Source of the DNA: Nitrospinota bacterium | GTDB taxonomy: Bacteria; Nitrospinota_A; UBA7883; JACRLM01 | Length of the DNA stretch: 64,000 nt | NCBI GenBank assembly: GCA_016208975.1 | Contig: JACQXA010000004.1 | Location: forward strand, 681,015 to 745,014 | Direction: 5' to 3' | Part shown: positions 1 through 64,000 of the stretch, one piece after another | How positions within the stretch are numbered: position 1 is the first letter of the stretch | Layout: each line of letters opens with the position of its first letter | Notes under the pieces: generated by a model | The model's input: the letters and a program-made list of their open reading frames with translations, nothing else | Databases searched by the model: none | What the model was told of the DNA's origin: nothing | Translations under genes and position numbers: made by a program

Positions 1-1
1 G

Positions 2-709
<708 letters not shown>

Positions 710-742
710 CTGGCGCGCTCACCGGCTTTCCATTTAATTTAC

Positions 743-783
743 GCCGCGGCGGTCCGGACATACCCGGCCGCCGCGGCTTTTTT
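743..783 (+). terminator. Rho-independent terminator after amt
   Basis: GC-rich inverted repeat gccgcggcggtccgg / ccggccgccgcggc followed by tttttt. Confidence 0.6.
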
Positions 784-853
784 GCCCCGCCAGCGCCACA
801 CGTAGCCATGCTAGAATCCCCCATCGTTAAAATACTCTCCACTTTTTAGAACA

Positions 854-1426
854 ATGGAAGAATATATTTTCACTGCGCCCGGTTCGGGGCAAAGCATTAT
901 CGTAAAAACCCTGGAGGGGTTGTTTCGCCCTTTCACCGGCTCCGTGGCGGAGGCTTTCTACCAAAAAAGCGGGCTGGTGTTTGAGACTATGCAGTCCCTG
1001 GCCACAACCGATTCCAGGGATTCCGCGGAACTGAACCCTGAAACCATGTTAAAAGAGCTGGAAATACTTATTGGGCTTTTGGAGGGGGACGAGTCCATGA
1101 CTCCGCCCCATTACGGGTTCCTGCCACCTTCCGGTGACGGGGCGGGATGGCTGGATTACGCTCGCGTCACACTGAAGGGTAAACCAGCGGAACTTCGCGG
1201 CGGGTTTGATAAAGCCCTTCTCACCGTTACCGTATGGCCCAACGCGCACAGGAACTATGACCTGCGGGAACTTTTAAACATAGTCTTCGACGATGGCGTA
1301 TACGCCGTTATGCGTAAACCTTCCTTAACCGTTTGGCGGGATGAATTAGGCGCGCTGACAGGATTTTTGGCCGGAGCGGTGGAGCGTAATGAGACGGTTA
1401 CGTTCTCTATATCCAAAACGGGATAA
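854..1426 (+). CDS. Hypothetical protein (190 aa)
   Basis: Intact ORF in intergenic space between amt and lptD with coding-like codon usage; no recognisable motif; no clear Shine-Dalgarno. Confidence 0.45.
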   Translation: MEEYIFTAPGSGQSIIVKTLEGLFRPFTGSVAEAFYQKSGLVFETMQSLATTDSRDSAELNPETMLKELEILIGLLEGDESMTPPHYGFLPPSGDGAGWLDYARVTLKGKPAELRGGFDKALLTVTVWPNAHRNYDLRELLNIVFDDGVYAVMRKPSLTVWRDELGALTGFLAGAVERNETVTFSISKTG

Positions 1427-1434
1427 GGCCGGGG

Positions 1435-3663
1435 TCAGAGCTTTTTCCTGGCGTAGGCTGGTTGTTCGCCGCCCAGGATGTCCCCGATACCCAGAAGAGT
1501 TATGGTAAACATTATCCTCCTTTCGTCCTCGGTGTAGGAAGAGCCGTCGGCGGCGGTCTTGGTAAGCTGGCGCTGGTCCAGGTTGATGGCCAGCCCCCAG
1601 CAATCTTCCCGGAACCGGGCGCGCACAAGGCTGTTGGTGGTCTTGGCGTTGGCCTCGTCGTACACCCAGGAGAAATCCAGCGACAGATTCCATGGAAGTT
1701 TTACCTCCAGATAAGCGGTGTCCCAGGTGGAGTCCTGCCCATCCTTGCCGCCCCATTTGTAAATCCTGTCAAGAGCGATATTGGCCACGTCCCAAAGCTT
1801 CAATCCAGCTTCAAGCGTGGAAGTTTCCCAGAACTTGTCATAATGGTTGTAGGTTGTGCTGTAATTGAAAAGAAGCCAATCCGCCGGGCGTGAGCGGAAC
1901 TCCAGCTGTAATGGGGCCAGCGGCCTTTTTTCGGTTTCCGGGCTTTCCGTCCTGTTGCTTTCGATAATGTCGAACGGCTGGGTGGCCACGAACCGGGCCA
2001 GGCTTACAGTTCTGCTGGATTCAGGCGATAAAACATCTTTTGCCAAAAGGTCGTTGGCTATTTGCAGGGCTACCGCGTTTGTGGGCGGGGCGCTGTCCAC
2101 AGTGTCTATCACATACACATTCTGCCGGTTTTCGCCGTCCATCTCATAACCGGGGATATAGTTCCACACCAGCTTCGGTGTGATGACGTGCTTTAATGCC
2201 GGGCGTTCGGGGGTTCCCGTTTCGAATATCCTGAAAAACTTCGGGCCGGTGACGGTGAAGGACGTCTGGTAATACTGGCGGGTGAAGCTTTCGTCCACCG
2301 GGTTTCCGGATGTGTCCTGCCCCCGGGAATACCATGTGGCCCGATACCATGCCGCCGCCTCCAGTGACAAAAACGGCGATATGGAAATCGGCATGCTTAT
2401 GGACGGGTAGAAATCGGCCCTCTCCACGTCAAAGGTGGTCCTGTATTCATCCAGCCCGTTCTCCGTGCGAAACCCGGTGTAGCTGGATTCCAGCGACCAG
2501 TATAACGGCGTCCCCTTTATGCTTTCTTTCTGGTTTATCAACCGCAACTCCGGGGTTTTTCTCAAGGTCTGGGCGTTGGAAGGGTCTAACGCTATCTGCT
2601 CCCTGGCCATGAGCGTCACCGTGCGGGTGGGCCATGACCTGGAGAATGTCACGTAACTGTCGTTATAGTTTCTGGAGCGGTCGGTGAGACTTTCGGAATA
2701 CTGCCTGCTTATGCTCTCCTCGCTCTCCTTGTTTATATGGAACACGTTCCTGATATTCCAGGGAAGGTTGTGGCGGTGGTCAAAAAGGACTCTCCACAGG
2801 TTCCTGTCGGTGGGCTGGTCCGGATCCGTCTCCTGAATGTATTCCCCGTTGAACTGCCCGGAAAAATCCCTGAAGATGTACCTGTATTCCGCCCCGTACT
2901 TGTTCCCCGCCTCACCCAGGTAATGATGGGTCAAAGTGGCGTCCATGTTGTCGGCGATGGCCCAGAAGAATTTGTTCTCCACCTGGAAACCCAGATTGTC
3001 CGAATAAGCCGGAGCGGGCATTAAAAATCCCGTCGCGCGCTTGTTTTTCACCGGAACCGGCAAGTAGGGCAAATAAAATACAGGGACACCGGCGGCATGG
3101 AACACCGGGTTGGTCAAATGGGCGTATCCGTCCACGGTGACATCCGCGTAGCTGGACTCTATCTCCCACTGTGGATCCTCACATTTGCAGGTTGTAAGCC
3201 CCGCTTCCCTGGCCACGTACCTGTCTTCCTCCACGCGCTGTATCTTCGCCCCGCGCAGGTTGTAGAGGTTGTCGAACTTTCCGCTGGCGCGATAGAGCGT
3301 GCCAAGCCCTGTTATGGTGTTAAAATCCGCCCGCTCCGCCTCCAGCCGGCTTTTCGGGTCCTGATACACCGCGGAGCCTTCCACCCTGCCGTCGCCGGTG
3401 TCCGGATTGTAAAAAATCACGTCACCGCTCAAGGTCTTGTCGCCATAAGACACCTGGGCGTTATCGTAGGCGGCCGTCTCGCCGGATTGGCTGTCTTTGT
3501 AAATCTGACCCGCGGTTATGGAGACAGGCGGCGCCGAAGGCGCGGACGCGGCTGGCGCCCCGGCGGGCGGCGCCGGTTGGGCGTATGCAATTCCGGCTAC
3601 GGATATGGCCAGCATGGCCGCTATTTGGCCGAAGCGGATTAATTTGAGAATAGTACTGTTCAC
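1435..3663 (-). CDS. lptD: LPS-assembly outer membrane protein LptD
   Basis: ~750 aa; signal peptide (ILKLIRFGQIAAMLAISVAGIAYA), LptD-like segment KRATGFLMPAPAYSDNLGF...AEYRYIF, beta-barrel-like C-terminus. Start set at in-frame GTG 3663; ATG at 3615 or ORF start 3714 are alternatives. Confidence 0.8.
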   Translation of the reverse strand: MNSTILKLIRFGQIAAMLAISVAGIAYAQPAPPAGAPAASAPSAPPVSITAGQIYKDSQSGETAAYDNAQVSYGDKTLSGDVIFYNPDTGDGRVEGSAVYQDPKSRLEAERADFNTITGLGTLYRASGKFDNLYNLRGAKIQRVEEDRYVAREAGLTTCKCEDPQWEIESSYADVTVDGYAHLTNPVFHAAGVPVFYLPYLPVPVKNKRATGFLMPAPAYSDNLGFQVENKFFWAIADNMDATLTHHYLGEAGNKYGAEYRYIFRDFSGQFNGEYIQETDPDQPTDRNLWRVLFDHRHNLPWNIRNVFHINKESEESISRQYSESLTDRSRNYNDSYVTFSRSWPTRTVTLMAREQIALDPSNAQTLRKTPELRLINQKESIKGTPLYWSLESSYTGFRTENGLDEYRTTFDVERADFYPSISMPISISPFLSLEAAAWYRATWYSRGQDTSGNPVDESFTRQYYQTSFTVTGPKFFRIFETGTPERPALKHVITPKLVWNYIPGYEMDGENRQNVYVIDTVDSAPPTNAVALQIANDLLAKDVLSPESSRTVSLARFVATQPFDIIESNRTESPETEKRPLAPLQLEFRSRPADWLLFNYSTTYNHYDKFWETSTLEAGLKLWDVANIALDRIYKWGGKDGQDSTWDTAYLEVKLPWNLSLDFSWVYDEANAKTTNSLVRARFREDCWGLAINLDQRQLTKTAADGSSYTEDERRIMFTITLLGIGDILGGEQPAYARKKL

Positions 3664-3878
3664 GCCCAAAGAATATAAAAAGCCGGGCGGCTTGGGGCGG
3701 CCCGAGAAAACCAATGAGAACCCTTACACGCTGGGGCCGATTCTATAGGCCCGGCGCCATTAAGTCAACGGCGCGGGAATCCTCATCCCGCGCGGGATCC
3801 ACCACCTGAAACTTTGCGGCCTTGCCCGCATGACGGCCCTGTGATAAGAATTTTGGTAAACAACCACGGTTTTTTCAA

Positions 3879-4844
3879 ATGGCCACCTCCGGTAATAGCG
3901 GCGACAAAAAACCATTCGAAGTCCCGCCACCCAGTATAACCTTCGCGGGAATTATCGAATCCGCCCCGGATTTCGTTATCGCCTACATCCTGCTGGTGTT
4001 CTGGATTACCCCCATGGCGGTGTCGCCTCATCTGTCGCCTGTCCGGGTGGAGGCCATAATCACGCTGGAGTTTTTCGCCATCCTCTCCGGCTGGTTCATG
4101 AGTTTCGCATTCATGCTTTTCAATTCTCCGGTTCTTCGATATATCGTCACCGGAATGCTGGCTTACGTTTTTGTTATCGGATTCGGCTCGGATTTCGCGC
4201 GGTTGAGCGGCGAGGCGTGGCCCATCCTTTCATTGCTTGGGCTGATGATAAACAGGGCCACCGCCGCCCTGGCCACAAGGGAGGAGGCCCGGGGAGCGTT
4301 CCTGTTCGCCTGGTCGATCCTTCATTTTTTAATGATGATGGGCGCGTTCATGATACAGGCGCCGTTTCCAATCCCCGATTTGGGGCTGACACCGGAGGCG
4401 GTGAAGGAAATGGCGCTGGTAAATCCGCCGCTGACGGCCCATGCGGCCGAGAGCATGGCCCATCCGGATAAATACATGGCATGGACGTTCTTATATTTCG
4501 CCATATCCGGCGCCGTAACCCTGTTTTACCTTGGCGGATTGAAGGAGCGAGTAGAGACTCACATGGGCGATCCCGCCAGGAACGTCTCCACGGACGGGGA
4601 AAAGCTGTGGACTTTCGGCCAGCAACTGGCGGCGGTGGTGATATTGACGATAGCCTTGATCTGGATGTTCGATCCGTTAAGCCAGCCTCGAAAAGCATCC
4701 AGGTCCGAAGAGGCTCCATGGCGCGCAGAGGAAGCCTTAAAGCTTCATCAAGACAACCTGGAAAGGATCGGGAAGGAATCCGCCACACGTGAACGACGCG
4801 CCTTGGAAAAAGCCCAACGCAATAGACAGAGACTTGGTTATTAA
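3879..4844 (+). CDS. Hypothetical polytopic membrane protein with charged C-terminal tail
   Basis: Multiple hydrophobic helices in translation; no family recognised. Confidence 0.55.
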   Translation: MATSGNSGDKKPFEVPPPSITFAGIIESAPDFVIAYILLVFWITPMAVSPHLSPVRVEAIITLEFFAILSGWFMSFAFMLFNSPVLRYIVTGMLAYVFVIGFGSDFARLSGEAWPILSLLGLMINRATAALATREEARGAFLFAWSILHFLMMMGAFMIQAPFPIPDLGLTPEAVKEMALVNPPLTAHAAESMAHPDKYMAWTFLYFAISGAVTLFYLGGLKERVETHMGDPARNVSTDGEKLWTFGQQLAAVVILTIALIWMFDPLSQPRKASRSEEAPWRAEEALKLHQDNLERIGKESATRERRALEKAQRNRQRLGY

Positions 4845-4849
4845 AAACC

Positions 4850-4999
4850 GGCAGTGTCCCGGTTTGATAACATGGGATAGATTCTTCGCTTGCGCTCAGA
4901 GTGACAACATAAAAAACCTTTGATACATTCTTATCCTGAACATAGCGTAAGCGAAGTGGATGTCTGTCCATTAATCGGGATTAAAACCGGGACACTACC
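4850..4999. repeat. MITE-like palindromic repeat, divergent copy A
   Basis: Terminal inverted repeats ggcagtgtcccggttt ... aaaccgggacactacc; internal cttcgcttgcgctcag / agcgtaagcgaag arms shared with copies at 38536 and 56918. Confidence 0.5.
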
Positions 5000-5013
5000 C
5001 TAAAATCGTTCTG

Positions 5014-5041
5014 TTGACAAAACCAGGTGTCATGATAAAGT
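5014..5041 (+). promoter_or_regulatory. Candidate sigma70-type promoter for tRNA-fMet
   Basis: TTGACA (5014-5019), 16 bp spacer, TAAAGT (5036-5041), ~15 nt before tRNA 5' end. Confidence 0.35.
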
Positions 5042-5055
5042 AGTTAATTCGCTGG

Positions 5056-5132
<77 letters not shown>

Positions 5133-5481
5133 AAAATCCAACCTCATCTTTTGAAACTCCCTAAAAGCTTTTCTAGGCCTCCCTTCCTCCATTTATCATC
5201 TCTTGTCTTGAACAACTCGCGAAGCTAAATATACTTGGCGCATTTTTCATTTCGCCGCCCTGTTTATGGAGGCAGTCTAAATCCGCGCCAATAAATTTTT
5301 TATCTGCCATCCGTTGTGGTTTGAACAATTACATGCACAGTCCGCATGGCGCAGAATACGCTGTATTTCTTTGTTTATTTAGACATTACCTTCCGTTGCT
5401 GATAGGAGCGCAAATCCATTTCCACACTGGAGGGTTGTCGCGTTTTTACTGCATCTAAACAGGCAGTAAATATACATCTTA

Positions 5482-5495
5482 TTGACCAAAGTCAT
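5482..5495 (+). promoter_or_regulatory. Candidate FNR/CRP-family (Dnr/NnrR-like) box upstream of the nitrite reductase module
   Basis: TTGAC-caaa-GTCAT, a 9/10 match to TTGAY-N4-RTCAA, ~185 bp upstream of the ncgA-like start. Confidence 0.25.
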
Positions 5496-5680
5496 AGTTT
5501 GGATTCTCGTGACGGTGTTAATCTCGGGCCCTCGCGGCTGGTTTTAGTTGTACAAAAGCGTGAATCCCCAATCGGCATTTAAAAAGGCATTAGCGCTCAC
5601 GCCGAAGTTTAAGGGGACGGCCGCGGTGATTCGGGCTGTTTTTCGCCGTGTTTGTCAATTCAAGAACAGGAGCATTTTCG

Positions 5681-6718
5681 ATGAGAAATTTTCGCTTTGC
5701 GGCGGTATTGATCGCTCTTCTCACGGTAGCCTTGGTTCCCGGCGCAAGCCGCGCCGAGAAACGCGCCTTTGACATGACCATAGAGGATACGAAAATAACC
5801 CTGGTGGAACAGCAGGGGTTCCACACCTTTGCGTTCAATGGACAGGTGCCCGGCCCGCTTTTCCATCTGAAGGAGGGGGACGATGTGTCCGTGAACGTGC
5901 ACAACCTCACAGCCCTTCCGCACACCATCCATTGGCACGGCTTGATCATGAAGAACAACTGGAAGAACGACGGCGTGCCGGGAGTGTCCCAGAACGCCAT
6001 CGAGCCGGGTAAATCCTTCACGTACAAGTTCGTGGCGGAGCCGTCCGGCACCATGTGGTATCACTGCCACGTCAACGTTAACGAGCATGTGGTGATGCGC
6101 GGCATGTGGGGCCCCTTCATCATAGATCCCAAGAAGCCCACCGAGTTGGAGAAGAAAGTCACCAAGGATTACATCCTGATGCTTTCCGACTGGGATTCCA
6201 AATACGCCTTCAAGCCCGGCTATGGCGGCGTGCCGGGGGATGTATACGATTACTTCACCATCAACGGCCGGTCATTCCCCGACACTCAGCCCATCCGCGT
6301 TAAAAAAGGGGATGTCGTAAGGATACGCCTAGTGGGCGCCGGGGAATTCATACACGCAATCCATCCTCATGGACATACATTCAAGGTGGCTTTCAAGGAT
6401 GGCAGGCCGTTGCCCGCGCCATATGAGGCCGACACCCTGATTGTAGGCCCCGGGGAGCGCTACGACATCATAATGGAAGCGAACAATCCCGGCCTCTTCC
6501 CTGTGCACGATCACGTGGATTCCCACACCCTCAACGGCGCAAAACCGATGGGCGGGCTCATGACAGTCATCGAGTATGAGGGAGTATCGGCCAGCGCCGA
6601 CCCGGTCTATGCCTGGAAAGACAAGATCTTCACGCCGGACTTCTATTATGAGGAGTCGCTGAAAAAAGGGCATGGCATGTTCGGCAATTCCTCGATGAAA
6701 GGCCAGGCCATCCAGTGA
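5681..6718 (+). CDS. ncgA: Two-domain multicopper oxidase (NcgA-like), secreted
   Basis: Signal peptide MRNFRFAAVLIALLTVALVPGASRA; copper motifs HWHG, HCHVNVNEHVVM (type-1 site in domain 1), HPHGH, HDH; SD aggag 8 nt before ATG. Confidence 0.85.
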   Translation: MRNFRFAAVLIALLTVALVPGASRAEKRAFDMTIEDTKITLVEQQGFHTFAFNGQVPGPLFHLKEGDDVSVNVHNLTALPHTIHWHGLIMKNNWKNDGVPGVSQNAIEPGKSFTYKFVAEPSGTMWYHCHVNVNEHVVMRGMWGPFIIDPKKPTELEKKVTKDYILMLSDWDSKYAFKPGYGGVPGDVYDYFTINGRSFPDTQPIRVKKGDVVRIRLVGAGEFIHAIHPHGHTFKVAFKDGRPLPAPYEADTLIVGPGERYDIIMEANNPGLFPVHDHVDSHTLNGAKPMGGLMTVIEYEGVSASADPVYAWKDKIFTPDFYYEESLKKGHGMFGNSSMKGQAIQ

Positions 6719-6729
6719 AAACAGGGGGA

Positions 6730-7422
6730 ATGATGGGATTCGCCAAAGTGGCGGCGATCGCCGCTACCACTGTCCTGCTAGGCGGTGTCGCCCATGCGGA
6801 AAGCGGCGAAGATATCCTCAAGAAGGACTGCTCGGGCTGTCACGCCCTTTCAAAGCCCGCCAGCTTCACAGTGGAGAGGGTCGTCAACCGAAAAGGGCCG
6901 GACCTTTATTACGCAGGGGACAAGTTCAACAAGCCGTGGCTTGTTAAATGGCTCCAGAATCCCGGGCGGATTCGCCCGGCCGGAGAATTCTATTTCAATC
7001 ATGTGAAGGCCACGTCCGAAGTGGACACCGTGGATGAAAAGTCCATTCCGTCTCATCCCGGCATGGGGAATGCGGAGGCCGTGGCCGTGGCGGACGCGCT
7101 TTCCGCTCTTTCGGAGCCCGGGCTTGTTGAAAAGGGGGGCTTCCTCAACGAAGAAGTCAACATGACCCTGGCCGGAATGTTTTTCGGAAAGCTTAGGGGC
7201 TGTTCGGCCTGCCACATGGGCAAGCCCGGCGCCGGAGGCAAATCGGGCCCCGAGTTATACACCGCCGCCGACCGGCTTAAGCCGGATTACATATTGGCTT
7301 ACATAAAGGACCCGCAGAAAATTGACCGCTATGTATGGATGCCAAAGCAGGAAATGAGCCCGGCGGACACGCAGAAGCTGGCGGGCTACATTCTCAGGCT
7401 TTCCGCCGGGGAGGCGAAATGA
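6730..7422 (+). CDS. ncgB: Diheme c-type cytochrome (NcgB-like)
   Basis: Signal peptide plus two CxxCH motifs (CSGCH, CSACH); starts 12 nt after the oxidase stop. Confidence 0.8.
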   Translation: MMGFAKVAAIAATTVLLGGVAHAESGEDILKKDCSGCHALSKPASFTVERVVNRKGPDLYYAGDKFNKPWLVKWLQNPGRIRPAGEFYFNHVKATSEVDTVDEKSIPSHPGMGNAEAVAVADALSALSEPGLVEKGGFLNEEVNMTLAGMFFGKLRGCSACHMGKPGAGGKSGPELYTAADRLKPDYILAYIKDPQKIDRYVWMPKQEMSPADTQKLAGYILRLSAGEAK

Positions 7423-7805
7423 CGCAGGGCAGAAAAGGGGTTTGGGGGATGTCCTGCGTAGCGGCTGTGTTCACCGCGGCCCTTGTGGCTCTGGCCTGGC
7501 CGGCTTCCGCGGCGACCAAGAGCGAAACGCTGTACAACGTCTATTGCGTCCAATGCCACGGGGTGACGCGCAACGGCAAAGGGATAAACAGCCCCGCCAT
7601 GGCTATCCAGCCGAGGGATCACACCGACGCCAAGGGAATGAGCGATATCCCTGACAGTCAACTGTTCAAGGCTATCAAGGAAGGAGGGATGGCGGTGAAT
7701 AAATCGTCACTCATGCCCGCATGGGGAGACGTGATGACAGACGAGGAAGTGAATGGGCTTGTCGCGTATCTGCGGCAGGTATGCAAATGTGGACCAACTA
7801 AATAA
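7419..7805 (+). CDS. ncgC: Monoheme c-type cytochrome (NcgC-like)
   Basis: One CxxCH (CVQCH), signal peptide; ATG overlaps upstream stop (ATGA at 7419-7422). Confidence 0.75.
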   Translation: MTQGRKGVWGMSCVAAVFTAALVALAWPASAATKSETLYNVYCVQCHGVTRNGKGINSPAMAIQPRDHTDAKGMSDIPDSQLFKAIKEGGMAVNKSSLMPAWGDVMTDEEVNGLVAYLRQVCKCGPTK

Positions 7806-7818
7806 GGGGAGTATTTTA

Positions 7819-8760
7819 ATGTCTTCGACCAAGTATCTAGGGGTTTTTCTGGGAGGGTTGATTGCGGCCTCCGTGGCGCTTTTCGCGCCGCAGGCTCAGG
7901 CCAAGGTGGTGAAAGTTACCTTCCACGCCACAGAAGTGGACTTGCCTATTGACAACAAGGGCACGCTGTACAAAACATGGACCTTCGACGGAAAGGTTCC
8001 AGGCCCGGTCGTCCGCGTGACCGAGGGGGACACTGTGGAGTTCACCCTGGTCAACGACAAGGCTAACAAGGTGTCCCACTCCATGGATTTCCACGCCGCC
8101 CGCACTAACGTGGTGACTGATTTCGCCTCCATAAAGCCCGGCGAATCCAAAAGCTACACTTTCACCGCTGATTACCCCGGCGTATTCTTCTATCATTGCG
8201 GATCCGACCCGATGATCCAGCATGTGGCCCGCGGCATGTTCGGCGTGATCATCGTCGATCCCAAGGACGCCAAGGCGTTGCCCAAGGCCGACAGGGAGTA
8301 TGTGCTGGTACAGTCGGAACTGTACAACAACCCCGAGGACGTGAACACCATGATGCAGGGAAAGTGGAACAACGTGGTGTTCAACGGCGGCATATTTAAG
8401 TACGACCCCGTGCATGACCCCAACGCCACCAGGTTCCTGGCCGCCAAGCCCGGCGAAAGGGTTCGCATATATTTTGTTAACGCCGGTCCCAACGAGTTCT
8501 CCGCGTTCCACCCCATCGCCGGAATATGGGACAAGGTGTACGCCGGCGGCAACCCCAAAAACGTATCCACCGGCATGCAGACTTTCGTTGTCGGGCCGGG
8601 GGACGGCGCGATCTTCGACCTGATATCTCCGGTTGAGGGCGGCAACGCCATAGTCACCCACTCGCTTAAATCGGCTCTTACCGGCTCAATAGCGGTGGTG
8701 CTGTTTTCTAAGGACGCCGACCCGAAGGCCGGCAAGGGTGAGCAGATTTTGGTCCGCTAG
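7819..8760 (+). CDS. nirK: Copper-containing nitrite reductase NirK-like protein
   Basis: Signal peptide; HSMDFHAA and YHC-x7-H-x4-M (FFYHCGSDPMIQHVARGMFG) matching NirK type-1/type-2 copper ligand blocks; SD aggggag before ATG. Confidence 0.8.
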   Translation: MSSTKYLGVFLGGLIAASVALFAPQAQAKVVKVTFHATEVDLPIDNKGTLYKTWTFDGKVPGPVVRVTEGDTVEFTLVNDKANKVSHSMDFHAARTNVVTDFASIKPGESKSYTFTADYPGVFFYHCGSDPMIQHVARGMFGVIIVDPKDAKALPKADREYVLVQSELYNNPEDVNTMMQGKWNNVVFNGGIFKYDPVHDPNATRFLAAKPGERVRIYFVNAGPNEFSAFHPIAGIWDKVYAGGNPKNVSTGMQTFVVGPGDGAIFDLISPVEGGNAIVTHSLKSALTGSIAVVLFSKDADPKAGKGEQILVR

Positions 8761-8774
8761 CAATTCCCCGTTGT

Positions 8775-8818
8775 GGCGCGGCTCCGGCTTTAACAGGAGC
8801 CGCGCCGCTCATTTATTC
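8775..8818 (+). terminator. Rho-independent terminator after nirK
   Basis: 11 bp perfect stem ggcgcggctcc / ggagccgcgcc followed by a T-rich tract. Confidence 0.55.
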
Positions 8819-8882
8819 GATATCTCTTTAGTGAGATAAACTTGGCGTTATGTACGGAATCAAAATGTCGGAGGATTTGAGT

Positions 8883-9146
8883 ATGGCAAGCCAAACCGTA
8901 ATGCGTGTTGTAATGATCGCTATGGCCGCCACCATGGTTGTTACCCACTTCGGGTCTCGCGCCCAGGCCGATGATGGTCACAAACACGCCGGAGCCACGG
9001 CCGTGGCAAAGAAAAAATATTATTGCACGATGGATCCGCAGGTCGTCTCGGACAAGCCGGGTAACTGCCCTGTTTGCGGCATGTATCTTGTGGAGATGAA
9101 AGAACCGGGGGCGCAAGAGGATAAAAAAAAAGTCCGGCCGCAGTAA
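8883..9146 (+). CDS. Exported heavy-metal-binding-domain protein; probably the N-terminal part of a frameshifted cusB
   Basis: Signal peptide then YYCTMDPQV...CPVCGM motif; stops 5 nt before the adaptor ORF just after an A9 run. Confidence 0.6.
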   Translation: MASQTVMRVVMIAMAATMVVTHFGSRAQADDGHKHAGATAVAKKKYYCTMDPQVVSDKPGNCPVCGMYLVEMKEPGAQEDKKKVRPQ

Positions 9147-9151
9147 GCTCC

Positions 9152-10306
9152 GTGGCCAGGAGCCTATGGGTATGCCCCATGCATCCGAACGTGAAGCAGG
9201 AGGGCAAGGGTAGTTGCCCCATTTGCGGGATGAACCTTGTTGAGAAGAAACCGGCGTCCGCTGGCAAGACGCCCGGCGCCACTGTGGACGCGGGCGCCCT
9301 TCAGCGCCTGGGGGTGAGGCTGGCCACGGCGCAGATGACCCGTCTTGAAAGAAAGATCAAGACCTACGGAATAGCCACCATGGACGAAACATCCATCGTC
9401 ACGGTAAATCCTAAAGTGGACGGCTGGATAAAAAGGCTCAACGCCAACACCGTGGGCAAGAAAATAAGGTCAGGGGATGTACTTTACGAGATATATTCGC
9501 CGGACCTTGTCCAGCGCCAGCGTGAATATATCGAGTTGATGCTCCGGCGCGACCAGCTCTCCGAAAGCATGAAGGATAACATCACGGGTCAAAACGCCGA
9601 GGTGCTGGCAAGCCTGGCGCGGGAACGCTGGCGCGCCAGGGAAAAACTGCTCCTTGCGGATATGGATGAGGAGACGTTAAAGCGGATCGAAGAGAAAAAG
9701 CGCCCCGTGGAGTTCACTCCCGTCCGCGCCCGCCGGGGCGGGGTGGTTACCGCCGTCACGGCGCGGGAGGGCGCCTACGTCACCCCCATGAGCCCGATAG
9801 TCACAATCGTGGATCTGTCCAGCGTATGGGTGGAGGTGCTTCTTTATCGCGACCAGCTCGAATGGGCGCGGGACGGGGCCGAGGCCACGGCCAGCCTGCC
9901 CGGCTCTGGAAAGCCGGTGGCCCAGGGCAAGCTTAGGTTCGTAAATCCCCTGATGGATCCCGCAAGCCAAACCCTGCGCGCAAGGCTGGAAGTTAACGGC
10001 GCCGCAACCGGCTTTACGCCAGGGATGAATGTGGATGTGCGCATAACGGCCGAATCGCGAGTGGCGCTTTGCGTTCCCAGGCCGGCGGTGATCCGGGACG
10101 GGCGCGGAGCGCGGGTTATGGTATCGAGAGGTAATGGGCTGTTCGCGCCGGTGCAAGTCAGAACGGGGGCCACCGACGGGGAAAACATGGAGATACTGGA
10201 GGGCTTGGCCGACGGGGATAGAGTGGCCGTCAACGGCCAGTTTCTGCTGGACTCCGCCGCCTCAATGAACGAGGCCGCCGAGAGGATGGGGCATCCGCAC
10301 AACTGA
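9152..10306 (+). CDS. cusB: CusB-type RND efflux membrane fusion protein with N-terminal metal-binding motif
   Basis: GTG start; VCPMHP...CPICGM motif then HlyD-like adaptor; no signal peptide of its own. Confidence 0.85.
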   Translation: MARSLWVCPMHPNVKQEGKGSCPICGMNLVEKKPASAGKTPGATVDAGALQRLGVRLATAQMTRLERKIKTYGIATMDETSIVTVNPKVDGWIKRLNANTVGKKIRSGDVLYEIYSPDLVQRQREYIELMLRRDQLSESMKDNITGQNAEVLASLARERWRAREKLLLADMDEETLKRIEEKKRPVEFTPVRARRGGVVTAVTAREGAYVTPMSPIVTIVDLSSVWVEVLLYRDQLEWARDGAEATASLPGSGKPVAQGKLRFVNPLMDPASQTLRARLEVNGAATGFTPGMNVDVRITAESRVALCVPRPAVIRDGRGARVMVSRGNGLFAPVQVRTGATDGENMEILEGLADGDRVAVNGQFLLDSAASMNEAAERMGHPHN

Positions 10307-10366
10307 AGTATGCGGAAAAAGCGTCCTGTAGTTTTCCGCCGTTTTAACCTCCACCGGTAAAATACG

Positions 10367-13300
10367 ATGATCGAAAAAGTAATAGCCTGGTCGCTGAGGA
10401 ACAGGCCGCTGGTCCTTCTGGGATCGCTTCTGCTGGCGGCGTGGGGCTGGCATTCTTCCCGCCACATGGCGTTGGACGCCATACCTGACCTTTCCGACAC
10501 ACAGGTGATCGTCAAAACCAGCTTCCCCGGCCAAGCCCCCCAGATAGTGGAGGATCAGGTCACCTATCCCCTGGCCACCGCCCTGCTTTCGGCGCCAAGG
10601 TCGGTGGCGGTCCGGGGTTTTTCCATGTTCGGCGAGTCGAACATCTACATAATCTTCGAGGATGGCGTCGACCCCTATTGGGCCAGGGCAAGGGTGAGCG
10701 AATATCTTGGCCAGCTTGCCGGCAGGCTACCGGCCGGGGTGACGCCCTCCTTGGGGCCGGACGCCTCAGGCGTGGGATGGATACTGGAATACGCCATCGT
10801 GGACAGGAACGGCTCCCACAACCCCGATGAGCTTCGGGCCATCCAGGATTTTTATCTGAAGTTCGAGTTGCAAAGTCTTCCGGGGGTGGCGGAGGTGGCC
10901 ACTGTTGGAGGCATGGCGCGGCAGTTCCAGGTTGAAATGGACCCGGACAGGATGACCGCCGCAGGGGTGACGTTGGAAAGCGTGGAAATGGCCATACGGA
11001 ACGCCAACGTTTCAGGCGGCGGCTCTGTCACCGAAATGAGCGGGGCCGAATACATGATCCGCTCCCACGGCCACCTTAAAACATTGGATGATTTCGGGCT
11101 TATATCACTGGGCATAAGCGACTCCGGCTCCCCTATCCTTTTAAAGGACATAGCCAATATACAGACCGGCCCTGAAACGAGGCGTGGCGTGGCGGACCTT
11201 GACGGCGAGGGAGAGGCTACCGGAGGTATAGTGATAATGCGGCCTGGCCAGAACGCCCTGGATATCATCAGCCGTGTCAAGGCTCGGCTTGAGGAGTTGA
11301 AATCCGGCCTGCCGCCGGGGGTGGAGATCGTGATCACCTACGACCGCTCCGGCCTGATCAACAGGGCCATTGACAACCTCACCGGCAAACTGCTGGAAGA
11401 GTCACTGGCGGTGGCGGCCGTGTGCCTGCTGTTTCTTTTCCATCTGCGCTCGTCTCTCGTGGCGGTGGTTACCCTTCCCCTGGGAATTCTTGCCGCCATC
11501 GGCGTGATGCGCCAGCAAGGGGCCCCGGCGGACATCATGTCCCTCGGCGGGATAGCCATCGCCATCGGCGCCATGGTGGACGCCGCAGTGGTGATGATAG
11601 AGAACATGCACAAGAGCATGGAGAAGGCCGCGCCCGGAGAGGACCGATGGGAGATAGTTTACAGAAGCTCGGTTGAAGTGGGGCCAGCGCTTTTTTTCTC
11701 CCTGCTCGTGATAACGGTTTCCTTCCTGCCCGTGTTCACGCTTACGGGCCAGGAGGGAAAGCTGTTCACTCCGCTGGCTTTCACCAAGACTTACGCCATG
11801 GCCGCCAGCGCCGCGCTGGCGATAACGCTCACGCCGGTCCTTATGGGCTATTTTGTCCGGGGCAGGATAGCGCCTGAGTCCGCCAATCCTCTAAACCGCT
11901 TTTTCCAGGCGCTGTACAGGCCAGCTTTGCTTACGTCCCTGAGGCATAAGGGGCGCACCATGGCGCTGGCAATGGCGCTCACCATATCGGCCTTGTGGCC
12001 GGCGGCCAGACTCGGTAGCGAGTTTATGCCTTCGTTGTACGAAGGGGATCTGCTCTACATGCCCACAACCCTTCCGGGCGTGTCGGTGGACGAGGCGGCC
12101 AGGATCACACAAATCACCGACAGGATCATCAAGACCATGCCGGAGGTGGAGCGGGTGTTCGGCAAGGCGGGCAGGGCGGAAACCGCCACGGATCCCGCGC
12201 CTCTTTCCATGCTGGAAACCACCATACTCTTAAAGCCCCAGAGCCAATGGCCCGCGGGCGAAAGCATAGACGACCTTGTGCGCAAGCTGGACGCGGCCGT
12301 TTCCCTCCCCGGCCTTATAAACTCCTGGGGATATCCCATTCGCACGAGGATTGACATGCTCTCCACGGGGATTAAGACTCCCCTGGGGGTGAAAATAACC
12401 GGGCCGGACTCCCAAGGAGTGGCGGATTTGGCCAGCGAGATCGAAATGGTCATCAAGAATGTGAGGGGAACGCGGAACGTGTTCGCCGACCGCGCCGCCA
12501 GCGGCAGGTACATAGACGTGGTTATGGACCGGGCCGAGTCGGCCAGATACGGTGTCAGCGCCGCGGACATTAAGAGGCTTATGGAAAACGCCATAGGCGG
12601 GGAGACCATAGGCTATGTGATAGACGGGCGGCAACGGTTCTCCATCGCCATGAGGGTTCCGCGCTCGTTCCGCGAATCCCCGGAGGCAATAGGCGCCACG
12701 CGCATCTCTACGCCGATGGGAGCGCAGATCCCTCTGAGCCACGTGGCCAGGGTTGAAATCTCCAACGGCCCGTCAGAGATCAAAAGCGAGAACGGCAGGC
12801 TGGCGGGCTATGTGTACATAGACATGGCGGGAAGGGATTTGGGCGGTTACGCCGGGGAGGCCAGGCTGGCCGTGACCTCGAAGATAAAACTCAAGCCCGG
12901 TTACGCTATCACGTGGTCAGGCCAATACGAGAGCATGGAGCGGGCGCGGGAGCGGCTCTATCTGGCGGTCCCTCTGACGCTGGCGCTGGTGTTCATCCTC
13001 CTTTACATGTATTTCCGAAGCGCCGGGAAGGTGGCGCTTGTGCTGTTAAGTCTTCCCTTCGCGCTGTCCGGCGGGCTGTGGCTGGTGTACCTGCTGGGAT
13101 ACAACCTTTCCGTGGCAGTGGCAGTGGGCTTTATCGCGCTGGCGGGGGTTGCGGCGGAGTTCGGCGTGGTGATGATTCTTTATATAGACAACGCGTTCAG
13201 GGAAGGAAGCGGTGGCGATGTAACTTCGGCGGTGATCCAGGGTGCGCTGGCCAGGATACGGCCCAAGATGATGACCGTTACGGTGATAGTGGCAGGCCTT

Positions 13301-13453
13301 CTTCCCGTAATGTTCTCGAGCGGGGCAGGGTCCGACGTGATGAAGCGGGTGGCGGCTCCGCTGGTGGGGGGCATGCTCACCGCGCCGCTACTGTCGTTGT
13401 TCGTCATTCCTGCGCTCTACGCCATATTCATCCGGGGAAAGGGCGATAAGTAG
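10367..13453 (+). CDS. cusA: CusA/CzcA-family heavy-metal efflux RND transporter
   Basis: 1028 aa, 12-TM RND topology, N-terminus MIEKVIAWSLRNRPLVLL... typical of the HME-RND family. Confidence 0.9.
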   Translation: MIEKVIAWSLRNRPLVLLGSLLLAAWGWHSSRHMALDAIPDLSDTQVIVKTSFPGQAPQIVEDQVTYPLATALLSAPRSVAVRGFSMFGESNIYIIFEDGVDPYWARARVSEYLGQLAGRLPAGVTPSLGPDASGVGWILEYAIVDRNGSHNPDELRAIQDFYLKFELQSLPGVAEVATVGGMARQFQVEMDPDRMTAAGVTLESVEMAIRNANVSGGGSVTEMSGAEYMIRSHGHLKTLDDFGLISLGISDSGSPILLKDIANIQTGPETRRGVADLDGEGEATGGIVIMRPGQNALDIISRVKARLEELKSGLPPGVEIVITYDRSGLINRAIDNLTGKLLEESLAVAAVCLLFLFHLRSSLVAVVTLPLGILAAIGVMRQQGAPADIMSLGGIAIAIGAMVDAAVVMIENMHKSMEKAAPGEDRWEIVYRSSVEVGPALFFSLLVITVSFLPVFTLTGQEGKLFTPLAFTKTYAMAASAALAITLTPVLMGYFVRGRIAPESANPLNRFFQALYRPALLTSLRHKGRTMALAMALTISALWPAARLGSEFMPSLYEGDLLYMPTTLPGVSVDEAARITQITDRIIKTMPEVERVFGKAGRAETATDPAPLSMLETTILLKPQSQWPAGESIDDLVRKLDAAVSLPGLINSWGYPIRTRIDMLSTGIKTPLGVKITGPDSQGVADLASEIEMVIKNVRGTRNVFADRAASGRYIDVVMDRAESARYGVSAADIKRLMENAIGGETIGYVIDGRQRFSIAMRVPRSFRESPEAIGATRISTPMGAQIPLSHVARVEISNGPSEIKSENGRLAGYVYIDMAGRDLGGYAGEARLAVTSKIKLKPGYAITWSGQYESMERARERLYLAVPLTLALVFILLYMYFRSAGKVALVLLSLPFALSGGLWLVYLLGYNLSVAVAVGFIALAGVAAEFGVVMILYIDNAFREGSGGDVTSAVIQGALARIRPKMMTVTVIVAGLLPVMFSSGAGSDVMKRVAAPLVGGMLTAPLLSLFVIPALYAIFIRGKGDK

Positions 13454-13823
13454 CGTGAAGGGGCCGGCTTGAGAGCCCCAAACTCGCCACTGGCGGCTTC
13501 CCGTGGAGCGGTGACACAGGAATACTGTTCATACTTTCAACTCTTGCCCTTATCACCTTCTCTTCCGGTGGGGTGATAAATCCCTCCGCAGGCTATGGCG
13601 GAGTTTGGCTTGCGCGGAATGATCTCTTGTTTCCCGGCCATTGGAGATTCTTAGGAGGGTGAGAACCACAGACGGCCCGGGAAAATTCCTTACAAAGAAC
13701 AACATGGAAACCAGTACCGGAACCCAAGCCATGAACCAGCGCCTTCCCCGCGACGATGAGCATGGTTAGAGTATCTTTGCCCGGATGCTAAATGCCGTCT
13801 GACCATTTTGCGGGCGGTAAATG

Positions 13824-15107
13824 TCACGCATGCCCCTCCTGGCCGTTTCCAATCTTGTACGGCAACCCGTTTTTGACGCCATTCTTCACGCCGTTTTTCT
13901 GTCCGTTCACCGTTTGGGCGCCAGATGAGCCGTTTATGGGCAACGTTACGGTAAATGCGCTTCCCTTCCCCTGTTCGCTTGATGACAATGTAACATCGCC
14001 TCCGTGGACGTTGGCTATCATCTTGGCCAGCGCCAGGCCGTGCCCCATGCCGCTGTATTTTCTCGCCAGGTTCTCCTCTATCTGCCGGAACCTGTCGAAT
14101 ATCCATTCCTTAACATGGTCTGGGATGCCGATCCCCTCGTCAATCACGTCCACAATCACAAACCCGGCCGGGTTATCAACCCTGGCCCTTACGATGATTC
14201 TCGATCCTGGTGGGGAGAACTTCATGGCGTTAGCCACCAGATGGAAGAAGAGAACTTCCAGTTTCTGATGATCCCCTACTATCTTCGGCTCCGGTTCCGG
14301 CAGAACCACATCCCACTTCCGGTTGTGTTCCGGAAACTCCATCTGCGCCTTCTTAACAGCCTCGCTGATGAGGTCGTTAAGCCAAACGTAGTGGCTATAC
14401 AATTTTGCGTTACCGGTGGCCAGTTTGGACATAAGCAGTATCTCCTCCACCATCCTCAATAGTGAGGAGCCGGCTTTCTGAATGAGTCCAGCCAGTTCCG
14501 GGGCTTTTTCCGCCGGAGCGGTGCCGTTGGCGATAAGCCTGGAAAAACCCAGAACCACCGTCAGCGGCGTGCGAAGCTCGTGGCTTATGTTGCTGAGGAA
14601 CTGCTCTTTTAACCTGGCCGAGGCTTCCGACCGCGCCTTTTCCTCCTTTAACTGGTCAATCGCGCTCTCCAGTTCCCGCATCTGTTCCTGAATCTTGCTG
14701 GCGGTCAGGTCCTGGTAAAGTTCCGCGAAATGGTTTTTCGCGTAATTGACAGCTTCGAAAACAAGGTTGAGCATCTTCGGTTGGTCGGAATGGGGGGCCA
14801 GGCTGAATATCCTTTGCGCCGCAACGCCCCGGAAAACCTCCAGCCCGTATTGCACCGCGCTAAGCGGAAAACCGTGAGCCAGCCGTTTGGCGGCTATGAA
14901 TCCGATGAAATCGTCCAGATGGGCGCGGTCGCCGTCTCTGATGAAACGCAGGTAGCCGTTGAAGGCGGAGGATACGGTGCCTAGAAGCTCGTCGTGGCTC
15001 CTGTCGGCGTACACCTGGTGCTTCCTGACATGCGCTATCCACTCGCCGATTATGCTTTCTTTCCCGCTGGAAAGGATGTGGCCTATATTTTCCCTGGCTT
15101 TTTGCAT
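13824..15107 (-). CDS. Sensor histidine kinase, apparently cytoplasmic
   Basis: H-box SHELRTPL, HATPase motifs (GSAFTVTLP); no hydrophobic TM segments; C-terminal NG(V/Q)K repeats. Confidence 0.85.
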   Translation of the reverse strand: MQKARENIGHILSSGKESIIGEWIAHVRKHQVYADRSHDELLGTVSSAFNGYLRFIRDGDRAHLDDFIGFIAAKRLAHGFPLSAVQYGLEVFRGVAAQRIFSLAPHSDQPKMLNLVFEAVNYAKNHFAELYQDLTASKIQEQMRELESAIDQLKEEKARSEASARLKEQFLSNISHELRTPLTVVLGFSRLIANGTAPAEKAPELAGLIQKAGSSLLRMVEEILLMSKLATGNAKLYSHYVWLNDLISEAVKKAQMEFPEHNRKWDVVLPEPEPKIVGDHQKLEVLFFHLVANAMKFSPPGSRIIVRARVDNPAGFVIVDVIDEGIGIPDHVKEWIFDRFRQIEENLARKYSGMGHGLALAKMIANVHGGDVTLSSSEQGKGSAFTVTLPINGSSGAQTVNGQKNGVKNGVKNGLPYKIGNGQEGHA

Positions 15108-15124
15108 CCCATATTGGCGTTACT

Positions 15125-15841
15125 TCATGCCCCCCTGCTTTCCACTATCCAGCGCGCTTTAGTAGAATCCAATATGGAGCGCTGGCATACCCTCACAACC
15201 TCCTCAAGGTCGTCTGTGATGGTAAGCGCGTCCATGTCCTCCTGCTTTATGTAACGGCGGTCCATGGGGCTGTTCCTGAGCCAGTCCAGCAGACCTTGCC
15301 AGAAATCCCGCCCCACCAGGATAACCGGAAAAGGAAGCGTCCGCTTGGTGCGGATGAGGGTTAGCGCCTCGAACAGCTCGTCCAATGTGCCGAACCCGCC
15401 GGGAAAAATGACGAAGGCCTGGGAATATTTCACCAGCATCACCTTCCGCACAAAGAAATGGCGCACCTTTATTTTGGGGTCGGTATAAGGGTTGCCCTCC
15501 TGCTCCAAAGGCAGGTCTATCTCCACACCGATGGACTTGCCGCCACTCTCCATGGCGCCCTTGTTGGCTCCTTCCATGATGCCCGGCCCGCCGCCGGTTA
15601 TCACGGCTATGCCAGCCTCGGAAAGCTTCTTTCCCAACTGGTCGGCCATCGTGTAATAAACGTCGTCCTCCGCGGCTTTGGCCGAGCCGAACACCGACAC
15701 CATGGGCTCCTGGCGGGAGAGCAGGTCGAACCCCTCCACAAACTCGGACATGATGCGGAAGAGACGCCACGAGTCCCCAACCTTCATCTCGTCGAGGACG
15801 TACTGGTAATTCCGGACGAAATCGTCTCTATCTTTCATCAT
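15125..15841 (-). CDS. LOG-family (TIGR00730) nucleotide hydrolase
   Basis: GGGPGIMEG and PGGFGTLDE motifs; start chosen at MMKDRDD rather than the longer ORF. Confidence 0.8.
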   Translation of the reverse strand: MMKDRDDFVRNYQYVLDEMKVGDSWRLFRIMSEFVEGFDLLSRQEPMVSVFGSAKAAEDDVYYTMADQLGKKLSEAGIAVITGGGPGIMEGANKGAMESGGKSIGVEIDLPLEQEGNPYTDPKIKVRHFFVRKVMLVKYSQAFVIFPGGFGTLDELFEALTLIRTKRTLPFPVILVGRDFWQGLLDWLRNSPMDRRYIKQEDMDALTITDDLEEVVRVCQRSILDSTKARWIVESRGA

Positions 15842-15966
15842 ATCCAGAACCGGTAATAAAGTGTCTTGCGCGATTTTAAATTTAAGCCGCCACGCCGGCC
15901 CAAAATGCAATTTTGCCCCTCGCGGGCGCGGTTTGCAAATGGAATCGCATGCGCGCCGGGCGGAAC

Positions 15967-18900
15967 TCAGCCTTGGGCGTGATCCTTCCCGTCGTGGGTA
16001 AGCGACACCCCGTAAAACCGGGACATCCACGAGTCCAGCAGGGAATAAAGCGCGGGCACCACCACCAACGTAAGTATAGTGGCGAAACCCATCCCGAACA
16101 CTATGGCGTCGGCCATGGGACCCCAGAACTCCGTGGAGTCCGACCCCATGGCGAACTTCATCTTGTTAAAATCGAAGCTTATCCCCAGTGACATGGGAAC
16201 CACGCCAAGGATGGTGGTTATTGCGGTAAGCAGGACGGGCCGGAGCCTGGTGAGCCCGGCGGTGACGATGGCGTCGAACTTGGGCATCCCACGCTCACGG
16301 AGCTTTATGGTGTAGTCCAGCAACACTATGGCGTTGCACACCACCACCCCCGCCAGGCTCACTATGCCTATGCCGGTCATGATGATGCCGAAGGGGCTCA
16401 TGGTTACCAGAAGCCCGATGAGCACGCCGATTATGGACAGCACGACCGAGGTGAGGATTATAGAAGGGGTGACTATGGAGTTAAACTCCAGTATCAGCAC
16501 CAGGGCGATGAGGAACACTGCGGTGAAAAAGGCGTTGGTCAGGAAGGTTTCCGCCTCCTTTTGCTCCTTCTCCTCGCCTGTATAGGATATCTGCACGCCC
16601 TCGGGCAGTTTCACCTTTTCGGCTACGGTTTTTTTCACCGTCTCCAACGTGGCGGCGCTGTTATACCCGGCCGCCACCTGTGCCCCCACGGAAATAACCC
16701 GCTTCTGGTCCAAGTGCATGATGTCCGAATATCCCGATGACGTGTCTATCTTCGTAACGGCGCTCAAGGGTATTTCCTTGCCCTCGTGGCGGATGAAATA
16801 ACTTTTCAGCTTTTCAAACCCGTCGCGCCTGTCCTCGGTGTAACGGACGCGGATGTCGTACTCGTCTTTCCCTTCCCTGTATATGGATGCCTTGGAGCCG
16901 TAGATTGCGGCGCGCACTCCCCCGGCCACATCGGTGGTGTTCAACCCATAGCTTGCGGCCTTCTCCCGGTCTATCTCTATCCTCAGCTCCGGCATGCCCG
17001 CCGAGTAATTGTTCTCCGCGTCCACCACGCCAGGAACCTTGGAGATGACATCCTCCAGCGTATGGCTCACGTCGGCAAGAACGGTGTAATCGTCCCCAAA
17101 CACCTCTATGTTGATGGGGGCCCCCACCGGCGGGCCCATCTGCTCGGCGCTCACCCGCACCCTGGCCCCTACAATCTCCCCGGTGGCGGCGGCGCGGATC
17201 TCGTCTTGTATGAGTTTGGTGGAATGTTCCCGTTCTTCCCGGGGTATGAAATCCACTATCACCCGGGCCTTGTTCCCCGGCCCGGATTCGCCCATCCCGG
17301 AAAAATCGAACACCCCGGCGGATACGCCCACGTTGGCCACGTATGTCTGCGTCTCTTTATACTTTTTTACTATCGCTTCTATTTTCCGTGTAAGCGCGTC
17401 CGTGGCGTCCACCGTAAAGCCTGTGGGGGCCTCCAGCTCCACAAACGTTTTTCTTGGGTCCGCCGATGGGAAAAACTCCACCCCGTGTCCAGCCACGGAA
17501 TAAACGGCGATGATCATCACCAACGCCCCAAACGACGCCGCCAGGGTCTTGCCACGGTGGTTTAACGCCCATATAAGCGCACGCCGGTATTGGCGCATCA
17601 GCGGCCCCATTTCCTCCTCGGAGCGCTGGGCGTAACTTTTGCTCCTGCTTTTAACGCTAAGCATCGTGGCGCACATGGTGGGATTTATCACCAGCGCCAC
17701 GAAAAGCGACGCCAGCAGGGCGATGATAACTGTGTACGGGATGTACACCATGAACTCGCCCATTATCCCCGGCCAGAAAATGATGGGCAGGAACCCGCAT
17801 ATGGTTGTCATGGTGGAGGTGATGACGGGCACTATCACCTCCCTGGTCCCTTCCAGCGCGGCGGTCTTCGCGTCCGCCCCCTCTTCGGCGTGGCGGAATA
17901 TGTTCTCCACCACCACTATGGCGTCGTCCACCAGCCTGCCCAGCGCGAGGATTATGGAGAAGAGCACCACCATGTTCAGCGTTATGCCGGCCGCTGACAA
18001 CACTCCGAACATGATCAATAGGGAAAACGGGATCGCCAGCGACACGAATACCGCCGCCCGCAGGCCAAGCGAGAAGAAAAGGGTGATAACCACCAGCGTC
18101 ACGCCGGTCACCACGTGGTTGCCCAAGTCGCTTAAGAACGTCTTTGTGTCCTGGCTTTGGTCGGCGGTGTAAACCACCTTGGTAGAGCGGGGAAACGAGC
18201 GCTCCTCCTGAGCCACCAGGGCCTTCACCGCATCGGCCACTTCTATTATGTTCTCGCCGCTCCTCTTCACAACGGATATGCTGATGCACTCCTGCCCGTT
18301 AAGCCGGGCCATTGTGCTTGTTTCCTTGAACCCGAACTTCACCTCCGCCAGGTCCCGCACATATACCGGCTTGTTGTCCACGGACCGGATAACGATATCC
18401 CGTATGATCCGGAAATCCTCAAACTCCCCCGGCAGGCGCACCAGGTACTTGTAGTCACCCAGGGTTATGGATCCGCCGGGGATGGTCACGTTCTCCCTGG
18501 CGATGGCGTCTTCCACGTCTTGCATGGCCAGCCCGTAATAGCGTAGCCGCGCCGGATCCACGTTAACCTGCACCTCGCGCTCCAGCCCCCCGGCCACCCG
18601 CGCCTCCAGCACACCGGGTATCTGCTCTATCTTGTCCTTTAGGTCATCCGCCACTTTCTTGAGCCGGGGCAGGCCATACCCTCCGGACATGTTCACGTAC
18701 AGTATCGGGATGTTGGAGAAACTTATCTCCGTCACCACCGGCTCCTCGGCTTCGGAAGGGATCTCCGAACGGGCCGAGCTCGTCTTATCGCGCACTTTTT
18801 GCAAGGCGGTGTCTATATCCACCGACGGCTCAAACTCCACCGTTATCGCAGAGATGCTCTCCTTGGATGAGGAGCGCATCTCTTTTATGTTCTCTATGCT

Positions 18901-19119
18901 CTTCAGCTCTTTTTCGATTTTCCGGGTCACCAGCGATTCCATGTCCGCCGGGGAAACGCCCGGATACACCGTGGTGACGATAACGAAGGGTATGGTGATG
19001 TCCGGCGAAGATTCCCTGGGCAGGGTGAAAAACGAATTTGTTCCAATGACGGCGATAATAAGAACCATGGCGTAAACCGCCATGTAGTTCTTGATGGAAA
19101 ACTCTGTGATTCTGGTCAC
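15967..19119 (-). CDS. RND multidrug efflux transporter (AcrB/HAE1-like)
   Basis: 1050 aa 12-TM RND permease. Confidence 0.9.
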   Translation of the reverse strand: MTRITEFSIKNYMAVYAMVLIIAVIGTNSFFTLPRESSPDITIPFVIVTTVYPGVSPADMESLVTRKIEKELKSIENIKEMRSSSKESISAITVEFEPSVDIDTALQKVRDKTSSARSEIPSEAEEPVVTEISFSNIPILYVNMSGGYGLPRLKKVADDLKDKIEQIPGVLEARVAGGLEREVQVNVDPARLRYYGLAMQDVEDAIARENVTIPGGSITLGDYKYLVRLPGEFEDFRIIRDIVIRSVDNKPVYVRDLAEVKFGFKETSTMARLNGQECISISVVKRSGENIIEVADAVKALVAQEERSFPRSTKVVYTADQSQDTKTFLSDLGNHVVTGVTLVVITLFFSLGLRAAVFVSLAIPFSLLIMFGVLSAAGITLNMVVLFSIILALGRLVDDAIVVVENIFRHAEEGADAKTAALEGTREVIVPVITSTMTTICGFLPIIFWPGIMGEFMVYIPYTVIIALLASLFVALVINPTMCATMLSVKSRSKSYAQRSEEEMGPLMRQYRRALIWALNHRGKTLAASFGALVMIIAVYSVAGHGVEFFPSADPRKTFVELEAPTGFTVDATDALTRKIEAIVKKYKETQTYVANVGVSAGVFDFSGMGESGPGNKARVIVDFIPREEREHSTKLIQDEIRAAATGEIVGARVRVSAEQMGPPVGAPINIEVFGDDYTVLADVSHTLEDVISKVPGVVDAENNYSAGMPELRIEIDREKAASYGLNTTDVAGGVRAAIYGSKASIYREGKDEYDIRVRYTEDRRDGFEKLKSYFIRHEGKEIPLSAVTKIDTSSGYSDIMHLDQKRVISVGAQVAAGYNSAATLETVKKTVAEKVKLPEGVQISYTGEEKEQKEAETFLTNAFFTAVFLIALVLILEFNSIVTPSIILTSVVLSIIGVLIGLLVTMSPFGIIMTGIGIVSLAGVVVCNAIVLLDYTIKLRERGMPKFDAIVTAGLTRLRPVLLTAITTILGVVPMSLGISFDFNKMKFAMGSDSTEFWGPMADAIVFGMGFATILTLVVVPALYSLLDSWMSRFYGVSLTHDGKDHAQG

Positions 19120-19122
19120 GGT

Positions 19123-20175
19123 TTATTTCCCGGAAATCTCCACGCGGTCGCCGTCCACCAAACTCCGCTGGCCAGATATAACCAGCTCATCCCCGGCCGC
19201 AAGACCGGAGCGCACCAGCGCCAACTCGCCGGAGACATCCTCAATCACAACCCGCCTCTGCCGGGCCGTAACCCCCTTCTCCACCACATACACCGCATGG
19301 CCGTCGGCCAGTTCCACCACGGCGTTCTGCGGGATGATTATGGAATCCGGCCCCAGGCTACGCCCGAAAGTTACCTTGGCGCTCATGTCCGGCAATATCT
19401 TCATATCACCGTTATCCACGGTGACCTCGCAATCGAACACCCGCGTAACAGGGTTCACCGCCGGGGCGATGAAACTTATTTTCCCTTCAAACTCCTTGTC
19501 CGGGAAAGCGTCGAAAGTGACCTTCGCCTTTTTCCCTTCGGAAAAATCCACCATGGATTTTTCCGGCAACCCTACGGAGATTTTTATCGGGTTCACCGCC
19601 ACAAGCCTGGCCAAGGGCTGGCCCGGGGCCACTATGGCGCCCACCTCCACCTCGCGGTTGACCATGGCCCCGGACAGGGGAGCCTTGATGACATGTTTGG
19701 CGAGGTACGCGCTGGCCCCGGCAAGCCGGGCCTCCGCCGCGTCCTGGTTCAGCCTGGCCTGCTCCATCTGAAACTCGGAGACGCCCGCTTTGCGCTCTTC
19801 GAGCGCCTTAAGCTTCCTGTGCTCCAGCGCCGCAAGGTCCCTCGCCGCCTGGGCGGCGGCCACGTCCGCGGCGGCGGTGGAACCGTCCAGCCATAAAAGC
19901 GGCTGGCCCGCTTTCACTCTGGCGCCTTTCTCAAAACCCAGGCGCGCCACCCTTCCCCCGGCCTCGAACGCCAACACCACTTCTTTCCACGCCTTGGCCA
20001 CCCCATTGAGGGTGAGGTCCTGCCTGAACTCGCCCGGCTCGATCTTCGACACTTTGACTTTCACCGTTTTCTTCTCGGCGGCGTTCTGCTGTGGCGGCGC
20101 GGCGGAGCCGGAGCAGGAAACGGCCATGGCCGCCACAGTGAACAGGACAAGGCTAGTTTTGTTTTTTCGCATCAA
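19123..20175 (-). CDS. RND efflux membrane fusion protein (HlyD family), lipoprotein
   Basis: Lipobox AVSC, coiled-coil and beta-barrel adaptor segments; 3 nt before the RND gene. Confidence 0.85.
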   Translation of the reverse strand: MMRKNKTSLVLFTVAAMAVSCSGSAAPPQQNAAEKKTVKVKVSKIEPGEFRQDLTLNGVAKAWKEVVLAFEAGGRVARLGFEKGARVKAGQPLLWLDGSTAAADVAAAQAARDLAALEHRKLKALEERKAGVSEFQMEQARLNQDAAEARLAGASAYLAKHVIKAPLSGAMVNREVEVGAIVAPGQPLARLVAVNPIKISVGLPEKSMVDFSEGKKAKVTFDAFPDKEFEGKISFIAPAVNPVTRVFDCEVTVDNGDMKILPDMSAKVTFGRSLGPDSIIIPQNAVVELADGHAVYVVEKGVTARQRRVVIEDVSGELALVRSGLAAGDELVISGQRSLVDGDRVEISGK

Positions 20176-21496
20176 TCTTCTCCCCGGCGGCGGAAAGGCC
20201 CATGGCGCGGATCAGCCGCGCCCTGGCCACGGCGTGTCCATATAACGTCCGGCCATGGCTTACCTGCGCCATTGTCAAAGCCCCGTGCGCGTCCAACAGC
20301 TCCAGATGCGTCGCCATGCCCACGCGGCGCCTCTCGCTGACTATCCTGTAAGTCTCCCGGGCGTGCTCCACGTTTAGCGACTGGCTCTCCACAAGCTCTT
20401 TGGCCCGCGTAAATTCGTCGAAGGCGGATTTGGCTTCCATAACCGTAAGCCGCTCCGCCCGTTCCATCTCAAGCCTGGCTATCTCCCGCTCGGACAGCCT
20501 CTGGTTCACCCGCGAGGCGCGCTCGGCCCCGTCGAACAGGTTGAGTTCCACTTTCGCGCCCACGTTCCATTCGTTTCGCCAGCCGAAACTGCCGTCGCCA
20601 CGGAAATCGCTATTGGAGCTACGATAGGCCCCGAAAAGCTTGGCGGTGGGATATAGCTCGCTTTTGGCGGCCCGCGCTATATTCTCGGCGGCTTCGTGGC
20701 CGGCACGGGCCGCAAGCAACTCCGGGCGGAAGGCTCGGGCGCTTTCCAGAGCCTCTTCAAGGCTAGTCTCCAGCGGTTCGTAAACCAACTCTCCGTCAAC
20801 TTCCACCGGCTCCAGCGGATCCATGGACACGCTCTCCAAAAGGGCCGACAATGCCCTTGAATAATCGTTCTTCGCGCCTATCAGCGCCGCCCGCGCTTCC
20901 GCCAGGCTTGTGGCGAACCGCATGACATCGTAGCTTGTGGCCAGCCCAAGCGCCTCCCTGTCCCTTGCGTCGGCGTGATGCGCCCCGGCCCGCTCCACCG
21001 TATCCTCATAGGCGCTTATAACCTGTCTGGCCAGAAGAACGGCGAACGCTTTGCTTTTCACGTCCGCCACGGCGTTGTTGAGCGCGGCTGTAACGCCGTT
21101 CTCCGCCATAGCCTCCAGCCGCTTGGCCGCGTCATACCCGGCGCCCACGGCCCCGGAGTAAATCCACTGGTTCAGCGACGCGTCCAGCGAATAGTTTTCG
21201 TCCGGCTGGAAACTCAGGCTCTGGCCCGGCGATATCTCATACTTGGGCACATTCCCCTCATGGCGATAGGTGGCCGAAAAATCGACATCCGGCAGTACCA
21301 GCCCGAAAGCCTCGCTCCGGCGGCTTGTGGCGTGGGCCAGCCGCGCTTTTGCTATTTGCGTGTCCACGCTCCGCTCCCCGGCCATGGACACAAAATCGTC
21401 CACCGTAAGTTTTTTAACGGCCGTCTCCCCGGCGGTGGCCATGGGCGCGCCCGCCATAAAAAATATTGCCGTTACTAAAAAGGTTGCTCTGGTCAC
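20153..21496 (-). CDS. TolC-family outer membrane efflux protein
   Basis: 447 aa, signal peptide, TolC-like repeated coiled-coil layout; overlaps adaptor start. Confidence 0.8.
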   Translation of the reverse strand: MTRATFLVTAIFFMAGAPMATAGETAVKKLTVDDFVSMAGERSVDTQIAKARLAHATSRRSEAFGLVLPDVDFSATYRHEGNVPKYEISPGQSLSFQPDENYSLDASLNQWIYSGAVGAGYDAAKRLEAMAENGVTAALNNAVADVKSKAFAVLLARQVISAYEDTVERAGAHHADARDREALGLATSYDVMRFATSLAEARAALIGAKNDYSRALSALLESVSMDPLEPVEVDGELVYEPLETSLEEALESARAFRPELLAARAGHEAAENIARAAKSELYPTAKLFGAYRSSNSDFRGDGSFGWRNEWNVGAKVELNLFDGAERASRVNQRLSEREIARLEMERAERLTVMEAKSAFDEFTRAKELVESQSLNVEHARETYRIVSERRRVGMATHLELLDAHGALTMAQVSHGRTLYGHAVARARLIRAMGLSAAGEKIDAKKQN

Positions 21497-22125
21497 CTCG
21501 CCTCCGCCTGATTGAAAAACGACCCCACCATGGCCTTTATCTGTTTGAGGTATTCTTTCATGTCCACCCTGGCGCCCATGCTCATAAGCTGGAGAAGCCC
21601 TACATATAAATTGATCAGCGCAATAGACAAAGTCTTCGCGTCCACCCCGGGCGAAAGTTCGCCGCTATTCTGCGCCTGCCGGATAATCTTTGCGAAGGCG
21701 TTTATATGGCTGTCGGTGTTCGACTTGCACGCCTTGAGGATGGCCGGGTTCCGCAACGCCTCGGCCCAAAGCTCCACCTCCAGCCGCACGTCCTGTTTCG
21801 GCATGGAACTAAGCTTTTCAAAAAATATGTCGGCAAGATTGGTAAGCGCCCCGTATGCGCCGCCATCGGAGTTTTCCGACACGTTTTTTATGATGGCGAG
21901 GTTTTCGACCCTTTCCCGTTCCGGCATTGCGGCGATTATCGCCTGTTTGCCGGGGAAATAACGGTACACCGCGCCGGGGCTCATGCCAGCCCGGGCGCAG
22001 ATGTCCTGCATGGTGGTTTTGTGGAATCCGTTACGGGAGAAGCAGGTGCAGGCGGCGTCCACAATCTGCCGTTTTCTGGCTTCCATGTGTTCCACATTCA
22101 TCCTGGGGGCCATTGGATTCTCCAA
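21493..22125 (-). CDS. TetR-family transcriptional regulator
   Basis: N-terminal HTH (KTTMQDICARAGMSPGAVYRYFPGKQAI); 4-nt overlap with tolC-like gene. Confidence 0.8.
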   Translation of the reverse strand: MENPMAPRMNVEHMEARKRQIVDAACTCFSRNGFHKTTMQDICARAGMSPGAVYRYFPGKQAIIAAMPERERVENLAIIKNVSENSDGGAYGALTNLADIFFEKLSSMPKQDVRLEVELWAEALRNPAILKACKSNTDSHINAFAKIIRQAQNSGELSPGVDAKTLSIALINLYVGLLQLMSMGARVDMKEYLKQIKAMVGSFFNQAEAR

Positions 22126-22268
22126 ACAGGCTATAAAAACGAACGTTCGTTCACTATATTGCGAAAAAGCCGTTTACCTGTCAAATATTTTCATGACCGC
22201 ACGGCTCCCGGCAGGCGGGGTTTATAGTAAAATCTGGGTTGGAGTTTAAATTTCGAATTGGAGGAGCT

Positions 22269-23285
22269 ATGTCTGAATGGTTTTACGCCCAGGGCTCGGC
22301 CAGCCAGGGCCCCGTTTCAGAGGATCAGATAAGGGAGCTTTACAAGCTTGGGACGTTGAACGGTGACACCCTGCTGTACGGGCCCGGCATGATGAGTTGG
22401 ACGAAGCTTAAACATCTGCCGCAGTTTACGACGGGTACCGCGTCTGGCGCCTCTATGGCTCCACCGCCGCTGGCCGCCTCCACTCAGGTAGCCCACGAGA
22501 TAGACTACCAGATCGTTGGCGAGGAGATGCAGTTTGTGGAGATCGAACTGGATCCGGAGGAAAGCGCCGTGGCCGAGGCCGGGGCAATGATGTATATGAC
22601 CCAGGAAATAAAAATGTCCACCGTGTTCGGCGACGGGTCCGGCCAGGAGCAGGGAGGGCTGATGGGCAAACTGCTGGGCGCTGGCAAAAGGCTTATCACC
22701 GGCGAGTCTCTCTTCACCACCGTGTTCACCCATGGCGGCCGGGCTGGCAAACAAAGGGTGGCTTTCGCCGCGCCATACCCGGGGAAAATCATCCCGGTGG
22801 ACTTAAGGGACATGGGCGGTAAGCTCATCTGCCAGAAAGACGCGTTCCTGGCGGCGGCCAAGGGCGTTTCCATCGGCATTCATTTCCAGAAGAAGATCGG
22901 CGTGGGCCTTTTTGGCGGCGAAGGTTTCATTATGCAAAAGCTGGAGGGGGACGGATATGTCTTCATCCACGCGGGCGGAACCATCGTGAAAAGAGACCTC
23001 ATGGCGGGCGAAACCCTGAGGGTGGACACCGGTTGCCTTGTGGCCCTGCAACCCTCGGTGAATTTCGACATCGAGTTCGTGGGCAACATAAAATCCGCCC
23101 TGTTCGGCGGGGAAGGCTTCTTCTTCGCAAACCTGCGCGGGCCCGGTACCGTATGGTTGCAATCGCTCCCTTTCTCACGGCTGGCTGGCAGGATACACGC
23201 CGCCGCGCTTCCCGGGCGGGGGAAAGATGAAGGCTCCCTGTTAGGCGGGCTTGCGGGTATCGGCGGAATTCTGGAAGGCGACTGA
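22269..23285 (+). CDS. DUF4339 (GYF-like) / TIGR00266 (AIM24-like) family protein
   Basis: N-terminal [25 protein letters not shown]...MMSWTKL then glycine-rich TIGR00266-like body; SD ggagga. Confidence 0.7.
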
Positions 23286-23875
23286 TGAGCGATAACGCCG
23301 TGGCTGTAAGTGGCGCGCCGGTGGTGATAGGCATCACCGGCGCCTCCGGCGTAATCTACGGAATCCGCCTTATGGAATCCCTCCGCAAGTGCGCGCCGGA
23401 GGCTCCCATACATCTGGTAATTACGCCCGCGGGCGAAAAGAACATCGGTATCGAGACAGGCTGGGCCCTAGAAAAAGTCCGGGCCCTGGCCCACGTTGTC
23501 CATGACTATCACAATCTGGCGGCGCCTGTCTCAAGCGGCACGTTCAAAACCCGAGGGATGGTTGTGGCGCCTTGCTCGATGCGCACATTGTCCGACATAG
23601 CTTTCTCCCGGGCGGACAATCTTCTGTCGCGGGCGGCGGACGTTACGTTAAAAGAGGGACGCAAACTTATCCTGGTACCCAGGGAAACGCCCCTTCACCG
23701 GGGCCATTTGGAGCTGTTATTGAAGGCGTCAACTCTAGGCGCCGTGATTTTGCCACCCATGCCCGGATTTTATTCGAACCCTCAAACGGTGGACGACATA
23801 GTAAACCACACGGTGGGTAAAATCATGGACCAACTGGGGGTGGAGCATGAGCTGTTCAAACGGTGGGGGCAATAA
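23285..23875 (+). CDS. ubiX: Flavin prenyltransferase UbiX
   Basis: VVIGITGASGVIYG flavoprotein fold, ~196 aa. Confidence 0.85.
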   Translation: MSDNAVAVSGAPVVIGITGASGVIYGIRLMESLRKCAPEAPIHLVITPAGEKNIGIETGWALEKVRALAHVVHDYHNLAAPVSSGTFKTRGMVVAPCSMRTLSDIAFSRADNLLSRAADVTLKEGRKLILVPRETPLHRGHLELLLKASTLGAVILPPMPGFYSNPQTVDDIVNHTVGKIMDQLGVEHELFKRWGQ

Positions 23876-23919
23876 AGTTAAAACAGCTGTTCTTCATTAT
23901 GGGAAGGGAAACCGTCACC

Positions 23920-24738
23920 TCACCAGTACTTCTCCACATGCACCTGGCCTTTGCCCCCCTCTTTAGCCACTTCAAATCCATCCAGTTCCAGTAGCTTCAC
24001 TGTGCTATCGGTCATGTCCGGTGAGCCGCAGACGAAAATATGGGTATCCTCCGGTTTCGGCTGGAACCCGGTTATTGACTTGATGATCTTCCGCGTCCAA
24101 ACATTCTGCACATAGCCGCTCATGCCCACCCAGCCGGCGCGCTCATCTTCCGGGCGGCTGACCACGGGGATGTACGTGAGGTTCCGCTGATGGTAAGACA
24201 GCGTGGAAAGCTCCGCCCTGTAGCCCAAGTCCCATGAGTGGCGCGCGCCATGGATTATGATGAACCTGCGTCCCGCGTCCATGATCATGTTGGAGCGGAT
24301 CATGCTCATAAACGGGGCAAGGCCCGTGCCGGTGGCGATCATTATGATGTTGGCTTCGGGCGGGGCCATGTCTATGGTGAACAGGCCCCGGAACTTCGGC
24401 GACATGTAAAACCTGTCCCCCTCCAGCAGGTTAAAAAGCCTTGGCGTCAGCTGGCCGGACCGTATCATGGTGATGTAGAACTCCAGGTACTCCTTGTTCT
24501 TCGATGAAGTGGTGATGGAGTAGGGGCGTTTTATCATCCTGGAGCCTTCAGCTATATCTTGCCCCTCCGGATCAGACAGCCAGTATCTCTTCGCGGAGGA
24601 AGGCAAACCCAAAATGGCGAACTGGCCGGGGGTAAAATCCGGAAGCTCCCATCCGTCCGGCCGCGCCTGCAGGATAATAAGCCCGGGGGCAACCTCCACC
24701 CGTTTCGTTACCACCGCGTTAAGCCTGTCGTCTTCCAT
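23920..24738 (-). CDS. fpr: Ferredoxin-NADP+ reductase
   Basis: RPYSI FAD-binding motif and GTGLAPF NADP motif. Confidence 0.8.
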   Translation of the reverse strand: MEDDRLNAVVTKRVEVAPGLIILQARPDGWELPDFTPGQFAILGLPSSAKRYWLSDPEGQDIAEGSRMIKRPYSITTSSKNKEYLEFYITMIRSGQLTPRLFNLLEGDRFYMSPKFRGLFTIDMAPPEANIIMIATGTGLAPFMSMIRSNMIMDAGRRFIIIHGARHSWDLGYRAELSTLSYHQRNLTYIPVVSRPEDERAGWVGMSGYVQNVWTRKIIKSITGFQPKPEDTHIFVCGSPDMTDSTVKLLELDGFEVAKEGGKGQVHVEKYW

Positions 24739-24856
24739 ATCCGTCCAGCGTCACATTATTTACCGGCAAGGATAGTTGTTTAATCCCCGTCTGTAAATGA
24801 AAACCCCGGGACTCTGTTGGAATCCCGGGGCTGGTTTGCGGTTTAAGCCGTAGCGG

Positions 24857-25873
24857 TTACGCCGGTGTCACACTTACCGTAGCCACCGTCGGCTGGCAAC
24901 CGGAGCCAGATCCGCCAGAGTAGGAGAAAGTGTACGGGAGCGTGCTTCCGTCACCAACCAATGTGATGCTACCCTCGTAGATGCCGGGCCCGCCCCACTG
25001 CGTCAGGGTCATGGTGCTTGACGTGGAGCCGCTGACAATCACCTCAACAGTATCGGCGGACTGGTTTGAATCCACCACCACGATGGACACAACCGTGCTT
25101 GCGCCTAGCCCTTTGCTGACCGAAGTCGGATTTGCGGTTATAGTGGCCGCCGTGCAGGCAGTAGCGCCGCCCAACGTAACGTTTATCTGGGCGGTTTGCC
25201 CCTCTTTGTCAATTGCATCGAGGGTATATACCGTACCTGTAAAGGCCGCGGCGTCCACCACGTACAATTCAATGGTGGTATCATTCACCACGTTGAACGC
25301 CAGCACCCTCGGGTCGGAAACAAACCACTCGATAGGCGGCAATCCGCCCCTGGCATAAACGTAAACCCCCGGAGCGCTAACGTCTGTTATGGTTATGGAG
25401 GCGGGCAGGATGGTTAGTGTGGCGAAATCGAATGAAAGGGGCACTGTAGCCTCCACGTCCAGCGACCGCGCCACCATGTCTATCCTGCCGGTGGATGTGG
25501 TGCCCTGTGCGCCAGCCACAAAGGTGGCCCGGGCCTTGCCGCTCCTGTCGGCCATGTAATAGGTGAACCCGTCGAGGGTGTTCACCGTGCCGCCGGTAAA
25601 TGTCCCGTACCCGGATGGAACATAGAAGCCCACCAGCGAAGACAGCCCGCTCACCGTGGCCGTCACCTCGATGGAGTCGCGGGCGTTCGCCCGGATGGAG
25701 TACCTGCCCTCGGAGTCCTTGGAAGCTCCGGTCACGTCCAGCGTAAGGCTGGGGGCGGAGGATGGTATTGTTTCGGAGTTTGTCTTACCGCAACCGGTCA
25801 ACGTGGCCGTAGCAAAGGCCATGACAGCCGCGATGACCATTCCCGTTTTGGCCCAACGCCGGTTCCTGTTCAT
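24857..25873 (-). CDS. Hypothetical lipoprotein with repeated Ig-like beta-rich segments
   Basis: Lipobox LTGC after signal peptide; Thr/Ser/Val-rich. Confidence 0.6.
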   Translation of the reverse strand: MNRNRRWAKTGMVIAAVMAFATATLTGCGKTNSETIPSSAPSLTLDVTGASKDSEGRYSIRANARDSIEVTATVSGLSSLVGFYVPSGYGTFTGGTVNTLDGFTYYMADRSGKARATFVAGAQGTTSTGRIDMVARSLDVEATVPLSFDFATLTILPASITITDVSAPGVYVYARGGLPPIEWFVSDPRVLAFNVVNDTTIELYVVDAAAFTGTVYTLDAIDKEGQTAQINVTLGGATACTAATITANPTSVSKGLGASTVVSIVVVDSNQSADTVEVIVSGSTSSTMTLTQWGGPGIYEGSITLVGDGSTLPYTFSYSGGSGSGCQPTVATVSVTPA

Positions 25874-25924
25874 CTTAGCATCCCACCTTCCAAAGGTTTT
25901 TGTCGTCATAAACGCCACGGAGCG

Positions 25925-27025
25925 TCAGCCGCCCCGCCTGCGTTCCCTTAATGCCTCTAACACCTCGCCGCGGGTAACATCTCCGCGAACCGAGCATTTG
26001 CCTATTCCGTCCAGAAGGGCGAACCGCACAACGCCGGCTTTCGCCTTCTTGTCCCGCTCCATGGCCGCAAGCAGGGCTCCTGGTTCAATGTCCCGCGGAA
26101 TTTCCGCCGGAAGCCCCGCCCGCCTGATCAGCGAGATTACCCTTTCAGCCTCGGCGGCGCCAAGCCCGCCTTTCATTCTTGAAAGACTGGCCGCCACCGC
26201 CATTCCCATGGCCACCGCGTGGCCGTGGGTGAACCTTTTGTACCGGGTCACCGCCTCCACCGCGTGCCCCGCGGTGTGGCCGAAATTCAGTATGGCCCTA
26301 AGGCCCGATTCCCGCTCATCAGCCCCAACTATCTCCGCCTTCATCCGGCAAGAGACCTCAACGCAGTATGCGGTCACGCCCGGCTGAAGGGCCACCAGTT
26401 CTTCAACGTGTTTCTCAAGATACCTAAAGAAGCCCGCCGAACCTATGCATCCGTATTTTATAACTTCCGCCACCCCGCCCAAAACTTCCTTTTCGGGCAA
26501 TGTGGCCAGCGCTCCAACATCCGAGATAACCAGGCTCGGCTGGTGAAACGCCCCGATAAGGTTCTTGCCTTTCGGGTGGTTCACCCCGGTTTTCCCGCCC
26601 ACCGAGCTGTCCACCTGGGCCAGCAACGTGGTGGGCGCCTGCGCGAACCGCACGCCGCGCATATATGTCGCCGCGGCGAACCCGGTTATGTCGCCTATCA
26701 CTCCACCGCCCAGCGCCAGCGCCAGGCAGTCCCTGTCGTACTTCCCTTCCACCAGCCGGTCATGTATCCGGCCTGCGGTTTCCATGGTCTTGAACTCCTC
26801 ACCATCGGGAAGCAGGAGCTTTTCCCACTTCACGCCGGCCTTCGTGAGCCCTTCGCCAAGCCTGCGTCCGTACAGCCCGAATACCTTGCGGTTCGAAACC
26901 ATAAGGACCCGGCCGCCAAGCCCGGCTACAAGCCGCCCGGCCTTATCGCCCAGCAGGCTTTCGCCAATAATTATATCGTAGGAGCGGGAGCCTAAAGGCA
27001 CCCGCGCCCTTCGGGTCTTTACCAC
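25925..27025 (-). CDS. aroB: 3-dehydroquinate synthase
   Basis: GGGVIGD nucleotide motif and metal-binding His block (FGHTAGHAVE). Confidence 0.9.
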   Translation of the reverse strand: MVKTRRARVPLGSRSYDIIIGESLLGDKAGRLVAGLGGRVLMVSNRKVFGLYGRRLGEGLTKAGVKWEKLLLPDGEEFKTMETAGRIHDRLVEGKYDRDCLALALGGGVIGDITGFAAATYMRGVRFAQAPTTLLAQVDSSVGGKTGVNHPKGKNLIGAFHQPSLVISDVGALATLPEKEVLGGVAEVIKYGCIGSAGFFRYLEKHVEELVALQPGVTAYCVEVSCRMKAEIVGADERESGLRAILNFGHTAGHAVEAVTRYKRFTHGHAVAMGMAVAASLSRMKGGLGAAEAERVISLIRRAGLPAEIPRDIEPGALLAAMERDKKAKAGVVRFALLDGIGKCSVRGDVTRGEVLEALRERRRGG

Positions 27026-27043
27026 TAAACCGCCAACCGATCT

Positions 27044-27514
27044 TTAGGCGCCAGTAGTGCCGCCGGTGCTTCCACCGCCGCTGGTGGACGGTATCACCTG
27101 CACCGGTATGGTCAGGGACATATCCTCCACCGTACCGGTAACGTAAATTATGCTACCAGCCGTCCCCTTAACCTCCAAAACACCAAAGAAGAACCCGTTG
27201 CTGTCCGTAACCCCCGAGGTGGATGTGTCCGGCCCGGCAAGGATCACCGAAACCCCGCCCGCCACGTTGCCGCGGGAATCGTGGACCTGCACGGTGAAAG
27301 TGACGGTGCCGTTGCTCTGTACGATTATAGGGGCTACCGACAAGTCAAAGTAATATCTGCTGGGATAAGTGGGGCCCACCGGGCCCACCTTCTCCTCCGC
27401 GGAGTTCTGTTCACCGGCGGAACCGCACTGAGTGAGCGCCAGAGGCGCCAGCAGAAGCGCGCCGATTACCAGTATCTTCTTCCAGTTAATCGCGTTATCC
27501 ATTGTCTTTGCCAC
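27044..27514 (-). CDS. Hypothetical lipoprotein downstream of pilQ
   Basis: Signal peptide with lipobox LTQC, Gly/Ser-rich tail. Confidence 0.6.
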   Translation of the reverse strand: MAKTMDNAINWKKILVIGALLLAPLALTQCGSAGEQNSAEEKVGPVGPTYPSRYYFDLSVAPIIVQSNGTVTFTVQVHDSRGNVAGGVSVILAGPDTSTSGVTDSNGFFFGVLEVKGTAGSIIYVTGTVEDMSLTIPVQVIPSTSGGGSTGGTTGA

Positions 27515-27523
27515 CTTCAGTTT

Positions 27524-29830
27524 TCAGTCCACGATTTTCGGCGTTATGAAAATCAGCAGTTCCTGGTTGTTCTTTGTCGTGCCGTCGTTCTTGAACAGCC
27601 ATCCCAACAGCGGTATCCTGCCCAGCCCGGGAACCATGGCCTGGGACGTGTTGGTGCTATCCTCGAAAAGACCGCCCAGGACCGCCGTCTCCCCATCTGC
27701 CACCAGCACTTCCGTCTTGGCCATCCTGGTCTCTATCGGGGGCGGACTGCCGGCCAGCGGCCTGTCCTTGTTAACCTGCAGGGTAAGCCTCATGTGCTTG
27801 TCCGGAGTCACATGGGGGGTGACTTTCAGCGAAAGCACCGCTTTCTTAAACTCGGTCTTGGTGCCTTCGGCCGAAGTGGTCTGGTAAGGAACTTCCTGGC
27901 CCGACTCTATCACCGCCTCTTTGTTGTTCATGGTGGTGATCTTCGGGTTGGAGATTATAACCGCCTCGCTGTTCTGCTCCAGGGCCATAAGCCTGGCGTC
28001 CAAAAGCGCCGTGCCGTTTACGGAACCAAGCGTAAGCCCGATGCCTGAAAGCGCCCCGCCGGCCCCGGCCGTTATCGGGAAGTTCACCGCCGAGCCGCCG
28101 CCGCCGGACGTAATGTTCGGCGAAGACACGCCAGTGCCGCCGGTTACCCCTATGGTGTTGGGGAACAGCGCTCCGGTGGTGTTGTTATAATAGCCGCCCC
28201 ACACTATGCCCAGGTTCTTCACCTTGTCGTGGGTGGCGGAAACAATCTTGGCCTCTATGAGAACCTGGGTTTCCTTCTTGTCCAGCTTCTCTATAAGGCT
28301 GGCCATCTCGGCCAGTTTCTCCTTGGTGTCCTTTACGATGATGCTGTTGGTGCGCTCGTTTATCTCCACCGAGCCCCGCTCGCTCTTCATCGAGTCCAGG
28401 TTCTTCTTGAGCTTGTCAGCGGCCTCGTAGTTCACCTCGAAAACCCGGGTGTACAGGGGCACAATCTTGGCCTCCGACTCCTTGGTCTTCACGGCGGTCT
28501 CCTTCTCCTTGGAGATCTCCTCGGTGGTGGCCACCCGGATTATGTTGCCCTCCTGGATCTTGTCCAGCCCGTTATTCTTGAGTATCACGTCCAGCGCCTG
28601 GTCCCACGGAACGTTCTTCAGCTTCATGGTCACCTGGCCCTTCACCTTCTCGGAGGTGATTATGTTGAGCCCCGCCACGTCGGCAATGATCCGCAGGATG
28701 TTATGGATGTCGGCCTTCTGGAAATCCAGCGAGATGCGCGCCCCGGCGTAAATGGCATCCTGCGCGCCTATCATTTCTTTCTCGGCCTCGGCGGCGGCTT
28801 TAGCCTTGGTGTCGGATACCTCCGTAGCCATGGCCAGCACCGTTTCCTCACCCATGTCCAAAAGGATCCTGTTGCCCTGGGTGGCTATGTTGTAAAGGGT
28901 CATCTCCTCCAGGTTAACCACAACCTTGGCTATGGGCGACTTGCCAGAGCGGAACTGGAACGCCGCGACGTTCTTGATTATGGAGCCTTCCGCGCTCACG
29001 CTTATCAACCGCTCGTCTTTTGCGTCTATTATCGTGTTGGGCAGGTCCACCGTAAGCCTGTTCATGTTGGCCCTGCTCAAAAGCTCATAGGCTGGCTCCG
29101 GCCTGGCCATGGTGATCTCCACCCGGCCCAGCTTTTTGTCCAGCTGGATGAACTTTACGTCCACGACCCGGTTTTGCCCTTCTTTAAGGGGAGTTTCAGC
29201 GACCAGCATGGTAGCGGGCGCCGCCTGTTCAGCGGCCATTACAGGCGCGGGCTCCACCACGGCGGGCTTAGCCTCTGGCTCGGCGGCAGGCGCTACCGCC
29301 GGCTCCGGGGCCGCCACTGGCTCTGCCTGCGCGGCCATCACCGGCGCAGGGGACTCCGGGGCTGGCACAGGGGCCTGTTCGGCCTCCATGGCTCCGGCCT
29401 TGGTTATAAGTATCCTCAAAGCGCCGGGATCGGAGCTGTCCACCGAGAAACTCACGTCATTGTTAAGCTCTATCTCCAGCCGCGAGTCGTTGGACTTGGC
29501 GAAGTAATAGGGCTTCACGTTCTTTACAAGCTCATGATTCACCGGCACGGTCGCCTGGAACATGGACATATCCACGTTGGACATGTCCACGATCAGCCTG
29601 GGCGGATCCGCAAGCTTGAACGCGGTGTGGGTTATGGGTCCGTCGGCCTCGAGCCTCACCTCCACCCGGTCCTCAGCCCCGGTTGTGGACAGGTCCTTAA
29701 CAGAGGTTGACCCGGCCACGGCCGTTTGGCTTTCCGTGGACTTGGTTAACGCCTTCTCACTGGCGCATGCCGCGACAGCCAGTGGCAAGGCTAGGAAGAT
29801 ATACACCAACCTCCTGGGGAACGTAATCAC
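27524..29830 (-). CDS. pilQ: Type IV pilus secretin PilQ
   Basis: Secretin C-domain (NPKITTMNNKEAVIESGQEVPY, VPGLGRIPLLGWLF, LLIFITPKIV) with Ala/Pro-rich N-terminal region. Confidence 0.85.
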   Translation of the reverse strand: MITFPRRLVYIFLALPLAVAACASEKALTKSTESQTAVAGSTSVKDLSTTGAEDRVEVRLEADGPITHTAFKLADPPRLIVDMSNVDMSMFQATVPVNHELVKNVKPYYFAKSNDSRLEIELNNDVSFSVDSSDPGALRILITKAGAMEAEQAPVPAPESPAPVMAAQAEPVAAPEPAVAPAAEPEAKPAVVEPAPVMAAEQAAPATMLVAETPLKEGQNRVVDVKFIQLDKKLGRVEITMARPEPAYELLSRANMNRLTVDLPNTIIDAKDERLISVSAEGSIIKNVAAFQFRSGKSPIAKVVVNLEEMTLYNIATQGNRILLDMGEETVLAMATEVSDTKAKAAAEAEKEMIGAQDAIYAGARISLDFQKADIHNILRIIADVAGLNIITSEKVKGQVTMKLKNVPWDQALDVILKNNGLDKIQEGNIIRVATTEEISKEKETAVKTKESEAKIVPLYTRVFEVNYEAADKLKKNLDSMKSERGSVEINERTNSIIVKDTKEKLAEMASLIEKLDKKETQVLIEAKIVSATHDKVKNLGIVWGGYYNNTTGALFPNTIGVTGGTGVSSPNITSGGGGSAVNFPITAGAGGALSGIGLTLGSVNGTALLDARLMALEQNSEAVIISNPKITTMNNKEAVIESGQEVPYQTTSAEGTKTEFKKAVLSLKVTPHVTPDKHMRLTLQVNKDRPLAGSPPPIETRMAKTEVLVADGETAVLGGLFEDSTNTSQAMVPGLGRIPLLGWLFKNDGTTKNNQELLIFITPKIVD

Positions 29831-29833
29831 GGA

Positions 29834-30760
29834 TCAACCCTCCTCTCGTCTGAGTTGCAATGGGGTGTCTATGGTCGTGAATTTGCCGGGAGCCGCCCCC
29901 GGCTTGCGGATCTTCTCCTTCAACAGGATGAAATCGGGTTGCATCTCAACAACCTTTCCGCATCTCTTGCCCACGTACATGTTCTTGTACACTGTGTAAC
30001 CCTTGCCGTCCGGCGTTTCAATCAGGGCCACCGGGCCTTTATCAGTCTCGATTATGCCAGCCAGTTTCAGGGAATCCAGGTCAAATCCTTCCAAAAGCTC
30101 TCTGGGCCTGTCCGGCTCACAAAGATCCTCTGCAATCACTTCAGCCTCCACCCCGCTTATGGCCACCAGCGCCCGGAATGGATCTCTCCGGCCGACTGGA
30201 TTGTAGCGCTCTTCGGGTTTCATGGAAGTGGGCCTCGCCTCCCCTTTCTCCAATGCGCCCAGGACGCTCTGGCTGGTTTCCGCCTGAGCCAGCTGGGTGG
30301 CCTTTTTGGGGATTTCCATGGAGCGGGACCACGTGTCCCCCTCCGCCAGTTTGCCCAGTTTCCAGACACCGGGCTTTTTCTTGTCCCTCAACCAGGTTTC
30401 TCCAACCACCTTGGAGTTGATCGGCTCGCCATCCTCACCGCGCACCTCGGTCCTTGTGTAAGAGACCGAGGCCAGATCCCCCTGCATGGTGACGGAGGTG
30501 ATCCTGGCGTTATAAACCTTGCGCCTGATGGCCAGTACTTTCAGGAAGTCTTCCTTGCTTATCTTCGCGTCGGTAAAATCCGGCGCCAGAAAGCTTTGGG
30601 CCATCTGCATGTTCCCGGAGGCTATGCCCAGGCTCAGCGAGTTGAACGAAGCCCGGACGTTGGCGGACTCATCCTCCGCGGCGCCCCTGAAGAAATAGGT
30701 GTACGCGACGTAACCGGCTATGGCCGCCACGCAAACCGCTATCGTTATCTTGCCCTTCAT
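29834..30760 (-). CDS. pilP: PilP-like pilus assembly protein with long N-terminal extension
   Basis: Position between pilO and pilQ; RRDPFRAL motif; N-terminal TM helix. Confidence 0.65.
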   Translation of the reverse strand: MKGKITIAVCVAAIAGYVAYTYFFRGAAEDESANVRASFNSLSLGIASGNMQMAQSFLAPDFTDAKISKEDFLKVLAIRRKVYNARITSVTMQGDLASVSYTRTEVRGEDGEPINSKVVGETWLRDKKKPGVWKLGKLAEGDTWSRSMEIPKKATQLAQAETSQSVLGALEKGEARPTSMKPEERYNPVGRRDPFRALVAISGVEAEVIAEDLCEPDRPRELLEGFDLDSLKLAGIIETDKGPVALIETPDGKGYTVYKNMYVGKRCGKVVEMQPDFILLKEKIRKPGAAPGKFTTIDTPLQLRREEG

Positions 30761-30813
30761 AATCTATAAGCCCGCGTTTGAAATAAACTGGCTTTGCGCC
30801 TGGGTTATAACCA

Positions 30814-31569
30814 TCATTTCTTGCCCCCCTCAGCGCTTGCCGGAGCGGCCGGTGGCGCTGGCGGAGCGCCAGGCGCGGGAACCGCGCCGGGAGCTGTTCC
30901 TGGAGCCGCCTTGCCCTTATCCCCATCCTTGGCGCCGACGGCGCCCTCGAGGAACCGGTAAGTGGTGGCCATACACGAAAGCTGGATCTTGGTGCCCTGT
31001 TGCTGGGCCTGTTGTTTGGCCGCCGGGGCCGCCTGCTTGGCGCCCGTGGCCACCGTCTGCATCTTCATGTCCCCGATGGTGACTATCCTGGGCAGATGCG
31101 CTATCTCGTCGAAGAACATGAGGATGTTATGGAACTTGCCGGTAACCTCTATGCTCACCGGCACCTCGGCGTAAAACTCCCTCATCTGCTCAGGCTGGGG
31201 TTTGAAAGTAAGGAACTCCAGCTGGCTCTGGGTGCCGAGGTTTGAAACCTGCTCCAGAAGCTCGGGGATTTCTTTTTCAGAGGGAAGCTGTTTTGCGGCC
31301 TCCGCCCGGTCGGCCTCCAGCTTGGTGATCTTTTCTTTGAGTTTGTTGAGCTTGCTGGCGTGGGCGCGGTTGTCCTCCACTTCCTTCTGGACCTTCGCCA
31401 GGTCCTGCTCCAGCTGGACTATGGTTTCGTCCTGACCGCGGATAACGAGGAAATAGAAGATGACCAGCAGAAGGACGGCCACGCCGCCCACCGCCGCGAA
31501 CCTTTGCCAGTTGGGCAAAGGATATAGCTTCTCGTAGGGGATTTTCTCAAAAACCTTGTCGAGATCCAC
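30814..31569 (-). CDS. pilO: Pilus assembly protein PilO
   Basis: Single TM then coiled coil, position in operon, Pro/Ala-rich tail. Confidence 0.7.
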   Translation of the reverse strand: MDLDKVFEKIPYEKLYPLPNWQRFAAVGGVAVLLLVIFYFLVIRGQDETIVQLEQDLAKVQKEVEDNRAHASKLNKLKEKITKLEADRAEAAKQLPSEKEIPELLEQVSNLGTQSQLEFLTFKPQPEQMREFYAEVPVSIEVTGKFHNILMFFDEIAHLPRIVTIGDMKMQTVATGAKQAAPAAKQQAQQQGTKIQLSCMATTYRFLEGAVGAKDGDKGKAAPGTAPGAVPAPGAPPAPPAAPASAEGGKK

Positions 31570-31617
31570 CGTCTTCCTCCAGGTTACGCCTATATGGCAA
31601 GGAACCGCCCGTCCGGG

Positions 31618-32265
31618 CTATTCCTTCTTCTCCTTCTTGGCCCCGTTCTTGGCCGAGGGCTTAGAGGCCGCCTTGGCCGCTTCCTCAGCCTCCTTCCGCT
31701 TTCTCTCCTCCTCCTGAATCTTCAACCCGATGGCGGTCATCGCCTGCACGGTGAATTTCATGAGGGTCTCATTACCGATCTTGGCCTGCGTGATCTCCTT
31801 GAGCTCCACGTTGGCGAACTGGTCCGACTCCTCCATGCCCTTCATGAGCCTGGCCACGGCCGTGTTCGCGAACGAATAACCCTGGACGGTCACCTGGCCC
31901 CGCAGGTCGTTGAGATTTGTCAGCCATATCTCCGGAGGGAGTATGACGTTGAGGTTGTCCAGGTAAGGCGTGGGGCCGCGCTTGAACTCCACCAGCATGT
32001 TGATGGCCCCCAGGATGGACGATAACTGCTTCTCCTGGACCTCCATCTTCCTGACTTCTTCTCTTATCTTCTTCTGGGTCTCCAGCTCCTTCTTGGAGCT
32101 TTCGATCTTCTCGGAGGTGTCGGTTATCTGGCTGGCCTTGGCCTGCCACCAGAACCCGCACAGCACGAAAGCGCCCGCGATGATCATCAGCCCCATCACA
32201 AGCTGTTGCTGTATTAACAGACGGTCTTTAGCGTGGCGGTCCGCGAGAAGGTTGATCCTGATCAT
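31618..32265 (-). CDS. pilN: Pilus assembly protein PilN
   Basis: Start MIRINLL, TM helix, coiled coil; ATG overlaps pilM stop. Confidence 0.7.
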   Translation of the reverse strand: MIRINLLADRHAKDRLLIQQQLVMGLMIIAGAFVLCGFWWQAKASQITDTSEKIESSKKELETQKKIREEVRKMEVQEKQLSSILGAINMLVEFKRGPTPYLDNLNVILPPEIWLTNLNDLRGQVTVQGYSFANTAVARLMKGMEESDQFANVELKEITQAKIGNETLMKFTVQAMTAIGLKIQEEERKRKEAEEAAKAASKPSAKNGAKKEKKE

Positions 32266-33359
32266 TTGTCGCCCAGCCTTCTGATGGCAAGCCCAACGGC
32301 CACAACGGCCATCGGCGCGATTTTCTCGATGTATTCCGGATCGAAGACCTTGGTGTTCACCTTTATGTTCCGGAAGGGGTTTATCAGCTCGCAGGAAAGC
32401 CCCAGCTCCTGGCCCATAATGGTCTCCACCCCTTCGATCATGGCGGTGCCGCCGCAAACGCGCACCCGCCTTACACGGCTCTCCGAGGTGCGGTGGTACA
32501 TGTCGAAAGTTTTCTTCAGCTCGTCGCAGATCGCGGCCAAACCGGCCTTTAAGTGGGGTATCACCTGCTCACGGCGGAGGCCCCCCTCAAACACGCCCAG
32601 CTTGTACTTTTCCGCTTCCTTAAAGGGCACGTTCATGTTCTTCTGGATCGTCTCGGATATCTTGTTGCCCCCCATGGGAATGTCCCTGGTGTAGGCGGTT
32701 ATGCCGTTCTCTATTATGTTCACGTTGGTGATTGAGGCGCCTATGTTCACCAGCGCCACGGTGTCGTCGGCGTCCAGCCCATACGCCGCCTCGTAACCGT
32801 TCTCCAGGGCGAACACGTCCAGGTCCGCCACCGACGGCTTGAGCCCAGCGTTCTTTAAAATTTCCGCCTGCTCGCCCAGCACATCCTTTTTCACGGCCAC
32901 AAGAAGCACGTCCATCTGCCGGTCTTCATTCTCCGGCAGTTTCTGCCCCTTCTTGGGGATGGGACCCTCGTGCTTGACTATCTGGAAATCTACATTGACC
33001 TCGTCTATGTCGAAAGGAATGTATTGCTCGGCCTCCTGCTGGATGGATTCGGCCAGGTCGTCTTCGCTCATAAGTGGCACGGTGATCTTCTTTATGATCA
33101 CCGACTGGCCGGAAACGGAGAAAGCGCAGTTCTTGATGGAAGAAGGCACCTTCTCGGCGGCCATGAGGTTTTTCAGGGTGTCGGATACGGCTCCGGGGTT
33201 CTCCACCTCCCGCTCCACGATCGCATCGGGAGGCAAGGGGATCATGCCGAAATTAGCGAGTTCGTAACCGCGCTTGGTCTTTTTGACTAGCGCAAGCTTT
33301 ATGGAGTAGGAACCTATGTCCACCCCAAGACAGGGCCTGTTGGTCAATGCGAATAACAC
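32262..33359 (-). CDS. pilM: Type IV pilus assembly ATPase-like protein PilM
   Basis: Actin-like fold signature (CLGVDIGSYSIKLALV). Confidence 0.85.
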   Translation of the reverse strand: MLFALTNRPCLGVDIGSYSIKLALVKKTKRGYELANFGMIPLPPDAIVEREVENPGAVSDTLKNLMAAEKVPSSIKNCAFSVSGQSVIIKKITVPLMSEDDLAESIQQEAEQYIPFDIDEVNVDFQIVKHEGPIPKKGQKLPENEDRQMDVLLVAVKKDVLGEQAEILKNAGLKPSVADLDVFALENGYEAAYGLDADDTVALVNIGASITNVNIIENGITAYTRDIPMGGNKISETIQKNMNVPFKEAEKYKLGVFEGGLRREQVIPHLKAGLAAICDELKKTFDMYHRTSESRVRRVRVCGGTAMIEGVETIMGQELGLSCELINPFRNIKVNTKVFDPEYIEKIAPMAVVAVGLAIRRLGDK

Positions 33360-33387
33360 GGCCTACCTCTTCTTTTTATGGAATCAG

Positions 33388-33618
33388 TCAGTCGTCGCCA
33401 AAAACCCCGACGCGGTCGTCCAGATCCAGCCCCAGGGCGATTAGAATCTTCCGCTTGGTGTCCAACCTGCAAAAGTACCCTTTCTCCACCCGATCGATGG
33501 TCTGAACCGAAAGCCCGGTTTTCCGCGCCAGCTCAGCTTTACTCATCATCTTGGACTCACGGATCTCCCTAACCCTGTTCGGCTTCAGCTCTTCTCGCCC
33601 ACCGCCAGCTTGCGACAT
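33388..33618 (-). CDS. XRE-family helix-turn-helix transcriptional regulator
   Basis: 76 aa; MSKAELARKTGLSVQTIDRVEKG HTH; 29 nt upstream of pilM on the same strand. Confidence 0.65.
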   Translation of the reverse strand: MSQAGGGREELKPNRVREIRESKMMSKAELARKTGLSVQTIDRVEKGYFCRLDTKRKILIALGLDLDDRVGVFGDD

Positions 33619-33619
33619 C

Positions 33620-33870
33620 CGTGACCCCTCCAGAAATATAGTCTCTAATTACTATAAAAAACCATTTCCGGAGAACTTATCACGAAAGAAACTTAATTGT
33701 CAATAATTATTTAAAATTTGGGGTTAATTAATTGTATATTACATTATATTAATATTCTATTTTAAATTATATGAAATAAAATCAACTAATTTAAACCCAT
33801 AAATAGATAATTACCAATTAATACACATGCCATTATATGATAATTAGCGTCAATTTTATGACACTACCTC
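33620..33870. other. Strongly AT-rich non-coding block
   Basis: ~250 bp of A/T-dominated sequence with repeated ttaatt/tatatta units, in sharp contrast to flanking GC-rich genes. Confidence 0.7.
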
Positions 33871-34359
33871 CTATAAGCGCTCTATCCGGGCGGACATACT
33901 TGTCAAATCCACCAACGCCACAGTGGAATCCTTTTTTATCCATCCGCAACATTCTCCCGGGTTGACTAGAAGTGATCCGTTTTTCTTTTGAACCACAGCC
34001 TCATGGGTATGGCCAAAAACGATGAGGTCCGCATTACCTTCTGAAAGGTCATGCGGAATTCGCGCAGGCTCGTGAAACATGGATACCCGTTTGCCTGAAA
34101 GCTCCAGACTATGGGGCCTGTCGTTCAGCGTCCAGCCGTCCGCGCCGAACATTCTGGAGAGCCCGTCTTTCTCACCATCGTTGTTGCCGAATACGGCGTG
34201 AAGCGGGGATTTTAGATTTTTGAAGGGGATAAGGGCGAATGGAGCCACAAAATCGCCACAATGGAGGACAGCGCCAACTCCCGCTTCATTGAAAAAGCTC
34301 ACGGCCTTTTCGATTTGCGGAATCCGGTCATGCGTATCTGAAACCACACCAATAAGCAT
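33871..34359 (-). CDS. Metallophosphoesterase, YfcE/MJ0936 family
   Basis: SDTHD, GDFV, GNND, GHTH metal-binding motifs. Confidence 0.8.
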   Translation of the reverse strand: MLIGVVSDTHDRIPQIEKAVSFFNEAGVGAVLHCGDFVAPFALIPFKNLKSPLHAVFGNNDGEKDGLSRMFGADGWTLNDRPHSLELSGKRVSMFHEPARIPHDLSEGNADLIVFGHTHEAVVQKKNGSLLVNPGECCGWIKKDSTVALVDLTSMSARIERL

Positions 34360-34584
34360 GCGCTCTCCCTTTGTAACATCCAGGGACGTATGTGTCCAAA
34401 AACCACCAACCTTTAACGAATATAACCTTAAATCAGGCGAAATTCAAACCTGTTTCTTCCAAAGGGTTTGAAAATCCGCAAATTTCATTTTTGCGGCGGC
34501 GTGATTTTTTTTAGCCCAATAAGCGGCATACGCAATTGCCAGCCGGGGTTTCCCCGGAAAGTTAATATGATTTTGAGTGGGATA

Positions 34585-34611
34585 TTGTCAAACGCGGTGT
34601 TCTTCTATAAT
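34585..34611 (+). promoter_or_regulatory. Candidate sigma70-type promoter for tRNA-Pro
   Basis: TTGTCA (34585-34590), 15 bp spacer, perfect TATAAT (34606-34611), 15 nt before tRNA. Confidence 0.4.
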
Positions 34612-34626
34612 ATGGACAATCTGTCT

Positions 34627-34703
<77 letters not shown>

Positions 34704-34847
34704 GTTCATCCTGGCCGAGCGCAGAAAACCTGTTCATCCCCTCTCAACCAGCCTCTCGCACGGGCCAGCGTGAACAATCTACGCCGGTGGCCGGATCAAA
34801 CATATATAATCCATTTCATCTTCCATTTTTCCCGATGGGGGTATGTT

Positions 34848-35825
34848 GTGCGAAGGATACTGGCTCTGGCGGCGCTAACGGTTTTTTCCATAATCGCCAT
34901 CACGTGCGGTGGCGGCTCATCAACAAGCGGCTCATCCGCGGGAAACGAATTGGCTGAAAGCTGTTCGTCAACCGCAACCTCCCGCGCATATCTCATGGCG
35001 TTCCATGTTTGCGACACTTCAACAGCCGTCTGTTCAAACCCGGCAAACCATTCAATAAGGCTAGCCGGTTCCGATGACGGATTGAACTGGACGTTGCTAC
35101 AGGATTTCGCCCCCCTCGCCGGTTCCGTGCCGGACATTGTTGAATATGACGGGGCCCTTTACATCTACCACACCGGCTTGGAGCATTACGCCAGCGTGAA
35201 CGCCTGCTTGCAGGTGACTGAAAGCGGCTCGGTGGCCATAAGCGGGGAAAGCGGCGGATTTGTGGATACTTCACTGATTTTGGTGGACGGCGCGTTGACC
35301 ATGTTCTATCTGCCAGGAATTATCGGGATGGATCCAGCCGGTTGCCAGGACTATCCATGCGTGAAAGAGATACATTCAGCCCGCAGTGTGAACGGTTCGG
35401 CATCTTCTTTCGCCCAGATCCCCGGGTCCAGGGCTTCTGCCAATCTGACGGGCGGGGTTTTTTCCGACCCTGATATTGTCAGTAGATCCAATGGCAGTTA
35501 CCTGCTTTATGTCTCCAGCGGCCAGAGCGTTCTGGGCTATTCATCCACCGATATTGACGGATCGTTCACCGGAGGCGTGACCATCAGCAACGGCGCGGGA
35601 GGCGTTCCCTCTGCCATCGAAGCGCCGGACGGCGCAATCTGGCTGTATGTCACCACAACGGTTGGCGGAGTGGAGGTTATCCGGCGCGCTTTACTGGCGG
35701 ACGACCTTACTCCCGCTTCATGGGTGGATTTTGTAACTGTAATGAATGGCTCCGCCCTTGGCCTCGGCGCCAGCGTGAGCGTGTCCAGCCCTTCAATCAT
35801 TCCCTGGCCATCAAGCTGGAAATAA
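34848..35825 (+). CDS. Hypothetical lipoprotein
   Basis: In-frame GTG start giving signal peptide (V)RRILALAALTVFSIIAITCGG with lipobox; the longer ORF from 34659 would overlap the tRNA. Confidence 0.55.
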   Translation: MRRILALAALTVFSIIAITCGGGSSTSGSSAGNELAESCSSTATSRAYLMAFHVCDTSTAVCSNPANHSIRLAGSDDGLNWTLLQDFAPLAGSVPDIVEYDGALYIYHTGLEHYASVNACLQVTESGSVAISGESGGFVDTSLILVDGALTMFYLPGIIGMDPAGCQDYPCVKEIHSARSVNGSASSFAQIPGSRASANLTGGVFSDPDIVSRSNGSYLLYVSSGQSVLGYSSTDIDGSFTGGVTISNGAGGVPSAIEAPDGAIWLYVTTTVGGVEVIRRALLADDLTPASWVDFVTVMNGSALGLGASVSVSSPSIIPWPSSWK

Positions 35826-36178
35826 CGGGGCATTTAATCCCCCGACCAGCCCCAAAATGCGCCATCCGTCCTTTCCAGCCGCTGTTCATCGCCTTTAAGT
35901 TGCAACCTCGCGCCCGGCGGTTAATCATGCGCCCATGGCCGGCGATTTGGAGATTGAATGATGATTGAGCGGAATTTGGCCCTCTGGTTCGTGCTGGCGG
36001 CCTTGGCGATCCCGTTCCCGGCCCTGGGGCTGGAGGAGGATCCGGAGTTCAAGGAAGCCCGGAAGATTTTCCTTCAGGCCCGGGACCATAAAGAAGGCGC
36101 GCTGGAAAAAGCGGACAATCTATGTGCTACAAAACCGGGCATTTCTATTTGTTGCTAACACCACTCAACTGCTTGCCT

Positions 36179-37549
36179 CTACCTCTCTATCAACACGTCC
36201 AGCGCCTGGTCCACGGTCTCCACATGCTCCACGGTTATCCCCGGCGGGATGTTGAATGCCGCGCGGGACTTGGGTATAACCGCCCGGGTAAAGCCGAGTT
36301 TGGCGGCCTCCATCACGCGGGACTCAAGCTGGGGCACCATGCGTATCTCGCCGCCCAGCCCCACTTCGCCCACCACCACCGTCCGCGCGTCCACCGCCGC
36401 GTCGCGGAAGCTGGAAACTATGGAAACAATAACCCCCAGGTCTATGGCGGGTTCGTCTATGCGCACGCCCCCGGCGGCGTTCACAAACACGTCTTCGCCC
36501 ATAATGTGGTACCCGGCCCGTTTTTCTATAATTGCGATTAAAATGGCTACCCGGTTCGGGTCCACCCCCACGGTGGTCCTTCTTGGCGACGGGTAATTGG
36601 TGGATGTCACCAGCGCCTGTATCTCCACCAGCAATGGTCTTGTGCCGTTCACGCAGGCCACCACAACACTGCCGGACACGGCTCCCGGTTTTTCCGACAG
36701 AAATATCTCCGAAGGATTGGCTATCTCCGTCAACCCCTCGCTTTTCATCTCGAATACCCCGATCTCGTTGGTGGAGCCAAACCGGTTCTTCACCCCGCGC
36801 AGGATGCGGAACGGGCTTCCCTTCTCCCCCTCGAAATACAGCACCGTGTCCACCATATGCTCCAGCAGACGCGGGCCAGCGATGGCGCCCTCTTTGGTGA
36901 CGTGGCCGATGAGAAATATGGGGATGCCGGTTTTTTTGCATAACGTAAGCAAGCGCCCAGCCGCCTCCCGCACCTGCCCCACAGTGCCGGGGGCCGACGG
37001 CAGTTCGTCGGTATATATGGTCTGGATGGAGTCTATTATCACCATGCACGGACGGACGTGGGAGATGTGACGGCCTATCTCCTCCACGTTTGTTTCGGGC
37101 AAGATAAGCAGGTTGCCCGCCATGCAGTCCAGCCGCTCCCCCCGCATCCTTATCTGCGCGGGGGACTCCTCGCCGGACACATAAAGCGTGGGGGCTATAC
37201 GGGCGAACCGGCCCGCCACCTGTAACAGCAACGTGGATTTACCGATACCAGGGTCGCCGCCTACAAGGGTCATGGATCCAGCCACCACGCCGCCTCCCAG
37301 CACCCGGTCCAGCTCGCCGATGCCGGTGGGAACCCTGTCTTCCGTGTCGGAAGTGACTTCGGTGATGGCCACCGGTTCTTCCTTGCCATGTTTTTCCAGC
37401 CAGGCTCGCCTGCTACCGGCGGGGGCCGGGGCGGCCTGGCGCTCTTCGGCGAAAGTGTCCCACTGGTTGCAGGAGGGGCATTTGCCCAACCATTTTGGGC
37501 TTTGATGCCCGCATGACTGGCAAATATAAAGGGTGGTGGCTTTGGCCAT
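36179..37549 (-). CDS. radA: DNA repair protein RadA
   Basis: N-terminal zinc ribbon CQSCGHQSPKWLGKCPSCNQW, Walker A GDPGIGKST, Lon-like C-domain. Confidence 0.9.
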   Translation of the reverse strand: MAKATTLYICQSCGHQSPKWLGKCPSCNQWDTFAEERQAAPAPAGSRRAWLEKHGKEEPVAITEVTSDTEDRVPTGIGELDRVLGGGVVAGSMTLVGGDPGIGKSTLLLQVAGRFARIAPTLYVSGEESPAQIRMRGERLDCMAGNLLILPETNVEEIGRHISHVRPCMVIIDSIQTIYTDELPSAPGTVGQVREAAGRLLTLCKKTGIPIFLIGHVTKEGAIAGPRLLEHMVDTVLYFEGEKGSPFRILRGVKNRFGSTNEIGVFEMKSEGLTEIANPSEIFLSEKPGAVSGSVVVACVNGTRPLLVEIQALVTSTNYPSPRRTTVGVDPNRVAILIAIIEKRAGYHIMGEDVFVNAAGGVRIDEPAIDLGVIVSIVSSFRDAAVDARTVVVGEVGLGGEIRMVPQLESRVMEAAKLGFTRAVIPKSRAAFNIPPGITVEHVETVDQALDVLIER

Positions 37550-37555
37550 GGAGGG

Positions 37556-38407
37556 TTATTGGGCCGGTTGGGATTCGGCGGCTTTTTTCGCGGCCTCCTC
37601 CATCTTTTTCTTTTCGGCCTGGATCTCCCGCCGGGATCCGCGTTTTCTTTCCACTTTTTCTTCTTCGGCTTTCACCGGTTGGGCTGGAGCGGTTCCAGGA
37701 GCTATCGCCTGCCCCGGAGCCCCGGCCTGTTTGCGCGGCCTGGGGACAACCTTGTGGTAAATACCCTCTTCCGGCGTTTCGTCTTCACCAGGGGCTGGAA
37801 CCCGCTCGTTATACGCCCAAACGATGCGATAGTTATAACCGGCTATTTCTTCCGGATGCAGGTTTATCTCATATTCAACTACGGCGGTTTCACCCGCCTC
37901 CAGCCGGTCCGGTTTTTTCTTCCCGCCGTCAAATTCGATGGCCAGGTCCGCCGCCCTTCGGGCTTCCACATGGAAAAGTATAAGGTCCAGCCGCAAACCA
38001 TCCACGGGATATTTGAAGTTGTTCTTCAGGGTGGCCCGGAGCAGGGCAAGGCCGGTCATGGTGTTTTCTATTTCCAGTTCCCCCACCATCTCCACGCCCT
38101 TGTCTTTTTCAGGCGCTTTTTCTTCGGCCTGCCCGTTCTCCCCATTGGCCACCCCCTCGCCGTTTTGAGCGGAGCCATTTGCAGGCGCTTCATTAACCGG
38201 GGCTTCCTCCTCCAGCGGAGGGCGCACATATTTCTCTGGAGCTACTACTTCTTTTTTTTCTTTAACCTTGGGTGGGGCGGAGTATTGGCTGTCGCCGTAA
38301 TGGGCCTGGCCTTTCTCATCCACCCACTTGTAGATACCCTGGGCGAGGGCCGGAGTGGGAAAACTAAGCGCGGCCGCCAACCCGGCGGCGATAACCTTTT
38401 GTTTCAT
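37556..38407 (-). CDS. DUF4124-domain secreted protein with charged low-complexity tail
   Basis: Signal peptide then GIYKWVDEKGQAHYGD motif; 6 nt upstream of radA. Confidence 0.7.
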   Translation of the reverse strand: MKQKVIAAGLAAALSFPTPALAQGIYKWVDEKGQAHYGDSQYSAPPKVKEKKEVVAPEKYVRPPLEEEAPVNEAPANGSAQNGEGVANGENGQAEEKAPEKDKGVEMVGELEIENTMTGLALLRATLKNNFKYPVDGLRLDLILFHVEARRAADLAIEFDGGKKKPDRLEAGETAVVEYEINLHPEEIAGYNYRIVWAYNERVPAPGEDETPEEGIYHKVVPRPRKQAGAPGQAIAPGTAPAQPVKAEEEKVERKRGSRREIQAEKKKMEEAAKKAAESQPAQ

Positions 38408-38535
38408 GAAGCGAAATTATATCGTATCGGCGCTTTTTAATAAATGGCATTCGGGCTTGCGAACCTCTTAGTGGAAATCGCCTAAGGTAAATGCTCCCAC
38501 TGAACCACCACGGTAGAAACATTCGGTTTCATTCT

Positions 38536-38686
38536 TAAAAAATGGGGTGGTGTCTCAGTTTGAATCTCAAATAATAGACAGATCCTTCACTTCGCTTGCG
38601 CTTCGCTCAGGATGACAATGTTATCAACGGCTGTTATATTGTCATTCTGGGCGTAAGTGAAGAATCTCCCCTGTACTTTCAAACTG
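38536..38686. repeat. MITE-like palindromic repeat, copy B
   Basis: 151 bp; terminal inverted repeats ggtggtgtctcagtttgaa / ttcaaactgagacactacc; near-identical to copy at 56918. Confidence 0.55.
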
Positions 38687-38822
38687 AGACACTACCAAAA
38701 ACGGCCACACATGTTACTAAAACCGGTTTTAGTGATAGAATGCCCTGATATTCAGAAGGTTGTGGTGGTTAATAGTGGCGCATCCAGCGCCTGCGAGATT
38801 TACTTAAATTCCTGGAGGAGCC

Positions 38823-39209
38823 ATGTCCGATTTTAGCACCCTTCTTGCCGTCAAAGACCTTATGAAACCGGAGATAGTGACGGCTTCCCATAACACAAGC
38901 GTTGAAGAAGCCGCAAAAACCCTGACGGAGAAGGCCATTTCCAGCATAGTCATCACCGACGATAACGGACACATAGCCGGCATCCTCACCGAAACGGAAA
39001 TAGTGCGCAACGTGGTAGCGAAAAGTTTAAACCCCGCCGCCACCAAGGTAAGCCAGGCCATGAACCCCGATGTCCAGCGAATCAATGGCGACACTTCCAT
39101 TTTCGACGCGCGCCACAAAATGGTGGAGCTGAACGTGAAGCATCTGGTGGTGGAGATTGGGGGCAAACCAGTGGGGCTTATTTCCTCTACCGCCCTGCTG
39201 GGTTCATAG
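38823..39209 (+). CDS. CBS-domain protein
   Basis: 128 aa with tandem CBS-like segments. Confidence 0.75.
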   Translation: MSDFSTLLAVKDLMKPEIVTASHNTSVEEAAKTLTEKAISSIVITDDNGHIAGILTETEIVRNVVAKSLNPAATKVSQAMNPDVQRINGDTSIFDARHKMVELNVKHLVVEIGGKPVGLISSTALLGS

Positions 39210-39221
39210 CCCAGACAAATT

Positions 39222-40034
39222 TTACCCGGCCTGGCTTATCAGTTCATGCAGGGCCTTGCCGGGGTTTTCCTGTTTCATGAAATGGGATCCTATCAGGAAA
39301 CCGTCCACCCCGGCTTCCATGGCGCGCCGTATCTGCTCCGGCGAGGAAATGCCGCTCTCGCTCACCACGGCCACGTCGTCCGGCAATAACGGCGCTATCC
39401 GCAACGCCGTGCCGGAATCCACCGCCAGCGTTGGCGACATGAAATCGCGGTTATTCACCCCGACCAGCCTGGGTTTCAGATGGGATATGCGTTCCCACTC
39501 TTTTTCGGAATGTATCTCCACCAATGGCTCAAGGTTGAGCTCCAGCGCCCGGTGATATAACGACTCGAAAGCCGACACATCCTGGAAATTCGCCACCATA
39601 AGCAGAACCGCGTCCGCTCCCAGGGCGGCTGTTTCCGCCAACTGCCACCGGTCCAGGATAAAATCCTTCCGCAATACCGGAAGGCTAACCGCCTCCCGCG
39701 CCATGGGCACATAAACAGGAGCGCCGCAGAAAAACCGGGCATCCGTAAGCACCGAAATGGCGCACGCGCCCGCTGTCTCATACGCCTGGGCAATCCGCGC
39801 CGGGTCGAAGCCCGTGGGTTTTATCATGGCCGAAGGAGAGCTACGTTTTATCTCGGCTATTATCCTTACCTTACCGCCTGGCGCTGTTAACACGGAGTAA
39901 AGCGAACGCGGCTTTTGCCCCTTCCGCTCCGCCGCGAAAAGCAGTTCTTCTTCAGACACCATGGCTTTTCCAAACCGCAATTCCTCCCGTTTGTGGGCAA
40001 GGATGGAATTTAAAATGGGATGAACGCCCGTCAT
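39222..40034 (-). CDS. trpC: Indole-3-glycerol phosphate synthase
   Basis: IIAEIKRSSPS and later TIM-barrel IGPS blocks; start chosen at MTGVHPIL, overlapping the malic enzyme stop. Confidence 0.85.
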   Translation of the reverse strand: MTGVHPILNSILAHKREELRFGKAMVSEEELLFAAERKGQKPRSLYSVLTAPGGKVRIIAEIKRSSPSAMIKPTGFDPARIAQAYETAGACAISVLTDARFFCGAPVYVPMAREAVSLPVLRKDFILDRWQLAETAALGADAVLLMVANFQDVSAFESLYHRALELNLEPLVEIHSEKEWERISHLKPRLVGVNNRDFMSPTLAVDSGTALRIAPLLPDDVAVVSESGISSPEQIRRAMEAGVDGFLIGSHFMKQENPGKALHELISQAG

Positions 40035-41752
40035 TTCTTCCTCTTGTATGGCAGATACACCGGTTTCCATATCCTGCCCTTGATTATTTCCCTGGGGGTT
40101 TTACCGGGCGGCGGCGCCGGGGCCACTCCCTGGCTTACCGCCGTATCGAACACCGCCTCGGCCACTTCAACGCTTACCTTGGGCAGGTCCACAACCCTTG
40201 GAAACACGCAATGGGTCTGCGCGGCGTCGGGCGGCATAAACTCCGACAGCCTGTGGGATGCGGCGGTGAACATTTCATCTGTTATGGATTTCGCCCCGCA
40301 GGCGATGGCGCCAAGCCCCACCCCTGGGAAGATAAACGCGTTGTTCCCCTGCCCCACCCTGTATGTTTGGCCTTCAAATGTTACAGGCGGGAACGGGCTC
40401 CCGGTGGCTACTATGGCCCGGCCATGGCTCCACTCGTAAATATTCTTGGGCAAAGCCTCGGTCTGGCTGGTGGGGTTGCTCAATGGGAATATCACCGGCA
40501 TCGGAGTATTCACGGCCATTGCCTCCACCACCGGTTTTGTGAATGTTCCCGGCTGGCCGGAAAAACCCAGCAGGACGGTGATCCTGGCGTTGGCCACAAC
40601 CTCTTCCAGCGTTATCTTTTCCGGGTTGGCCACGTTCCACTCCACCACCATGCCGCCATGCTTGGCGAACTCCATTTTGTAGCTTTCAGGGTCGGCCCTG
40701 TCTTGCGTTACAAGCCCGCGGCTGTCCACCACGTATATCCTGTTACACGCCTCATGCCTTGAAAGCCCTTTGCCTATCAACTCGTTCCTTATCTGCCGGG
40801 CCACGCCCATCCCCCCGGCCCCGGCGCCATACACCAGGAACTTTTGATCCGTAATGTCGGCGTCGGATATCTTCATGGCCCCGGTGATGCCCGCCAGCAC
40901 CACGGCGCCGGTACCCTGGATGTCGTCGTTGAAGGAAAGCAGGGAACCCCGGTAAGAGTCCAGGTTGGTAAAGGCGTTGCTCTTGGAGAAATCTTCCCAC
41001 TGCAGAAGCGCCTTGGGGAAATTGGTTTTCACCCCGTCCACGAACTTGCCTATGAACTCATCGTACTCGGCTCCGGTGAGCCGTGGCTTTCTTACCCCAA
41101 GGTATAAAGGATCGTTGAGAAGAGCCTTATTGTTGGTGCCCACGTCCAGCGAAATGGGAAGACATACCCATGGGGGAATGCCCGCGCCAAGCGTGTAAAG
41201 CGAAAGCTTTCCTATGGGTATGTTCATGCCCCCGGCCCCCTGGTCGCCAATACCCAAAATCCCCTGGTTGTCTGTGACCACGATTATCTCTATCTTCTCC
41301 GCCGGGAATGGGATGTTGCGGGCCATCCTGCCCATGTCTTCCACGTTGTCGGGGGTGATATAAAGCCCCCGGGCGTGCCGGAAAATGTGGCTCCCTTTCT
41401 GGCAGGCTTCCCCCACGGTAGGGGTGTAGATAATTGGCGCCATCTCTTCCAGATGGGCCGCCACCAGGGCATAAAAAAGGGTTTCGTTCCTGTCTTGTAG
41501 GGAACGCAGGTGGATGTATTTTTCAATGTTGGTGGGCTTGGAAAGATAATTTTCGTAAACCCTTATGCTCTGCTCCTCCAGGGTGGCCACGTGGGCCGGA
41601 AGAAGGCCCGCCAGCTCGAACTCGCGCCGCTCCTCTTCCGTAAACGCCGTCCCCTTGTTGAGCAGATGGTGGTACAGGATGTCAGACCCTACTTCATCTA
41701 TCTCCATGTACGGTTCGCCGTTTTTATCGCTGGCTATACGGAAGTGGCTCAT
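40031..41752 (-). CDS. maeA: NAD(P)-dependent malic enzyme
   Basis: 573 aa; malic enzyme blocks (FNDDIQGTGAVVLAG, VYGAGAGGMGVA). Confidence 0.9.
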   Translation of the reverse strand: MSHFRIASDKNGEPYMEIDEVGSDILYHHLLNKGTAFTEEERREFELAGLLPAHVATLEEQSIRVYENYLSKPTNIEKYIHLRSLQDRNETLFYALVAAHLEEMAPIIYTPTVGEACQKGSHIFRHARGLYITPDNVEDMGRMARNIPFPAEKIEIIVVTDNQGILGIGDQGAGGMNIPIGKLSLYTLGAGIPPWVCLPISLDVGTNNKALLNDPLYLGVRKPRLTGAEYDEFIGKFVDGVKTNFPKALLQWEDFSKSNAFTNLDSYRGSLLSFNDDIQGTGAVVLAGITGAMKISDADITDQKFLVYGAGAGGMGVARQIRNELIGKGLSRHEACNRIYVVDSRGLVTQDRADPESYKMEFAKHGGMVVEWNVANPEKITLEEVVANARITVLLGFSGQPGTFTKPVVEAMAVNTPMPVIFPLSNPTSQTEALPKNIYEWSHGRAIVATGSPFPPVTFEGQTYRVGQGNNAFIFPGVGLGAIACGAKSITDEMFTAASHRLSEFMPPDAAQTHCVFPRVVDLPKVSVEVAEAVFDTAVSQGVAPAPPPGKTPREIIKGRIWKPVYLPYKRKK

Positions 41753-42362
41753 TTTTTTAATCTCCCGTTTGAATGAACACCCCTGGATTTATCCATCATC
41801 ATTGCGCCGGGCGCAAAAACTCTCAAGGGTTTTTTGAGCCACGCCGATAAACAACGTAATAGGGCCGGAAATCCCCCGCGAAGGAATGTGGGGCGGCAAG
41901 ATTACCAAGGAGGGTAACATCATGGATACTGTGAATATTTTTGGGAGCGACCACAAGGGGGCCATCTTAAGGGCCTATCCGATGAAGAAACGATTGCCAC
42001 AGCTGGGCGCGGGAATGAATCTTTTTGATAAACCAGCGACAGCCGCCGGAAATTCCCGCCTCCGGGTACAGCCGGGTGGAGGTTTTGTGGCTTTAACAGC
42101 CTGATTTAACGTCGCATATCGTTCTTCAGGCCCGCCAGTTCCATTGGGGCGGGCCTGTATTCTTATTTAACGGGGGAACAACTCGCCACTAAATGTATAA
42201 ATCATGTTATTACAATATGTTATCACCTATTTAGGCTGTCCGCTTATTTTTGGAAGGCAGTTTTAACTTGTTCCAAATGTCTCGTTTCACGCATATCTGG
42301 CATTTGACTGGCGCTTGTTTATTAGTTTAAAATATGCATTTTTAAATAGTGGAGGTACGGCG

Positions 42363-42551
42363 ATGAAGAAGAAAATCGGTAAGGCGCCAACCTGTAAACA
42401 TTGCGGTGGGGCCATGATAGACAGGTTCGATGAGCTAACCTGCGTCATGTGCGGCAGGATTTCTAGCCACTCGTGTGAAAACTGTTTGAAATTAGAGGAG
42501 GAAAGGCCGGCATCCGCAAAGCGGGGCGGTAAGAGGGCCAGCGCGGCCTAA
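42363..42551 (+). CDS. Small zinc-ribbon protein
   Basis: CKHCGG ... CVMCG pairs; SD ggagg before ATG. Confidence 0.4.
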   Translation: MKKKIGKAPTCKHCGGAMIDRFDELTCVMCGRISSHSCENCLKLEEERPASAKRGGKRASAA

Positions 42552-42642
42552 TTTGTATCTCATTGAATTTTATACGGCGGGGGGTTACACAAAACCTTCC
42601 GCCGTATTTTTTTAGCCGCGATAATTCCCCCTTCACATTACA

Positions 42643-43950
42643 ATGAAAAACAAAGTGTTCATGGTTTCCCTGGGTTGCCCGAAAAACCAGGTGGATTCGG
42701 AGAAAACCCTTTACGCCCTCCAGCAAGCCGGAATGGAGATAGTGGCGGACGAAACCCAGGCGGACATCATAATCACCAACACCTGCGGTTTTGTGAACGA
42801 CGCCAAGCAGGAGTCCATAGACACCATTCTGGAGCTTTCCCGGCTGAAAAAAACAAATCCCGATGTGAAACTCGCTGTAATGGGTTGTCTTTCTGAGCGG
42901 TACAGGGATGACCTCAAGAAAAGCATCCCGGAGATTGACCATATCTTCGGAACCGCGGAACTTTCGCATATCGTTAGCGATCTGGCGCCAAAGAAAATCG
43001 AGGCTCCCCATGACCCGGACGATTCGGCGCGCATCCTTACCACCGCCCCTCACTGGGCTTATCTTAAAATAGCCGAAGGGTGTTCCAACAAATGCGCGTT
43101 CTGCATAATCCCGGCAATCCGGGGGCCATATAAAAGCGTTCCCGCAGATATGGCGCTAAAGGAGGCCAAAGCGCTGGCGGCCCGGGGAGTCAAAGAGCTT
43201 ATCCTGGTGGCGCAGGACACCACGTTGTACGGCGCCGACATCCATATGAAAAACGGTCTGGCGGAGCTTTTGAGGGGGTTGGTTAAAATACCGGGGCTTG
43301 AATGGATACGGGTGATGTACATGTACCCTACACTGGTGAATGACGAGCTGTTGTCGGTTATGGCCGGGGAAGAAAAAGTGGCGCCTTATTTCGACATGCC
43401 CCTGCAACACGCCGCCGACAGCGTGTTGAAAAACATGTTGCGGCCGGAGACCAACGGCTCCATCCGCGCCCTGCTGGAAAAAATAAAAAGACGGCTTCCC
43501 CATGCCGCGCTCCGCACCGCTTTTATCACCGGTTTTCCGGGTGAGACGGAAGCGGATTTCAAGGTTCTCCTAAACCTTGTGAAAGACGAAGAGTTCGACC
43601 ACATGGGGGCTTTCGTATATTCCCCGGAAGAGGGGACCTCGGCGTATGGAATGCCAGGCTCCGTGCCCCGGAAAAAAGCCGAGGAACGGTACGCGCGGCT
43701 GATGGAGACCCAAAAAAGCATTTCCTCAAGAAAACTGGAACGCAAAGTGGGCATGACCGGCAGGGTATTGGTGGACGGAATGGCGGGGGAAGAGATGTTA
43801 AATACCGGCAGGCTCATCACCCAGTCCCCGGGAATAGACGGATGCGTTATATTGGATGGGGTGGAGGCGGAGCCCGGCGATTTTATCCAGGTGGCTATAA
43901 CCGGCCACACCGAATACGACCTGATAGGGTCAGGCGCGGAAAATGTTTAA
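42643..43950 (+). CDS. rimO: Ribosomal protein S12 methylthiotransferase RimO
   Basis: N-terminal MVSLGCPKNQVDSE, radical-SAM CxxxCxxC (CSNKCAFC), C-terminal TRAM. Confidence 0.85.
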   Translation: MKNKVFMVSLGCPKNQVDSEKTLYALQQAGMEIVADETQADIIITNTCGFVNDAKQESIDTILELSRLKKTNPDVKLAVMGCLSERYRDDLKKSIPEIDHIFGTAELSHIVSDLAPKKIEAPHDPDDSARILTTAPHWAYLKIAEGCSNKCAFCIIPAIRGPYKSVPADMALKEAKALAARGVKELILVAQDTTLYGADIHMKNGLAELLRGLVKIPGLEWIRVMYMYPTLVNDELLSVMAGEEKVAPYFDMPLQHAADSVLKNMLRPETNGSIRALLEKIKRRLPHAALRTAFITGFPGETEADFKVLLNLVKDEEFDHMGAFVYSPEEGTSAYGMPGSVPRKKAEERYARLMETQKSISSRKLERKVGMTGRVLVDGMAGEEMLNTGRLITQSPGIDGCVILDGVEAEPGDFIQVAITGHTEYDLIGSGAENV

Positions 43951-44134
43951 TGTTTTCTTCTTCTACATCGGCCGGGCCTTGCAAATATTAGGAATGATCA
44001 CGGCGGCCATGGCCCTGCTCACCTATTTCAACCAGCAGGAAAACATGGGCACGATGATGAAAATAGCCGGGGCGGGCCTGGTGGAATTTTATGTGGGTTA
44101 CGGCATCACAATGCTCACCGGGAGAAAAGGATGA
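43943..44134 (+). CDS. Small hydrophobic protein
   Basis: 63 aa, two predicted helices, start overlaps rimO stop and stop overlaps cutA start. Confidence 0.35.
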   Translation: MFNVFFFYIGRALQILGMITAAMALLTYFNQQENMGTMMKIAGAGLVEFYVGYGITMLTGRKG

Positions 44135-44457
44135 AAGCCGGGGACAATATCGTTGTCCTGATTACAGCCGGGGGTGAGGACGAGGCGGAGCGGATAGCCA
44201 AAACCCTGGTGGAGGAGAATCTGGCCGCCTGCGTGAACATAATAAGTGGCCTCCGCTCCATATACCGGTGGGAAGGCAAGACCTGTGACGAGGGGGAGGT
44301 TCTGCTGGTGGTAAAATCCAGCGGGGCGCTGTTTGACGCGCTGGAAGAGCGGGCGCGGGCCCTGCATTCATACTCCACGCCGGAGATAGTAGCTTTACCC
44401 ATCACCCATGGGTCAGCAAAATACATGGACTGGCTGAACGGAAGCCTGAGGAAATGA
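44131..44457 (+). CDS. cutA: Divalent-cation tolerance protein CutA
   Basis: ~108 aa CutA1 fold signature. Confidence 0.8.
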   Translation: MKAGDNIVVLITAGGEDEAERIAKTLVEENLAACVNIISGLRSIYRWEGKTCDEGEVLLVVKSSGALFDALEERARALHSYSTPEIVALPITHGSAKYMDWLNGSLRK

Positions 44458-44939
44458 AACACAGCACTCGAATAAAGATATTCCGGGACGAGCATCATTT
44501 CGCCGCCGCTCATTTCCTGGTGGAAATGGGCAAGTGCGAGAGGCTCCACGGCCACAACTACGGCGTTACAGTGGAGATCTGCGCCGACCCGGCCATGAAC
44601 CACACCGTAACCGATTTCAACCGGATCAATCCATTGATCAAACGGGTTTGCGACACGCTGGACCACAAGATACTCATAGCCGGGGAAGACCCGCGACAGA
44701 CGCTCACCATCACCGGCGAGGAATTGGAGGCCCGGTTCGGCCCCAAACGGTTCGTGTTCCCCAAGTCCGACTGCGAGGTGTTGCCCGTCAAGGCCACCAC
44801 GGTGGAGCTTCTTTCGGCCTATCTAAGTGAAAAGTTGTTGGAGGCGCTAAGGCCGCTAGGGCTGGAAGGGCTTCAGTGGCTGGAGGTGGGCGTGAAAGAA
44901 GGCGGTTCCCAGATGGCGATACACAGGATGGAGTTTTAA
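44454..44939 (+). CDS. queD: 6-pyruvoyl-tetrahydropterin synthase / QueD-family protein
   Basis: HHFAAAH and CERLHGHNY zinc-binding motifs. Confidence 0.75.
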   Translation: MKHSTRIKIFRDEHHFAAAHFLVEMGKCERLHGHNYGVTVEICADPAMNHTVTDFNRINPLIKRVCDTLDHKILIAGEDPRQTLTITGEELEARFGPKRFVFPKSDCEVLPVKATTVELLSAYLSEKLLEALRPLGLEGLQWLEVGVKEGGSQMAIHRMEF

Positions 44940-44974
44940 AGCGCCTTATATACTGTTGCCAGATAGTTTTCACA

Positions 44975-46084
44975 TCACCAGCGCAAACTACCGCAAGGAG
45001 TTCTCTTGAACAAGGAACGCCAGAGATGGTCTTTTTCTGGTGGGGCGCCAATCTTGACGATCTCGATAAATCCCTTTGCCTGACCTTTTTTTGCGTTTTC
45101 AGTTATAGGCCCTGCATAGAAAGTTGAATCCTCAAGCTTGGTTATTGGTTCGGCCTTCCGGCCATCAATATCCCCGTATCCAAATGCAAGAATATTTACT
45201 TCATTCGGGCGTTTTGCGATGTAGCGAGACAGTTCAAGGGCTGTGGTGCTCGATATATAATTGGCGAGAACATCTTGGAGCAACCAGAATGTTTTACCGT
45301 TCCATGCAATGCCCACCTGAGATTTTACGATAAGTTGGCTTACCATCCGCGCCCATACCTGACGGTAGTTGATGCCTGGTCCATTATGGCTTGAAGGATC
45401 AATTATTGCGTCCTCGCAAGCCATCGGGATTTGGGTCCTTTTCTTCTTGTCGCCACCAGAGGTGCTTGAGGTCATAATCTCGACAATGGTTATTGGATCC
45501 GTGGGGAAATCTTCAATCCAATGCTCGCCATTTCGAATGGCTATCGTATAACCGTTTGCCTCTGCAAGTGGCAGTGTAGCTCGTTCTCCTTTCCCAATCA
45601 GTCCTGCTACCTCGGAAAGCCTCTTCCGGCCTGACCCCGCAATAATATAGTCAAACGAATAATCAAATGACTTTGCTTCATCATCGTCATTTCTCGTCTC
45701 AATCTTCATCTTCACTTCTGACCATGCGCGATATGTTCTGCCTGAGTCAAGTTGAGCATACTTTGCGAGTTGTGTCCGCACATGCGTTTGGTAGTCGGTC
45801 TGTGTTTGCGCGCGAAGTGATAAAAGCCGACGCGGGCAAACTATCCAAGGCTGTTCTCCATCACGAAGTCTAAGTGAACAAACACCGGATTGCACAATAA
45901 CCTTACCGGGGAAAAATTTCCGCAAATTACGGCTTTTGCGCAAATCTAATGCTGAAAGGTAACGGTTTCCACCACCATCACACTCAGCATCCATAAAAGG
46001 ACACCATGCTTTCGCTCGGTTTTCTGCGGCTTCCTCGTTCCAGCAATCAAGCCGGTATCCGTACAATTCAAATATCTTGCTCAT
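44975..46084 (-). CDS. Type II restriction endonuclease, putatively NotI-like
   Basis: Overlaps and follows the C5 methyltransferase gene; N-terminal four-Cys pattern WCPF...C...GVCSL...WIVCPRRL recalled as resembling the NotI metal-binding module; lower GC than surroundings. Confidence 0.6.
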   Translation of the reverse strand: MSKIFELYGYRLDCWNEEAAENRAKAWCPFMDAECDGGGNRYLSALDLRKSRNLRKFFPGKVIVQSGVCSLRLRDGEQPWIVCPRRLLSLRAQTQTDYQTHVRTQLAKYAQLDSGRTYRAWSEVKMKIETRNDDDEAKSFDYSFDYIIAGSGRKRLSEVAGLIGKGERATLPLAEANGYTIAIRNGEHWIEDFPTDPITIVEIMTSSTSGGDKKKRTQIPMACEDAIIDPSSHNGPGINYRQVWARMVSQLIVKSQVGIAWNGKTFWLLQDVLANYISSTTALELSRYIAKRPNEVNILAFGYGDIDGRKAEPITKLEDSTFYAGPITENAKKGQAKGFIEIVKIGAPPEKDHLWRSLFKRTPCGSLRW

Positions 46085-47189
46085 CCAAGAACCTCATTAT
46101 CTGTTGCCCAAGAATGCGAGCCAATGGAGGGGGAACGGAATTTGCCACCTGTCTATGTTGATCGAGATTTCGCACAGAACCCGTTCTGGATCTTATAGGA
46201 CCTTTAAGAATATAGTCGTCAGGATAACCATGTATCCTCATGTATTCGCGTGGAGTTAGATATCGGTTTTCAGTAGGATGATAGAATATCTCTCCGCATC
46301 GAAGAGTGTTTGCGGGTCGCTTGCGATGGAGGCGAAGATATTTCGTTGTGTCCTTAGGGGACAAACCGCACCGAAGTTCTTCACCTAGATGTGTTTGTGC
46401 GGAAAGATAAGATCCTTCTGGAACTTGAGCGATTCGTTCTCGATCTCTTGGTGGAGTCACATCAACATGACTATCAAGCCTTTCATAAACAGTTTTCCCC
46501 TGTATTTTGGAATCTGGTTTCCCAAGACCTTTGATTGCTTTTCCAGTTCCAACGTACGGTTGATAATGAAAAAGTCCATTGCATTCTTCCGCTGGAGCAT
46601 GGGTTCTCTCGGGAAAAACAAAACCATTACGTCCCCGCGTTGCAATGACAAAGAGCCGCTCTCGCAGTTGCGGAACCCCGAAATCAGACGCAAGAATGGC
46701 ACGCCATTTTGGAGTATAATTAATTTTCTCCAGTTCACTTAGAAAATTTTCAAAGACCTCACCTCGGCGATTCGTGTGACCTTTGGATGACAATAGCCCC
46801 TTGACTTGCTCAAGTAAAATCACTTTGGGTTGAATGGACTTTGCAAAGCGAATGATCTCAAAAAGTAGAGGACCCCGCTCGTCACTTAAACCAAGTTGCT
46901 TCCCAGCCAATGAAAACGACTGACATGGTGGACCACCGAATAGAATATCCAATTCACCTTTCTTAATGTTAAGTTCTTTCAGTAGTGATTGGGGATCGAC
47001 GTTGCGGATATCCTTTTGAATTATTCGTGAATTGTAATTGTTATTTTCCGCATTGGCCCGCAATGTAGCGCAACAATGTTCATCAATTTCCAGTTCAGCC
47101 AATACTTCAAAACCTGCATCTCTGATGCCAATATCCATACCGCCAGCCCCAGAAAAGAGACTTATTGATTTCCTGATGCTAGAATTCAT
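46068..47189 (-). CDS. DNA (cytosine-5)-methyltransferase
   Basis: Motif I FSGAGG, motif IV GGPPCQ, LLEQV (ENV-like); start at MNSSIRK. Confidence 0.85.
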   Translation of the reverse strand: MNSSIRKSISLFSGAGGMDIGIRDAGFEVLAELEIDEHCCATLRANAENNNYNSRIIQKDIRNVDPQSLLKELNIKKGELDILFGGPPCQSFSLAGKQLGLSDERGPLLFEIIRFAKSIQPKVILLEQVKGLLSSKGHTNRRGEVFENFLSELEKINYTPKWRAILASDFGVPQLRERLFVIATRGRNGFVFPERTHAPAEECNGLFHYQPYVGTGKAIKGLGKPDSKIQGKTVYERLDSHVDVTPPRDRERIAQVPEGSYLSAQTHLGEELRCGLSPKDTTKYLRLHRKRPANTLRCGEIFYHPTENRYLTPREYMRIHGYPDDYILKGPIRSRTGSVRNLDQHRQVANSVPPPLARILGQQIMRFLDEQDI

Positions 47190-47392
47190 CGTGATAGGTG
47201 ATAACGGTAGTAGTATTAGGGCGCGTTTTTTAAGCATTTTACACAAGAATTGTTATTATACCACCATCCAATTCAGACAATACGCGATAATTACCGACAC
47301 GTAATCGGAATCGTTTCATCAGCAACCTTTCGCGCCAAGGTGATTAAACCAAGTTTTTTACTTTGCCGAGTTTACGCCACCTTGCTAATCCA

Positions 47393-48559
47393 TCACTCCC
47401 CGTACACCACCATATCGTTGCGGTGGGCCACTTCGTCGTAAGTCTTGTACCCCAATATCGTTTCTATCAGGCTGGAGTGGCGCCCCATGATTTTCTCCAC
47501 CTCGTGGACAGGGTAGTTTATCAACCCTTTGGCGAACACCTTCCCGTCCGGCCCGGCGATGGATACGGCGTCGCCATCCTCGAACTCCCCTTCCACCGCC
47601 GTAATTCCAGACGCCAGAAGACTGCGCCCTTTATTAACGATAGCGTCGCGCGCGCCATCGTCCACCTGTATCTTGCCTGCGGGAACCAGGGTGTATTCTA
47701 TCCAGTGCCGTTTGCTGTCCAGCCGGTCTTCGTGGGGAAAAAAGAATGTGCCCGCCGTGGAAGGGCCTTCCATCGCGTCAAGCAAAACCCCCTGTTTCAT
47801 GCCCGGCAGGATTATGGTTGGGGCGCCGAACCTGGCGGCCTCGCCAGCCGCCCGCGCCTTGGAGGCCATGCCGCCAAGGCCGGTGGTGGATGAGGAATCA
47901 CCGGCCATGGATAGAATGTTTTCGTCCACTTCCTCCACATAATCCAGTTTCCGCGCGGAAGGGTCCAGCCTGGGGTCGGCCGTGTAAAGCCCTTCGACGT
48001 CGGAGAGGATAACCAGCAGGTCCGCCTCGATAAGGTTTGTGACCCGGGCGGACAAAGTGTCGTTGTCGCCGAACTTTATCTCGTCCACCGAAACCGTGTC
48101 GTTCTCGTTTATGACCGGGATCACGCCAAAATCCAACAGACTGTTGAGCGTGTTGCGGGCGTTCAAAAACCGGCGCCGGTCCCGCAGGTCGTCATGGGTA
48201 AGCAGGACCTGCCCCACTTTGTGCTCGTGTTTTAAAAAACTTTGCGCCCAGAGAGAAATCAGGCTTCCCTGCCCCAGCGCCGCCGCCGCCTGTTTTACGG
48301 GGATGGACAACCCGTGGCGGGGAATGCCCAGAATCCGCGTTCCCAGCGCTACCGAGCCGGAGCTTACCAGCGCCACATGGCGCCCGCCGGAGGCTATGGC
48401 GGAAACCTGCCGGGCTATTTCCGCCATGATCTGCGCGTTCACCTCGGCATGACCGCCGCCGGAAAGCACGCCGCTACCTACTTTGACTACAATGCGCCTG
48501 GCCGCGCCGACAAGTTTTTCGCGGCGGGCGGCAAGGGCGCTGGCTGAATCCGCTGTCAT
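47393..48559 (-). CDS. proB: Glutamate 5-kinase
   Basis: Amino-acid kinase fold (IVVKVGSGVL) with C-terminal PUA domain. Confidence 0.9.
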   Translation of the reverse strand: MTADSASALAARREKLVGAARRIVVKVGSGVLSGGGHAEVNAQIMAEIARQVSAIASGGRHVALVSSGSVALGTRILGIPRHGLSIPVKQAAAALGQGSLISLWAQSFLKHEHKVGQVLLTHDDLRDRRRFLNARNTLNSLLDFGVIPVINENDTVSVDEIKFGDNDTLSARVTNLIEADLLVILSDVEGLYTADPRLDPSARKLDYVEEVDENILSMAGDSSSTTGLGGMASKARAAGEAARFGAPTIILPGMKQGVLLDAMEGPSTAGTFFFPHEDRLDSKRHWIEYTLVPAGKIQVDDGARDAIVNKGRSLLASGITAVEGEFEDGDAVSIAGPDGKVFAKGLINYPVHEVEKIMGRHSSLIETILGYKTYDEVAHRNDMVVYGE

Positions 48560-49575
48560 GAGTTGGTTATTTTCACCAGCTTTTCAAGCTTTTCAAGGGC
48601 CACGCCGGTGTCTATGGATTTTTCGGCCAGGGGCAAGGCGTCGTCTATAAAATCGGCCAGCCCTCCGGCGCATATCACCGCCGCGGCGTTGAGAAGGGTG
48701 ATGTCCCGGTGGGCGCCTTTCTCCCCCTCCAGCACGTGGCGGGTTATCTTGGCGTTTTGCTCCGCGTCTCCCCCTTTTATGGAGTCAGGCTTATGGATGG
48801 GTATGCCGAACTGTTCGGGGGTTATGGTGAGGGTCTTCACCTGGCCGTTTTCCAGCAGGGCCATGTAGGTAGGGGCGGTAACGGTTATTTCGTCCAGCCC
48901 GTCCTGGCCATGGACAACGAAAGCTTTAACGGCGCCAAGTTTCCCAAGCGCCACGGCCAAGGGTTCGATAAGCTTCCGGTCGTAAACCCCCATCACCTGC
49001 CGCTTGGCCCCGGCGGGGTTGGTGAGCGGGCCAAGCACGTTGAATATGGTGCGGGCGCCTATGTCCCTGCGGGCGGGCATCACAAACCTCATGGCCGAAT
49101 GGAGCGCCGGGGCGAAAAGAAAACCTATGCCAGCCTCTTTTAGGCATTCCTCCACGCGGCTAACCTCCGCCTCCACGTTCACTCCCAGGGCTTTCAACAC
49201 GTCCGCCGAGCCGGATTTCGACGATATGGCGCGGTTGCCGTGTTTCGCCACCACCAGGCCCGCCCCCGCCGCCACAAACGCGGCGGTGGTGGATACGTTG
49301 AACGTGTGGGCGCCGTCTCCGCCGGTGCCGCAGGTGTCCACCACCGCGCCGGGGCCCGCTTCCACCTTCAACGCCTTGTCGCGCATAACCCGGGCCGCGC
49401 CGGTGATCTCCTCCACCGTCTCGCCTTTCATGCGAAGCGCCACGAGAAACGCGGCTATCTGCGCGTCCGACGCGCCGCCGGTCATGATCTGCTCCATAAC
49501 AAAGGTCATCTGCGTTTCAGTCAGGTCTCCCAGGTCCAGGAGCCGGGAGATCGCTTCCTTGATATTCATGCTCAT
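48556..49575 (-). CDS. trpD: Anthranilate phosphoribosyltransferase
   Basis: DTCGTGGDG and KHGNRAISSKSGSADVLKALG motifs. Confidence 0.9.
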   Translation of the reverse strand: MSMNIKEAISRLLDLGDLTETQMTFVMEQIMTGGASDAQIAAFLVALRMKGETVEEITGAARVMRDKALKVEAGPGAVVDTCGTGGDGAHTFNVSTTAAFVAAGAGLVVAKHGNRAISSKSGSADVLKALGVNVEAEVSRVEECLKEAGIGFLFAPALHSAMRFVMPARRDIGARTIFNVLGPLTNPAGAKRQVMGVYDRKLIEPLAVALGKLGAVKAFVVHGQDGLDEITVTAPTYMALLENGQVKTLTITPEQFGIPIHKPDSIKGGDAEQNAKITRHVLEGEKGAHRDITLLNAAAVICAGGLADFIDDALPLAEKSIDTGVALEKLEKLVKITNS

Positions 49576-49610
49576 CGTGGTTTTATTTGCGCTCGCCGTT
49601 GGTGGTGTTA

Positions 49611-50174
49611 TTAAAACTTCAGAAAATTCGCCAGAAGCTCTTTGCCATGGTCGGTCATTATGGATTCCGGGTGGAACTGCACCCCCTCGGTGGGGGCGGT
49701 CTTGTGCCTGATACCCATTATCTCCCCATCCTCCGAGCGGCTGGTTATCTCGAAAATGTCCGGCAGAGTGGCCTCGTCGGCCACCAGCGAGTGATACCGT
49801 GTGGCCCGGAACGGGTTGGGAAGCCCCCGGTAAACCCCTTTTCCGTCATGATGGACCATGCAGGTTTTGCCGTGCATCAGTGTTTTGGCCTTCACCACCA
49901 GGCCGCCGTAAGCCGCCGTCATGGACTGGTGCCCCAGGCACACCCCCAGGATGGGGATTTTCCCGGTAAAGGTCTTTATAACATCCACCGAAATGCCCGC
50001 CTCTTTAGGGGTTTTGGGCCCGGGGGAGATTACTATCCGCTCCGGCGCGGCCCTTTCTATTTCAGAAATCGACAGGGCGTCGTTCCTGGCCACCTTCACC
50101 TCCTGCCCCAGTTCTATCAGATATTGGGCAAGGTTGTAGGTGAATGAATCGTAATTGTCTATAAGCAGTAACAT
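49611..50174 (-). CDS. trpG: Anthranilate synthase component II (glutamine amidotransferase)
   Basis: GVCLGHQ catalytic Cys block, HPES His block. Confidence 0.85.
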
Positions 50175-50282
50175 CCGCGCCTCTTATGGCAATATGGTTG
50201 GGGATAGTATATGATTATTGAAGGTTATTTTGAAGCCGGACTGATAATTCTTTTGGCTCTCAGCCACTGATTTTTTAAATCC

Positions 50283-50861
50283 ATGAACCATAACGGCAAA
50301 GTGTTTGACGCGCGAAACTGGCGCAAGCTGGAATCCCCGGAGCGGCTTGAAAAAATGAATCCCGAAAAACTGGCCGCCGCCATGGGCCTTACCGGCGCCG
50401 AAAGCGTTTTGGACCTGGGGTGTGGAACAGGGTTTTTCGCCGCGCCTGTGGCAAGGATCTGCGCCAAACTGTACGGTGTGGACATCTCGCCGGAGATGCT
50501 TTCCATATTCGGGGAAAAGCTGAAGAACGGGTCTTCGCCAAACGTGGAGCTATTGCTGGGAAACGGCAAGACCATCCCCCTGGAAGATGGCGCCCTTGAC
50601 GTGGTTTTCCACGTGAACCTTTTTCACGAGATAGACGACCACAAAGCCTTCCATGCGGAAATAACAAGGGTTTTAAAACCCGGCGGCAGGCTCTTTACCG
50701 TGGACTGGCGCGCCATAGAGACCGAAGGCGGCCCGCCGCTCTCCCACAGGATACCCGAGGATAAGGCCGAAGAATCGCTTAAGCGGGACGGATTTTCATC
50801 CATCCGCCATATCAACATTTACGACAGCCAATATGTGATAGGGGCCGAGGCTTCAAAATGA
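50283..50861 (+). CDS. Class I SAM-dependent methyltransferase
   Basis: VLDLGCGTG motif. Confidence 0.75.
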   Translation: MNHNGKVFDARNWRKLESPERLEKMNPEKLAAAMGLTGAESVLDLGCGTGFFAAPVARICAKLYGVDISPEMLSIFGEKLKNGSSPNVELLLGNGKTIPLEDGALDVVFHVNLFHEIDDHKAFHAEITRVLKPGGRLFTVDWRAIETEGGPPLSHRIPEDKAEESLKRDGFSSIRHINIYDSQYVIGAEASK

Positions 50862-53065
50862 GTCCGGAGAAAAGCCAGCCCGTGGCCGGGCAAACAGCCT
50901 CACCATCTCACGGGAAAGAGGGCATGAAACCGCTGAGCCACAGCCACAATGCGTTGAGGCTGATGGCCATCACGGCCATCGCCATTTTCATCGCCGAAGG
51001 GTTGGTGATGTTCGTCCTGGCCCACTTGCCGCCGTTGCCCCCGCCAGTTACCGGCACGCTGGACGCGGCTTTGTTGACCGCCATAATCCTGCCTGCACTG
51101 TACAAGTTCTTCTACCAGCCTCTTATGAGACATGTAACAGAGCGGCTGGCCGCCGAAGACAAACTGCTTGAAAGCCAGCACAGGCTTGAACGGGCCCAGA
51201 AAACCGCCAAGCTCGGCCTTTGGGAGTACGACATAGCCAAGGGGGAAATTATCCTCTCCAGCGGCACAAAGCTGATCCTCGGCGTGGCCGGCGAGTCCGA
51301 CAAAATGACAGTGGACGAGTATTTTTCCATAATCCACCCCGCCGACCGGGGGGTTGCGCGGCTGGCCATCATGGATTCACTGGACTACACAAAACCCATA
51401 AACCTGGACTACAGGGTAAAACCAGCCAATGGCGAAGAGCGGGTTGTGCACCACTACGCCGAAAACTTCTACGGGAAAGACGGCTCGCTGGAGCGGATGG
51501 TTGGCGCGCTAAAAGACATTACCGACCGGGCCAGGGCCAACGAGGACCTGGCGCGGCTGGCCATGGCCGTGGAGCAGGCCGATGAGGCCATAGTGATAAC
51601 CGACATAAGCGGGATCATCCAGTACGTAAATCCCGCTTTCGAGCGCATTACGGGTTATGCCAGAGCGGAGGCCATAGGCCAGAATCCGCGCATATTGAAA
51701 AGCGGCAAGCACGACCACCAGTATTACGCGAACATGTGGAAGACCATTTCCAGCGGTCACGTGTGGCGCGGGCACATCATAAACAAGAACAAGGCCGGGG
51801 AGCTATACGAGGACGAGGCAGTCATTTCCCCCCTGCTGGACAAGGCGGGCCGGATAATTAACTACGTAGCCGTAAAAAGGGATATTACCCGGGAAGTGGA
51901 GCTTGAAAAACAGGTGCGCCACTCGCAGAAGATGGAGGCCATGGGGGCGCTGGCGGGCGGCATAGCGCATGACTTCAACAACATCCTCTCGTCCATAATC
52001 GGCTACACCGAGATGGCGATGGACTCCATACCGGAGCGGTTCGAGGCGCAGGACGACCTGAGGGAAGTGTTAAGGGCCGGCCGCAGAGCCCGGGACCTTA
52101 TCAAGCAGATCCTCACTTTCAGCCGTCAAAGCGAAAAGGACATGCGGCCCATACTGCCTCACATGATCATCCGGGAGTCGCTAAAGCTAATCCGGGCCTC
52201 CCTGCCCGCAAAGGTTAGTGTGCGCGAGGATATAGACGTCAACTCCGGCGTGGTATTGGCGGATCCGACGCAGTTGAACCAGGTGCTGTTAAACCTGATC
52301 TCCAACGCCAGCCATTCCATGAGCGCCCAGGGTGGCGAGATTAAAGTGGTCCTGGCCCATCGCGAAGTTAAAGAAACCATGCCCGCGGTGGCGGGGCTGA
52401 TACGCCCAGGTCAATACGTCACGCTCTGCGTGAGCGACATGGGACATGGCATAAGCAAAGAGGATATGGAGCGCATTTTCGAGCCGTTCTTCACAACCAA
52501 AGCACTGGGCGAGGGCACGGGGCTGGGGCTGGCGATAGTCCATGGCGTTATTACAAGCCACGATGGCGCCATTACGGTGGAAAGCGAACCGGAAAAAGGC
52601 TCCACGTTCTGCGTTTACCTCCCCCGGATAGAGGCCACCGCCGAGATAGAAGTGGAAATGGGAGGTGAAACGCCCAGGGGGACGGAGACCATAATGGTTG
52701 TGGACGATGAGGAGCCTGTGGTGAAGGTACTCAAACGCTCCCTGGCCAGACTGGGCTACAAGGTGGAGGCTTTCACCGATCCGCTGGCGGCCCTGGACTT
52801 CTTCAACAGCGCCCCGGAGAGGTTTGACCTTGTGATAACAGACCACTCGATGCCGAAGCTTTCCGGCCTGATGATGGTGGAGCGGATGGTGGCCACGCGG
52901 CCGGACATTCCGGTGGTGATCCTCACCGGGGCAAGCTCGGTGGTGTCGCTGGAACAGGCCAACACCCTGGGCATCCGGGGGGTAATAAACAAACCCGTCA
53001 CCAACGCGGAACTGGCCTCGGTGGTCCGCCGGGCCATGGACGGCGATTCGAACATAAGCAACTAG
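50858..53065 (+). CDS. Hybrid sensor histidine kinase with PAS domains and C-terminal receiver
   Basis: N-terminal TM helices, PAS-like segments, H-box [10 protein letters not shown], HATPase GTGLGLAIV, receiver MVVDDEEPV...DHSMP. Confidence 0.85.
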
Positions 53066-53162
53066 CCCGCCACCGTTCTCCGCTCTTTTTTTCTTGCCTT
53101 GCGCCTTGGCGCCTTATAATACCGGCAAGGGGACTAATTATAACCAGGTCAGGAGGGTAGTC

Positions 53163-53960
53163 ATGTCCGGCACGCTAACGGTAATTATCGTCCTAGCCAT
53201 TATCACGGCCTCTTCCATCCGCATTTTGAACGAATATGAACGGGGCGTCATATTCCGCCTGGGCCGTTATTACAAGGTAAAGGGGCCAGGCATGATAATA
53301 GTCTGGCCAGTGATAGATAAGATGGTGCGCATTTCCCTTCGCCTTGTGGCGCTCGATGTGCCCCCGCAAGACATCATAACGCGGGACAACGTGTCCATGA
53401 AGGTCAATGCGGTGGTCTATTTTAAAGTGGTGGAGCCGGAGAAGGCCGTCATCCAGGTTCAGGATTATTTTTACGCCACGGGCCAGCTTTCGCAAACCTC
53501 ACTACGGTCCGTGCTGGGGCAGGTGGATCTGGACTCCATCCTGGCCGAGCGGGACAAGATAAACCACGAACTGCAAGCCATTCTGGACAAGCGGACAGAC
53601 CCGTGGGGCATAAAGGTGAGCAACGTTGAGATAAAACATGTGGACCTGCCCGCCGAGATGCAACGGGCCATGGCCAAACAGGCCGAGGCCGAACGGGAAC
53701 GGCGCGCCAAGGTGATCAACTCCCTCGGCGAATTTGAGGCGGCCGCAAAGCTGGCCGAAGCGGCGGAGATCATTTCCGGCCGCCCTGCCGCGCTCACATT
53801 GCGTTATCTGCAAACATTACGCGAGATGTCCTCGGAACACACCACGAACACCATCATTCCGCTTCCCATCGAGATCGTGGAGCCGTTCCTGCACTCCATG
53901 CGGCAGGCCGCTAATAAAGCTGGCGGCACAAGGGCCGGTCAGCAATCCTCGGAAGCGTAA
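53163..53960 (+). CDS. SPFH/band-7 (stomatin-like) protein
   Basis: N-terminal TM helix then SPFH body, coiled-coil C-terminus; SD ggaggg. Confidence 0.8.
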
Positions 53961-54496
53961 AAGCTCACAAGGGTATCGCCGTATTTGCGGGATCGGGTAA
54001 GGCGAAGAGGCAAACCCCCTTCCGTTCCCGGCGGCGCGTGCCTTGCGCTGGATTCCATGACCAACGCGCCCCCTTTCGAAAGGACGGGGGCGGCTTCTTC
54101 CACGATCCGGGTTTCGTATCCCGCGTCCCACGGGGGATCGGCGTAGATTATGTCGAAATTGTAACCGCCTCTGGCCAAGCCGGCCAGCGCCTGAAAAACG
54201 TCGGCTTTCATAAGGGTGATGGCCGGTGAGCCTTCAAGCCTCAGCTTTTTGAGGTTCCGCTCCACCAGGTCCATCCGCCGGTTTTCCACCAGCGTCACCC
54301 GGGCCGCCCCTCTGGACATGGCCTCCAGCCCCATGGCGCCGGATCCGGCGAAGAGGTCCAGAAACGATGCGCCCGCCACTTTTTCGCCAAGAATGTTGAA
54401 GATGGCCTGTTTGACCTTGTCGGGAGTGGGGCGCACGTCCAGCCCTTTGGATGTGAACAACGTGGCGCCGCGATAAGCGCCTCCGGTGACTCGCAT
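53939..54496 (-). CDS. rsmD: 16S rRNA (guanine966-N2)-methyltransferase RsmD
   Basis: [14 protein letters not shown] and DPPW motifs. Confidence 0.85.
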
Positions 54497-54508
54497 GGCG
54501 GGCCTTTT

Positions 54509-54874
54509 TTAGCCCCTCCTTTTGGCCGTAGCGTTTTTCCGGCCCACCAGCACCGCGTCAACCATGGCCACAAGCCACACCGCCAGCGCGCCGGAAAGTA
54601 TCCACAAAAGCTTTTTTAGCCCGTCTATGAACTGGTCGTCCACGGTGGGGGCCCTGCCGCTCATTATGGCCTGATGCACAGGCGACGCGATGACAGCCAG
54701 CTGGAAGAAAAAGGCTATGGCGATGAGGACAGACACCCCCACGATTATCCAGCCTTTCACCTTCTGGTTGTTAGCCAGCTGGCCCGCGCCGGGAAACACG
54801 ATTGACAGGATAATCAACACCCCTATGGGCGGCAGATCCGTTTTTCCGGCAGGACCGGGCTGTTTCATCGCCAC
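54509..54874 (-). CDS. Hypothetical membrane protein
   Basis: 121 aa, three hydrophobic helices, operonic spacing. Confidence 0.5.
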   Translation of the reverse strand: MAMKQPGPAGKTDLPPIGVLIILSIVFPGAGQLANNQKVKGWIIVGVSVLIAIAFFFQLAVIASPVHQAIMSGRAPTVDDQFIDGLKKLLWILSGALAVWLVAMVDAVLVGRKNATAKRRG

Positions 54875-54875
54875 G

Positions 54876-55805
54876 TTACGCTATCTCGCCGCTGACGTCT
54901 TCGAAATGGGTGAGCCGCCGGAACCGCTGGAACCGCTGGGCTATCTCCTTGCGCTCCAGCTCCTTCAGCCTGTCCACCGAGAATTTCTCGACGGTGAACG
55001 ACGCCATGACCGAGCCCATGATGATGGCCTGCCTCAAACGGGTCTCGTTAAACTGCCCGTCACCCATGCGGGCCACATGCCCCATGAATCCGCCCGCGAA
55101 GGTGTCCCCGGCGCCGGTGGGGTCGAACACCTCCTCCAGCGGATAAGCGGGGGCGGCGAAAATCTCCCCATCGTGAAACAGCAGGGCGCCATATTCGCCC
55201 CGTTTTACGATAAGGGTTTTCGGGCCCATACCCATGATCCCCCGGGCGGCTTTCACCAGGTTGGCCTCACCGGCCAGCTGGCGCGCCTCGCCCTCGTTTA
55301 TCACCAATATGTGGACCCGTTTAAGGGTTTTCAACAGTTCATCGCGGGCTCCCTGTATCCAGAAATTCATGGTGTCGCAGGCGATGAGCCTGGGATTTTT
55401 CACCTGGTCCAGAACTTTTTGCTGGAGCTTGGGGTCTATATTGGCCAGGAACACATACTCAGAATTTTTATAGTCCTCGGGTAAAGTGGGGTCGAAATCC
55501 AGGAGGACGTTAAGATGTGTCTCCAGGGTCTTGGCCTCGTTGAGGTCGAACCCGTACTCCCCCTTCCAGTGGAAAGACTTCCCGCTGGAGCGTTGCACCC
55601 CTTTCAAGTCGATGCCGTTTTTTTCCAGCATGCCGATGTCACCATCGCCAAAATCGCTCCCGATCACCGCCACCAGGTTCACCTTTGTAAAATAACTTGC
55701 GGACAGCGAAAAATAAGTGGCGGACCCGCCCAGCGCCCAGTCCCGCTGGCCGAAGGGGGTTTTCACCGAATCGTAGGCCATGGTGCCGACGACGAGAAGG
55801 CTCAT
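54876..55805 (-). CDS. PfkB-family carbohydrate/nucleoside kinase
   Basis: Ribokinase-like GG dipeptide and DPTGAGDTFAGG motif. Confidence 0.8.
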   Translation of the reverse strand: MSLLVVGTMAYDSVKTPFGQRDWALGGSATYFSLSASYFTKVNLVAVIGSDFGDGDIGMLEKNGIDLKGVQRSSGKSFHWKGEYGFDLNEAKTLETHLNVLLDFDPTLPEDYKNSEYVFLANIDPKLQQKVLDQVKNPRLIACDTMNFWIQGARDELLKTLKRVHILVINEGEARQLAGEANLVKAARGIMGMGPKTLIVKRGEYGALLFHDGEIFAAPAYPLEEVFDPTGAGDTFAGGFMGHVARMGDGQFNETRLRQAIIMGSVMASFTVEKFSVDRLKELERKEIAQRFQRFRRLTHFEDVSGEIA

Positions 55806-55835
55806 TACGATAGTCTCCTGAAATAGTGTTAGCGG

Positions 55836-56345
55836 TTAGTTCTTGCCTTCTTCGGGCAATGGCCAATGGTCAAAATACATCATGGATGTTTTTTTGAACT
55901 CCCTGGTGGAGAAGAGGACGTCGTAGTCTTTTATCCCCGTCTCTTCGGCCATGCGTTTGGCTATCTGTTTCACCTCGTCTTCCGACTCCCCGTGGATCAT
56001 GGTGAACAGGTGGAACGGCCAGTCCTCAAACGACGGGCGCTCGTAGGCGTGGCTCACCTCGGGCCGGTTGGAAAGAAGCTCCCCAAGCCGCTGGCGGTCC
56101 GCCGCGTCGGGAACGCTCCACACCCCCATGCCATTGGCGGTGAAACCGGCTTTCTGGTGACGGAGGGTTGCGCCAAACCTTCTATAATATTTCTTCCCGG
56201 CGTACTCCCTGGTCTTGGCGATAACATCTTCTTCGGCGATTCCCAGTTTATCGGCGATGGACTTGAAGGGGTTCTTCGTCATGGGCAGGCTCCGCTGAAG
56301 CTCGGCCATTATCCTCACGTCGTAAGCGGTGATCTCTTTTTTCAT
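55836..56345 (-). CDS. Siroheme decarboxylase subunit, AhbB/NirH-like (Lrp/AsnC fold)
   Basis: HAYERP...WPFHLFTMIHG block typical of the NirDLGH/AhbAB family. Confidence 0.7.
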   Translation of the reverse strand: MKKEITAYDVRIMAELQRSLPMTKNPFKSIADKLGIAEEDVIAKTREYAGKKYYRRFGATLRHQKAGFTANGMGVWSVPDAADRQRLGELLSNRPEVSHAYERPSFEDWPFHLFTMIHGESEDEVKQIAKRMAEETGIKDYDVLFSTREFKKTSMMYFDHWPLPEEGKN

Positions 56346-56346
56346 C

Positions 56347-56844
56347 TTACGCCACCTCCTCCAACTCTCCGGCCTTCTCCTTGAACTTGAAGTCCACCTT
56401 TATCTTGAACTTCTTTATCATGGGCATGTTCCTCACGGGCCCATAGCCGGAGTCCCGCTCTATCTCGCTCAGTGTCTTGTCCACCGTCCCGGTGTCCGGC
56501 GCGATAAGGGTGAACCACAAGTTGTATTCGTGGTTGCGCTGATAGTTGTGGGTGACGCCCGGATAACGGCTCACAACCTTGGCCACGTCGCCAATTTTAT
56601 CCTGCGGCACACGCATGGCGCACAGGGTGGAGGTCCAGCCCAGCCCGCGGCTGTCGAAGCTGGCGCCTATACGGCGAATGATGCCGGTGTCGTAAAGTTT
56701 CTTGACCCTCCCAAACGCCTCGTCCTCGCTTACGCCGATCTCCGCGCCTATGATGGCGTAGGGGGCGTGATCCACGGGGAACCGGGTTTGGATAATGTTC
56801 AGGATTTTCCTGTCTATCTCGTCCATCGGTAAAATACTCCGCAA
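56347..56844 (-). CDS. Siroheme decarboxylase subunit, AhbA/NirD-like (Lrp/AsnC fold)
   Basis: N-terminal HTH (LDRKILNIIQ), NYQRNHEYNLWFTLIA block; 1 nt from partner gene. Confidence 0.7.
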   Translation of the reverse strand: MRSILPMDEIDRKILNIIQTRFPVDHAPYAIIGAEIGVSEDEAFGRVKKLYDTGIIRRIGASFDSRGLGWTSTLCAMRVPQDKIGDVAKVVSRYPGVTHNYQRNHEYNLWFTLIAPDTGTVDKTLSEIERDSGYGPVRNMPMIKKFKIKVDFKFKEKAGELEEVA

Positions 56845-56917
56845 ACAGCCGTTAATGTATCCGAAAGGATTTTATTTTAATACACTGGAGCCAAAAGGTA
56901 AAAGCAAGGAAGCTGGC

Positions 56918-57068
56918 GGTGGTGTCTCAGTTTGAATCTCAAATAATAGGCAGATCCATCACTTCACTTGCGTTTCGCTCAGGATGACAATGTTATCAAC
57001 GGCTTTTATATTGTAATTCTGGGCGTATGTGAAGAATCTCCCCTGCACTTTCAAACTGGGACACTACC
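56918..57068. repeat. MITE-like palindromic repeat, copy C
   Basis: 151 bp, near-identical to copy B with the same terminal inverted repeats. Confidence 0.55.
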
Positions 57069-57079
57069 AAGCCGGCGCT

Positions 57080-58459
57080 TCATTCCAGCCCGATGCCGCT
57101 TTGGGCCACAAGCTCGGCTTTCAACTCTTCCACCATGGCCGGATTGGCGGCGGCCAGGTTGGAGGTCTCGCCGGGGTCGCGCGACAGGTCGTAAAGCTCC
57201 GCCTTCCCCTCCGTGTCCGCGATCAGCTTGTAACCGCTTTTTATTATGGATAGCTCCTTGGTGGCTCCGCCCACCTGCTTGTAATAAGACAAGACCGGGC
57301 GATCTTCATAATTCACTTCGCCGGTATTCTCCATGATGGGCATCAGGCTTTTTCCGTCCACCCCCTCGACTGCCATCCCGAGGTAATCCAAAACCGTCGG
57401 CATTATATCGACAGACCGCACATATTCCGTTATTTCGCGGCCCCGGTCCTGGTTGGGCAGTTTGATAATCAGGGGGACATGCACCAGGGAGTTGTATAAC
57501 CCGTTTGACTGGCCGCCATGGGCGAAATACTTTTCATGGTCGGCGTTGTTCTCGCCATGGTCGGCGGTGATTATAAGCATCGCCTTGTCATAAAGCTTTT
57601 TCTCTTTGAGGAACTCTATGAAGCGGCCTATCTGGCAGTCGGCGTTATTTATCTCCGCGTCGTAGGCGGCGGTGTAAACGCGGGCGTCCGTATAATAACC
57701 GCCGCTGGCGGGACTGCCGAGAATCTCCCTGATGCCATAAGGTATCCTGTTGTAGTAAAGCAGGCCCATGCCGCCGTCGCCAGACTCGCCGAAATCCGAC
57801 ATCAACCGCTCCGGAGCCGAGATGAAAATCTCGTCGCCCACATAATCCGGGAAGAAATCGTTATTCGCGTCATATGGCCAGTGGGGCGCTAAAAGGCCGA
57901 TGAACATGAAGGTCTTTTGGTTCGACAGGTCGTGGCTGTCCAGCCATTCTATGGCTTGGTCCATGGCGGTGGCGTCACGGGTGTCTATCCCGTTCTCCGC
58001 CGAAGCGTACATATACTTATCCGAGAAACCGTTATGTAACGGCTCCACAAAAGCGTTGGTCTGCACCGAAACCGTGAGATAACCTTTTTCCGCAAGATAC
58101 TCGGGCAGTATCTTTCCGGTAAACGCTGATCCGTTGCGGTCGTTCATTTCATGATTGAAGGCATGTTTGGATAGCAGGATGGAGGCAAAAGATGGAAGCG
58201 TCCATGGGGCCGGGCTGATTGCGTTGAGGAAAACCATGGACTTTGGCGCAATGGATTCCAGGTTTGGGGAGGTGGCTCTGGCGTAACCGTGGATGGAAAG
58301 GTGGTCGGAACGCAACGTATCCACCACTATGAAGAAAATATGCGGTTGTTCCTCTTTGTTGAACACATAGGGCCCTTGGCTGTTGGATGACCCCCGTTCA
58401 CACGCCGGGGCCGCGGCGATTATCAGGGCGACAATAAGGTTGACGGCGATCCGCATCAA
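57080..58459 (-). CDS. Sulfatase-superfamily (alkaline-phosphatase-like) enzyme lacking the canonical C/S-x-P-x-R motif
   Basis: Signal peptide, metal-binding IFFIVVDTLRSDH block, ADHGE block; Thr-Leu-Pro-Ser-Phe where sulfatases carry Cys-x-Pro-x-Arg. Confidence 0.75.
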   Translation of the reverse strand: MMRIAVNLIVALIIAAAPACERGSSNSQGPYVFNKEEQPHIFFIVVDTLRSDHLSIHGYARATSPNLESIAPKSMVFLNAISPAPWTLPSFASILLSKHAFNHEMNDRNGSAFTGKILPEYLAEKGYLTVSVQTNAFVEPLHNGFSDKYMYASAENGIDTRDATAMDQAIEWLDSHDLSNQKTFMFIGLLAPHWPYDANNDFFPDYVGDEIFISAPERLMSDFGESGDGGMGLLYYNRIPYGIREILGSPASGGYYTDARVYTAAYDAEINNADCQIGRFIEFLKEKKLYDKAMLIITADHGENNADHEKYFAHGGQSNGLYNSLVHVPLIIKLPNQDRGREITEYVRSVDIMPTVLDYLGMAVEGVDGKSLMPIMENTGEVNYEDRPVLSYYKQVGGATKELSIIKSGYKLIADTEGKAELYDLSRDPGETSNLAAANPAMVEELKAELVAQSGIGLE

Positions 58460-58686
58460 TACGACCCCTTTACGCCATTTGCCAATAACATAGTTATTGA
58501 TTCCATTTTAATACGCCTTCGTTCAACACAATAGCGTTAGCGTAATGATGGAGCGCAGTAAATAACAGACTCGGCCACGTTGACTTGAACGTTGGCGCAA
58601 AGCTAGCATAGCCAATATGGGCGTTTTCCAATTAAGCAAGATAATCCACGGTTCGCTCCGTCGCGCCCCCAATTCGTCAATTCGTC

Positions 58687-60534
58687 TTGGAACGGGATAC
58701 GCCTGCGCTGGTTCATCAGATGATTGCCGGTAAAGCGCCAACTCACGGCGAGGGTAAGTTGTACACAACGGTTTTTGGGGCCGCATTTCTTTTTCGGCTT
58801 GCCCATCTGGCCCTCAGCGCGGGCAACCCCCTCTTGCGGATGCCCACGCTGGATGAAAGCTATTATATCGGCCTTGCCCGTTCCATCGCCAGCGGCTACA
58901 TCGTCGGGGAAAACCGTCTTTTCTTCATGGATCCACTCTATGGATATTTCCTTGGCGCCTTGTATTTTCTTTTCGGCGACGGGCTCATGCTCCCCAGGCT
59001 CATCCAGATGGTCATGGATTCCGCCTCCGCCGCCATCACGGCGCATATCGGGCTAAAAACCGGGGGGCGGTCCGTGGGCGTCATCAGCGGCATGTTGTAC
59101 GCCCTATACGGCCCGGCGGCGTTCTTTTCGCTCTTGACGTTAAAGACCACGCTTTCGGTGTTCCTGTCACTTCTATTCATATTGACGCTCCTGCGCGCCA
59201 TGGAGCGGGAGAGCGCAAGCCCTTGGGCTGGGGCCGGAATTTTGGGTGCTTTGGCCACATTATGCCGGGCGAACCTGATACTCATGCTACCGCTGGCGTG
59301 GCTGGCATCCCTCGCCGGCGTAAAAAAAAGGTGGCGCGCGAATTTGACCCACGGAATTGTTCTGACCCTGGCTTTTATGGCGGGCATCTCGCCAATCATA
59401 ATCCGCAGTCTCTACGTTTCCGGCGAAATCCAATTTCTACCCACACAAGGGGGCAGGCTCCTTTACGCATCCCAGAATCCTGACAATCTGACGGGACGCC
59501 ATAGAACACCGGCTTTCGCGCGGTCCGGCCCGGAAACCGCCGAGACGGATTTTCACCGGGAAGCGGAACGCAGGCTGGGGAAAAAGCTTTCACCCCCGGA
59601 GGTCTCAAAATACTGGCGTGGGGCGACAATCCGTTTCCTGGCGGAAAATCCCGCGATGGCTCCGGGCATCCTTTGGCGAAAGCTGAATATGATGGTTGCC
59701 GACTTCGAAATTCCCGACAACCATTCCTATCCCCAGGCGGCGCGGTTCTCGTGGGCGTTGCGTTTGCCGTTCCCAACTTTTGCGGCCCTGTTAGCCCTGG
59801 GGCTTCCCGGCCTGGCGATTGGGGCGTGGCGGGACCGCAGGTTCCTGGCGCTGACTATCCCGGTGATTGTGGCTTTCGCCACAATGCTGATTTTTTACCC
59901 TTCCGGGCGGTTCCGGATGGAGGCGACGCCTTTTCTGGCCATAGGCTCGGGCTTTTTAACGGTTTGGATCTGGAAACGTTATACGGAGCGCAGGTTTATA
60001 GCCATTGTAATGGCGGCGGTATTGTCCATCGGGCTTTTCGCATGGTCCAAGTCCGTTCCGCCTGTGGAGCCCTTAGCCGACGAGGCGTATTATCTGGCGA
60101 AGGCGTATGTCCACACTGGAGATTACAGGAAAGGCTATAAAACGGCGCTGGCCGGGGCGCGGGCTTTCCCGGACCAGTCGCGGTTCCGGGAGATCATGGG
60201 GCTTGCGGCCCTCACCGCCGGGGACGCAATGGAAGCCATCCGCCAGAACACCGAAGCGTTAAGGATGGACCCCAACTCCGCCGAAGCCCACCACAACCTG
60301 GGGCTGGCCTTTATAATGAAGGGGGATGCCGCCTCAGCGGTGGAATCTATTAAGCGCGCTTTGCTCATAGAGAACCGGGCCATAAGCCATTTGGCTTTGG
60401 CTAGAGCTTACAAAGCCCTGGGTCAAAAGGCTTCAGCCTTGGTGGAATACAAAACTTTCCTGGAAATGGCCAAACCAGGAGACCCGTTGCGGAAATCGGC
60501 GGAACAGGGCATGGTGAGCTTGGAACGCCAGTAG
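58687..60534 (+). CDS. GT39/ArnT-like membrane glycosyltransferase with C-terminal TPR repeats
   Basis: Multiple TM helices with early Asp-containing loop, C-terminal TPR-like helices (AEAHHNLGLAFIMKGDAASA). Confidence 0.7.
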   Translation: MERDTPALVHQMIAGKAPTHGEGKLYTTVFGAAFLFRLAHLALSAGNPLLRMPTLDESYYIGLARSIASGYIVGENRLFFMDPLYGYFLGALYFLFGDGLMLPRLIQMVMDSASAAITAHIGLKTGGRSVGVISGMLYALYGPAAFFSLLTLKTTLSVFLSLLFILTLLRAMERESASPWAGAGILGALATLCRANLILMLPLAWLASLAGVKKRWRANLTHGIVLTLAFMAGISPIIIRSLYVSGEIQFLPTQGGRLLYASQNPDNLTGRHRTPAFARSGPETAETDFHREAERRLGKKLSPPEVSKYWRGATIRFLAENPAMAPGILWRKLNMMVADFEIPDNHSYPQAARFSWALRLPFPTFAALLALGLPGLAIGAWRDRRFLALTIPVIVAFATMLIFYPSGRFRMEATPFLAIGSGFLTVWIWKRYTERRFIAIVMAAVLSIGLFAWSKSVPPVEPLADEAYYLAKAYVHTGDYRKGYKTALAGARAFPDQSRFREIMGLAALTAGDAMEAIRQNTEALRMDPNSAEAHHNLGLAFIMKGDAASAVESIKRALLIENRAISHLALARAYKALGQKASALVEYKTFLEMAKPGDPLRKSAEQGMVSLERQ

Positions 60535-60607
60535 CGAAACGTATAGTATTATTTTATTTTCATCGAACGCGCCATAAATTTGAGCGTTCGCAAAGGAGCT
60601 TCACGTT

Positions 60608-61660
60608 ATGGAAGAAATCATTGTCATCGCATTATGCCTCATGTGCAACGGCATGATGGCGGCATACGAGATGGCTTTCGTTTCGGTCCCGAAACCTTAC
60701 CTGAGAAGCCTGGCGAAAAAAGGGGACAAACACGCCCAATCGCTACTTTACCTGAGGGACAACCCTGAACGGACCTTGTCCGTGATTCAAATCGGCATCA
60801 CCCTGGTCGGAGCCATCGCCGCCGCAATTGGCGGCGCTGGAGCCGCTGAAACCATAGAACCTTTTTTCATCGAGACATTCGGAATGCGGGCGCCGGTAGC
60901 CGAATTCATGGCTGTGGCGCTGGTGGTCATTCCGATAACCTATCTCGGCGTTGTGGCGGGCGAGCTGGTCCCTAAAACACTGGCGATGCGGAATCCCGCC
61001 AAAATAGCTCTTGCGGGAACAAAATGGCTGTTCATGGCCGACCGGCTCCTGGCTCCTGTGATAAACATACTGGAATGGTCCACGAAAATGATCGTATGGT
61101 CCTTTTCCAGGGAAACAAGGGCGGCGGAAGCGCCCTCAGGGCCGGTATCCATTGAGATTGACGACTTATCCCCCGCTCATCAGAGATTCATCCTGAATAT
61201 GGCAGACATAGAAAACAAGCGAATAAACGACATGATGCTTCAATGGAGCCAAGTAATCCACATACGGAAAACCGATTCTCTGGCGGATGTAATGCAACTG
61301 GCGCTGAGCTCCGGCCACACTCGATTACCAGTCGTTGATGATGGCAATATTGTGGGCATACTGCACACGAAGGAATTCATCGCTTTCAGAGAGTCCGGGG
61401 AAACGGCCTGGCAATCAATAATCCGCCCTGTTTTAAAAATCCGCACCACAGATTCCGCTCTTGGCGCATTGCGGCTTATGCAGGATAAGAGGAGCCACAT
61501 GGCTGTCATTTATTCCCAAACCGGTGAGAGACAGGGCATCGTCACGCTTGAAGATATTATTGAGGTGGTTATAGGCGATATATACGATGAGGATGATGAT
61601 GAGGGAGCCAGAAAAATCTTCGCCGCCAGAGCCAGATCACGAATACGGTCCAGATTATGA
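60608..61660 (+). CDS. CNNM/HlyC-CorC family transporter (DUF21 + CBS pair)
   Basis: N-terminal 4-TM DUF21 then tandem CBS segments. Confidence 0.8.
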   Translation: MEEIIVIALCLMCNGMMAAYEMAFVSVPKPYLRSLAKKGDKHAQSLLYLRDNPERTLSVIQIGITLVGAIAAAIGGAGAAETIEPFFIETFGMRAPVAEFMAVALVVIPITYLGVVAGELVPKTLAMRNPAKIALAGTKWLFMADRLLAPVINILEWSTKMIVWSFSRETRAAEAPSGPVSIEIDDLSPAHQRFILNMADIENKRINDMMLQWSQVIHIRKTDSLADVMQLALSSGHTRLPVVDDGNIVGILHTKEFIAFRESGETAWQSIIRPVLKIRTTDSALGALRLMQDKRSHMAVIYSQTGERQGIVTLEDIIEVVIGDIYDEDDDEGARKIFAARARSRIRSRL

Positions 61661-61792
61661 TTGGCGCCGCCTAACTTCATGTTTGAGCTACCTGCATAGC
61701 GTATCGCAACTTAACTGTTACCTGGAAGTGGCTGTTACGCATATAATTGAAAAACCCGGTTATCCGGTGATATTCCAATAAAAGGATCGGCG

Positions 61793-62446
61793 ATGGATCA
61801 TATTATGGTAGCCCTGCCCAAAGGGCGGAACCTTAAACCCTCCGTTATATTATTGAGGGAGGTTGGGCTTGATTTTTCAGATGTTTTAGAAGACAGCCGC
61901 AGGCTGATATTCCAAGCCAAAACAGGCAACGCCACCGCCATTGTGGTGCGGGACACCGATATTCCTACCTATGTGGAGAACGGCGCGGCGGATTTGGGAG
62001 TATCCGGCGCCGACGTGCTGGCCGAGCAGGGGAAGGACCTTTACGAGCCGCTGGACTTAAAATTCGGATATTGCCGGATGGTGGTGGCCGAGCCCAAAGA
62101 GCTTTCGGTGAACGACAATCCCCGGAACTGGACCCATGTCCGCATCGCCACCAAGTTCCCCAACATTACCGAGTCCCATTTCGCCGGGCGCGGCGTGCAA
62201 ATAGAAATTATCAAACTATACGGCTCCATCGAGCTTGCCCCGCTGGTGGGCCTTTCGGAGCGGATAGTGGATCTGGTTTCCACCGGGGAAACCCTGCGGC
62301 AAAACGGCCTTTCAGAGGTTGAGCAGATAATGGAAATTACCGCCCGGCTCATAGTGAACCGCGCTTCGCTGAAAACAAAACATGACAGGATAAACCGCCT
62401 TATAAAGGACATGGACACGGCCTTACCCCGTCTTTCTTTATCTTAA
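61793..62446 (+). CDS. hisG: ATP phosphoribosyltransferase (short form)
   Basis: MVALPKGR start and LVSTGETL motif. Confidence 0.9.
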   Translation: MDHIMVALPKGRNLKPSVILLREVGLDFSDVLEDSRRLIFQAKTGNATAIVVRDTDIPTYVENGAADLGVSGADVLAEQGKDLYEPLDLKFGYCRMVVAEPKELSVNDNPRNWTHVRIATKFPNITESHFAGRGVQIEIIKLYGSIELAPLVGLSERIVDLVSTGETLRQNGLSEVEQIMEITARLIVNRASLKTKHDRINRLIKDMDTALPRLSLS

Positions 62447-62474
62447 CACCCTAAATATCAGACAATTATCCCTT

Positions 62475-62497
62475 GCAAGGCATATTCTGTGCCTTGC
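62475..62497 (+). terminator. Candidate hairpin after hisG
   Basis: gcaaggca-N7-tgccttgc stem then weak T-rich tract. Confidence 0.3.
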
Positions 62498-62660
62498 GTT
62501 CACTTTTCAACAACACCTTCGTAAAAAAGTACTCAAGTAAAAATTTCGCGCGGACGATACATAATCATGTTCGAGGAAAGGCTCGAACAACAAGAGGTTA
62601 AACGTAATAAAGCTTTGGCAAGGACGCTGGGGCTTAAAAATTTAGATCAGGGAGGACATC

Positions 62661-63518
62661 ATGGGTCTGCGAGTTTACAACAACCTTTACTCAGTGACCG
62701 CCCAGCGGCACTTGTCCAACAACAATGCGCAGTTGGGCACTTCTCTTGAACGGCTCTCTTCCGGTTTGAGAATCAACCGCGGCGCGGACGATGCGGCCGG
62801 CCTGGCCATATCTGAAGCTCTGCGGGGTGACATCCGCTCCCTCCAGCAGGCCTCCAGAAACGCCTCCGACGGCGTGAGCCTCATAAACACCGCGGAAGGC
62901 GCCCTCTCCGAGCAGTCTTCAATCCTTGTCCGTATGCGGGAACTGGCCTCCCAGGCCGCCACAGGCACCGTAGGCTCCACCGAGCGGCAGACCATTAACC
63001 GTGAGTTCAACGCGCTCCGGGCCGAGATAGACAGGATCTCGCTGGTCACCGAATTCAACGGGCAGAAACTTCTGGACGGCTCTTTGGCCGCAGGTATCCC
63101 CGCTGGCGGATCTGTGGTGATCCATGTGGGCATGCAGGCCACGGTAAACGACCGCATCAACCTAAACAGCGCGGTGGACCTTACCGCCATAGACTCCACA
63201 GGTTTGAACATCACCAACATATCGGTGACCCATGTCCAGTCGGCCCTGGATTCCATGTCCCGGTTGGATTCGGCCCTGTCAACCGTGACGGAAGGCCGCG
63301 GTAAACTGGGCGCGGTGCAGAACCGGCTGGTGCACACCATCAACAACCTGGCGGTGAGCTCCGAGAACCTGCAGGCCGCCGAATCGCAGATCCGCGACGC
63401 CGACTACTCTCTGGAAATATCGAAATTCACCCGGAACCAGATACTGGTGCAGGCCGCCACGGCGATCCTGGCCCAGGCCAACCTGGTACCGCAGACGGTG
63501 TTACAGCTCTTGGGTTAA
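62661..63518 (+). CDS. fliC: Flagellin (short, 285 aa)
   Basis: Conserved N-terminal (LSSGLRINRGADDAAGLAISE) and C-terminal (QILVQAATAILAQANLVPQTVLQLL) flagellin blocks; SD agggagga. Confidence 0.9.
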   Translation: MGLRVYNNLYSVTAQRHLSNNNAQLGTSLERLSSGLRINRGADDAAGLAISEALRGDIRSLQQASRNASDGVSLINTAEGALSEQSSILVRMRELASQAATGTVGSTERQTINREFNALRAEIDRISLVTEFNGQKLLDGSLAAGIPAGGSVVIHVGMQATVNDRINLNSAVDLTAIDSTGLNITNISVTHVQSALDSMSRLDSALSTVTEGRGKLGAVQNRLVHTINNLAVSSENLQAAESQIRDADYSLEISKFTRNQILVQAATAILAQANLVPQTVLQLLG

Positions 63519-63548
63519 AAGGGAAAAGGATTTTCCCAAACCTTTGAA

Positions 63549-63582
63549 GGCGGAGCCCTACGGAAGGGCTCCGCCATTTTTT
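63549..63582 (+). terminator. Rho-independent terminator after flagellin
   Basis: ggcggagccc-tacggaa-gggctccgcc followed by attttttt. Confidence 0.6.
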
Positions 63583-63743
63583 AGCTGGAACAAAGGCCAA
63601 CTGGTTCCAATCCGGCAAAATGCTTGGAGTTTCAATGAATTATGTGCTATATTGAGGCCGTAATAAAAAGCTAAAGCTCACGGGCCGGCGTACCGATAAA
63701 TAAGCAAGATTTAAATTATCCGGCGTCATAACAGGGTAGCGGT

Positions 63744-64000
63744 ATGGCTATTACAGTAGATGGGCTTATCTCGGGGATGAACACCACATCCATAATCAGC
63801 CAGATTATGGAGATAGAGCGGCGCCCCATTCAGCTCATAGAAGACAAACGCACGGTGCTTTCCAACGAGAAAGCCGCCTGGCAGGAAGCGAGCACCCGCA
63901 TGCTCGCCCTGGAGTCCGCCGCCGCAAAGCTCAGCTCCACCAGCAAGTTCGCCAGCCGGAGCGCCACTTTCGCCAACAACAATTCCGCCGCCGGGACTGT
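63744..64000 (+). CDS. fliD: Flagellar filament cap protein FliD, N-terminal part; continues beyond window
   Basis: Own translation from ATG 63744: MAITVDGLISGMNTTSIISQIMEIERRPIQL... resembling FliD N-termini; directly downstream of flagellin. Confidence 0.55.
   Translation, partial: MAITVDGLISGMNTTSIISQIMEIERRPIQLIEDKRTVLSNEKAAWQEASTRMLALESAAAKLSSTSKFASRSATFANNNSAAGT

Follow-up and report, generated by a model that had tools for sequence, protein, structure and literature searches.

An ncgABC-nirK copper nitrite reductase operon in Nitrospinota, probably of proteobacterial origin

Four closely packed genes in a 64-kb stretch of DNA (the window, 64,000 nt in all) raise the question of whether the copper nitrite reductase operon ncgABC-nirK, known from the betaproteobacterial ammonia oxidiser Nitrosomonas europaea, also occurs in a Nitrospinota host, and what it may do there. 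The locus is very probably an intact ncgABC-nirK operon, orthologous to that of N. europaea, which lies on a Nitrospinota chromosome and was probably acquired from Proteobacteria. In itself it represents a known operon in well-conserved form and is an unremarkable member of its system; its significance is that it extends the range of ncgABC-nirK to the phylum Nitrospinota and that its relatives, which are common outside the nitrifiers, mostly have an NsrR box before the operon and usually a Cu(I) efflux pump after it, a linkage that offers a lead on the function of NcgA, NcgB and NcgC.

The four open reading frames at 5681-8760, whose coordinates were checked against the sequence, are co-directional on the plus strand (Table 1). 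They are spaced as the original prediction had described them, with gaps of 11-13 bp or an ATGA overlap: ncgA and ncgB are separated by 11 nt, or by 14 nt according to the start chosen for the latter (in-frame alternatives to that of the gene caller are ATG 6730 and GTG 6715), ncgB and ncgC overlap at 7419-7422, and 13 nt separate ncgC from nirK. A Shine-Dalgarno-like sequence precedes each of the four starts, none of the four frames is shortened in comparison with its homologues, and every metal- and heme-binding motif is kept. Because all four products carry Sec-type signal peptides, their sequences assign NcgA, NcgB, NcgC and NirK to the periplasm; the predicted cleavage is supported by the mature N-termini of the solved proteins 3G5W and 4KNS, which align to residue 26 of NcgA and residue 29 of NirK, respectively.

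Table 1. Coordinates of the operon, its putative control elements and neighbouring features in the window
Feature	Position	Strand	Description
tRNA-Met (CAT)	5056..5132	+	ARAGORN and Rfam; left boundary of the module segment
NsrR-type operator-like site, AAGATGTATATTTACTGCCTGTT	5458..5480	-	201-223 nt upstream of the ncgA start codon
ncgA	5681-6718	+	345 aa; predicted periplasmic two-domain multicopper oxidase
ncgB	6733-7422	+	229 aa by gene caller; predicted periplasmic diheme cytochrome c
ncgC	7419-7805	+	128 aa; predicted periplasmic monoheme class-I cytochrome c
nirK	7819-8760	+	313 aa; copper nitrite reductase, Nitrosomonas-type clade
Perfect 13-bp G+C-rich hairpin followed by GCTCATTTATT	8773..8808	+	ViennaRNA fold; terminator-like
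Small exported HMBD protein	8883..9146	+	Pfam PF19335, E=1.5e-11
cusB-like membrane fusion protein	9152..10306	+	Pfam HlyD_D23 and N-terminal HMBD
cusA-like heavy-metal RND pump	10367..13453	+	TIGR00914

Gene order is that of the N. europaea operon, as had been proposed: the arrangement ncgA-ncgB-ncgC-nirK is found in the N. europaea locus (L042) and in every other locus with enough upstream DNA among the best 80 related loci. Compared with their syntenic N. europaea counterparts, the proteins are 64% (NcgA, tblastn), 54% (NcgB, over 224 aa, E=1e-91), 54% (NcgC, over 123 aa) and 71% (NirK, over 304 aa, tblastn) identical, so that the similarity of the first three to NcgABC is specific; moreover, the two systems share the same copper and heme motifs distributed over four periplasmic proteins.

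The fourth protein can be aligned over 285 residues with N. europaea NirK (4KNS) with no gap (phmmer, E=2.3e-148). In addition to containing both motifs noted at the outset, HSMDFHAA (residues 87-94) and YHC-x7-H-x4-M (125-140), it is identical to 4KNS at H87, D90, H92, H126, C127, H135, M140, H231 and H281, which we take to be the type-1 copper ligands (H87, C127, H135, M140), the type-2 copper ligands (H92, H126, H281) and the catalytic pair (D90, H231); the type-2 histidines are thus all aligned in this protein. The nine residues are invariant in an alignment of 12 clade members, and HC-x7-H-x4-M is present in 81/81 NirK homologues. Placement in the Nitrosomonas-type clade, also part of the original prediction, is borne out by the 71% identity given above, as opposed to matches of only E=1e-63 to 1e-26 with Geobacillus and classical NirKs. 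The classical class I/II enzymes (Achromobacter, Alcaligenes, Neisseria AniA) have the same two-cupredoxin trimer fold, type-1 and type-2 ligands and Asp/His pair, but are distant in sequence (E=1e-26 to 1e-46); their electrons come from azurin, pseudoazurin or fused domains, and they are not known to be encoded with NcgABC. With TIGR02376, the protein scores 198.2 bits, below the curated cutoff of 296.3 bits; since the characterised N. europaea NirK (197.7 bits) and its T. denitrificans homologue (197.4 bits) also fall below it, the cutoff excludes the whole clade and not this protein alone, which is why the public annotation reads just 'multicopper oxidase domain-containing protein'.

NcgA matches the N. 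europaea blue copper oxidase 3G5W over 318 residues (phmmer, E=5.9e-155) and 2ZWN with E=7e-131, and residue 1 of the 3G5W construct aligns directly after the signal-peptide-like ASRA. Its Pfam domains, Cu-oxidase_3 (residues 36-152) and Cu-oxidase_2 (191-286), contain the motifs HTIHWH (81-86), HCH (128-130), HAIHPH (225-230) and HDH (276-278), all kept in 77/77 homologues. These supply the type-1 copper ligands H81, C129 and H136, with M142 as the methionine, in domain 1, and four HxH pairs (84/86, 128/130, 228/230 and 276/278) for a trinuclear copper cluster. Domains, motifs and the 3G5W match agree with the description of a ~345 aa two-domain multicopper oxidase with an HCH..H..M type-1 site in its first domain, and by its sequence NcgA qualifies as a type-C two-domain multicopper oxidase with a predicted T1 copper in domain 1 and a predicted trinuclear cluster between subunits.

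The second and third genes were expected to encode a diheme and a monoheme cytochrome c, and they do contain two CxxCH motifs and one, respectively. In NcgB these are CSGCH at residue 33 and CSACH at residue 157, the pair being present in 77/77 homologues, and Pfam Cytochrome_CBB3 covers the C-terminal half only; in NcgC, which matches Cytochrome_CBB3 with E=1e-12, the single motif is CVQCH at residue 43, and 80/80 homologues have one. A search of solved structures returned no close relative of NcgB, only remote class-I cytochrome c matches, and the best solved relative of NcgC, Kuenenia c-552 (E=2e-6), is likewise a remote class-I match. NcgB belongs to a compact, distinct family: of 1.84 billion representatives searched, 27 match at E<=1e-30. 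Together with the synteny, the identities to the N. europaea proteins indicate that both NcgB and NcgC are similar to these specifically, beyond the resemblance expected of generic cytochromes c.

By extension from the solved N. europaea enzyme, NirK would be a homotrimer that takes one electron at its type-1 copper (H87, C127, H135 and M140) and passes it by the C127-H126 bridge to the type-2 copper, whose ligands would be H92, H126 and, from the adjacent subunit, H281; D90 and H231 would assist the reduction of nitrite to NO at this site. NcgA, again on the model of its N. europaea counterpart, would also be a trimer and would reduce O2 at its trinuclear copper cluster. The presumed co-transcription of the four genes suggests that the monoheme NcgC and the diheme NcgB may link the cytochrome c pool to the copper enzymes, and the dedicated electron route to NirK that the original prediction put forward may run through these two cytochromes.

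How might such a route be controlled? The NsrR-type operator-like site upstream of ncgA suggests that NO or nitrite may derepress the operon, as in N. europaea. With a position weight matrix derived from the ncgA upstream regions of other genomes (40 unique boxes), the site scores 23.0 bits; it is the top match on both strands of the 64 kb, the next unrelated match reaching 6.4 bits, and falls within the range of the training sites (20.2 to 32.9 bits). It matches the consensus at 16/22 positions (shuffled sequences reach 15 at most), has a single good half-site and abuts a TTGACC hexamer. Most related loci have NsrR-type boxes upstream of ncgA, and in about 31 of them Rrf2 genes adjoin the module. 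The Nitrosomonas box lies at about -150 from ncgA, compared with about -200 here; Thiobacillus-type loci mostly have a divergent upstream Rrf2/NsrR gene, together with a complete palindrome as the box at -45 to -70, whereas the box described here is degenerate and more distant and, unlike in N. europaea, no nsrR adjoins the operon, the 64-kb window containing no nsrR (Rrf2) gene. A second Nitrospinota copy of the module has no NsrR-like box in the 324 bp available before ncgA; the upstream regions of the two copies cannot be aligned except for a TTATTGA(C/T)CA block, and the idea of a regulatory sequence conserved between them was discarded.

A scan for sigma-70 promoters found no convincing candidate beside the operator-like site or at the start of the operon, and neither promoter nor terminator counts exceeded the shuffled expectation. 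The hairpin downstream begins 13 nt past the nirK stop codon; because its T tract is weak, it was not called by the consensus terminator scan.

A nitrite-tolerance role of N. europaea ncgABC-nirK is cited in PMC5080386 and PMC6967387; NirK-dependent nitrite tolerance is a genetic phenotype known from N. europaea only. By analogy, the present operon most likely confers tolerance to nitrite or NO rather than respiratory denitrification.

What follows nirK suggests a second possible role. Past the hairpin come a gene for a small HMBD protein, which is also called in Logan contigs and has equivalents in Thiobacillus loci, and a cusBA pair; CusB has CusB as its best NCBIfam match and passes TIGR01730, and CusA scores 1184.6 bits with the heavy-metal RND model TIGR00914 (cutoff, 701). 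No outer-membrane factor gene (CusC) lies beside cusBA, the sole OEP gene in the window belonging to a second, divergent RND operon at 15967-21496. Homologues of cusB and cusA are found directly downstream of nirK and on the same strand in 65/77 related species-level loci, and cusBA follows nirK in both Nitrospinota copies; the HMBD gene and the CusBA pump are absent from this position in Nitrosomonas-type loci. The same seven-gene layout, small HMBD gene included, is seen in Thiobacillus/Hydrogenophilales and other Proteobacteria (for example T. denitrificans DSM 12475, L011), whose CusA homologues after nirK are 66-73% identical to the present one. No published account of a linkage between ncgABC-nirK and cusBA was found in the literature searched.

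These observations could mean that ncgABC-nirK makes up, with the HMBD gene and cusBA, a seven-gene unit against copper and nitrosative stress whose main job is periplasmic copper handling, with nitrite reduction secondary and with either NcgA oxidising Cu(I) or the pump loading or clearing copper for the two cuproenzymes. The recurrence of cusBA after nirK, the HMBD on both the small protein and CusB, the score of CusA with the heavy-metal model and a neighbour-joining tree of CusA that agrees with those of NirK and NcgA, so that the seven genes appear to travel together, all speak for this arrangement; we nonetheless regard it as unlikely, since Nitrosomonas-type loci lack Cus while the nitrite-tolerance genetics come from N. 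europaea, and since the recognisable operator-like site is of the NO-responsive NsrR type and lies upstream of ncgA only, no second box being present between nirK and cusB in 67 loci. In addition, the nirK and HMBD genes of this locus are set apart by a strong hairpin, and NcgA, as read by eye, lacks the methionine-rich segment that CueO/PcoA-type cuprous oxidases carry. A related reading is put forward tentatively and with less than even confidence: ncgABC-nirK would usually be half of a horizontally moving seven-gene unit, present in 65/77 loci from several phyla and mostly with one NsrR box before ncgA, and the pump would serve the two copper enzymes, either supplying copper or clearing it under NO stress. 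If this were true, the role of the pump could help to explain the harm that NirK reportedly does in N. europaea when NcgABC is missing, and copper homeostasis would be tied to nitrosative stress in many non-nitrifying bacteria.

A further alternative, which we consider quite improbable, is that the enzymes serve the physiology of a nitrite oxidiser or other nitrifier rather than detoxification, with NO made by NirK restraining the terminal oxidase as a redox signal, a role proposed for Nitrobacter, or with NirK or NcgA running in the oxidative direction as an NO oxidase. The host phylum contains Nitrospina. PMC3578206 reviews the roles proposed for NirK in organisms that oxidise nitrite, PMC5080386 describes strong induction of ncgABC in Nitrobacter and a link to NOx fluxes, and which enzyme of ammonia oxidisers is the NO oxidase is still under discussion (PMC6967387). 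The Nitrobacter winogradskyi cluster Nwi2648-2653 is reported to comprise nirK and ncgABC and to be close to the N. europaea genes, Nitrobacter being named in that 2016 survey as the only nitrite oxidiser with ncgABC (PMC5080386); Nitrobacter falls outside the best 80 related loci. Within the 64 kb, however, there is no sign of nitrite oxidation and no nxr gene, and the module is widespread among heterotrophs and sulfur-oxidising bacteria (Thiobacillus, Cupriavidus, Duganella), so its role is not specific to nitrification. In all, 424 species encode this NirK clade, with carriers also in Acidobacteriota, Verrucomicrobiota and Gemmatimonadota.

The host of the module is an uncultured member of the Nitrospinota: the flanking RadA and LptD, encoded on the same 2.2-Mb contig as NirK, have their best named matches in this phylum, and RadA is only 57-59% identical to its homologues in bacteria outside it. 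The nearest relatives of the module beyond Nitrospinota are instead from Thiobacillus-type Proteobacteria, with 78-82% identity for NirK and 69-76% for NcgA; because of this combination of proteobacterial relatives and Nitrospinota flanks, the module was likely acquired horizontally from Proteobacteria. Furthermore, four gene trees place both Nitrospinota copies within proteobacterial clades, and in related Nitrospinota contigs LptD adjoins LOG/HK, with the module absent. Base composition gives no support for a recent transfer, the GC and GC3 of the module equalling those of flanking genes.

Vehicles of transfer were also considered. An integrative island at tRNA-Met was rejected, as the 3' end of the tRNA is not directly repeated anywhere in the window (a single 17-mer is shared, with the T-arm of tRNA-Pro) and no integrase lies nearby. 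Three independent Logan contigs with the module end inside tRNA-Met, ~577 bp upstream of ncgA, but these breaks were not taken as a sign of an island because a conserved tRNA branching the assembly graph explains them equally well. Carriage on a plasmid was likewise dismissed: NcgB has no tblastn match in PLSDB, and the plasmids carry just distant NirKs of <40% identity.

That the module is proteobacterial DNA misjoined to a Nitrospinota contig at the tRNA gene, as an artefact of assembly or binning, is extremely improbable: the breaks of the three short-read Logan contigs do leave the left junction to the 2.2-Mb NCBI contig alone, but an independent 29.6-kb Logan contig ties the module to the HK, LOG and RND genes of the right flank, this LOG is 78% identical to LOG genes beside LptD in related Nitrospinota contigs, GC and GC3 are like those of the flanking genes, and the second Nitrospinota copy, from another MAG, has the same seven genes, with identities of 74-86% for NcgA, NirK and CusA and 57% for CusB.

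The four genes downstream of the tRNA-Met form a real module, correctly interpreted in the original prediction as an ncgABC-nirK-type copper nitrite reductase unit, and represent a further instance of a known cluster in an unexpected phylum. A one-genome-per-species scan found relatives of the window NirK encoded in 424 species; among the best 80 loci, tblastn with the window proteins recovered the order NcgA-NcgB-NcgC-NirK wherever enough upstream DNA was present. The Nitrosomonas europaea ATCC 25978 locus has this same order, as had been claimed, with identities of 64% (NcgA), 54% (NcgB), 54% (NcgC) and 71% (NirK) by tblastn; gene order and the similarity of all four proteins thus place the module, at the sequence level, within the ncgABC-nirK cluster. 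The original description agrees with the sequence in every checkable detail, including the co-directional arrangement with 11-13 bp gaps or ATGA overlap: from ncgA to nirK, the genes are separated by a gap of 11-14 nt, an ATGA overlap and a gap of 13 nt, with in-frame alternatives to the ncgB start at 6730 and 6715.

NcgA, anticipated as a two-domain multicopper oxidase with type-1 copper in its first domain, consists of Pfam domains Cu-oxidase_3 and Cu-oxidase_2 and matches the solved N. europaea enzyme 3G5W over 318 residues (E=5.9e-155) and the metagenomic two-domain laccase 2ZWN (E=7e-131). HTIHWH (81-86), HCH (128-130), H136 and M142 in domain 1, together with HAIHPH (225-230) and HDH (276-278) in domain 2, amount to a type-1 copper site in the first domain plus four HxH pairs that would hold a trinuclear cluster. 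3G5W shares every one of these motifs exactly, and they recur in 77/77 homologues. NcgB and NcgC both contain Pfam cytochrome c domains, and their heme motifs (CSGCH and CSACH in NcgB, CVQCH in NcgC) bear out the assignment of a diheme and a monoheme protein. NcgB matches its N. europaea counterpart at E=1e-91 and belongs to a small, distinct family, with only 27 representatives at E<=1e-30 (50% clustering) among 1.84 billion proteins; a search of solved structures found no close relative of NcgB or NcgC.

The fourth protein has cupredoxin/multicopper Pfam domains and aligns without gaps over 285 residues to N. europaea NirK (4KNS, E=2.3e-148). Its ligands, which we take from established NirK knowledge to be H87, C127, H135 and M140 (type 1) and H92, H126 and H281 (type 2), and the presumed catalytic pair D90 and H231 are all identical in 4KNS (9/9) and invariant in a 12-sequence clade alignment. 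On the NCBIfam NirK equivalog model, NirK scores 198 bits against a cutoff of 296; since the characterised N. europaea NirK itself reaches only 197.7 bits, that threshold excludes the clade as a whole and accounts for the uninformative public annotation. The N-termini of NcgA and NirK are signal-peptide-like, with the 3G5W and 4KNS constructs starting exactly at their ends (residues 26 and 29), and those of NcgB and NcgC resemble them; a periplasmic location is accordingly predicted for each of the four products. As judged by these comparisons, the genes are intact, co-oriented orthologues of the N. europaea cluster, with exported products and every cofactor ligand present.

Coordinates of the module and of other features in the window
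Feature	Position	Strand	Remarks
ORF, 190 aa	854-1426		flanks LptD; no Pfam or NCBIfam match
LptD	1435-3714
ORF, 321 aa	3879-4844		flanks LptD, just before tRNA-Met; no Pfam or NCBIfam match; multi-pass membrane protein by look of sequence
tRNA-Met	5056-5132
Candidate NsrR site	5458-5480
ncgA	5681-6718	+	Shine-Dalgarno-like sequence before start
ncgB	6733-7422	+	start set by gene caller on identical public contigs; Shine-Dalgarno-like sequence
ncgC	7419-7805	+	Shine-Dalgarno-like sequence before start
nirK	7819-8760	+	Shine-Dalgarno-like sequence before start
G+C hairpin	8773-8808		perfect, 13 bp; after nirK
Small exported HMBD protein	8883-9146		directly downstream of nirK
CusB-like adaptor	9152-10306		N-terminal HMBD; downstream of HMBD gene
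CusA/CzcA-family pump	10367-13453		TIGR00914, 1185 bits (cutoff 701)
LOG/histidine kinase pair	13824-16030
Second, divergent RND operon	15967-22125	-	pump, adaptor, outer-membrane factor, TetR regulator
tRNA-Pro (GGG), then at once 388-aa ORF	34627-35825		ORF without Pfam family; lower GC (0.52-0.54)
RadA	36179-37549
Methylase group	44115-47246		includes ORFs of 183 and 369 aa without Pfam family
C-5 cytosine DNA methylase	46068-47246		within methylase group
Two adjacent NirD/L-like (AhbA/AhbB-type) siroheme decarboxylase homologues	55836-56844	-

By analogy with characterised homologues, electrons would enter NirK at the type-1 copper and nitrite would be turned into NO at the type-2 copper, while NcgA would reduce O2 at its trinuclear cluster. 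Judged solely from the structure of the operon, NcgC and NcgB may serve as carriers of electrons drawn from the cytochrome c pool. Genetic work on N. europaea, known through citing papers, suggests that the unit guards against nitrite/NO stress and that NcgABC may offset harm done by NirK alone.

A heavy-metal-binding domain (HMBD) protein and CusB/CusA homologues follow nirK, with no outer-membrane factor gene adjacent to the pump. Homologues of cusB and cusA occupy the equivalent position in 65 of the 77 species-level loci with enough downstream DNA, and the CusA tree is concordant with those of NirK and NcgA; the 12 loci lacking them include all seven of Nitrosomonas type, so that, unlike the window, Nitrosomonas has no HMBD-CusB-CusA after nirK. 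That the module works together with Cus as a copper-handling unit is conceivable but unlikely, and that it serves signalling or NO oxidation in a nitrite oxidiser is more doubtful still. A limited literature search found no publication describing the nirK-Cus linkage, which is therefore treated as unreported rather than new. The most useful by-product of the analysis is the cross-genome pattern of NsrR box, ncgABC-nirK and HMBD-cusBA.

An Rrf2-family gene (PF02082) lies in or beside about 31 related loci, mostly just upstream of ncgA, and most related loci carry the palindrome AAGATrYAT-N5-ATrYATCTT upstream of ncgA. The NsrR consensus is matched at at least 16 of 22 positions in 58/76 loci, a level never reached by shuffled sequences (at most 15); the interval from nirK to cusB, inspected in 67 loci, holds no such box in any of them. 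When both strands of the 64 kb were scanned with a PWM built from 40 unique boxes, the window's own site left out, the top match (23.0 bits) fell 201-223 nt upstream of ncgA and was the sole NsrR-box-like site, the next, unrelated match scoring only 6.4 bits. Because this candidate has a single good half-site, the one nearer ncgA (ATACATCTT, + strand), and the window contains no Rrf2/NsrR gene, NsrR control of the operon is no more than plausible.

The exact sequences of NirK, RadA and LptD all occur on a single 2,207,735-bp NCBI contig labelled Nitrospinae bacterium, and among named sequences RadA and LptD have their closest relatives in Nitrospinota. RadA is only 57-59% identical to its counterparts in bacteria outside Nitrospinota, whereas NirK shares 78-82% identity with Thiobacillus-type and other Proteobacteria. 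A second Nitrospinota copy (GCA_016235255.1), with an 86% identical NirK and a different right flank, is sister to the window copy, and both are nested among proteobacterial clades in broadly concordant neighbour-joining trees of NirK, NcgA, NcgB and CusA. In two related Nitrospinota contigs (L088 and L089; LptD 51-52% identical), two fumarase genes after LptD part it from a LOG-family gene (78% identical) over a span of about 2 kb, with a histidine kinase (44% identical) adjoining the latter in L088 only. In the window the LOG and kinase genes form a pair in inverted orientation, about 10 kb away from LptD, the fumarase genes are absent, and an unknown ORF, the tRNA-Met and the module lie between. 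Together, the identity contrast, nested trees and flank comparisons favour horizontal acquisition as a block; the module carries no compositional signal of transfer, and neither an att repeat nor an integrase accompanies it. That the locus is an artefact of assembly is highly improbable: an independent 29.6-kb contig joins the module to its right flank, although the left junction is known from the NCBI contig alone.

Three independent short-read contigs carrying the module end within the tRNA-Met (window ~5098-5107), and those of the second Nitrospinota copy likewise stop 214-325 bp upstream of ncgA; these ends could reflect differences between strains, or branching of the assembly graph where a tRNA is conserved. 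In other genomes, ResB-like cytochrome c biogenesis genes directly follow cusA in 18 related loci, and NnrS and a heme-copper oxidase subunit I homologue also recur around the module (examples of recurring neighbours: L038 12583-14619, L069 12396-13598, L046 576-2240), pointing to an NO-related neighbourhood. Within the window, the second RND pump is only ~26% identical to the Cus-type pump. The methylase group, in and beside the lowest-GC stretch (0.485, 46-48 kb), may be a restriction-modification cassette, and the NirD/L-like pair suggests either the alternative route to heme or the biosynthesis of heme d1.

Follow-up and report, generated by a model that had tools for sequence, protein, structure and literature searches.

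A conserved nine-adenine run at a frame junction as a candidate recoding site in a CusB-type adaptor locus of Nitrospinota

The coding region of a CusB-type efflux adaptor in a Nitrospinota bacterium is divided between two open reading frames, ORF1 and ORF2, whose frames meet at a run of nine adenines (A9). The run is probably a deliberate slip site and not an error or the remnant of a dead gene, since the identical run is preserved in a distantly related bacterium. We lean slightly towards the view that A9 is a programmed recoding site, at which a single start codon and signal peptide would serve two proteins. Programmed frameshifting was among the options raised in an earlier note on this DNA, and it gains support here since the adaptor becomes exportable only when decoding moves out of ORF1 and into the −1 frame within the A run.

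Layout of the locus and position of the A9 run

The window, by which we mean the whole 64-kb stretch of DNA analysed, has the following features at this locus.

5648–6718, + strand: multicopper oxidase, upstream, same conserved operon
6715–7422 and about 7419–7805, + strand: two c-type cytochromes, upstream, same conserved operon
7819–8760, + strand: NirK-like two-domain multicopper oxidase, upstream, same conserved operon
8883–9146, + strand: ORF1, zero-frame product, a small secreted HMBD protein of 87 aa (public record MBI4666122.1)
8883–8969, + strand: predicted Sec signal peptide, aa 1–29, ending in ...SRAQA before DD
9015–9095, + strand: HMBD 1, YYCTMDPQVVSDKPGNCPVCGMYLVEM, Pfam PF19335, 44.4 bits (cut-off 23.6), ORF1 residues 45–71
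9120–9135, + strand: 16-nt block GATAAAAAAAAAGTCC, identical in the second lineage, inside an otherwise poorly conserved linker
9122–9124, + strand: −1-frame TAA, shutting the ORF2 frame directly 5' of the run
9123–9131, + strand: A9, candidate slip site, the longest homopolymer in the window
9125–10306, + strand: −1 frame ORF, encoding linker, HMBD 2 and CusB-type adaptor core
9144–9146, + strand: zero-frame stop TAA, four codons 3' of the run, terminating the short product
9152–10306, + strand: ORF2, 384 aa, GTG start
9167–9247, + strand: HMBD 2, WVCPMHPNVKQEGKGSCPICGMNLVEK, adaptor type, Pfam PF19335, 46.6 bits (cut-off 23.6)
9344–10030, + strand: membrane-fusion core (barrel-sandwich/beta-barrel), Pfam HlyD_D23, 6e-53
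10367–13453, + strand: CusA/CzcA-type heavy-metal RND pump, intact, TIGR00914, 1184.6 bits (cut-off 701)

ORF1 is preceded by a GGAGG at 8870–8874, 8 nt upstream of its ATG. Its N-terminus is hydrophobic, with a maximum KD15 of 2.22 at residue 6, and the predicted cleavage site between AQA and DD comes from sequence reading combined with hydropathy. Both ORF1 and ORF2 belong to PF19335 by gathering score and by the CxM[HD]P...CPxCGM motif. HMBD 2 matches the HMBDs of outgroup adaptors at 17–19 of 26 positions. The adaptor scores 126.5 bits on TIGR01730 (cut-off 94.9) and aligns with the PDB CusB structures 3h94/3ne5 at an E value of 9e-36 over residues 84–470. It is CusB-like and lies outside the E. 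coli CusB subfamily NF007303, on which it scores 149.7 bits (cut-off 390). The pump gene stands directly next to the adaptor gene, as is usual for the adaptor family, and the pump is the partner that requires the adaptor.

The two ORFs differ in their means of export. Full-length adaptor homologues have an N-terminal hydrophobic signal or anchor ahead of the HMBD, and tandem HMBDs occur in 12 of 120 homologues among the matches listed. By itself ORF2 lacks a hydrophobic N-terminus (KD15 0.51), and only the ORF1-ORF2 fusion carries the signal or anchor that a periplasmic RND adaptor has. The signal peptide of ORF1 is the sole export signal open to the adaptor. In the public annotation, ORF1 and ORF2 are two separate genes, and the adaptor is entered as a stand-alone, N-terminally truncated protein in the public records of both lineages, its HMBD being wholly lost in one of them. 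Two proteins considered as further anchorless adaptors, P0072 and P0095, were rejected as start-codon miscalls, in which the upstream open frame encodes an anchor or a signal peptide.

The frame of ORF2 is −1 relative to ORF1 and is open back to 9125, inside A9. As the TAA at 9122–9124 lies directly 5' of the run, the ORF2 frame can be entered at the run only. One added A yields a computed ORF1-ORF2 fusion of 474 aa, which reads ...EDKKKSPAAVSSVARSLWVCPMHP... across the junction. The anatomy described in the earlier note thus stands: a signal peptide and one metal-binding domain in ORF1, a second metal-binding motif and a membrane-fusion domain but no export signal in ORF2, a downstream frame open to 9125 within the run, and a single extra A sufficient to join the two. 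The distance from the ORF1 stop to the GTG at 9152 is 5 nt. Neither candidate start of ORF2, GTG 9152 or ATG 9179, has a usable Shine-Dalgarno sequence. The cusA gene is likewise without a clear one, which makes the missing sequence before ORF2 weak evidence only.

At 9125–9131 the run contains the heptamer A_AAA_AAA, which is in phase with ORF1 and has the X_XXY_YYZ form of −1 programmed ribosomal frameshift sites. Stretches of nine A or nine T cause efficient slippage of bacterial RNA polymerase (PMC5009743, PMC1088944), although the efficiency on A9 differs by organism (PMC1088944). By the slippage length of nine bases taken from these two papers, A9 is long enough for an A/T slippage site in a coding sequence. 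At least one A9 or T9 was present in 60 of 100 dinucleotide shuffles of the 64 kb (mean 1.2), so an A9 somewhere within 64 kb is not beyond chance. What is beyond chance is that the run lies exactly at the frame junction and is kept in an orthologue. Lys AAA usage is only 35% in the genomes of both the window lineage and the second lineage.

A second Nitrospinae lineage and sister operons

A syntenic operon is present in a second Nitrospinae lineage, here L003, represented by the MAG GCA_016235255.1 and by SRR12113394. Protein identity between the window and L003 is 56% for the adaptor, 75% for CusA and 86% for the multicopper oxidase, and dS is 1.1–1.8 or saturated. L003 has an identical GAT-A9-GTCC with the same −1 offset. 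With a virtual tenth A the conserved block is 17 nt long. Only four stretches of 16 nt or more are identical throughout in the fused-gene alignment (1458 columns, 60.6% nucleotide identity), this block among them. The other three all fall within core adaptor motifs, leaving the A9 block as the sole one outside. The run and its offset are thus retained, across two lineages only, ahead of a selected downstream ORF.

In L003 a −1-frame TAA (3786–3788) again lies directly 5' of the run, and the zero-frame stop follows five codons 3' of it. No in-frame start is found near the ORF1 stop of L003. The first in-frame adaptor start there, ATG 3849, is located 3' of the W-I-C-P of the HMBD and would cut off the first HMBD Cys. 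Nevertheless, the codons before this start are conserved as protein (TGG ATC TGT CCC against TGG GTA TGC CCC), and the HMBD 2 ligand residues are conserved, including those encoded upstream of any L003 start. To have a complete HMBD, the L003 adaptor would require the same crossing from ORF1 into the −1 frame. ORF2 has a dN/dS of 0.19 relative to L003, compared with 0.14 for CusA, and by this measure is under purifying selection. The earlier note had named orthologues with two ORFs, together with independent reads confirming exactly nine A, as what would refute its view. The orthologue indeed has this layout, yet it argues for recoding and not against a fusion, because the identical slippery run is kept and there is no alternative start.

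All six loci read as DNA in the two lineages (assembled copies) have A9. Three copies of the window lineage, from runs SRR12113402 and SRR12113404, equal the window with 0 mismatches. Split products are recorded on about 6 contigs of the window lineage and about 4 of L003, about ten in all. Both A9 lineages come from one run series, SRR121133xx/SRR121134xx. The fused (A10) protein of 474/484 aa was absent from 5.8 billion protein clusters. No third lineage with the ...DKKKV..PQ tail was found by a word-index search with the ORF1 alignment or by an exhaustive profile search of 1.84 billion representatives; the matches of the latter were mostly multi-HMBD repeat proteins. Scans of genome and metagenome contigs, for which the fused alignment was anchored on the generic HMBD motif, returned only distant relatives (23–49% identity) and missed even the source genomes, which makes them uninformative on close orthologues.

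Sister operons in Thiobacillus and other Betaproteobacteria have the same gene order, namely multicopper oxidase, cytochrome c, cytochrome c, multicopper oxidase, small HMBD gene, adaptor and CusA. Compared with the window, their 313-aa multicopper oxidase is 75–80% identical and their adaptor 45–55%. In these operons, a spacer of 65–103 nt separates the gene of the small HMBD protein from that of the adaptor, the adaptor has its own TM anchor, and the 3' end of the small gene has at most A5. A9 is confined to operons whose adaptor is without its own start and anchor. The stand-alone small HMBD gene at the same position in the sister operons implies that what ORF1 yields in the zero frame is nothing unusual as a protein. 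Its position would allow ORF1 to be this separate signal-peptide-HMBD gene; the layout would equally allow ORF1 and ORF2 to be the two parts of a divided two-HMBD adaptor. The HMBD of ORF1 is equidistant from the small-gene HMBD and from the first HMBD of two-HMBD adaptors (11–14 of 26 positions), and the fusion is colinear in alignment with a 483-aa two-HMBD adaptor (L087). The earlier description of one adaptor split in two is incomplete in that the small signal-peptide-HMBD gene is independent in the sister operons. If recoding holds, the present arrangement appears to have arisen through loss of the adaptor's start and anchor, or through gain of the shift by a two-HMBD adaptor.

Proposed recoding and competing explanations

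Under programmed recoding, standard decoding would end at 9144–9146 and give the 87-aa secreted HMBD protein. By analogy, this short product is plausibly a periplasmic Cu(I) chaperone, in the role that CusF has for CusB. A fraction of expression events would enter the −1 frame by one of two routes: RNA polymerase may add one A, or drop two, on the nine-base run, or ribosomes may slip by −1 on A_AAA_AAA. The long product would consist of the signal peptide, HMBD 1, linker, HMBD 2 and adaptor, and would be the sole adaptor form reaching the periplasm to serve CusA. RNA-polymerase slippage is favoured over −1 ribosomal frameshifting because the run is exactly nine bases long and no stimulatory structure is conserved. 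A comparison of downstream folds and upstream Shine-Dalgarno-like sequences revealed no −1 frameshift stimulator common to both lineages: the window has a hairpin 5 nt 3' of the run with a z of −0.14, that of L003 begins 27 nt 3' of the run, and an upstream GAGG is present in the window but not in L003. An Rfam search of the run region gave no matches.

The alternative that survives best, itself unlikely, is phase variation, in which A10 would be ON with an exported adaptor and A9 OFF, replication slippage would switch efflux on and off in a subset of cells, and the populations sampled would happen to be OFF. Such a switch fits a coding-sequence homopolymer that lies at a frame junction and is kept in two lineages, and replication slippage and transcriptional slippage are indistinguishable from sequence alone (Baranov et al., PMC1088944). 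It is at odds with the uniform A9 of every recorded copy in both lineages, among whose assembled sequences run length does not vary, and with the absence of the fused protein from the protein collection. Furthermore, if both species were OFF, each would keep an intact CusA that has no adaptor to work with. Host-adapted pathogens are where contingency loci are typically found, and we know of none in groundwater Nitrospinota.

Less probable again is a dead adaptor, with ORF2 the relic of an ancestral deletion or frameshift and the A run the Lys-rich tail of a small gene. ORF2 is open across 384 codons in the window and 375 in L003 at a dS of about 1.8, and its dN/dS is near that of CusA. The HMBD 2 ligands are conserved even 5' of any L003 start, the A9 block is kept at the nucleotide level in a linker otherwise free to vary, and the intact CusA requires an adaptor. 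These observations outweigh the lack in ORF2 of a signal peptide and of a start with a usable Shine-Dalgarno sequence, and the annotation of two separate genes, which a relic would explain. The recent pseudogenisation considered earlier is not supported, given the retention of A9 and the −1 offset at saturated dS and the selection on ORF2.

It is also improbable, more so than the relic, that ORF1 and ORF2 are two ordinary genes, with ORF2 either starting independently at GTG 9152 or being re-initiated once ribosomes have passed the ORF1 stop, and with its product functioning without a canonical export signal. Adaptors function in the periplasm, and a signal or anchor is present in their complete homologues; ORF2 has no hydrophobic N-terminus. 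In L003, moreover, independent translation would begin too late to include the first HMBD Cys. The 5-nt gap in the window would permit translational coupling, and a small HMBD gene followed by an adaptor is the norm in the sister operons. Finally, the homopolymer sequencing or assembly error proposed earlier, with A10 and a single ORF as the true sequence, is very hard to credit: although homopolymers are error-prone on some platforms and the source contig of 2.2 Mb has been counted in its favour, the identical A9 recurs in the independent per-run assemblies SRR12113402 and SRR12113404, in SRR12113394 and in a separate MAG of the second lineage, and split products are recorded on about ten contigs.

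Significance and relation to known systems

To our knowledge, confirmed programmed slippage or frameshifting in non-mobile, non-viral bacterial genes is limited to few cases (dnaX, prfB, copA, mxiE/spa and a handful more). If programmed recoding at A9 is true, the locus would be a second copper-export gene whose single coding sequence gives both a transporter component and a chaperone-like domain, which would suggest that recoding is a recurrent means of fixing chaperone-to-transporter stoichiometry in metal homeostasis. Taken at face value, the annotation would make the efflux system look broken or give a wrong model of its metal-binding end. Small proteins consisting of a signal peptide and an HMBD are widespread, with 10,175 cluster representatives matching the ORF1 (HMBD) profile at E<=0.001, and the locus offers a testable hypothesis for the role of these uncharacterised proteins. 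Our literature search returned no paper tying cusB to a homopolymer frameshift.

Thermus thermophilus dnaX uses A9, and the longer product of Shigella mxiE requires slippage (PMC5009743, PMC1088944). Like Thermus dnaX and Shigella mxiE/spa13, the present locus has a nine-base run in a cellular coding sequence, with two products per gene. As in mxiE, the slip would be needed for the longer product and standard decoding would yield the short one. Unlike these genes, the present one belongs to a metal-efflux adaptor family, its short product being a metal-binding domain that is secreted, and its slippage is putative. The in-phase Lys-codon heptamer, the overlapping −1 frame and the fusion protein are also shared with E. 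coli dnaX and the IS3-family orfA-orfAB (A_AAA_AAG). The sites in E. coli dnaX and IS3 elements have defined stimulators, an upstream Shine-Dalgarno-like sequence and a downstream hairpin or pseudoknot, whereas none is conserved here.

In E. coli, CusF passes Cu(I) to the N-terminus of CusB (PMC7558416). As in CusCFBA, the present operon encodes a CusB-type adaptor, a CusA-type pump and a small metal-binding protein of the periplasm; unlike CusCFBA, it has no outer-membrane factor gene. Unlike CusF, ORF1 is an HMBD with a Cys/Met/His zinc-ribbon-like motif and no OB-fold; its Pfam scan gave HMBD only and no CusF match, so that any chaperone role would be by analogy and not by CusF membership. 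The N-terminal site of the adaptor is likewise an HMBD (Pfam), where E. coli CusB has a methionine triad.

A further likeness is to E. coli copA, which gives CopA(Z) by −1 programmed ribosomal frameshifting (Meydan et al. 2017, as cited in PMC7558416 and PMC5009743). As far as these citing papers relate it, both are copper-export genes that yield, or here would yield, a transporter component and a small N-terminal metal-binding-domain protein proposed as a chaperone. In copA the zero frame is long and the shift truncates; here the zero frame is short and the shift would extend. The copA system is cytoplasmic, with a P-type ATPase, a ferredoxin-like metal-binding domain and the slip site CCCAAAG, whereas the present one is periplasmic, with an RND adaptor, an HMBD and A9. 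We give about even credence to the full reading, namely that a cellular, non-mobile operon with a conserved A9 slip site uses one start and one signal peptide to deliver a free HMBD metallochaperone and an HMBD-adaptor fusion to the periplasm at a set ratio, as a reverse-polarity periplasmic counterpart of copA/CopA(Z).

The split adaptor locus

Re-reading of the sequence agrees with the layout in the earlier note, namely two open reading frames with an A run near the end of the first, the second frame being shifted by -1 relative to the first.

8883-9146, + strand: ORF1, 87 residues, with GGAGG 8 nt 5' of its ATG
9123-9131, + strand: A9 run, the longest homopolymer of the whole window
9152-10306, + strand: ORF2, the adaptor, 384 residues, start codon GTG

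In the ORF2 frame a TAA stop stands at 9122-9124, with open sequence from 9125 on, and one added A yields a 474-residue fusion reading ...EDKKKSPAAVSSVARSLWVCPMHP... According to Pfam, ORF1 and ORF2 each have one metal-binding domain (HMBD, PF19335), ORF2 contains a CusB/HlyD barrel-sandwich core, and ORF1 does not belong to the CusF family. The hydrophobic N-terminus of ORF1 ends in a putative signal-peptide cleavage site, read by eye, between AQA and DD; no hydrophobic N-terminus was found in ORF2. The next gene encodes a CusA/CzcA-type RND pump (TIGR00914, 1184.6 bits). Dinucleotide shuffles give 1.2 A9/T9 runs on average in 64 kb. The presence of A9 alone is not beyond chance; its location and conservation matter. 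The next-longest homopolymers are T8 at 34505-34512, T8 at 38252-38259, and A8 at 59322-59329. The first overlaps none of the listed ORFs and precedes tRNA-Pro (34627-34703) by about 115 nt, and the other two are in frame within long, undisrupted ORFs, reading KEKKE (- strand) and VKKR (+ strand), respectively.

The contig that contains the window is 2.2 Mb long and belongs to a Nitrospinae MAG. In the public record, ORF1 is MBI4666122.1, a "hypothetical protein", and ORF2 is MBI4666123.1, a 375-residue adaptor starting at ATG 9179, which cuts W-V-C-P from the HMBD. The identical two split products recur on about six contigs, some of them from per-run Logan assemblies, and the three DNA copies read (runs SRR12113402 and SRR12113404) match the window exactly, GAT-A9-GTCC. 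No in-frame 474-residue version is present among 5.8 billion protein clusters.

A second Nitrospinae lineage

The closest relative of ORF2 is in another Nitrospinae MAG (GCA_016235255.1), at a locus referred to as L003, which is present in run SRR12113394 too. The two loci share a gene order of multicopper oxidase, two cytochromes c, NirK-like multicopper oxidase, small HMBD ORF, adaptor, and CusA. The L003 adaptor is annotated from an internal ATG (3909) as 355 residues, which removes the HMBD wholly, and neither public record flags a frameshift.

Divergence between the window and L003 (protein identity; dS; dN/dS)
NirK-like multicopper oxidase: 86%; 1.1; 0.09
CusA: 75%; 1.4; 0.14
Adaptor (ORF2): 56%; 1.8; 0.19
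ORF1: 41%; saturated; not computable

Inspection of this orthologous locus, a check suggested by the earlier note, found the same two ORFs, the same -1 offset, and an identical A9 block. Despite the divergence, the 16-mer GATAAAAAAAAAGTCC is identical. The L003 adaptor frame is closed by a TAA overlapping GAT-AAA, and the zero frame ends a few codons on (VPSPQ-stop, versus VRPQ-stop in the window). The nucleotide alignment of the two virtual fusions, i.e. ORF1 and ORF2 joined by one extra A, has 1458 columns and 60.6% identity, and the two sequences agree over 16 nt or more without a break at only four places. Three of these fall in the best-conserved motifs of the adaptor (YSPDLVQRQR, LASLARE, and VNGQFL); the fourth is the A9 block, which reaches 17 nt once the virtual tenth A is counted and whose surrounding linker varies in sequence and length. 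AAA makes up only 35% of Lys codons in both genomes. From the A run to the M of C-P-M-H-P, the L003 adaptor frame contains neither ATG nor GTG nor TTG, and the W-I-C-P codons ahead of that M are kept as protein between the two loci: the Cys codons differ synonymously, and I in L003 stands against V in the window. Hence, translation in L003 must enter the adaptor frame upstream of any start codon.

Phase variation at A9 would fit the conserved tract, but all six copies read have A9, the split products are on about ten contigs on record, and the fused protein is absent from the record, which makes it improbable. A dead adaptor, including the recent pseudogenisation raised in the earlier note, is somewhat less probable still, as dN/dS is 0.19 at saturated dS and both the intact ORF2 and the A run are kept in both lineages. 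We regard independent translation of ORF2 as slightly more doubtful again, because it is impossible in L003 unless the HMBD is truncated, and because ORF2 has no export signal. A sequencing or assembly error, another option of the earlier note, is highly improbable, being contradicted both by assemblies made independently and by the second lineage.

Sister operons and genomic setting

The upstream multicopper oxidase (313 residues) is 75-80% identical in Thiobacillus, many other Betaproteobacteria, and others, versus only about 50% for the adaptor. As tRNA-Met (5056-5132) is just upstream of the copper operon (5648-13453), this difference suggests that the copper island spread horizontally and inserted beside the tRNA gene. 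The two-domain multicopper oxidase upstream of ORF1 (7819-8760) reaches 198 bits against the NirK equivalog model, whose cut-off is 296; hence, the name "nitrite reductase (NO-forming)" from one source is insecure. The copper operon lacks a gene for an outer-membrane factor. At 15970-22125 there is a second RND efflux operon, which is complete.

21496-22125, - strand: TetR regulator
20156-21496, - strand: outer-membrane factor
19126-20175, - strand: adaptor
15970-19119, - strand: AcrB-type pump

Three sister lineages were fetched (L087; L092-95; L096-98), and all have the gene order of the window operon. Their small signal-peptide-HMBD protein (82-99 residues) is encoded by a separate gene having A5 at most near its 3' end, followed by a 65-103-nt spacer and an adaptor (438-483 residues) with its own TM anchor before one or two HMBDs. 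Hence, the zero-frame product of ORF1 is of an ordinary type that recurs at that position. The oddity of the Nitrospinae version is an adaptor that lost its own start and anchor, and A9 co-occurs only with such an adaptor, which cannot be exported alone. The ORF1 HMBD is equidistant from the separate small-gene HMBD and the first HMBD of two-HMBD adaptors. The ORF1 signal peptide looks cleavable, like those of the small proteins, and the fusion is colinear with the L087 two-HMBD adaptor. ORF1 may descend from the separate small gene or from the first HMBD of a two-HMBD adaptor.

The sister spacers contain a GC-rich hairpin (L092 4796-4888, GGGGGCGCGGGCCCCC then TGCTGTTTG; L096 4856-4958), which could be an attenuator setting the chaperone-to-adaptor ratio, the role proposed for the A9 site. 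Two adaptors seeming to begin inside an HMBD, P0072 (422 residues; L087 1318-2769) and P0095 (603 residues; L091 1-300), are start-codon miscalls, because their frames stay open farther upstream, where a TM anchor or signal peptide is encoded. In protein collections, small secreted HMBD proteins of about 75-170 residues, with one to three such domains, are very common and mostly unnamed, some proteins have up to seven repeats, and the ORF1 profile matches 10,175 cluster representatives at E<=0.001. Many small HMBD proteins have Lys-rich tails (e.g. ...LVEKKKK), and the DNA for such tails would be rich in A.

Proposed frame crossing at A9 and known systems

The adaptor has to reach the periplasm, and complete homologues begin with an N-terminal signal or anchor. 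Purifying selection acts on ORF2, and the CusA gene is intact. Most simply, this is read as part of the expression crossing frames at A9. Tandem HMBDs, as in the fusion, are present in 12 of the 120 listed homologues. Standard decoding produces the 87-residue secreted HMBD protein, and RNA-polymerase slippage or -1 ribosomal frameshifting would both lead to the same fused protein. Bacterial RNA polymerase slips efficiently on nine A or T, a length that fits the RNA-DNA hybrid (9-10 bp); the site in Thermus dnaX is an A9, and the longer product of Shigella mxiE requires slippage (PMC5009743, PMC1088944). An A_AAA_AAA heptamer is in phase within the run. Comparison of hairpins and the upstream SD-like GAGG between the window and L003 found no conserved frameshift stimulator: the window hairpin is weak (5 nt after the run, z -0.14), that of L003 begins 27 nt after the run, and GAGG is only in the window. 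Since the run has nine bases and no stimulator is conserved, we favour transcriptional slippage as the more probable of the two routes.

CusF passes Cu(I) to the CusB N-terminus (PMC7558416). By analogy with CusF and with the small HMBD proteins that sister operons encode separately, the short ORF1 product may be a periplasmic metallochaperone, and the slip site would set the ratio of short protein to adaptor. The arrangement was found in two lineages only, both from one run series, and may exist in more lineages than protein collections reveal.

The adaptor is CusB-like: it passes TIGR01730, and CusB crystal structures match fusion residues 84-470 (E 9e-36), while its score on the E. coli CusB subfamily model is below the cut-off (149.7 versus 390 bits). 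Its predicted N-terminal metal site is an HMBD, in place of the Met triad of E. coli CusB. The proposed mechanism, in which slippage on an A run or -1 frameshifting leads to two products, is of a type already known, and our literature search found no report of such a slip site in cusB-like genes. The nearest functional parallel is E. coli copA/CopA(Z), in which, as outlined in PMC5009743 and PMC7558416, the 5' end of the transporter gene also gives, through a -1 frameshift, a small metal-binding protein proposed to be a chaperone. Compared with copA, the polarity is reversed, as the shift at A9 would yield the longer protein; the setting is periplasmic, and the partner is an RND adaptor.

Follow-up and report, generated by a model that had tools for sequence, protein, structure and literature searches.

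The extremely AT-rich block that lies in front of the XRE-pilMNOPQ operon is probably a conserved sigma-70-type promoter joined to a phased array of TAATT boxes, an arrangement that would offer a protein oligomer a platform largely on one face of the DNA helix. In kind, the block is an ordinary promoter-operator region. Its form, which is undescribed and widely conserved, is unusual in that a GC-rich genome here has a region of extreme AT content, a single pentamer recurs in helical phase over ~200 bp, and the architecture is conserved together with XRE-pilMNOPQ. To our knowledge, little is known about transcriptional control of the pilMNOPQ assembly-platform genes, and nothing in the Nitrospinota, which are the main marine nitrite oxidisers. 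Upon searching the literature, we found no paper on an XRE gene in front of pilM, and the phased-TAATT, AT-extreme form of the XRE-pilMNOPQ control region was found in no paper. MXAN_5777 was considered as an XRE gene and rejected, being pilR2.

The window, by which we mean the whole 64-kb stretch of DNA that was analyzed, holds the block in the following gene context.

34627 to 34703, plus strand: tRNA-Pro(GGG) gene, 770 bp from the AT-rich block
33871 to 34359, minus strand: metallophosphoesterase gene (Metallophos_2 / YfcE family), upstream neighbour of the AT-rich block
33634 to 33859, minus strand: AT-rich block, 226 bp with 19.9% G+C, as delimited by a maximal-segment scan
33388 to 33618, minus strand: XRE/Cro-C1-type helix-turn-helix (HTH) gene (HTH_3), 76 aa, the operon's first gene and the candidate array binder
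32262 to 33359, minus strand: pilM, 28 bp past the XRE stop codon, presumed controlled

After pilM, the gene order is pilN, pilO, pilP and the secretin gene pilQ (27524-29830, minus strand), then aroB. The genes presumed to be controlled by the AT-rich region are pilM-N-O-P-Q. The control region extends from the phosphoesterase stop codon (TAG, 33871-33873) to the XRE leader, with the AT-rich block spanning the whole of it, and its XRE and metallophosphoesterase flanks are as the initial annotation described them.

That annotation had singled out ~250 bp of extreme AT richness as the strongest composition shift in the window, and both statements are borne out. The interval that it marked, 33620-33870, has 24.3% G+C against 56.3% for the window, and the block delimited within it is the GC minimum of the window at the 100, 150, 200, 250, and 300 bp scales. 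At 200 bp, positions 33646-33845 have 19.0% GC, the second-lowest 200-bp window has 34%, and the window-wide value is 56.3 ± 5.8%. Since the 26 other intergenic gaps in the window have 38-47% GC, the block lies ~20 points lower and is not simply ordinary intergenic DNA; for the same reason, no mutational bias accounts for 20% GC. An assembly artefact is excluded, since the block is 100% identical in SRR12113405, SRR12113399, and SRR12113402, three runs that were assembled independently. By the nearest-neighbour energy parameters of SantaLucia 1998, no other duplex in the window is less stable than the block (−1.06 versus −1.488 ± 0.068 kcal per step, 200 bp). A consensus scan counted 6 promoter-like hexamer sites in the block against 2.2 expected. 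The repeat units that had been read in it, ttaatt and tatatta, proved only marginally enriched: TTAATT occurs 3 times versus 0.79 expected (P = 0.045) and TATATTA twice versus 0.34 expected (P = 0.046). The truly enriched unit is TAATT/AATTA, with 15 occurrences against 4.5 ± 2.3 expected (P = 0.0005), a 3.3-fold excess.

A PilM search yielded 16 loci with 40-76% PilM identity, all from Nitrospinota metagenome-assembled genomes (two labelled Nitrospirae). The XRE gene lies directly before pilM in 16/16 of these loci, and the phosphoesterase gene before XRE in 13/16. We found an AT-rich spacer at the same site in 19 Nitrospinota loci, comprising 16/16 found via PilM and 3 found via XRE (L017-L019). 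The phosphoesterase-XRE spacer measures 234-290 bp; its GC content is 18-38%, that of the genomes 38-62%, and in 14/14 genomes the spacer is the local GC minimum. Comparison of the intergenic region across genomes, which the initial annotation had named as a check, thus places the block in syntenic relatives. From these relatives a profile was built that delimits the following feature.

33664 to 33778, minus strand: conserved core (array plus core promoter)

When searched with nhmmer, the core profile matched exactly one copy per locus, the three metagenome loci L017-L019 included. Its match in the window (33664-33778, minus strand) had E = 4.5e-17, and no second core copy was found in the 64 kb. 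The core was also found in L002 and L004, which were outside profile building, at E = 1e-11 and 2e-17, respectively; the upstream neighbour at these two loci is a divergent hisA-like gene instead of the phosphoesterase. Since the core stays with XRE-pilM under a differing upstream gene, the element belongs to the XRE-pilM unit. Judged by sequence comparison, it is old and single-copy.

The core promoter and the leader elements in the window, together with a distal promoter-like box, are as follows.

33698 to 33703, minus strand: −35 hexamer TTGACA, conserved in relatives
33681 to 33682 (TG), one base, then 33674 to 33679 (TAAGTT), minus strand: extended −10, with an 18-bp spacer to the −35 hexamer
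33665 to 33670, minus strand: predicted transcription start zone, placed 5-9 nt after the −10 box
33625 to 33631, minus strand: Shine-Dalgarno sequence GGAGGGG, 6 nt before the XRE ATG (33616-33618)
33832 to 33837, minus strand: distal TATAAT-like box with AATTA ahead of it, at an equal distance from −35 in several relatives, L004 included

The window −10 box, TAAGTT, matches 3/6 consensus positions, including A2 and T6, and has the upstream TG in addition. A generic consensus promoter scan did not list the TTGACA/TAAGTT promoter and listed six other sites instead. The six listed sites look chance-like, as expected from AT-rich DNA. Our promoter assignment in the window draws on conservation across relatives and not on the consensus scan. 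When the relatives were aligned by MAFFT and by an ungapped alignment anchored on the −35 box, TTGAC was invariant in the 14 aligned relatives, with A as the sixth base in 12/14 and T in the other two (L007 and L008), and TTGAC was present in 17/17 anchored loci. The −10 box of the relatives reads TAAAGT, TATAGT or TAAACT and lies 17 bp downstream of −35. This comparison, with TTGACA and a −10 box at a fixed distance in relatives, supports the earlier proposal of a promoter region upstream of XRE-pilMNOPQ. We propose that the sigma-70-type promoter (TTGACA, 18 bp, TGnTAAGTT) would start transcription ~50 nt before the XRE start codon, leaving a predicted leader of about that length. The weak window −10 box and the omission of this promoter from the consensus scan count against our preferred explanation. 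A sigma-54 promoter was also read by eye (TGGCAT at ~33825) and rejected; it is without GC at −12 and is not conserved in L001, the closest relative.

No acceptable −35 partner was found for the distal TATAAT box at 33832-33837, which may serve either as a second promoter or as a binding site. It could also drive a transcript through the block, and the leader in the window contains a hairpin, TATAGT-N8-ACTATA; both would fit a small RNA, structured leader or small peptide as the product of the block. We consider such a product highly improbable. The hairpin is absent from L001, and the leader folds with z = −0.08. There was no Rfam match in the block at the gathering score or at E ≤ 1, and RNAalifold returned zero consensus pairs for the 14-sequence alignment, so that a structured RNA was rejected on Rfam, RNAalifold, and leader fold alike. 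Lastly, the block holds no ORF of at least 20 aa and no tRNA inside. With no ORFs, Rfam matches, or tRNAs in it, and with a gap of only 28 bp between XRE and pilM, the AT-rich block is the only promoter space available.

Upstream of the −35 hexamer, TAATT-type boxes recur along the block at these positions.

33704 to 33751, minus strand: five-box phased array abutting −35, 75-78% identical to five of seven relatives
33704 to 33709, minus strand: array box TAATTA
33712 to 33719, minus strand: array box AAATTTTA
33724 to 33731, minus strand: array box TTAATTAA
33735 to 33741, minus strand: array box TAATATA
33746 to 33751, minus strand: array box TAATAT
33694 to 33698, minus strand: additional in-phase AATTA
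33779 to 33859, minus strand: distal half of the block, AT-rich, with TAAT/AATT phasing at a period of 11.0 bp retained
33786 to 33792, minus strand: distal in-phase box AAATTAG
33807 to 33813, minus strand: distal in-phase box TAATTAT
33850 to 33856, minus strand: distal in-phase box AAATTGA

Taken from the window alone, the starts of TAAT|AATT between −160 and +45 showed a period of 10.5 bp with z = 8.7, a value reached by 3/1000 shuffles when all periods were allowed. Taken separately, the two halves of the block have periods of 10.25 and 11.0 bp. The strand-symmetric set TAAT|AATT|ATTA gave 11.5 bp as its best period (z = 13.6, 0/1000 shuffles), with z of 6.4 at 10.5 bp; the best period is thus motif-set dependent and ranges from 10.25 to 11.5 bp over ~200 bp. 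No periodicity was observed in seven other testable AT-rich stretches of the window (P 0.46-0.99), and two more held too few motifs for the phasing test. Other AT-rich spots in the window (42158-42357, 46940-47281, and others) were rejected as unrelated and not periodic. Taking +1 near 33667, the box centres of the array fall near −40, −49, −60, −71, and −82. This is about one box per helical turn, which implies that many boxes face the same side of the helix. By analogy, that side would roughly correspond to the face used by the RNA polymerase alpha-CTD and upstream activators. We suggest that the phased TAATT boxes upstream of −35, one per turn, would present one face to a binder, and that a protein oligomer would bind cooperatively along the array and set promoter output. 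The protein-binding platform that the initial annotation had put forward is plausible in this light and is supported by the phased TAATT boxes; its choice of a nucleoid protein as the binder is not favoured over a dedicated regulator.

The array is conserved in sequence as well as in arrangement. Across the 55 bp upstream of −35, the window is 75-78% identical to five of seven relatives and 62-75% identical to the other two, compared with 57-61% identity for shuffles of the same 55 bp (z mostly ~4-4.7). The following 40 bp are conserved in closer relatives only, and the distal 70 bp and the leader show no conservation beyond composition. The conserved upstream stretch in relatives reads GAAATAnTAAT...TGTAATA...TAATT...AAAT...TAATTnTTGACA. 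For comparison, pilM and its counterpart in the closest relative agree at 46% of four-fold degenerate sites (56/123). Array identity is well above that of these near-saturated synonymous sites, and the array is thus under purifying selection. In the 17 relatives, boxes stack at −38, −27, −16, −6, +5, +14, and +35 from the −35 box, the strongest being 21 bp apart (−27, −6, +14, and +35). The summed z across the 17 Nitrospinota loci is 17-19 at 10.25-10.5 bp, a measure of conserved arrangement and not of independent events since the sequences are related. In most relatives, the array continues through the promoter spacer and the start site, and we suggest that it ancestrally overlapped the promoter. 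The window and L001 are without the +14 and +35 boxes found in most relatives, so any repression logic may differ there.

These results bear directly on the earlier suggestion that the block is a remnant of foreign DNA, which is refuted: the block recurs at the same site in 19 Nitrospinota loci, keeps its length and sequence, and is retained despite a different upstream gene. In a wider form, this explanation would take the block as foreign or mobile DNA, or as a neutral and functionless AT-rich spacer. The sharp compositional break and the tRNA-Pro gene 770 bp away fit such an origin, as does a weak 25-nt inverted repeat (72% complementary) at the block ends. However, the site is the same in all 19 close Nitrospinota loci, spacer length is conserved where the phosphoesterase gene lies upstream, and sequence conservation exceeds that of the near-saturated synonymous sites. 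There were also no mobility genes among the window genes and no second copy, and the other intergenic regions remain at 38-47% GC. We therefore regard a foreign or neutral origin as very unlikely. Tandem Repeats Finder (TRF) reported one 27-bp TATAT run in the block; as candidates for repeats of mobile-element type, this run and the inverted repeat were rejected as weak AT-driven matches only.

A scan with the XRE alignment yielded 80 metagenome loci, most with pilM directly after the XRE gene. Among them are high-GC lineages in which the XRE protein carries a long low-complexity N-terminal extension; their lineage assignment rests on the relatives of the L029 XRE protein, which are labelled Polyangiales, Myxococcales, Myxococcota or Deltaproteobacteria. 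In these high-GC loci, the promoter is found 200-330 bp ahead of the part that encodes the HTH; TTGAC(C/G/A) adjoins a short patch of AT-rich DNA, and TAnnnT follows 17-18 bp downstream. In 17 non-redundant high-GC XRE-pilM loci, A/T content rises and falls every 10.5-11 bp (z 16.8 and 15.2). When the boxes (TAAWTTA) were pooled, they gave the logo T60 A79 A85 W T91 T66 A65; 4-bp GC-rich linkers separate them. When the position matrix of the high-GC group was applied to the window, its best matches (33701, 33712, and 33690) were 11 bp apart and 2 bp off register. Transfer of the matrix across phyla was accordingly rejected as a means of recovering the exact register in the window; since the matrix misses that register, only the architecture is alike, and sequence homology across phyla is not claimed. 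A similar phased-array architecture thus appears to be common to the XRE-pilMNOPQ units of at least Nitrospinota and Myxococcota.

In one rival reading, RNA polymerase alone would use the block as an extended UP element, with alpha-CTD contacts in the minor groove and wrapping of the upstream DNA, which would make a strong promoter without a dedicated regulator. As at rrnB P1, the AT-rich tract lies immediately upstream of a consensus −35 hexamer, here a perfect one, and two box centres, near −40 and −49, lie within a few bp of the UP subsites (~−42 and −52) on the polymerase-contacting face. The weak window −10 box would gain from such help. Despite these similarities, a polymerase has two alpha-CTDs, whereas the phasing extends through ~200 bp and, in most relatives, to +14 and +35. 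A UP element tract is ~20 bp in length; the tract in the window is ~200 bp, with a helically phased pentamer that is conserved with one operon across phyla. Moreover, base identity (T-A-A-W-T-T-A, 60-91% per position) is retained in the high-GC lineages beyond mere A/T content. Lastly, the match to the UP consensus NNAAAWWTWTTTTNNNAAANNN is partial: over −59 to −38, the sequence is AT-rich and about half of the specified positions match, with CCCC at ~−52 to −55. Taken together, these observations make a polymerase-only element unlikely.

We also considered a purely physical element, in which curved or easily melted DNA, without any specific binder, would let temperature or supercoiling affect the promoter. 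Intrinsic curvature had been part of the initial annotation and was assessed here with the Bolshoy-Trifonov wedge model; phased A6 tracts passed as the control. The end-to-end/contour ratio was 0.893 for the whole spacer versus 0.881 ± 0.078 in shuffles, and 0.979 for −75 to +10 versus 0.964 ± 0.024. The block in the window contains 5 A/T tracts of at least 4 bases, which are unphased, and TpA steps are not enriched in it. With the wedge model equal to shuffles and A/T tracts that are few and unphased, the claim of curvature finds no support in the window. The block does have the least stable duplex in the window, and in 16/17 high-GC loci the model predicts strong curvature at the homologous position. 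In contrast, only 3/17 Nitrospinota loci are predicted to be curved, the other 14/17 relatives being equal to shuffles, as is the window. What the lineages have in common is the position and identity of the boxes and not static curvature, which favours recognition by a protein. A purely physical element is therefore quite unlikely in our view.

If a protein is the binder, it might be a nucleoid-associated protein (H-NS/MvaT/Lsr2-like, Fis, or IHF) or a regulator encoded elsewhere, such as an OmpR/PhoB- or LytTR-type response regulator acting on tandem repeats 10-11 or 21 bp apart. The extreme AT content, the lowest duplex stability in the window and the excess of promoter-like hexamers (6 versus 2.2 expected) count in favour of such binders. 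The tandem boxes at 10.5-11 bp beside −35 resemble the OmpR sites at ompF and ompC, and the strongest boxes are spaced by 21 bp. OmpR/PhoB arrays (ompF F1-F3, pho boxes) likewise consist of AT-rich tandem boxes with a 10-11 bp period from about −100 to −35 on one face. However, no response-regulator gene lies beside the operon among the window genes checked. In addition, pho boxes replace the −35 hexamer, which is perfect in the window, and OmpR/PhoB boxes are directional repeats, whereas the boxes of the window and the high-GC loci are small palindromes (TAAWTTA). The element is also single-copy in 64 kb, and its sequence-specific conservation is tied to one operon, unlike generic nucleoid-protein targets. 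An IHF site was rejected, since the IHF consensus WATCAANNNNTTR had no upstream match in 17 loci; a single match lay downstream in L009. We judge this group of binders unlikely; as the protein on the array, a nucleoid protein is no more probable than a dedicated regulator, for which the adjacent XRE protein would be an example.

The XRE protein passes no curated NCBIfam cut-off and so carries generic HTH labels only. Its DNA-binding core (IRESKMMSKAELARKTGLSVQTIDRVEKG..CRLDTKRKIL) has 26 invariant columns in 30 homologues. The AlphaFold model shows a five-helix Cro/C1 domain with a mean pLDDT of 82.5, and the nearest solved folds are HipB, C.BclI, C.AhdI, 434 Cro and repressor, CylR2, DdrO, and SinR. 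Several of these (HipB, C.BclI, C.AhdI, 434 Cro, CylR2, and SinR) are small dimers that typically act on several adjacent operators at their own or target promoters. Since proteins with the nearest folds usually bind arrays in such promoters, XRE autoregulation is the most economical hypothesis. The co-transcribed, near-invariant XRE protein is thus the prime, though unproven, candidate for the oligomer that binds the array, and its binding would make control of the pilus assembly-platform genes autoregulatory. Granted a promoter with a phased platform, we put XRE as the array binder a little short of an even chance. XRE and the array always travel together in the loci found; such co-occurrence would hold for any promoter element of the operon and gives XRE no preference over other binders. 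Covariation between the recognition helix and the boxes (Q39 against L) was tried as well and gave no clean pattern, since in marine Nitrospinaceae Q is retained alongside AATTTA boxes.

The XRE protein and the phased TAATT/TAAWTTA array might, as a tentative and broader possibility, constitute an ancient autoregulatory module of Nitrospinota, Myxococcota, and probably other former 'delta' lineages, in which a Cro-type protein would polymerise on one face of 50-200 bp of promoter DNA and so set PilMNOPQ dosage. If true, the type IV pilus machine would have a dedicated regulator that has so far not been described. The locus is a compact module in that one small HTH protein accompanies a cis-array with sharp limits, and conservation extends to at least two phyla. 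It also illustrates that extremely AT-rich DNA in a GC-rich genome need not be foreign and can instead be a regulatory element of long standing, maintained by selection.

Among known systems, CylR2 acts at a single inverted-repeat site and has a membrane partner, CylR1; no such partner was seen at the window locus. CylR2 is the best match to the XRE sequence among solved structures, yet a weak one (E = 0.008), with 39% identity in the fold alignment. In Enterococcus faecalis, CylR2 is a 66-aa repressor that sits on its target, the cytolysin promoter PL (PMC3709268). Further parallels to the arrangement in the window come from the operator arrays of Cro/C1-type proteins, to which the nearest solved folds of the XRE model belong: the C-boxes of C.AhdI and C.BclI, HipB O1-O4 at hipBA, and OR1-OR3 of 434 and lambda. 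As in the window, a small (~70-aa) HTH gene stands first in the unit, and adjacent sites lie at or over −35 and −10 on one helical face, inviting cooperative binding. These systems regulate toxin, restriction enzyme or phage genes, whereas the window has pilus machinery and XRE binding is putative. Cro/C1-type operators are dyads of 14-20 bp with 2-4 per promoter; in contrast, the window has boxes of 6-7 bp, AT-only, one per turn, at least 5 of them conserved, with phasing over ~200 bp. Such short AT-only boxes are atypical of a 14-20 bp Cro-type dyad operator, which counts against our preferred reading of the promoter as a platform for an oligomer. The boxes are mini-palindromes. Pairs of neighbours can be taken as dyads, as in TAAATTA-N4-TAATTTA of L037, but a dyad of 14-20 bp is not found consistently.

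Comparison of the window (33674-33697 and 33660-33672) with L003, L005, L009 and other Nitrospinota loci retrieved via PilM showed that the TAATT boxes at +14, within the promoter spacer, and at +35, at the start site (both counted from the -35 box TTGACA), are lost in the window and in its closest relative, L001, and are kept in most of the other Nitrospinota relatives. This loss may represent a lineage-specific regulatory change. The upstream neighbor varies as well. In two relatives, a divergently oriented hisA-like gene replaces the phosphoesterase gene upstream of the AT-rich block (L002, 2590-3366; L004, 2642-3457). Despite this different neighbor, both retain the block, its conserved core of array and promoter, and even the distal TATAAT-like box.

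Among the sigma-70-like hexamer pairs that a consensus scan returned inside the block are the two given here, and a palindrome lies in the predicted leader, just upstream of the Shine-Dalgarno sequence:

33766-33795 (-), sigma-70-like pair TTTAAA-18-TATAAT
33837-33864 (-), sigma-70-like pair GTGTCA-16-TATCAT
33635-33659 (-), palindrome TATAGT-N8-ACTATA

Since the -35 parts of both pairs lack conservation in relatives, AT-rich DNA has probably produced these matches by chance; spurious or secondary transcription starts from them are possible. The palindrome is no more stable than shuffled sequences (z = -0.08) and is absent in L001.

The XRE-pilM gene pair is widespread beyond Nitrospinota, as seen in the metagenome loci L017-L096 (e.g., L029 at 1288-1701, L037, L028 and L033). 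The near-invariant HTH core of the XRE protein recurs in high-GC lineages, where it is preceded by an N-terminal low-complexity extension of 40-90 residues, rich in Ala, Pro, Glu and Lys. For the L029 protein, the relatives carry the names Polyangiales, Myxococcales or Myxococcota. The module may also occur in Desulfobacterota, because GSU2033, a transcription factor of Geobacter sulfurreducens, presumably adjoins pilM in that organism. Cloning primers for GSU2033 encode the N-terminus MTTVKLS and the C-terminus ...DAVFID (PMC2817479), the latter resembling the DRxxVF tail of the pilM-linked XRE family.

The runner-up in AT-richness within the window, at 42158-42552, is intergenic DNA with a small ORF (about 42364-42552) downstream of it; this ORF carries CxxC...CxxC motifs and probably encodes a zinc-ribbon protein. 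No TAATT periodicity was found at this spot. Three other features were recorded:

34627-34703 (+), tRNA-Pro(GGG) gene, 770 bp from the AT-rich block
34659-35825 (+), 388-aa ORF as listed, starting inside the tRNA-Pro gene
46068-47246 (-), C-5 cytosine DNA methyltransferase gene (PF00145, E = 1.3e-64)

As the listed start of the 388-aa ORF falls within the tRNA-Pro gene, its true start must be later; this ORF matched no Pfam family. The methyltransferase gene holds low-GC stretches (about 36-38% GC at 46940-47260), and the ORF that follows it (369 aa, 44975-46084, -) gave no Pfam match. Together, the two genes (44975-47246, -) form a candidate restriction-modification island.

Follow-up and report, generated by a model that had tools for sequence, protein, structure and literature searches.

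What are the near-identical palindromic repeats of 151 bp that lie in a 64,000-nucleotide stretch of the genome of a Nitrospinota bacterium (the window, hereafter), and how might they have come to be there? The first-pass annotation of this DNA described two such elements and offered two readings, that of a mobile element of the non-autonomous kind and that of a family of structured RNA/regulatory repeats. Both elements, here called copies A and B, are present as claimed: they are 94% identical (142 of 151 positions in an ungapped alignment), and their likeness ends at the boundaries of their terminal inverted repeats (TIRs; Table 1). Copy B had been located exactly, whereas copy A had been placed 10 nt too low, at 38536–38686. 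The inverted termini are 19 nt long in both copies (GGTGGTGTCTCAGTTTGAA/GGTAGTGTCYCAGTTTGAA), with one or two mismatches between the arms. The left terminus reads GGTGGTGTCTCAGTTTGAA in A and in B, and the reverse complement of the right terminus reads GGTAGTGTCTCAGTTTGAA in A and GGTAGTGTCCCAGTTTGAA in B; seen from the other side, the reverse complement of GGTGGTGTCTCAGTTTGAA is found at the right end with one mismatch in copy A and two in copy B. These termini, too, withstand scrutiny, as the window contains four matches at three mismatches or fewer, against 0.00 expected from 100 dinucleotide-preserving shuffles. Both copies are indeed intergenic. Their G+C contents (43.7% for A and 43.0% for B) are 13 points lower than that of the window (56.3%), and, with stop codons in all six frames within the element, there is no coding capacity in 150–151 bp.

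The prediction that more copies would be found is borne out within the window itself by a third, diverged copy, copy C, which is inverted with respect to the other two. It was found by a script that pairs approximate TIRs, and then with an nhmmer profile built from the three copies, to which A, B and C are the only matches in the 64 kb. Copy C is 70–73% identical to A and B, and it is also present in three Logan assemblies. Besides their ends, the three copies have in common a 113-bp interior and a length of 150–151 bp, at three unrelated sites. The TIRs of copy C (GGTAGTGTCCCGGTTTTAA and GGCAGTGTCCCGGTTTGAT) both carry the same two substitutions, T10C and A12G (GTGTCCCGG versus GTGTCTCAG), and hence the ends co-vary. 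RNAalifold counts these substitutions as compensatory pairs; such co-variation matches the prediction of recognition by one protein, and it preserves the hairpin equally. For the detection of further members of the family, we propose GGTRGTGTCYCRGTTT as a probe, beside the three-copy HMM. Both copy C and the 8-bp repeats that flank every copy had been overlooked in the first-pass annotation.

Table 1. Location of the window repeats, their parts and flanks, and of related features elsewhere. Plain coordinates are window positions; L numbers denote other loci in the analysis.
Feature	Location	Strand	Details
Repeat copy A	38546–38696	+	151 bp; TIRs 38546–38564 and 38678–38696; nhmmer E 1.5e-50
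Repeat copy B	56918–57068	+	151 bp; TIRs 56918–56936 and 57050–57068
Repeat copy C	4850–4999	−	150 bp; in opposite orientation to A and B; nhmmer E 8e-45
Left target-site duplication, copy A	38538–38545		AAAAATGG
Right target-site duplication, copy A	38697–38704		AAAAACGG; 7/8 match to left
Left target-site duplication, copy B	56910–56917		AAGCTGGC
Right target-site duplication, copy B	57069–57076		AAGCCGGC; 7/8 match to left
Flanks of copy C			TAAAAACC/CTAAAATC; 5/8 in register, 6/8 with a 1-nt shift
Palindromic core, copy A	38580–38665
Palindromic core, copy B	56952–57037
Similar cores at other loci	L018 6633–6713; L101 3812–3890; L103 1374–1436; L110 1205–1325; L140 1800–1975; L142 3380–3530; L143 1720–1840
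TIR-bounded element, Asaia MAG	L101 3783–3913		131 bp
Example elements with the same ends	L016 3724–5789; L082 1956–4129; L132 1055–5278
Gene for ~80-aa basic protein	L016 3881–4126; L082 3801–4064		also in 11 other full-length elements
Ends of Logan contigs	L121 1–27; L138 end = window 38573; L139 end = window 56945

The check for target-site duplications, which had been proposed earlier as a means of recognizing a mobile element, gave a positive outcome at A and B and a weaker match at C (Table 1); the chance of a flank match of at least 7/8 is 3.8e-4 per site. The flank repeats are imperfect at all three window copies. The copies themselves have diverged by 6% (A versus B) and by ~28% (C versus A or B), and this divergence is spread evenly over the TIRs, the subterminal region and the core. 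The window copies are old insertions, whose duplications have decayed in proportion to the divergence of the copies; as flank decay tracks copy divergence, the pattern fits old insertions that drift neutrally, and the copies are probably decaying neutrally in intergenic DNA.

The 19-nt end is by no means confined to the window. A scan of one genome per GTDB species with GGTRGTGTCYCAGTTTGAA gave at least 120 loci, and a scan of IMG/VR with the same 19-mer also gave at least 120. Among the matches listed, the GTDB hosts comprise Acidobacteriota, Alpha-, Beta-, Gamma- and Deltaproteobacteria, Bacteroidota, Binatia and Verrucomicrobiota, and further Chloroflexota, Planctomycetota, Bacillota, Actinomycetota, Nitrospirales, NC10, Kryptoniota and a CPR lineage; there is no Nitrospinota locus among the 120 GTDB matches listed. 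A comparison of 134 ends reveals that conservation stops after position 19–21. Plus- and minus-strand TIRs at four mismatches or fewer were then paired where an 8-bp flank repeat matched at 6/8 positions or better. The GTDB loci yielded at least 45 such pairs, including window copies A and B, and thus at least 43 external elements (41–4,790 bp), 29 of them with perfect duplications; the IMG/VR loci yielded at least 35 pairs (277–3,838 bp), of which 33 have perfect duplications. Taken together, there are at least 78 duplication-validated elements with these ends outside the window, or at least 80 counting A and B, and they range from 41 bp to 4.8 kb. An example is the 4,224-bp copy on the Hoeflea plasmid NZ_CP011481, in which both the TIRs and the duplication, GATGATTG, are perfect. 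The occurrence of the 19-mer in pairs bordered by 8-bp flank repeats identifies it as the terminus of a transposable element whose insertion duplicates 8 bp of target.

Beyond the TIRs, few relatives of the window repeats came to light. No parent IS sharing subterminal sequence past the TIR is seen among the ~240 loci listed, and the sole whole-length relative is a weak match (E 1e-4) to the TIR-bounded element of an Asaia MAG. A scan of metagenomes with a subterminal 21-mer specific to the repeat, CTCAGTTTGAATCTCAAATAA, returned five matches, all of them unrelated coding sequences (SQFESQIK), and no predicted protein matched a profile of the peptides encoded by the repeat in a comparison with 5.8 billion proteins. 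Several other genomes have their own MITE families bearing these ends, as exemplified by L037 and L066 in one alphaproteobacterial chromosome.

The nature of the transposable element is indicated by its larger representatives. All validated elements of at least 2 kb in the genome sample carry a transposase of ~300 aa, or a fragment of one, that is 54–68% identical to two queries taken from L016 and L082; the elements below 1.5 kb are without an intact transposase gene. In L016 and L082, the transposase is a single ORF of ~295–304 aa with an N-terminal helix-turn-helix (HTH). The two proteins score 25.1 and 35.5 bits against the Pfam family DDE_Tnp_IS1 (PF03400; gathering score 24.1), and their best match by far is the NCBIfam model transpos_IS1 (NF033558), with 59 and 66 bits and E values of 1e-16 to 1e-18. 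Since this is the best match and yet falls below the curated cut-off of 100, the proteins appear to represent a divergent clade and not the IS1 equivalog itself. On plasmids of Acidiphilium, Hoeflea and Mesorhizobium, PGAP gives the name 'IS1 family transposase', and among the relatives, which form at least 8000 clusters at 90% identity, those that are named (NCBI, JGI, UniRef) are likewise called IS1 family transposases. No Nitrospinota name appears among the best 120 of the at least 8000 clusters, and a transposase homologue is found neither in the 64-kb window nor in the 9 kb upstream of it. We also weighed Tn3-derived TIMEs, the IS6 family and the IS1595 family as sources of the ends, and rejected them, as the linked transposase matches IS1 best.

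Additionally, 13 of the 18 elements of at least 2 kb have a gene for a basic protein of ~80 aa at the end opposite the transposase. The protein has the motif ..GGKARA..LS.E.R.EIA.KAA.ARW and no Pfam match; possibly, it assists the element by binding DNA. At the basic-protein end, visual inspection often reveals a TTGAC box 10–15 nt inside the TIR.

How closely does this clade resemble IS1 itself? Members of the IS1 family duplicate 8–9 bp of target and, in the ISfinder description, have ends of the form GGnnnTG. The ends of the window repeats begin GG-nnn-TG in the same way, and their duplication is 8 bp; moreover, the parent elements have ends in GGTGGTG or GGTAGTG together with 8-bp duplications, in line with that family. 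The IS1 of R100 is 768 bp long, with IRL GGTGATGCTGCCAACTTACTGAT and IRR GGTAATGACTCCAACTTATTGAT; the right TIR of the window repeat shares 11 of 19 positions with IRR, GGTA.TG.CTC among them, and in both elements it is the same G/A difference that sets the left end apart from the right. There are also clear differences: the window repeats encode nothing and measure 151 bp against 768 bp, and the related full-length elements have one unfused ORF of ~300 aa in place of the InsA/InsAB' organization of classical IS1 with its programmed −1 frameshift, which the parent elements, with their single ORF, do not display. Unlike IS1, these full-length elements often possess the small basic protein gene and cargo, and they are 2–4.8 kb in length. 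The parent clade is, therefore, of the IS1 family in the broad sense defined by the DDE model, the type of end and the length of the duplication, but it is not classical IS1. It resembles, we presume, the single-ORF and ISMhu11-type members of the IS1 family in ISfinder, which have passenger genes. Its near-invariant end, GGTAGTGTCTCAGTTTGAA, is kept in viral contigs and in over a dozen phyla.

As the TIRs of the window elements are the same as those of elements encoding an IS1 transposase, and as 8-bp duplications accompany them, we conclude, at a probability of roughly 0.88, that the window repeats are three copies of a non-coding, non-autonomous IS1-family MITE with the ends of this IS1 clade. 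Thus, of the two readings offered originally, that of a non-autonomous mobile element is upheld by the IS1-type 19-nt ends, the 8-bp flank repeats, the lack of a transposase in the window and the existence of a third copy. The elements have the following features by which MITEs are recognized: they are smaller than ~300 bp, non-coding, bounded by TIRs, flanked by a duplication of fixed length, present in several copies and endowed with TIRs common to a transposase-encoding element. An IS1-family DDE transposase, whose gene either lies in another part of the genome or was once a resident or a visitor there, would presumably have acted on them in trans: it would bind both TIRs via its N-terminal HTH domain, synapse the ends and insert the element by cuts staggered by 8 bp, and repair of the gaps would then give the 8-bp target-site duplication. 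Such steps are established for IS1-type DDE transposases.

The surroundings of the three copies have little in common. Copy A lies between a DUF4124 gene (37556–38407, −) and a CBS-domain gene (38823–39209, +). Copy B is situated between the stop of a sulfatase gene (57080–58459, −) and the start of a NirD/AhbA-like gene (56347–56844, −), 11 nt downstream of the stop codon of the former and 73 nt upstream of the start of the latter. Copy C is found 5 nt past the stop of the ORF at 3879–4844 and 56 nt before tRNA-Met (5056–5132), upstream of the promoter-like site of this tRNA gene. Sigma-70-like sites occur inside two of the copies: ATGACA-17-TATATT (10/12) at 38612–38640 (+) in A and at 56984–57012 (+) in B, and a further site in A at 38645–38618 (−), all of them matches to the consensus only. 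They arise from the arms of the inner palindrome and, in copy A, face both flanking genes.

Each unit can be folded from end to end into one long hairpin, as had been claimed along with its palindromic interior. As DNA, copy A has a folding energy of −36 kcal/mol (z −8.1), copy B of −26.3 kcal/mol (z −4.7), and copy C a z score of −4.6; as RNA, copy A reaches −68.6 kcal/mol (z −9.2). For A and B, none of 200 shuffles folded as well. The RNA folding energies of the two strands are −68.6/−64.1 kcal/mol for A, −59.2/−45.6 for B and −54.6/−55.8 for C, with no consistently preferred strand. The centre of the hairpin is a two-tier palindrome, in which outer arms (GATCCTTCAC/GTGAAGAATC) enclose inner arms (GCTCAGGATGACA/TGTCATTCTGGGC). 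This architecture is recurrent, with outer arms GCGTCCTTCGAC/GTCGAAGGACGC, inner arms GCTCAGGATGAGG/CCTCATCCTGAGC, and variable spacers and loop; the arm motifs are ..TCCTTCGAC../..GTCGAAGGA.. for the outer and GCTCAGGATGA../..TCATCCTGAGC for the inner tier. Within IS1-type TIRs, it is found in the Asaia element; without such TIRs, it occurs in three IMG/VR contigs and in one MAG each of the Methylacidiphilales, the Deltaproteobacteria and the Stellaceae. Outside the window, 0.91 Mb of genome loci contain six occurrences of the 11-mer of the inner arm, where ~0.45 would be expected; the 11-mer is absent from 1.08 Mb of TIR-containing viral loci. A general association of the core with IS1-type TIRs was considered and is not claimed: the four core hairpins in the genome loci all lie within ~600 nt of a TIR, but there are none in the 1.08 Mb of TIR-containing viral loci, and some viral cases are without TIRs. 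We found neither an Rfam family nor a paper for the core palindrome, which we take to be a possible source of the common spurious peptides 'RFAQDD/APQDE/VILSEAK'.

Could the repeat serve, in the main, as a structured RNA or as a cis-regulatory hairpin, and resemble transposon ends only in a secondary way? Under this heading, we include a small RNA, a 3'-end stabilizer or terminator, and a promoter cassette. The idea draws on the great stability of the RNA hairpin of copy A, on the retention of a hairpin in the diverged copy C with three compensatory pairs, on the location of B and C just past stop codons, and on the promoter-like ATGACA-17-TATATT in A and B, which in copy A points at the CBS gene; nevertheless, we judge it improbable. 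The covariance analysis of aligned copies that had been suggested as a check did produce the three compensatory pairs, but two of them fall in the TIRs, where recognition by a transposase explains them equally well. Rfam has no match to the repeat at the gathering score, at which the only matches in the window are two tRNAs, nor at E ≤10, where there is nothing beyond a chance match of 12 bits. No terminator-like site is present at A, B or C, the copies show no consistent strand preference in folding, and decay is uniform over the TIRs, the subterminal region and the core. Both orientation and neighbouring genes differ between the copies; transcription from the promoter-like site within copy B would enter the sulfatase gene in antisense; and homologues of the CBS gene in relatives (56–75% protein identity) have other neighbours and no such element, an observation that bears only against a role as a conserved leader. 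With no Rfam match, no consistent strand bias and no conserved gene association, there is nothing in favour of a dedicated RNA function, so that the structured RNA/regulatory reading of the first-pass annotation gains no support, and local exaptation, though conceivable, is not indicated.

Two further explanations concern the route by which the repeats spread. They might belong to a REP-like or other palindromic class dispersed by different means (a RAYT/Y1 transposase, or recombination), with IS1-type ends that are coincidental or acquired, and it is true that the two-tier core also occurs in MAGs and IMG/VR contigs without IS1-type TIRs. We think this highly unlikely, as the three window copies end exactly at IS1-type TIRs and have 8-bp flank repeats, a hallmark of the IS1-clade elements that is unexpected for REP/RAYT; the copies cease to be alike at the TIR boundaries, and the Asaia MAG has a MITE in which these ends enclose a core of this kind. 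Alternatively, the copies might be remnants left by in situ deletion within separate full-length IS1-family insertions. Deletion-type derivatives of all sizes from 0.5 to 1.5 kb, with the same TIRs, are known from other genomes, but three unrelated sites that share one 113-bp interior and one length, 150–151 bp, contradict independent deletions and make this scarcely credible.

Given the preferred reading of the repeats as IS1-family MITEs, the core may nonetheless be a separate repeat class that was captured by the MITE lineage. A bolder version, which we hold to be rather unlikely, is that IS1-type ends disperse a captured palindromic cassette conserved across phyla, which is also present by itself in Verrucomicrobiota, in Alpha- and Deltaproteobacteria and in IMG/VR contigs, and that the parent IS1 clade is itself perhaps an uncatalogued group of transposons; the traits that may set such a group apart are its cargo, the near-invariance of its 19-nt end and the gene for a small basic protein, which is conserved and lies at the far end. 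Were it true, the cassette would be a functional module not described before, either a protein-binding site or a structured RNA, with a biology of its own. If the core proves functional, the MITEs would be the vehicles that spread it.

MITEs that share their ends with an IS have been described before, namely, RUP (IS630-Spn1), Nezha (ISNpu3), Correia/NEMIS and MITEAba12; the TIR-identical IS need not be in the same genome (PMC2229807, PMC3184786, PMC6382973). The window MITEs resemble RUP, Nezha, Correia and MITEAba12 in being ~100–200 bp long, non-coding, mainly intergenic, bounded by TIRs and duplications, and able to form a long hairpin; they differ from these in having IS1 as the parent family and a duplication of 8 bp as opposed to TA. 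The whole word 'IS1' does not occur in a 2024 review of prokaryotic MITEs or in the 2011 review by Delihas, and a literature search on the TIR, the core motif and IS1-derived MITEs found nothing relevant, the ISfinder reviews lying outside the scope of both statements. The Caulobacter CcrM-associated intergenic repeats (CIR) are ~110 bp long and conserved between species, with paired arms and no TIRs (PMC2229807). They resemble the two-tier core seen here and in the alphaproteobacterial loci, in a comparison of descriptions and not of sequences; a relation of CIR or RIME to the core is a lead only.

The window MITEs are a real yet ordinary kind of mobile DNA, and only the core palindrome and the breadth of the parent clade might repay further work. 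Their recognition accounts for three intergenic hairpin repeats as relics of transposons, and it counsels caution against annotating such hairpins as small RNAs or small ORFs. More widely, a single IS1-family clade, with its 19-nt ends spread over more than a dozen phyla and viral contigs, has repeatedly given rise to non-autonomous derivatives of 41 bp to 1.5 kb, and the combination of GGTRGTGTCYCAGTTTGAA with an 8-bp duplication provides a simple and specific marker for annotation.

The MITEs also explain why short-read assemblies of this Nitrospinota population break where they do. Logan contigs from the same groundwater population end 27–28 nt inside A and B, from both flanks, in four to six samples, as expected for a repeat. 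No empty site is seen in these contigs, which either stop inside A or B or carry C, and the nearest relatives are at most 75% identical at the protein level and without synteny. Directly downstream of copy B, at 55836–56844 (−), are two adjacent NirD/NirL-like genes of the siroheme decarboxylase AhbA/B type and, after them, a gene for a PfkB kinase. Between copy B and the first of the NirD/NirL-like genes, there is a native promoter-like site (56902–56874); given this position between MITE and gene, the insertion of copy B did not obviously displace it.
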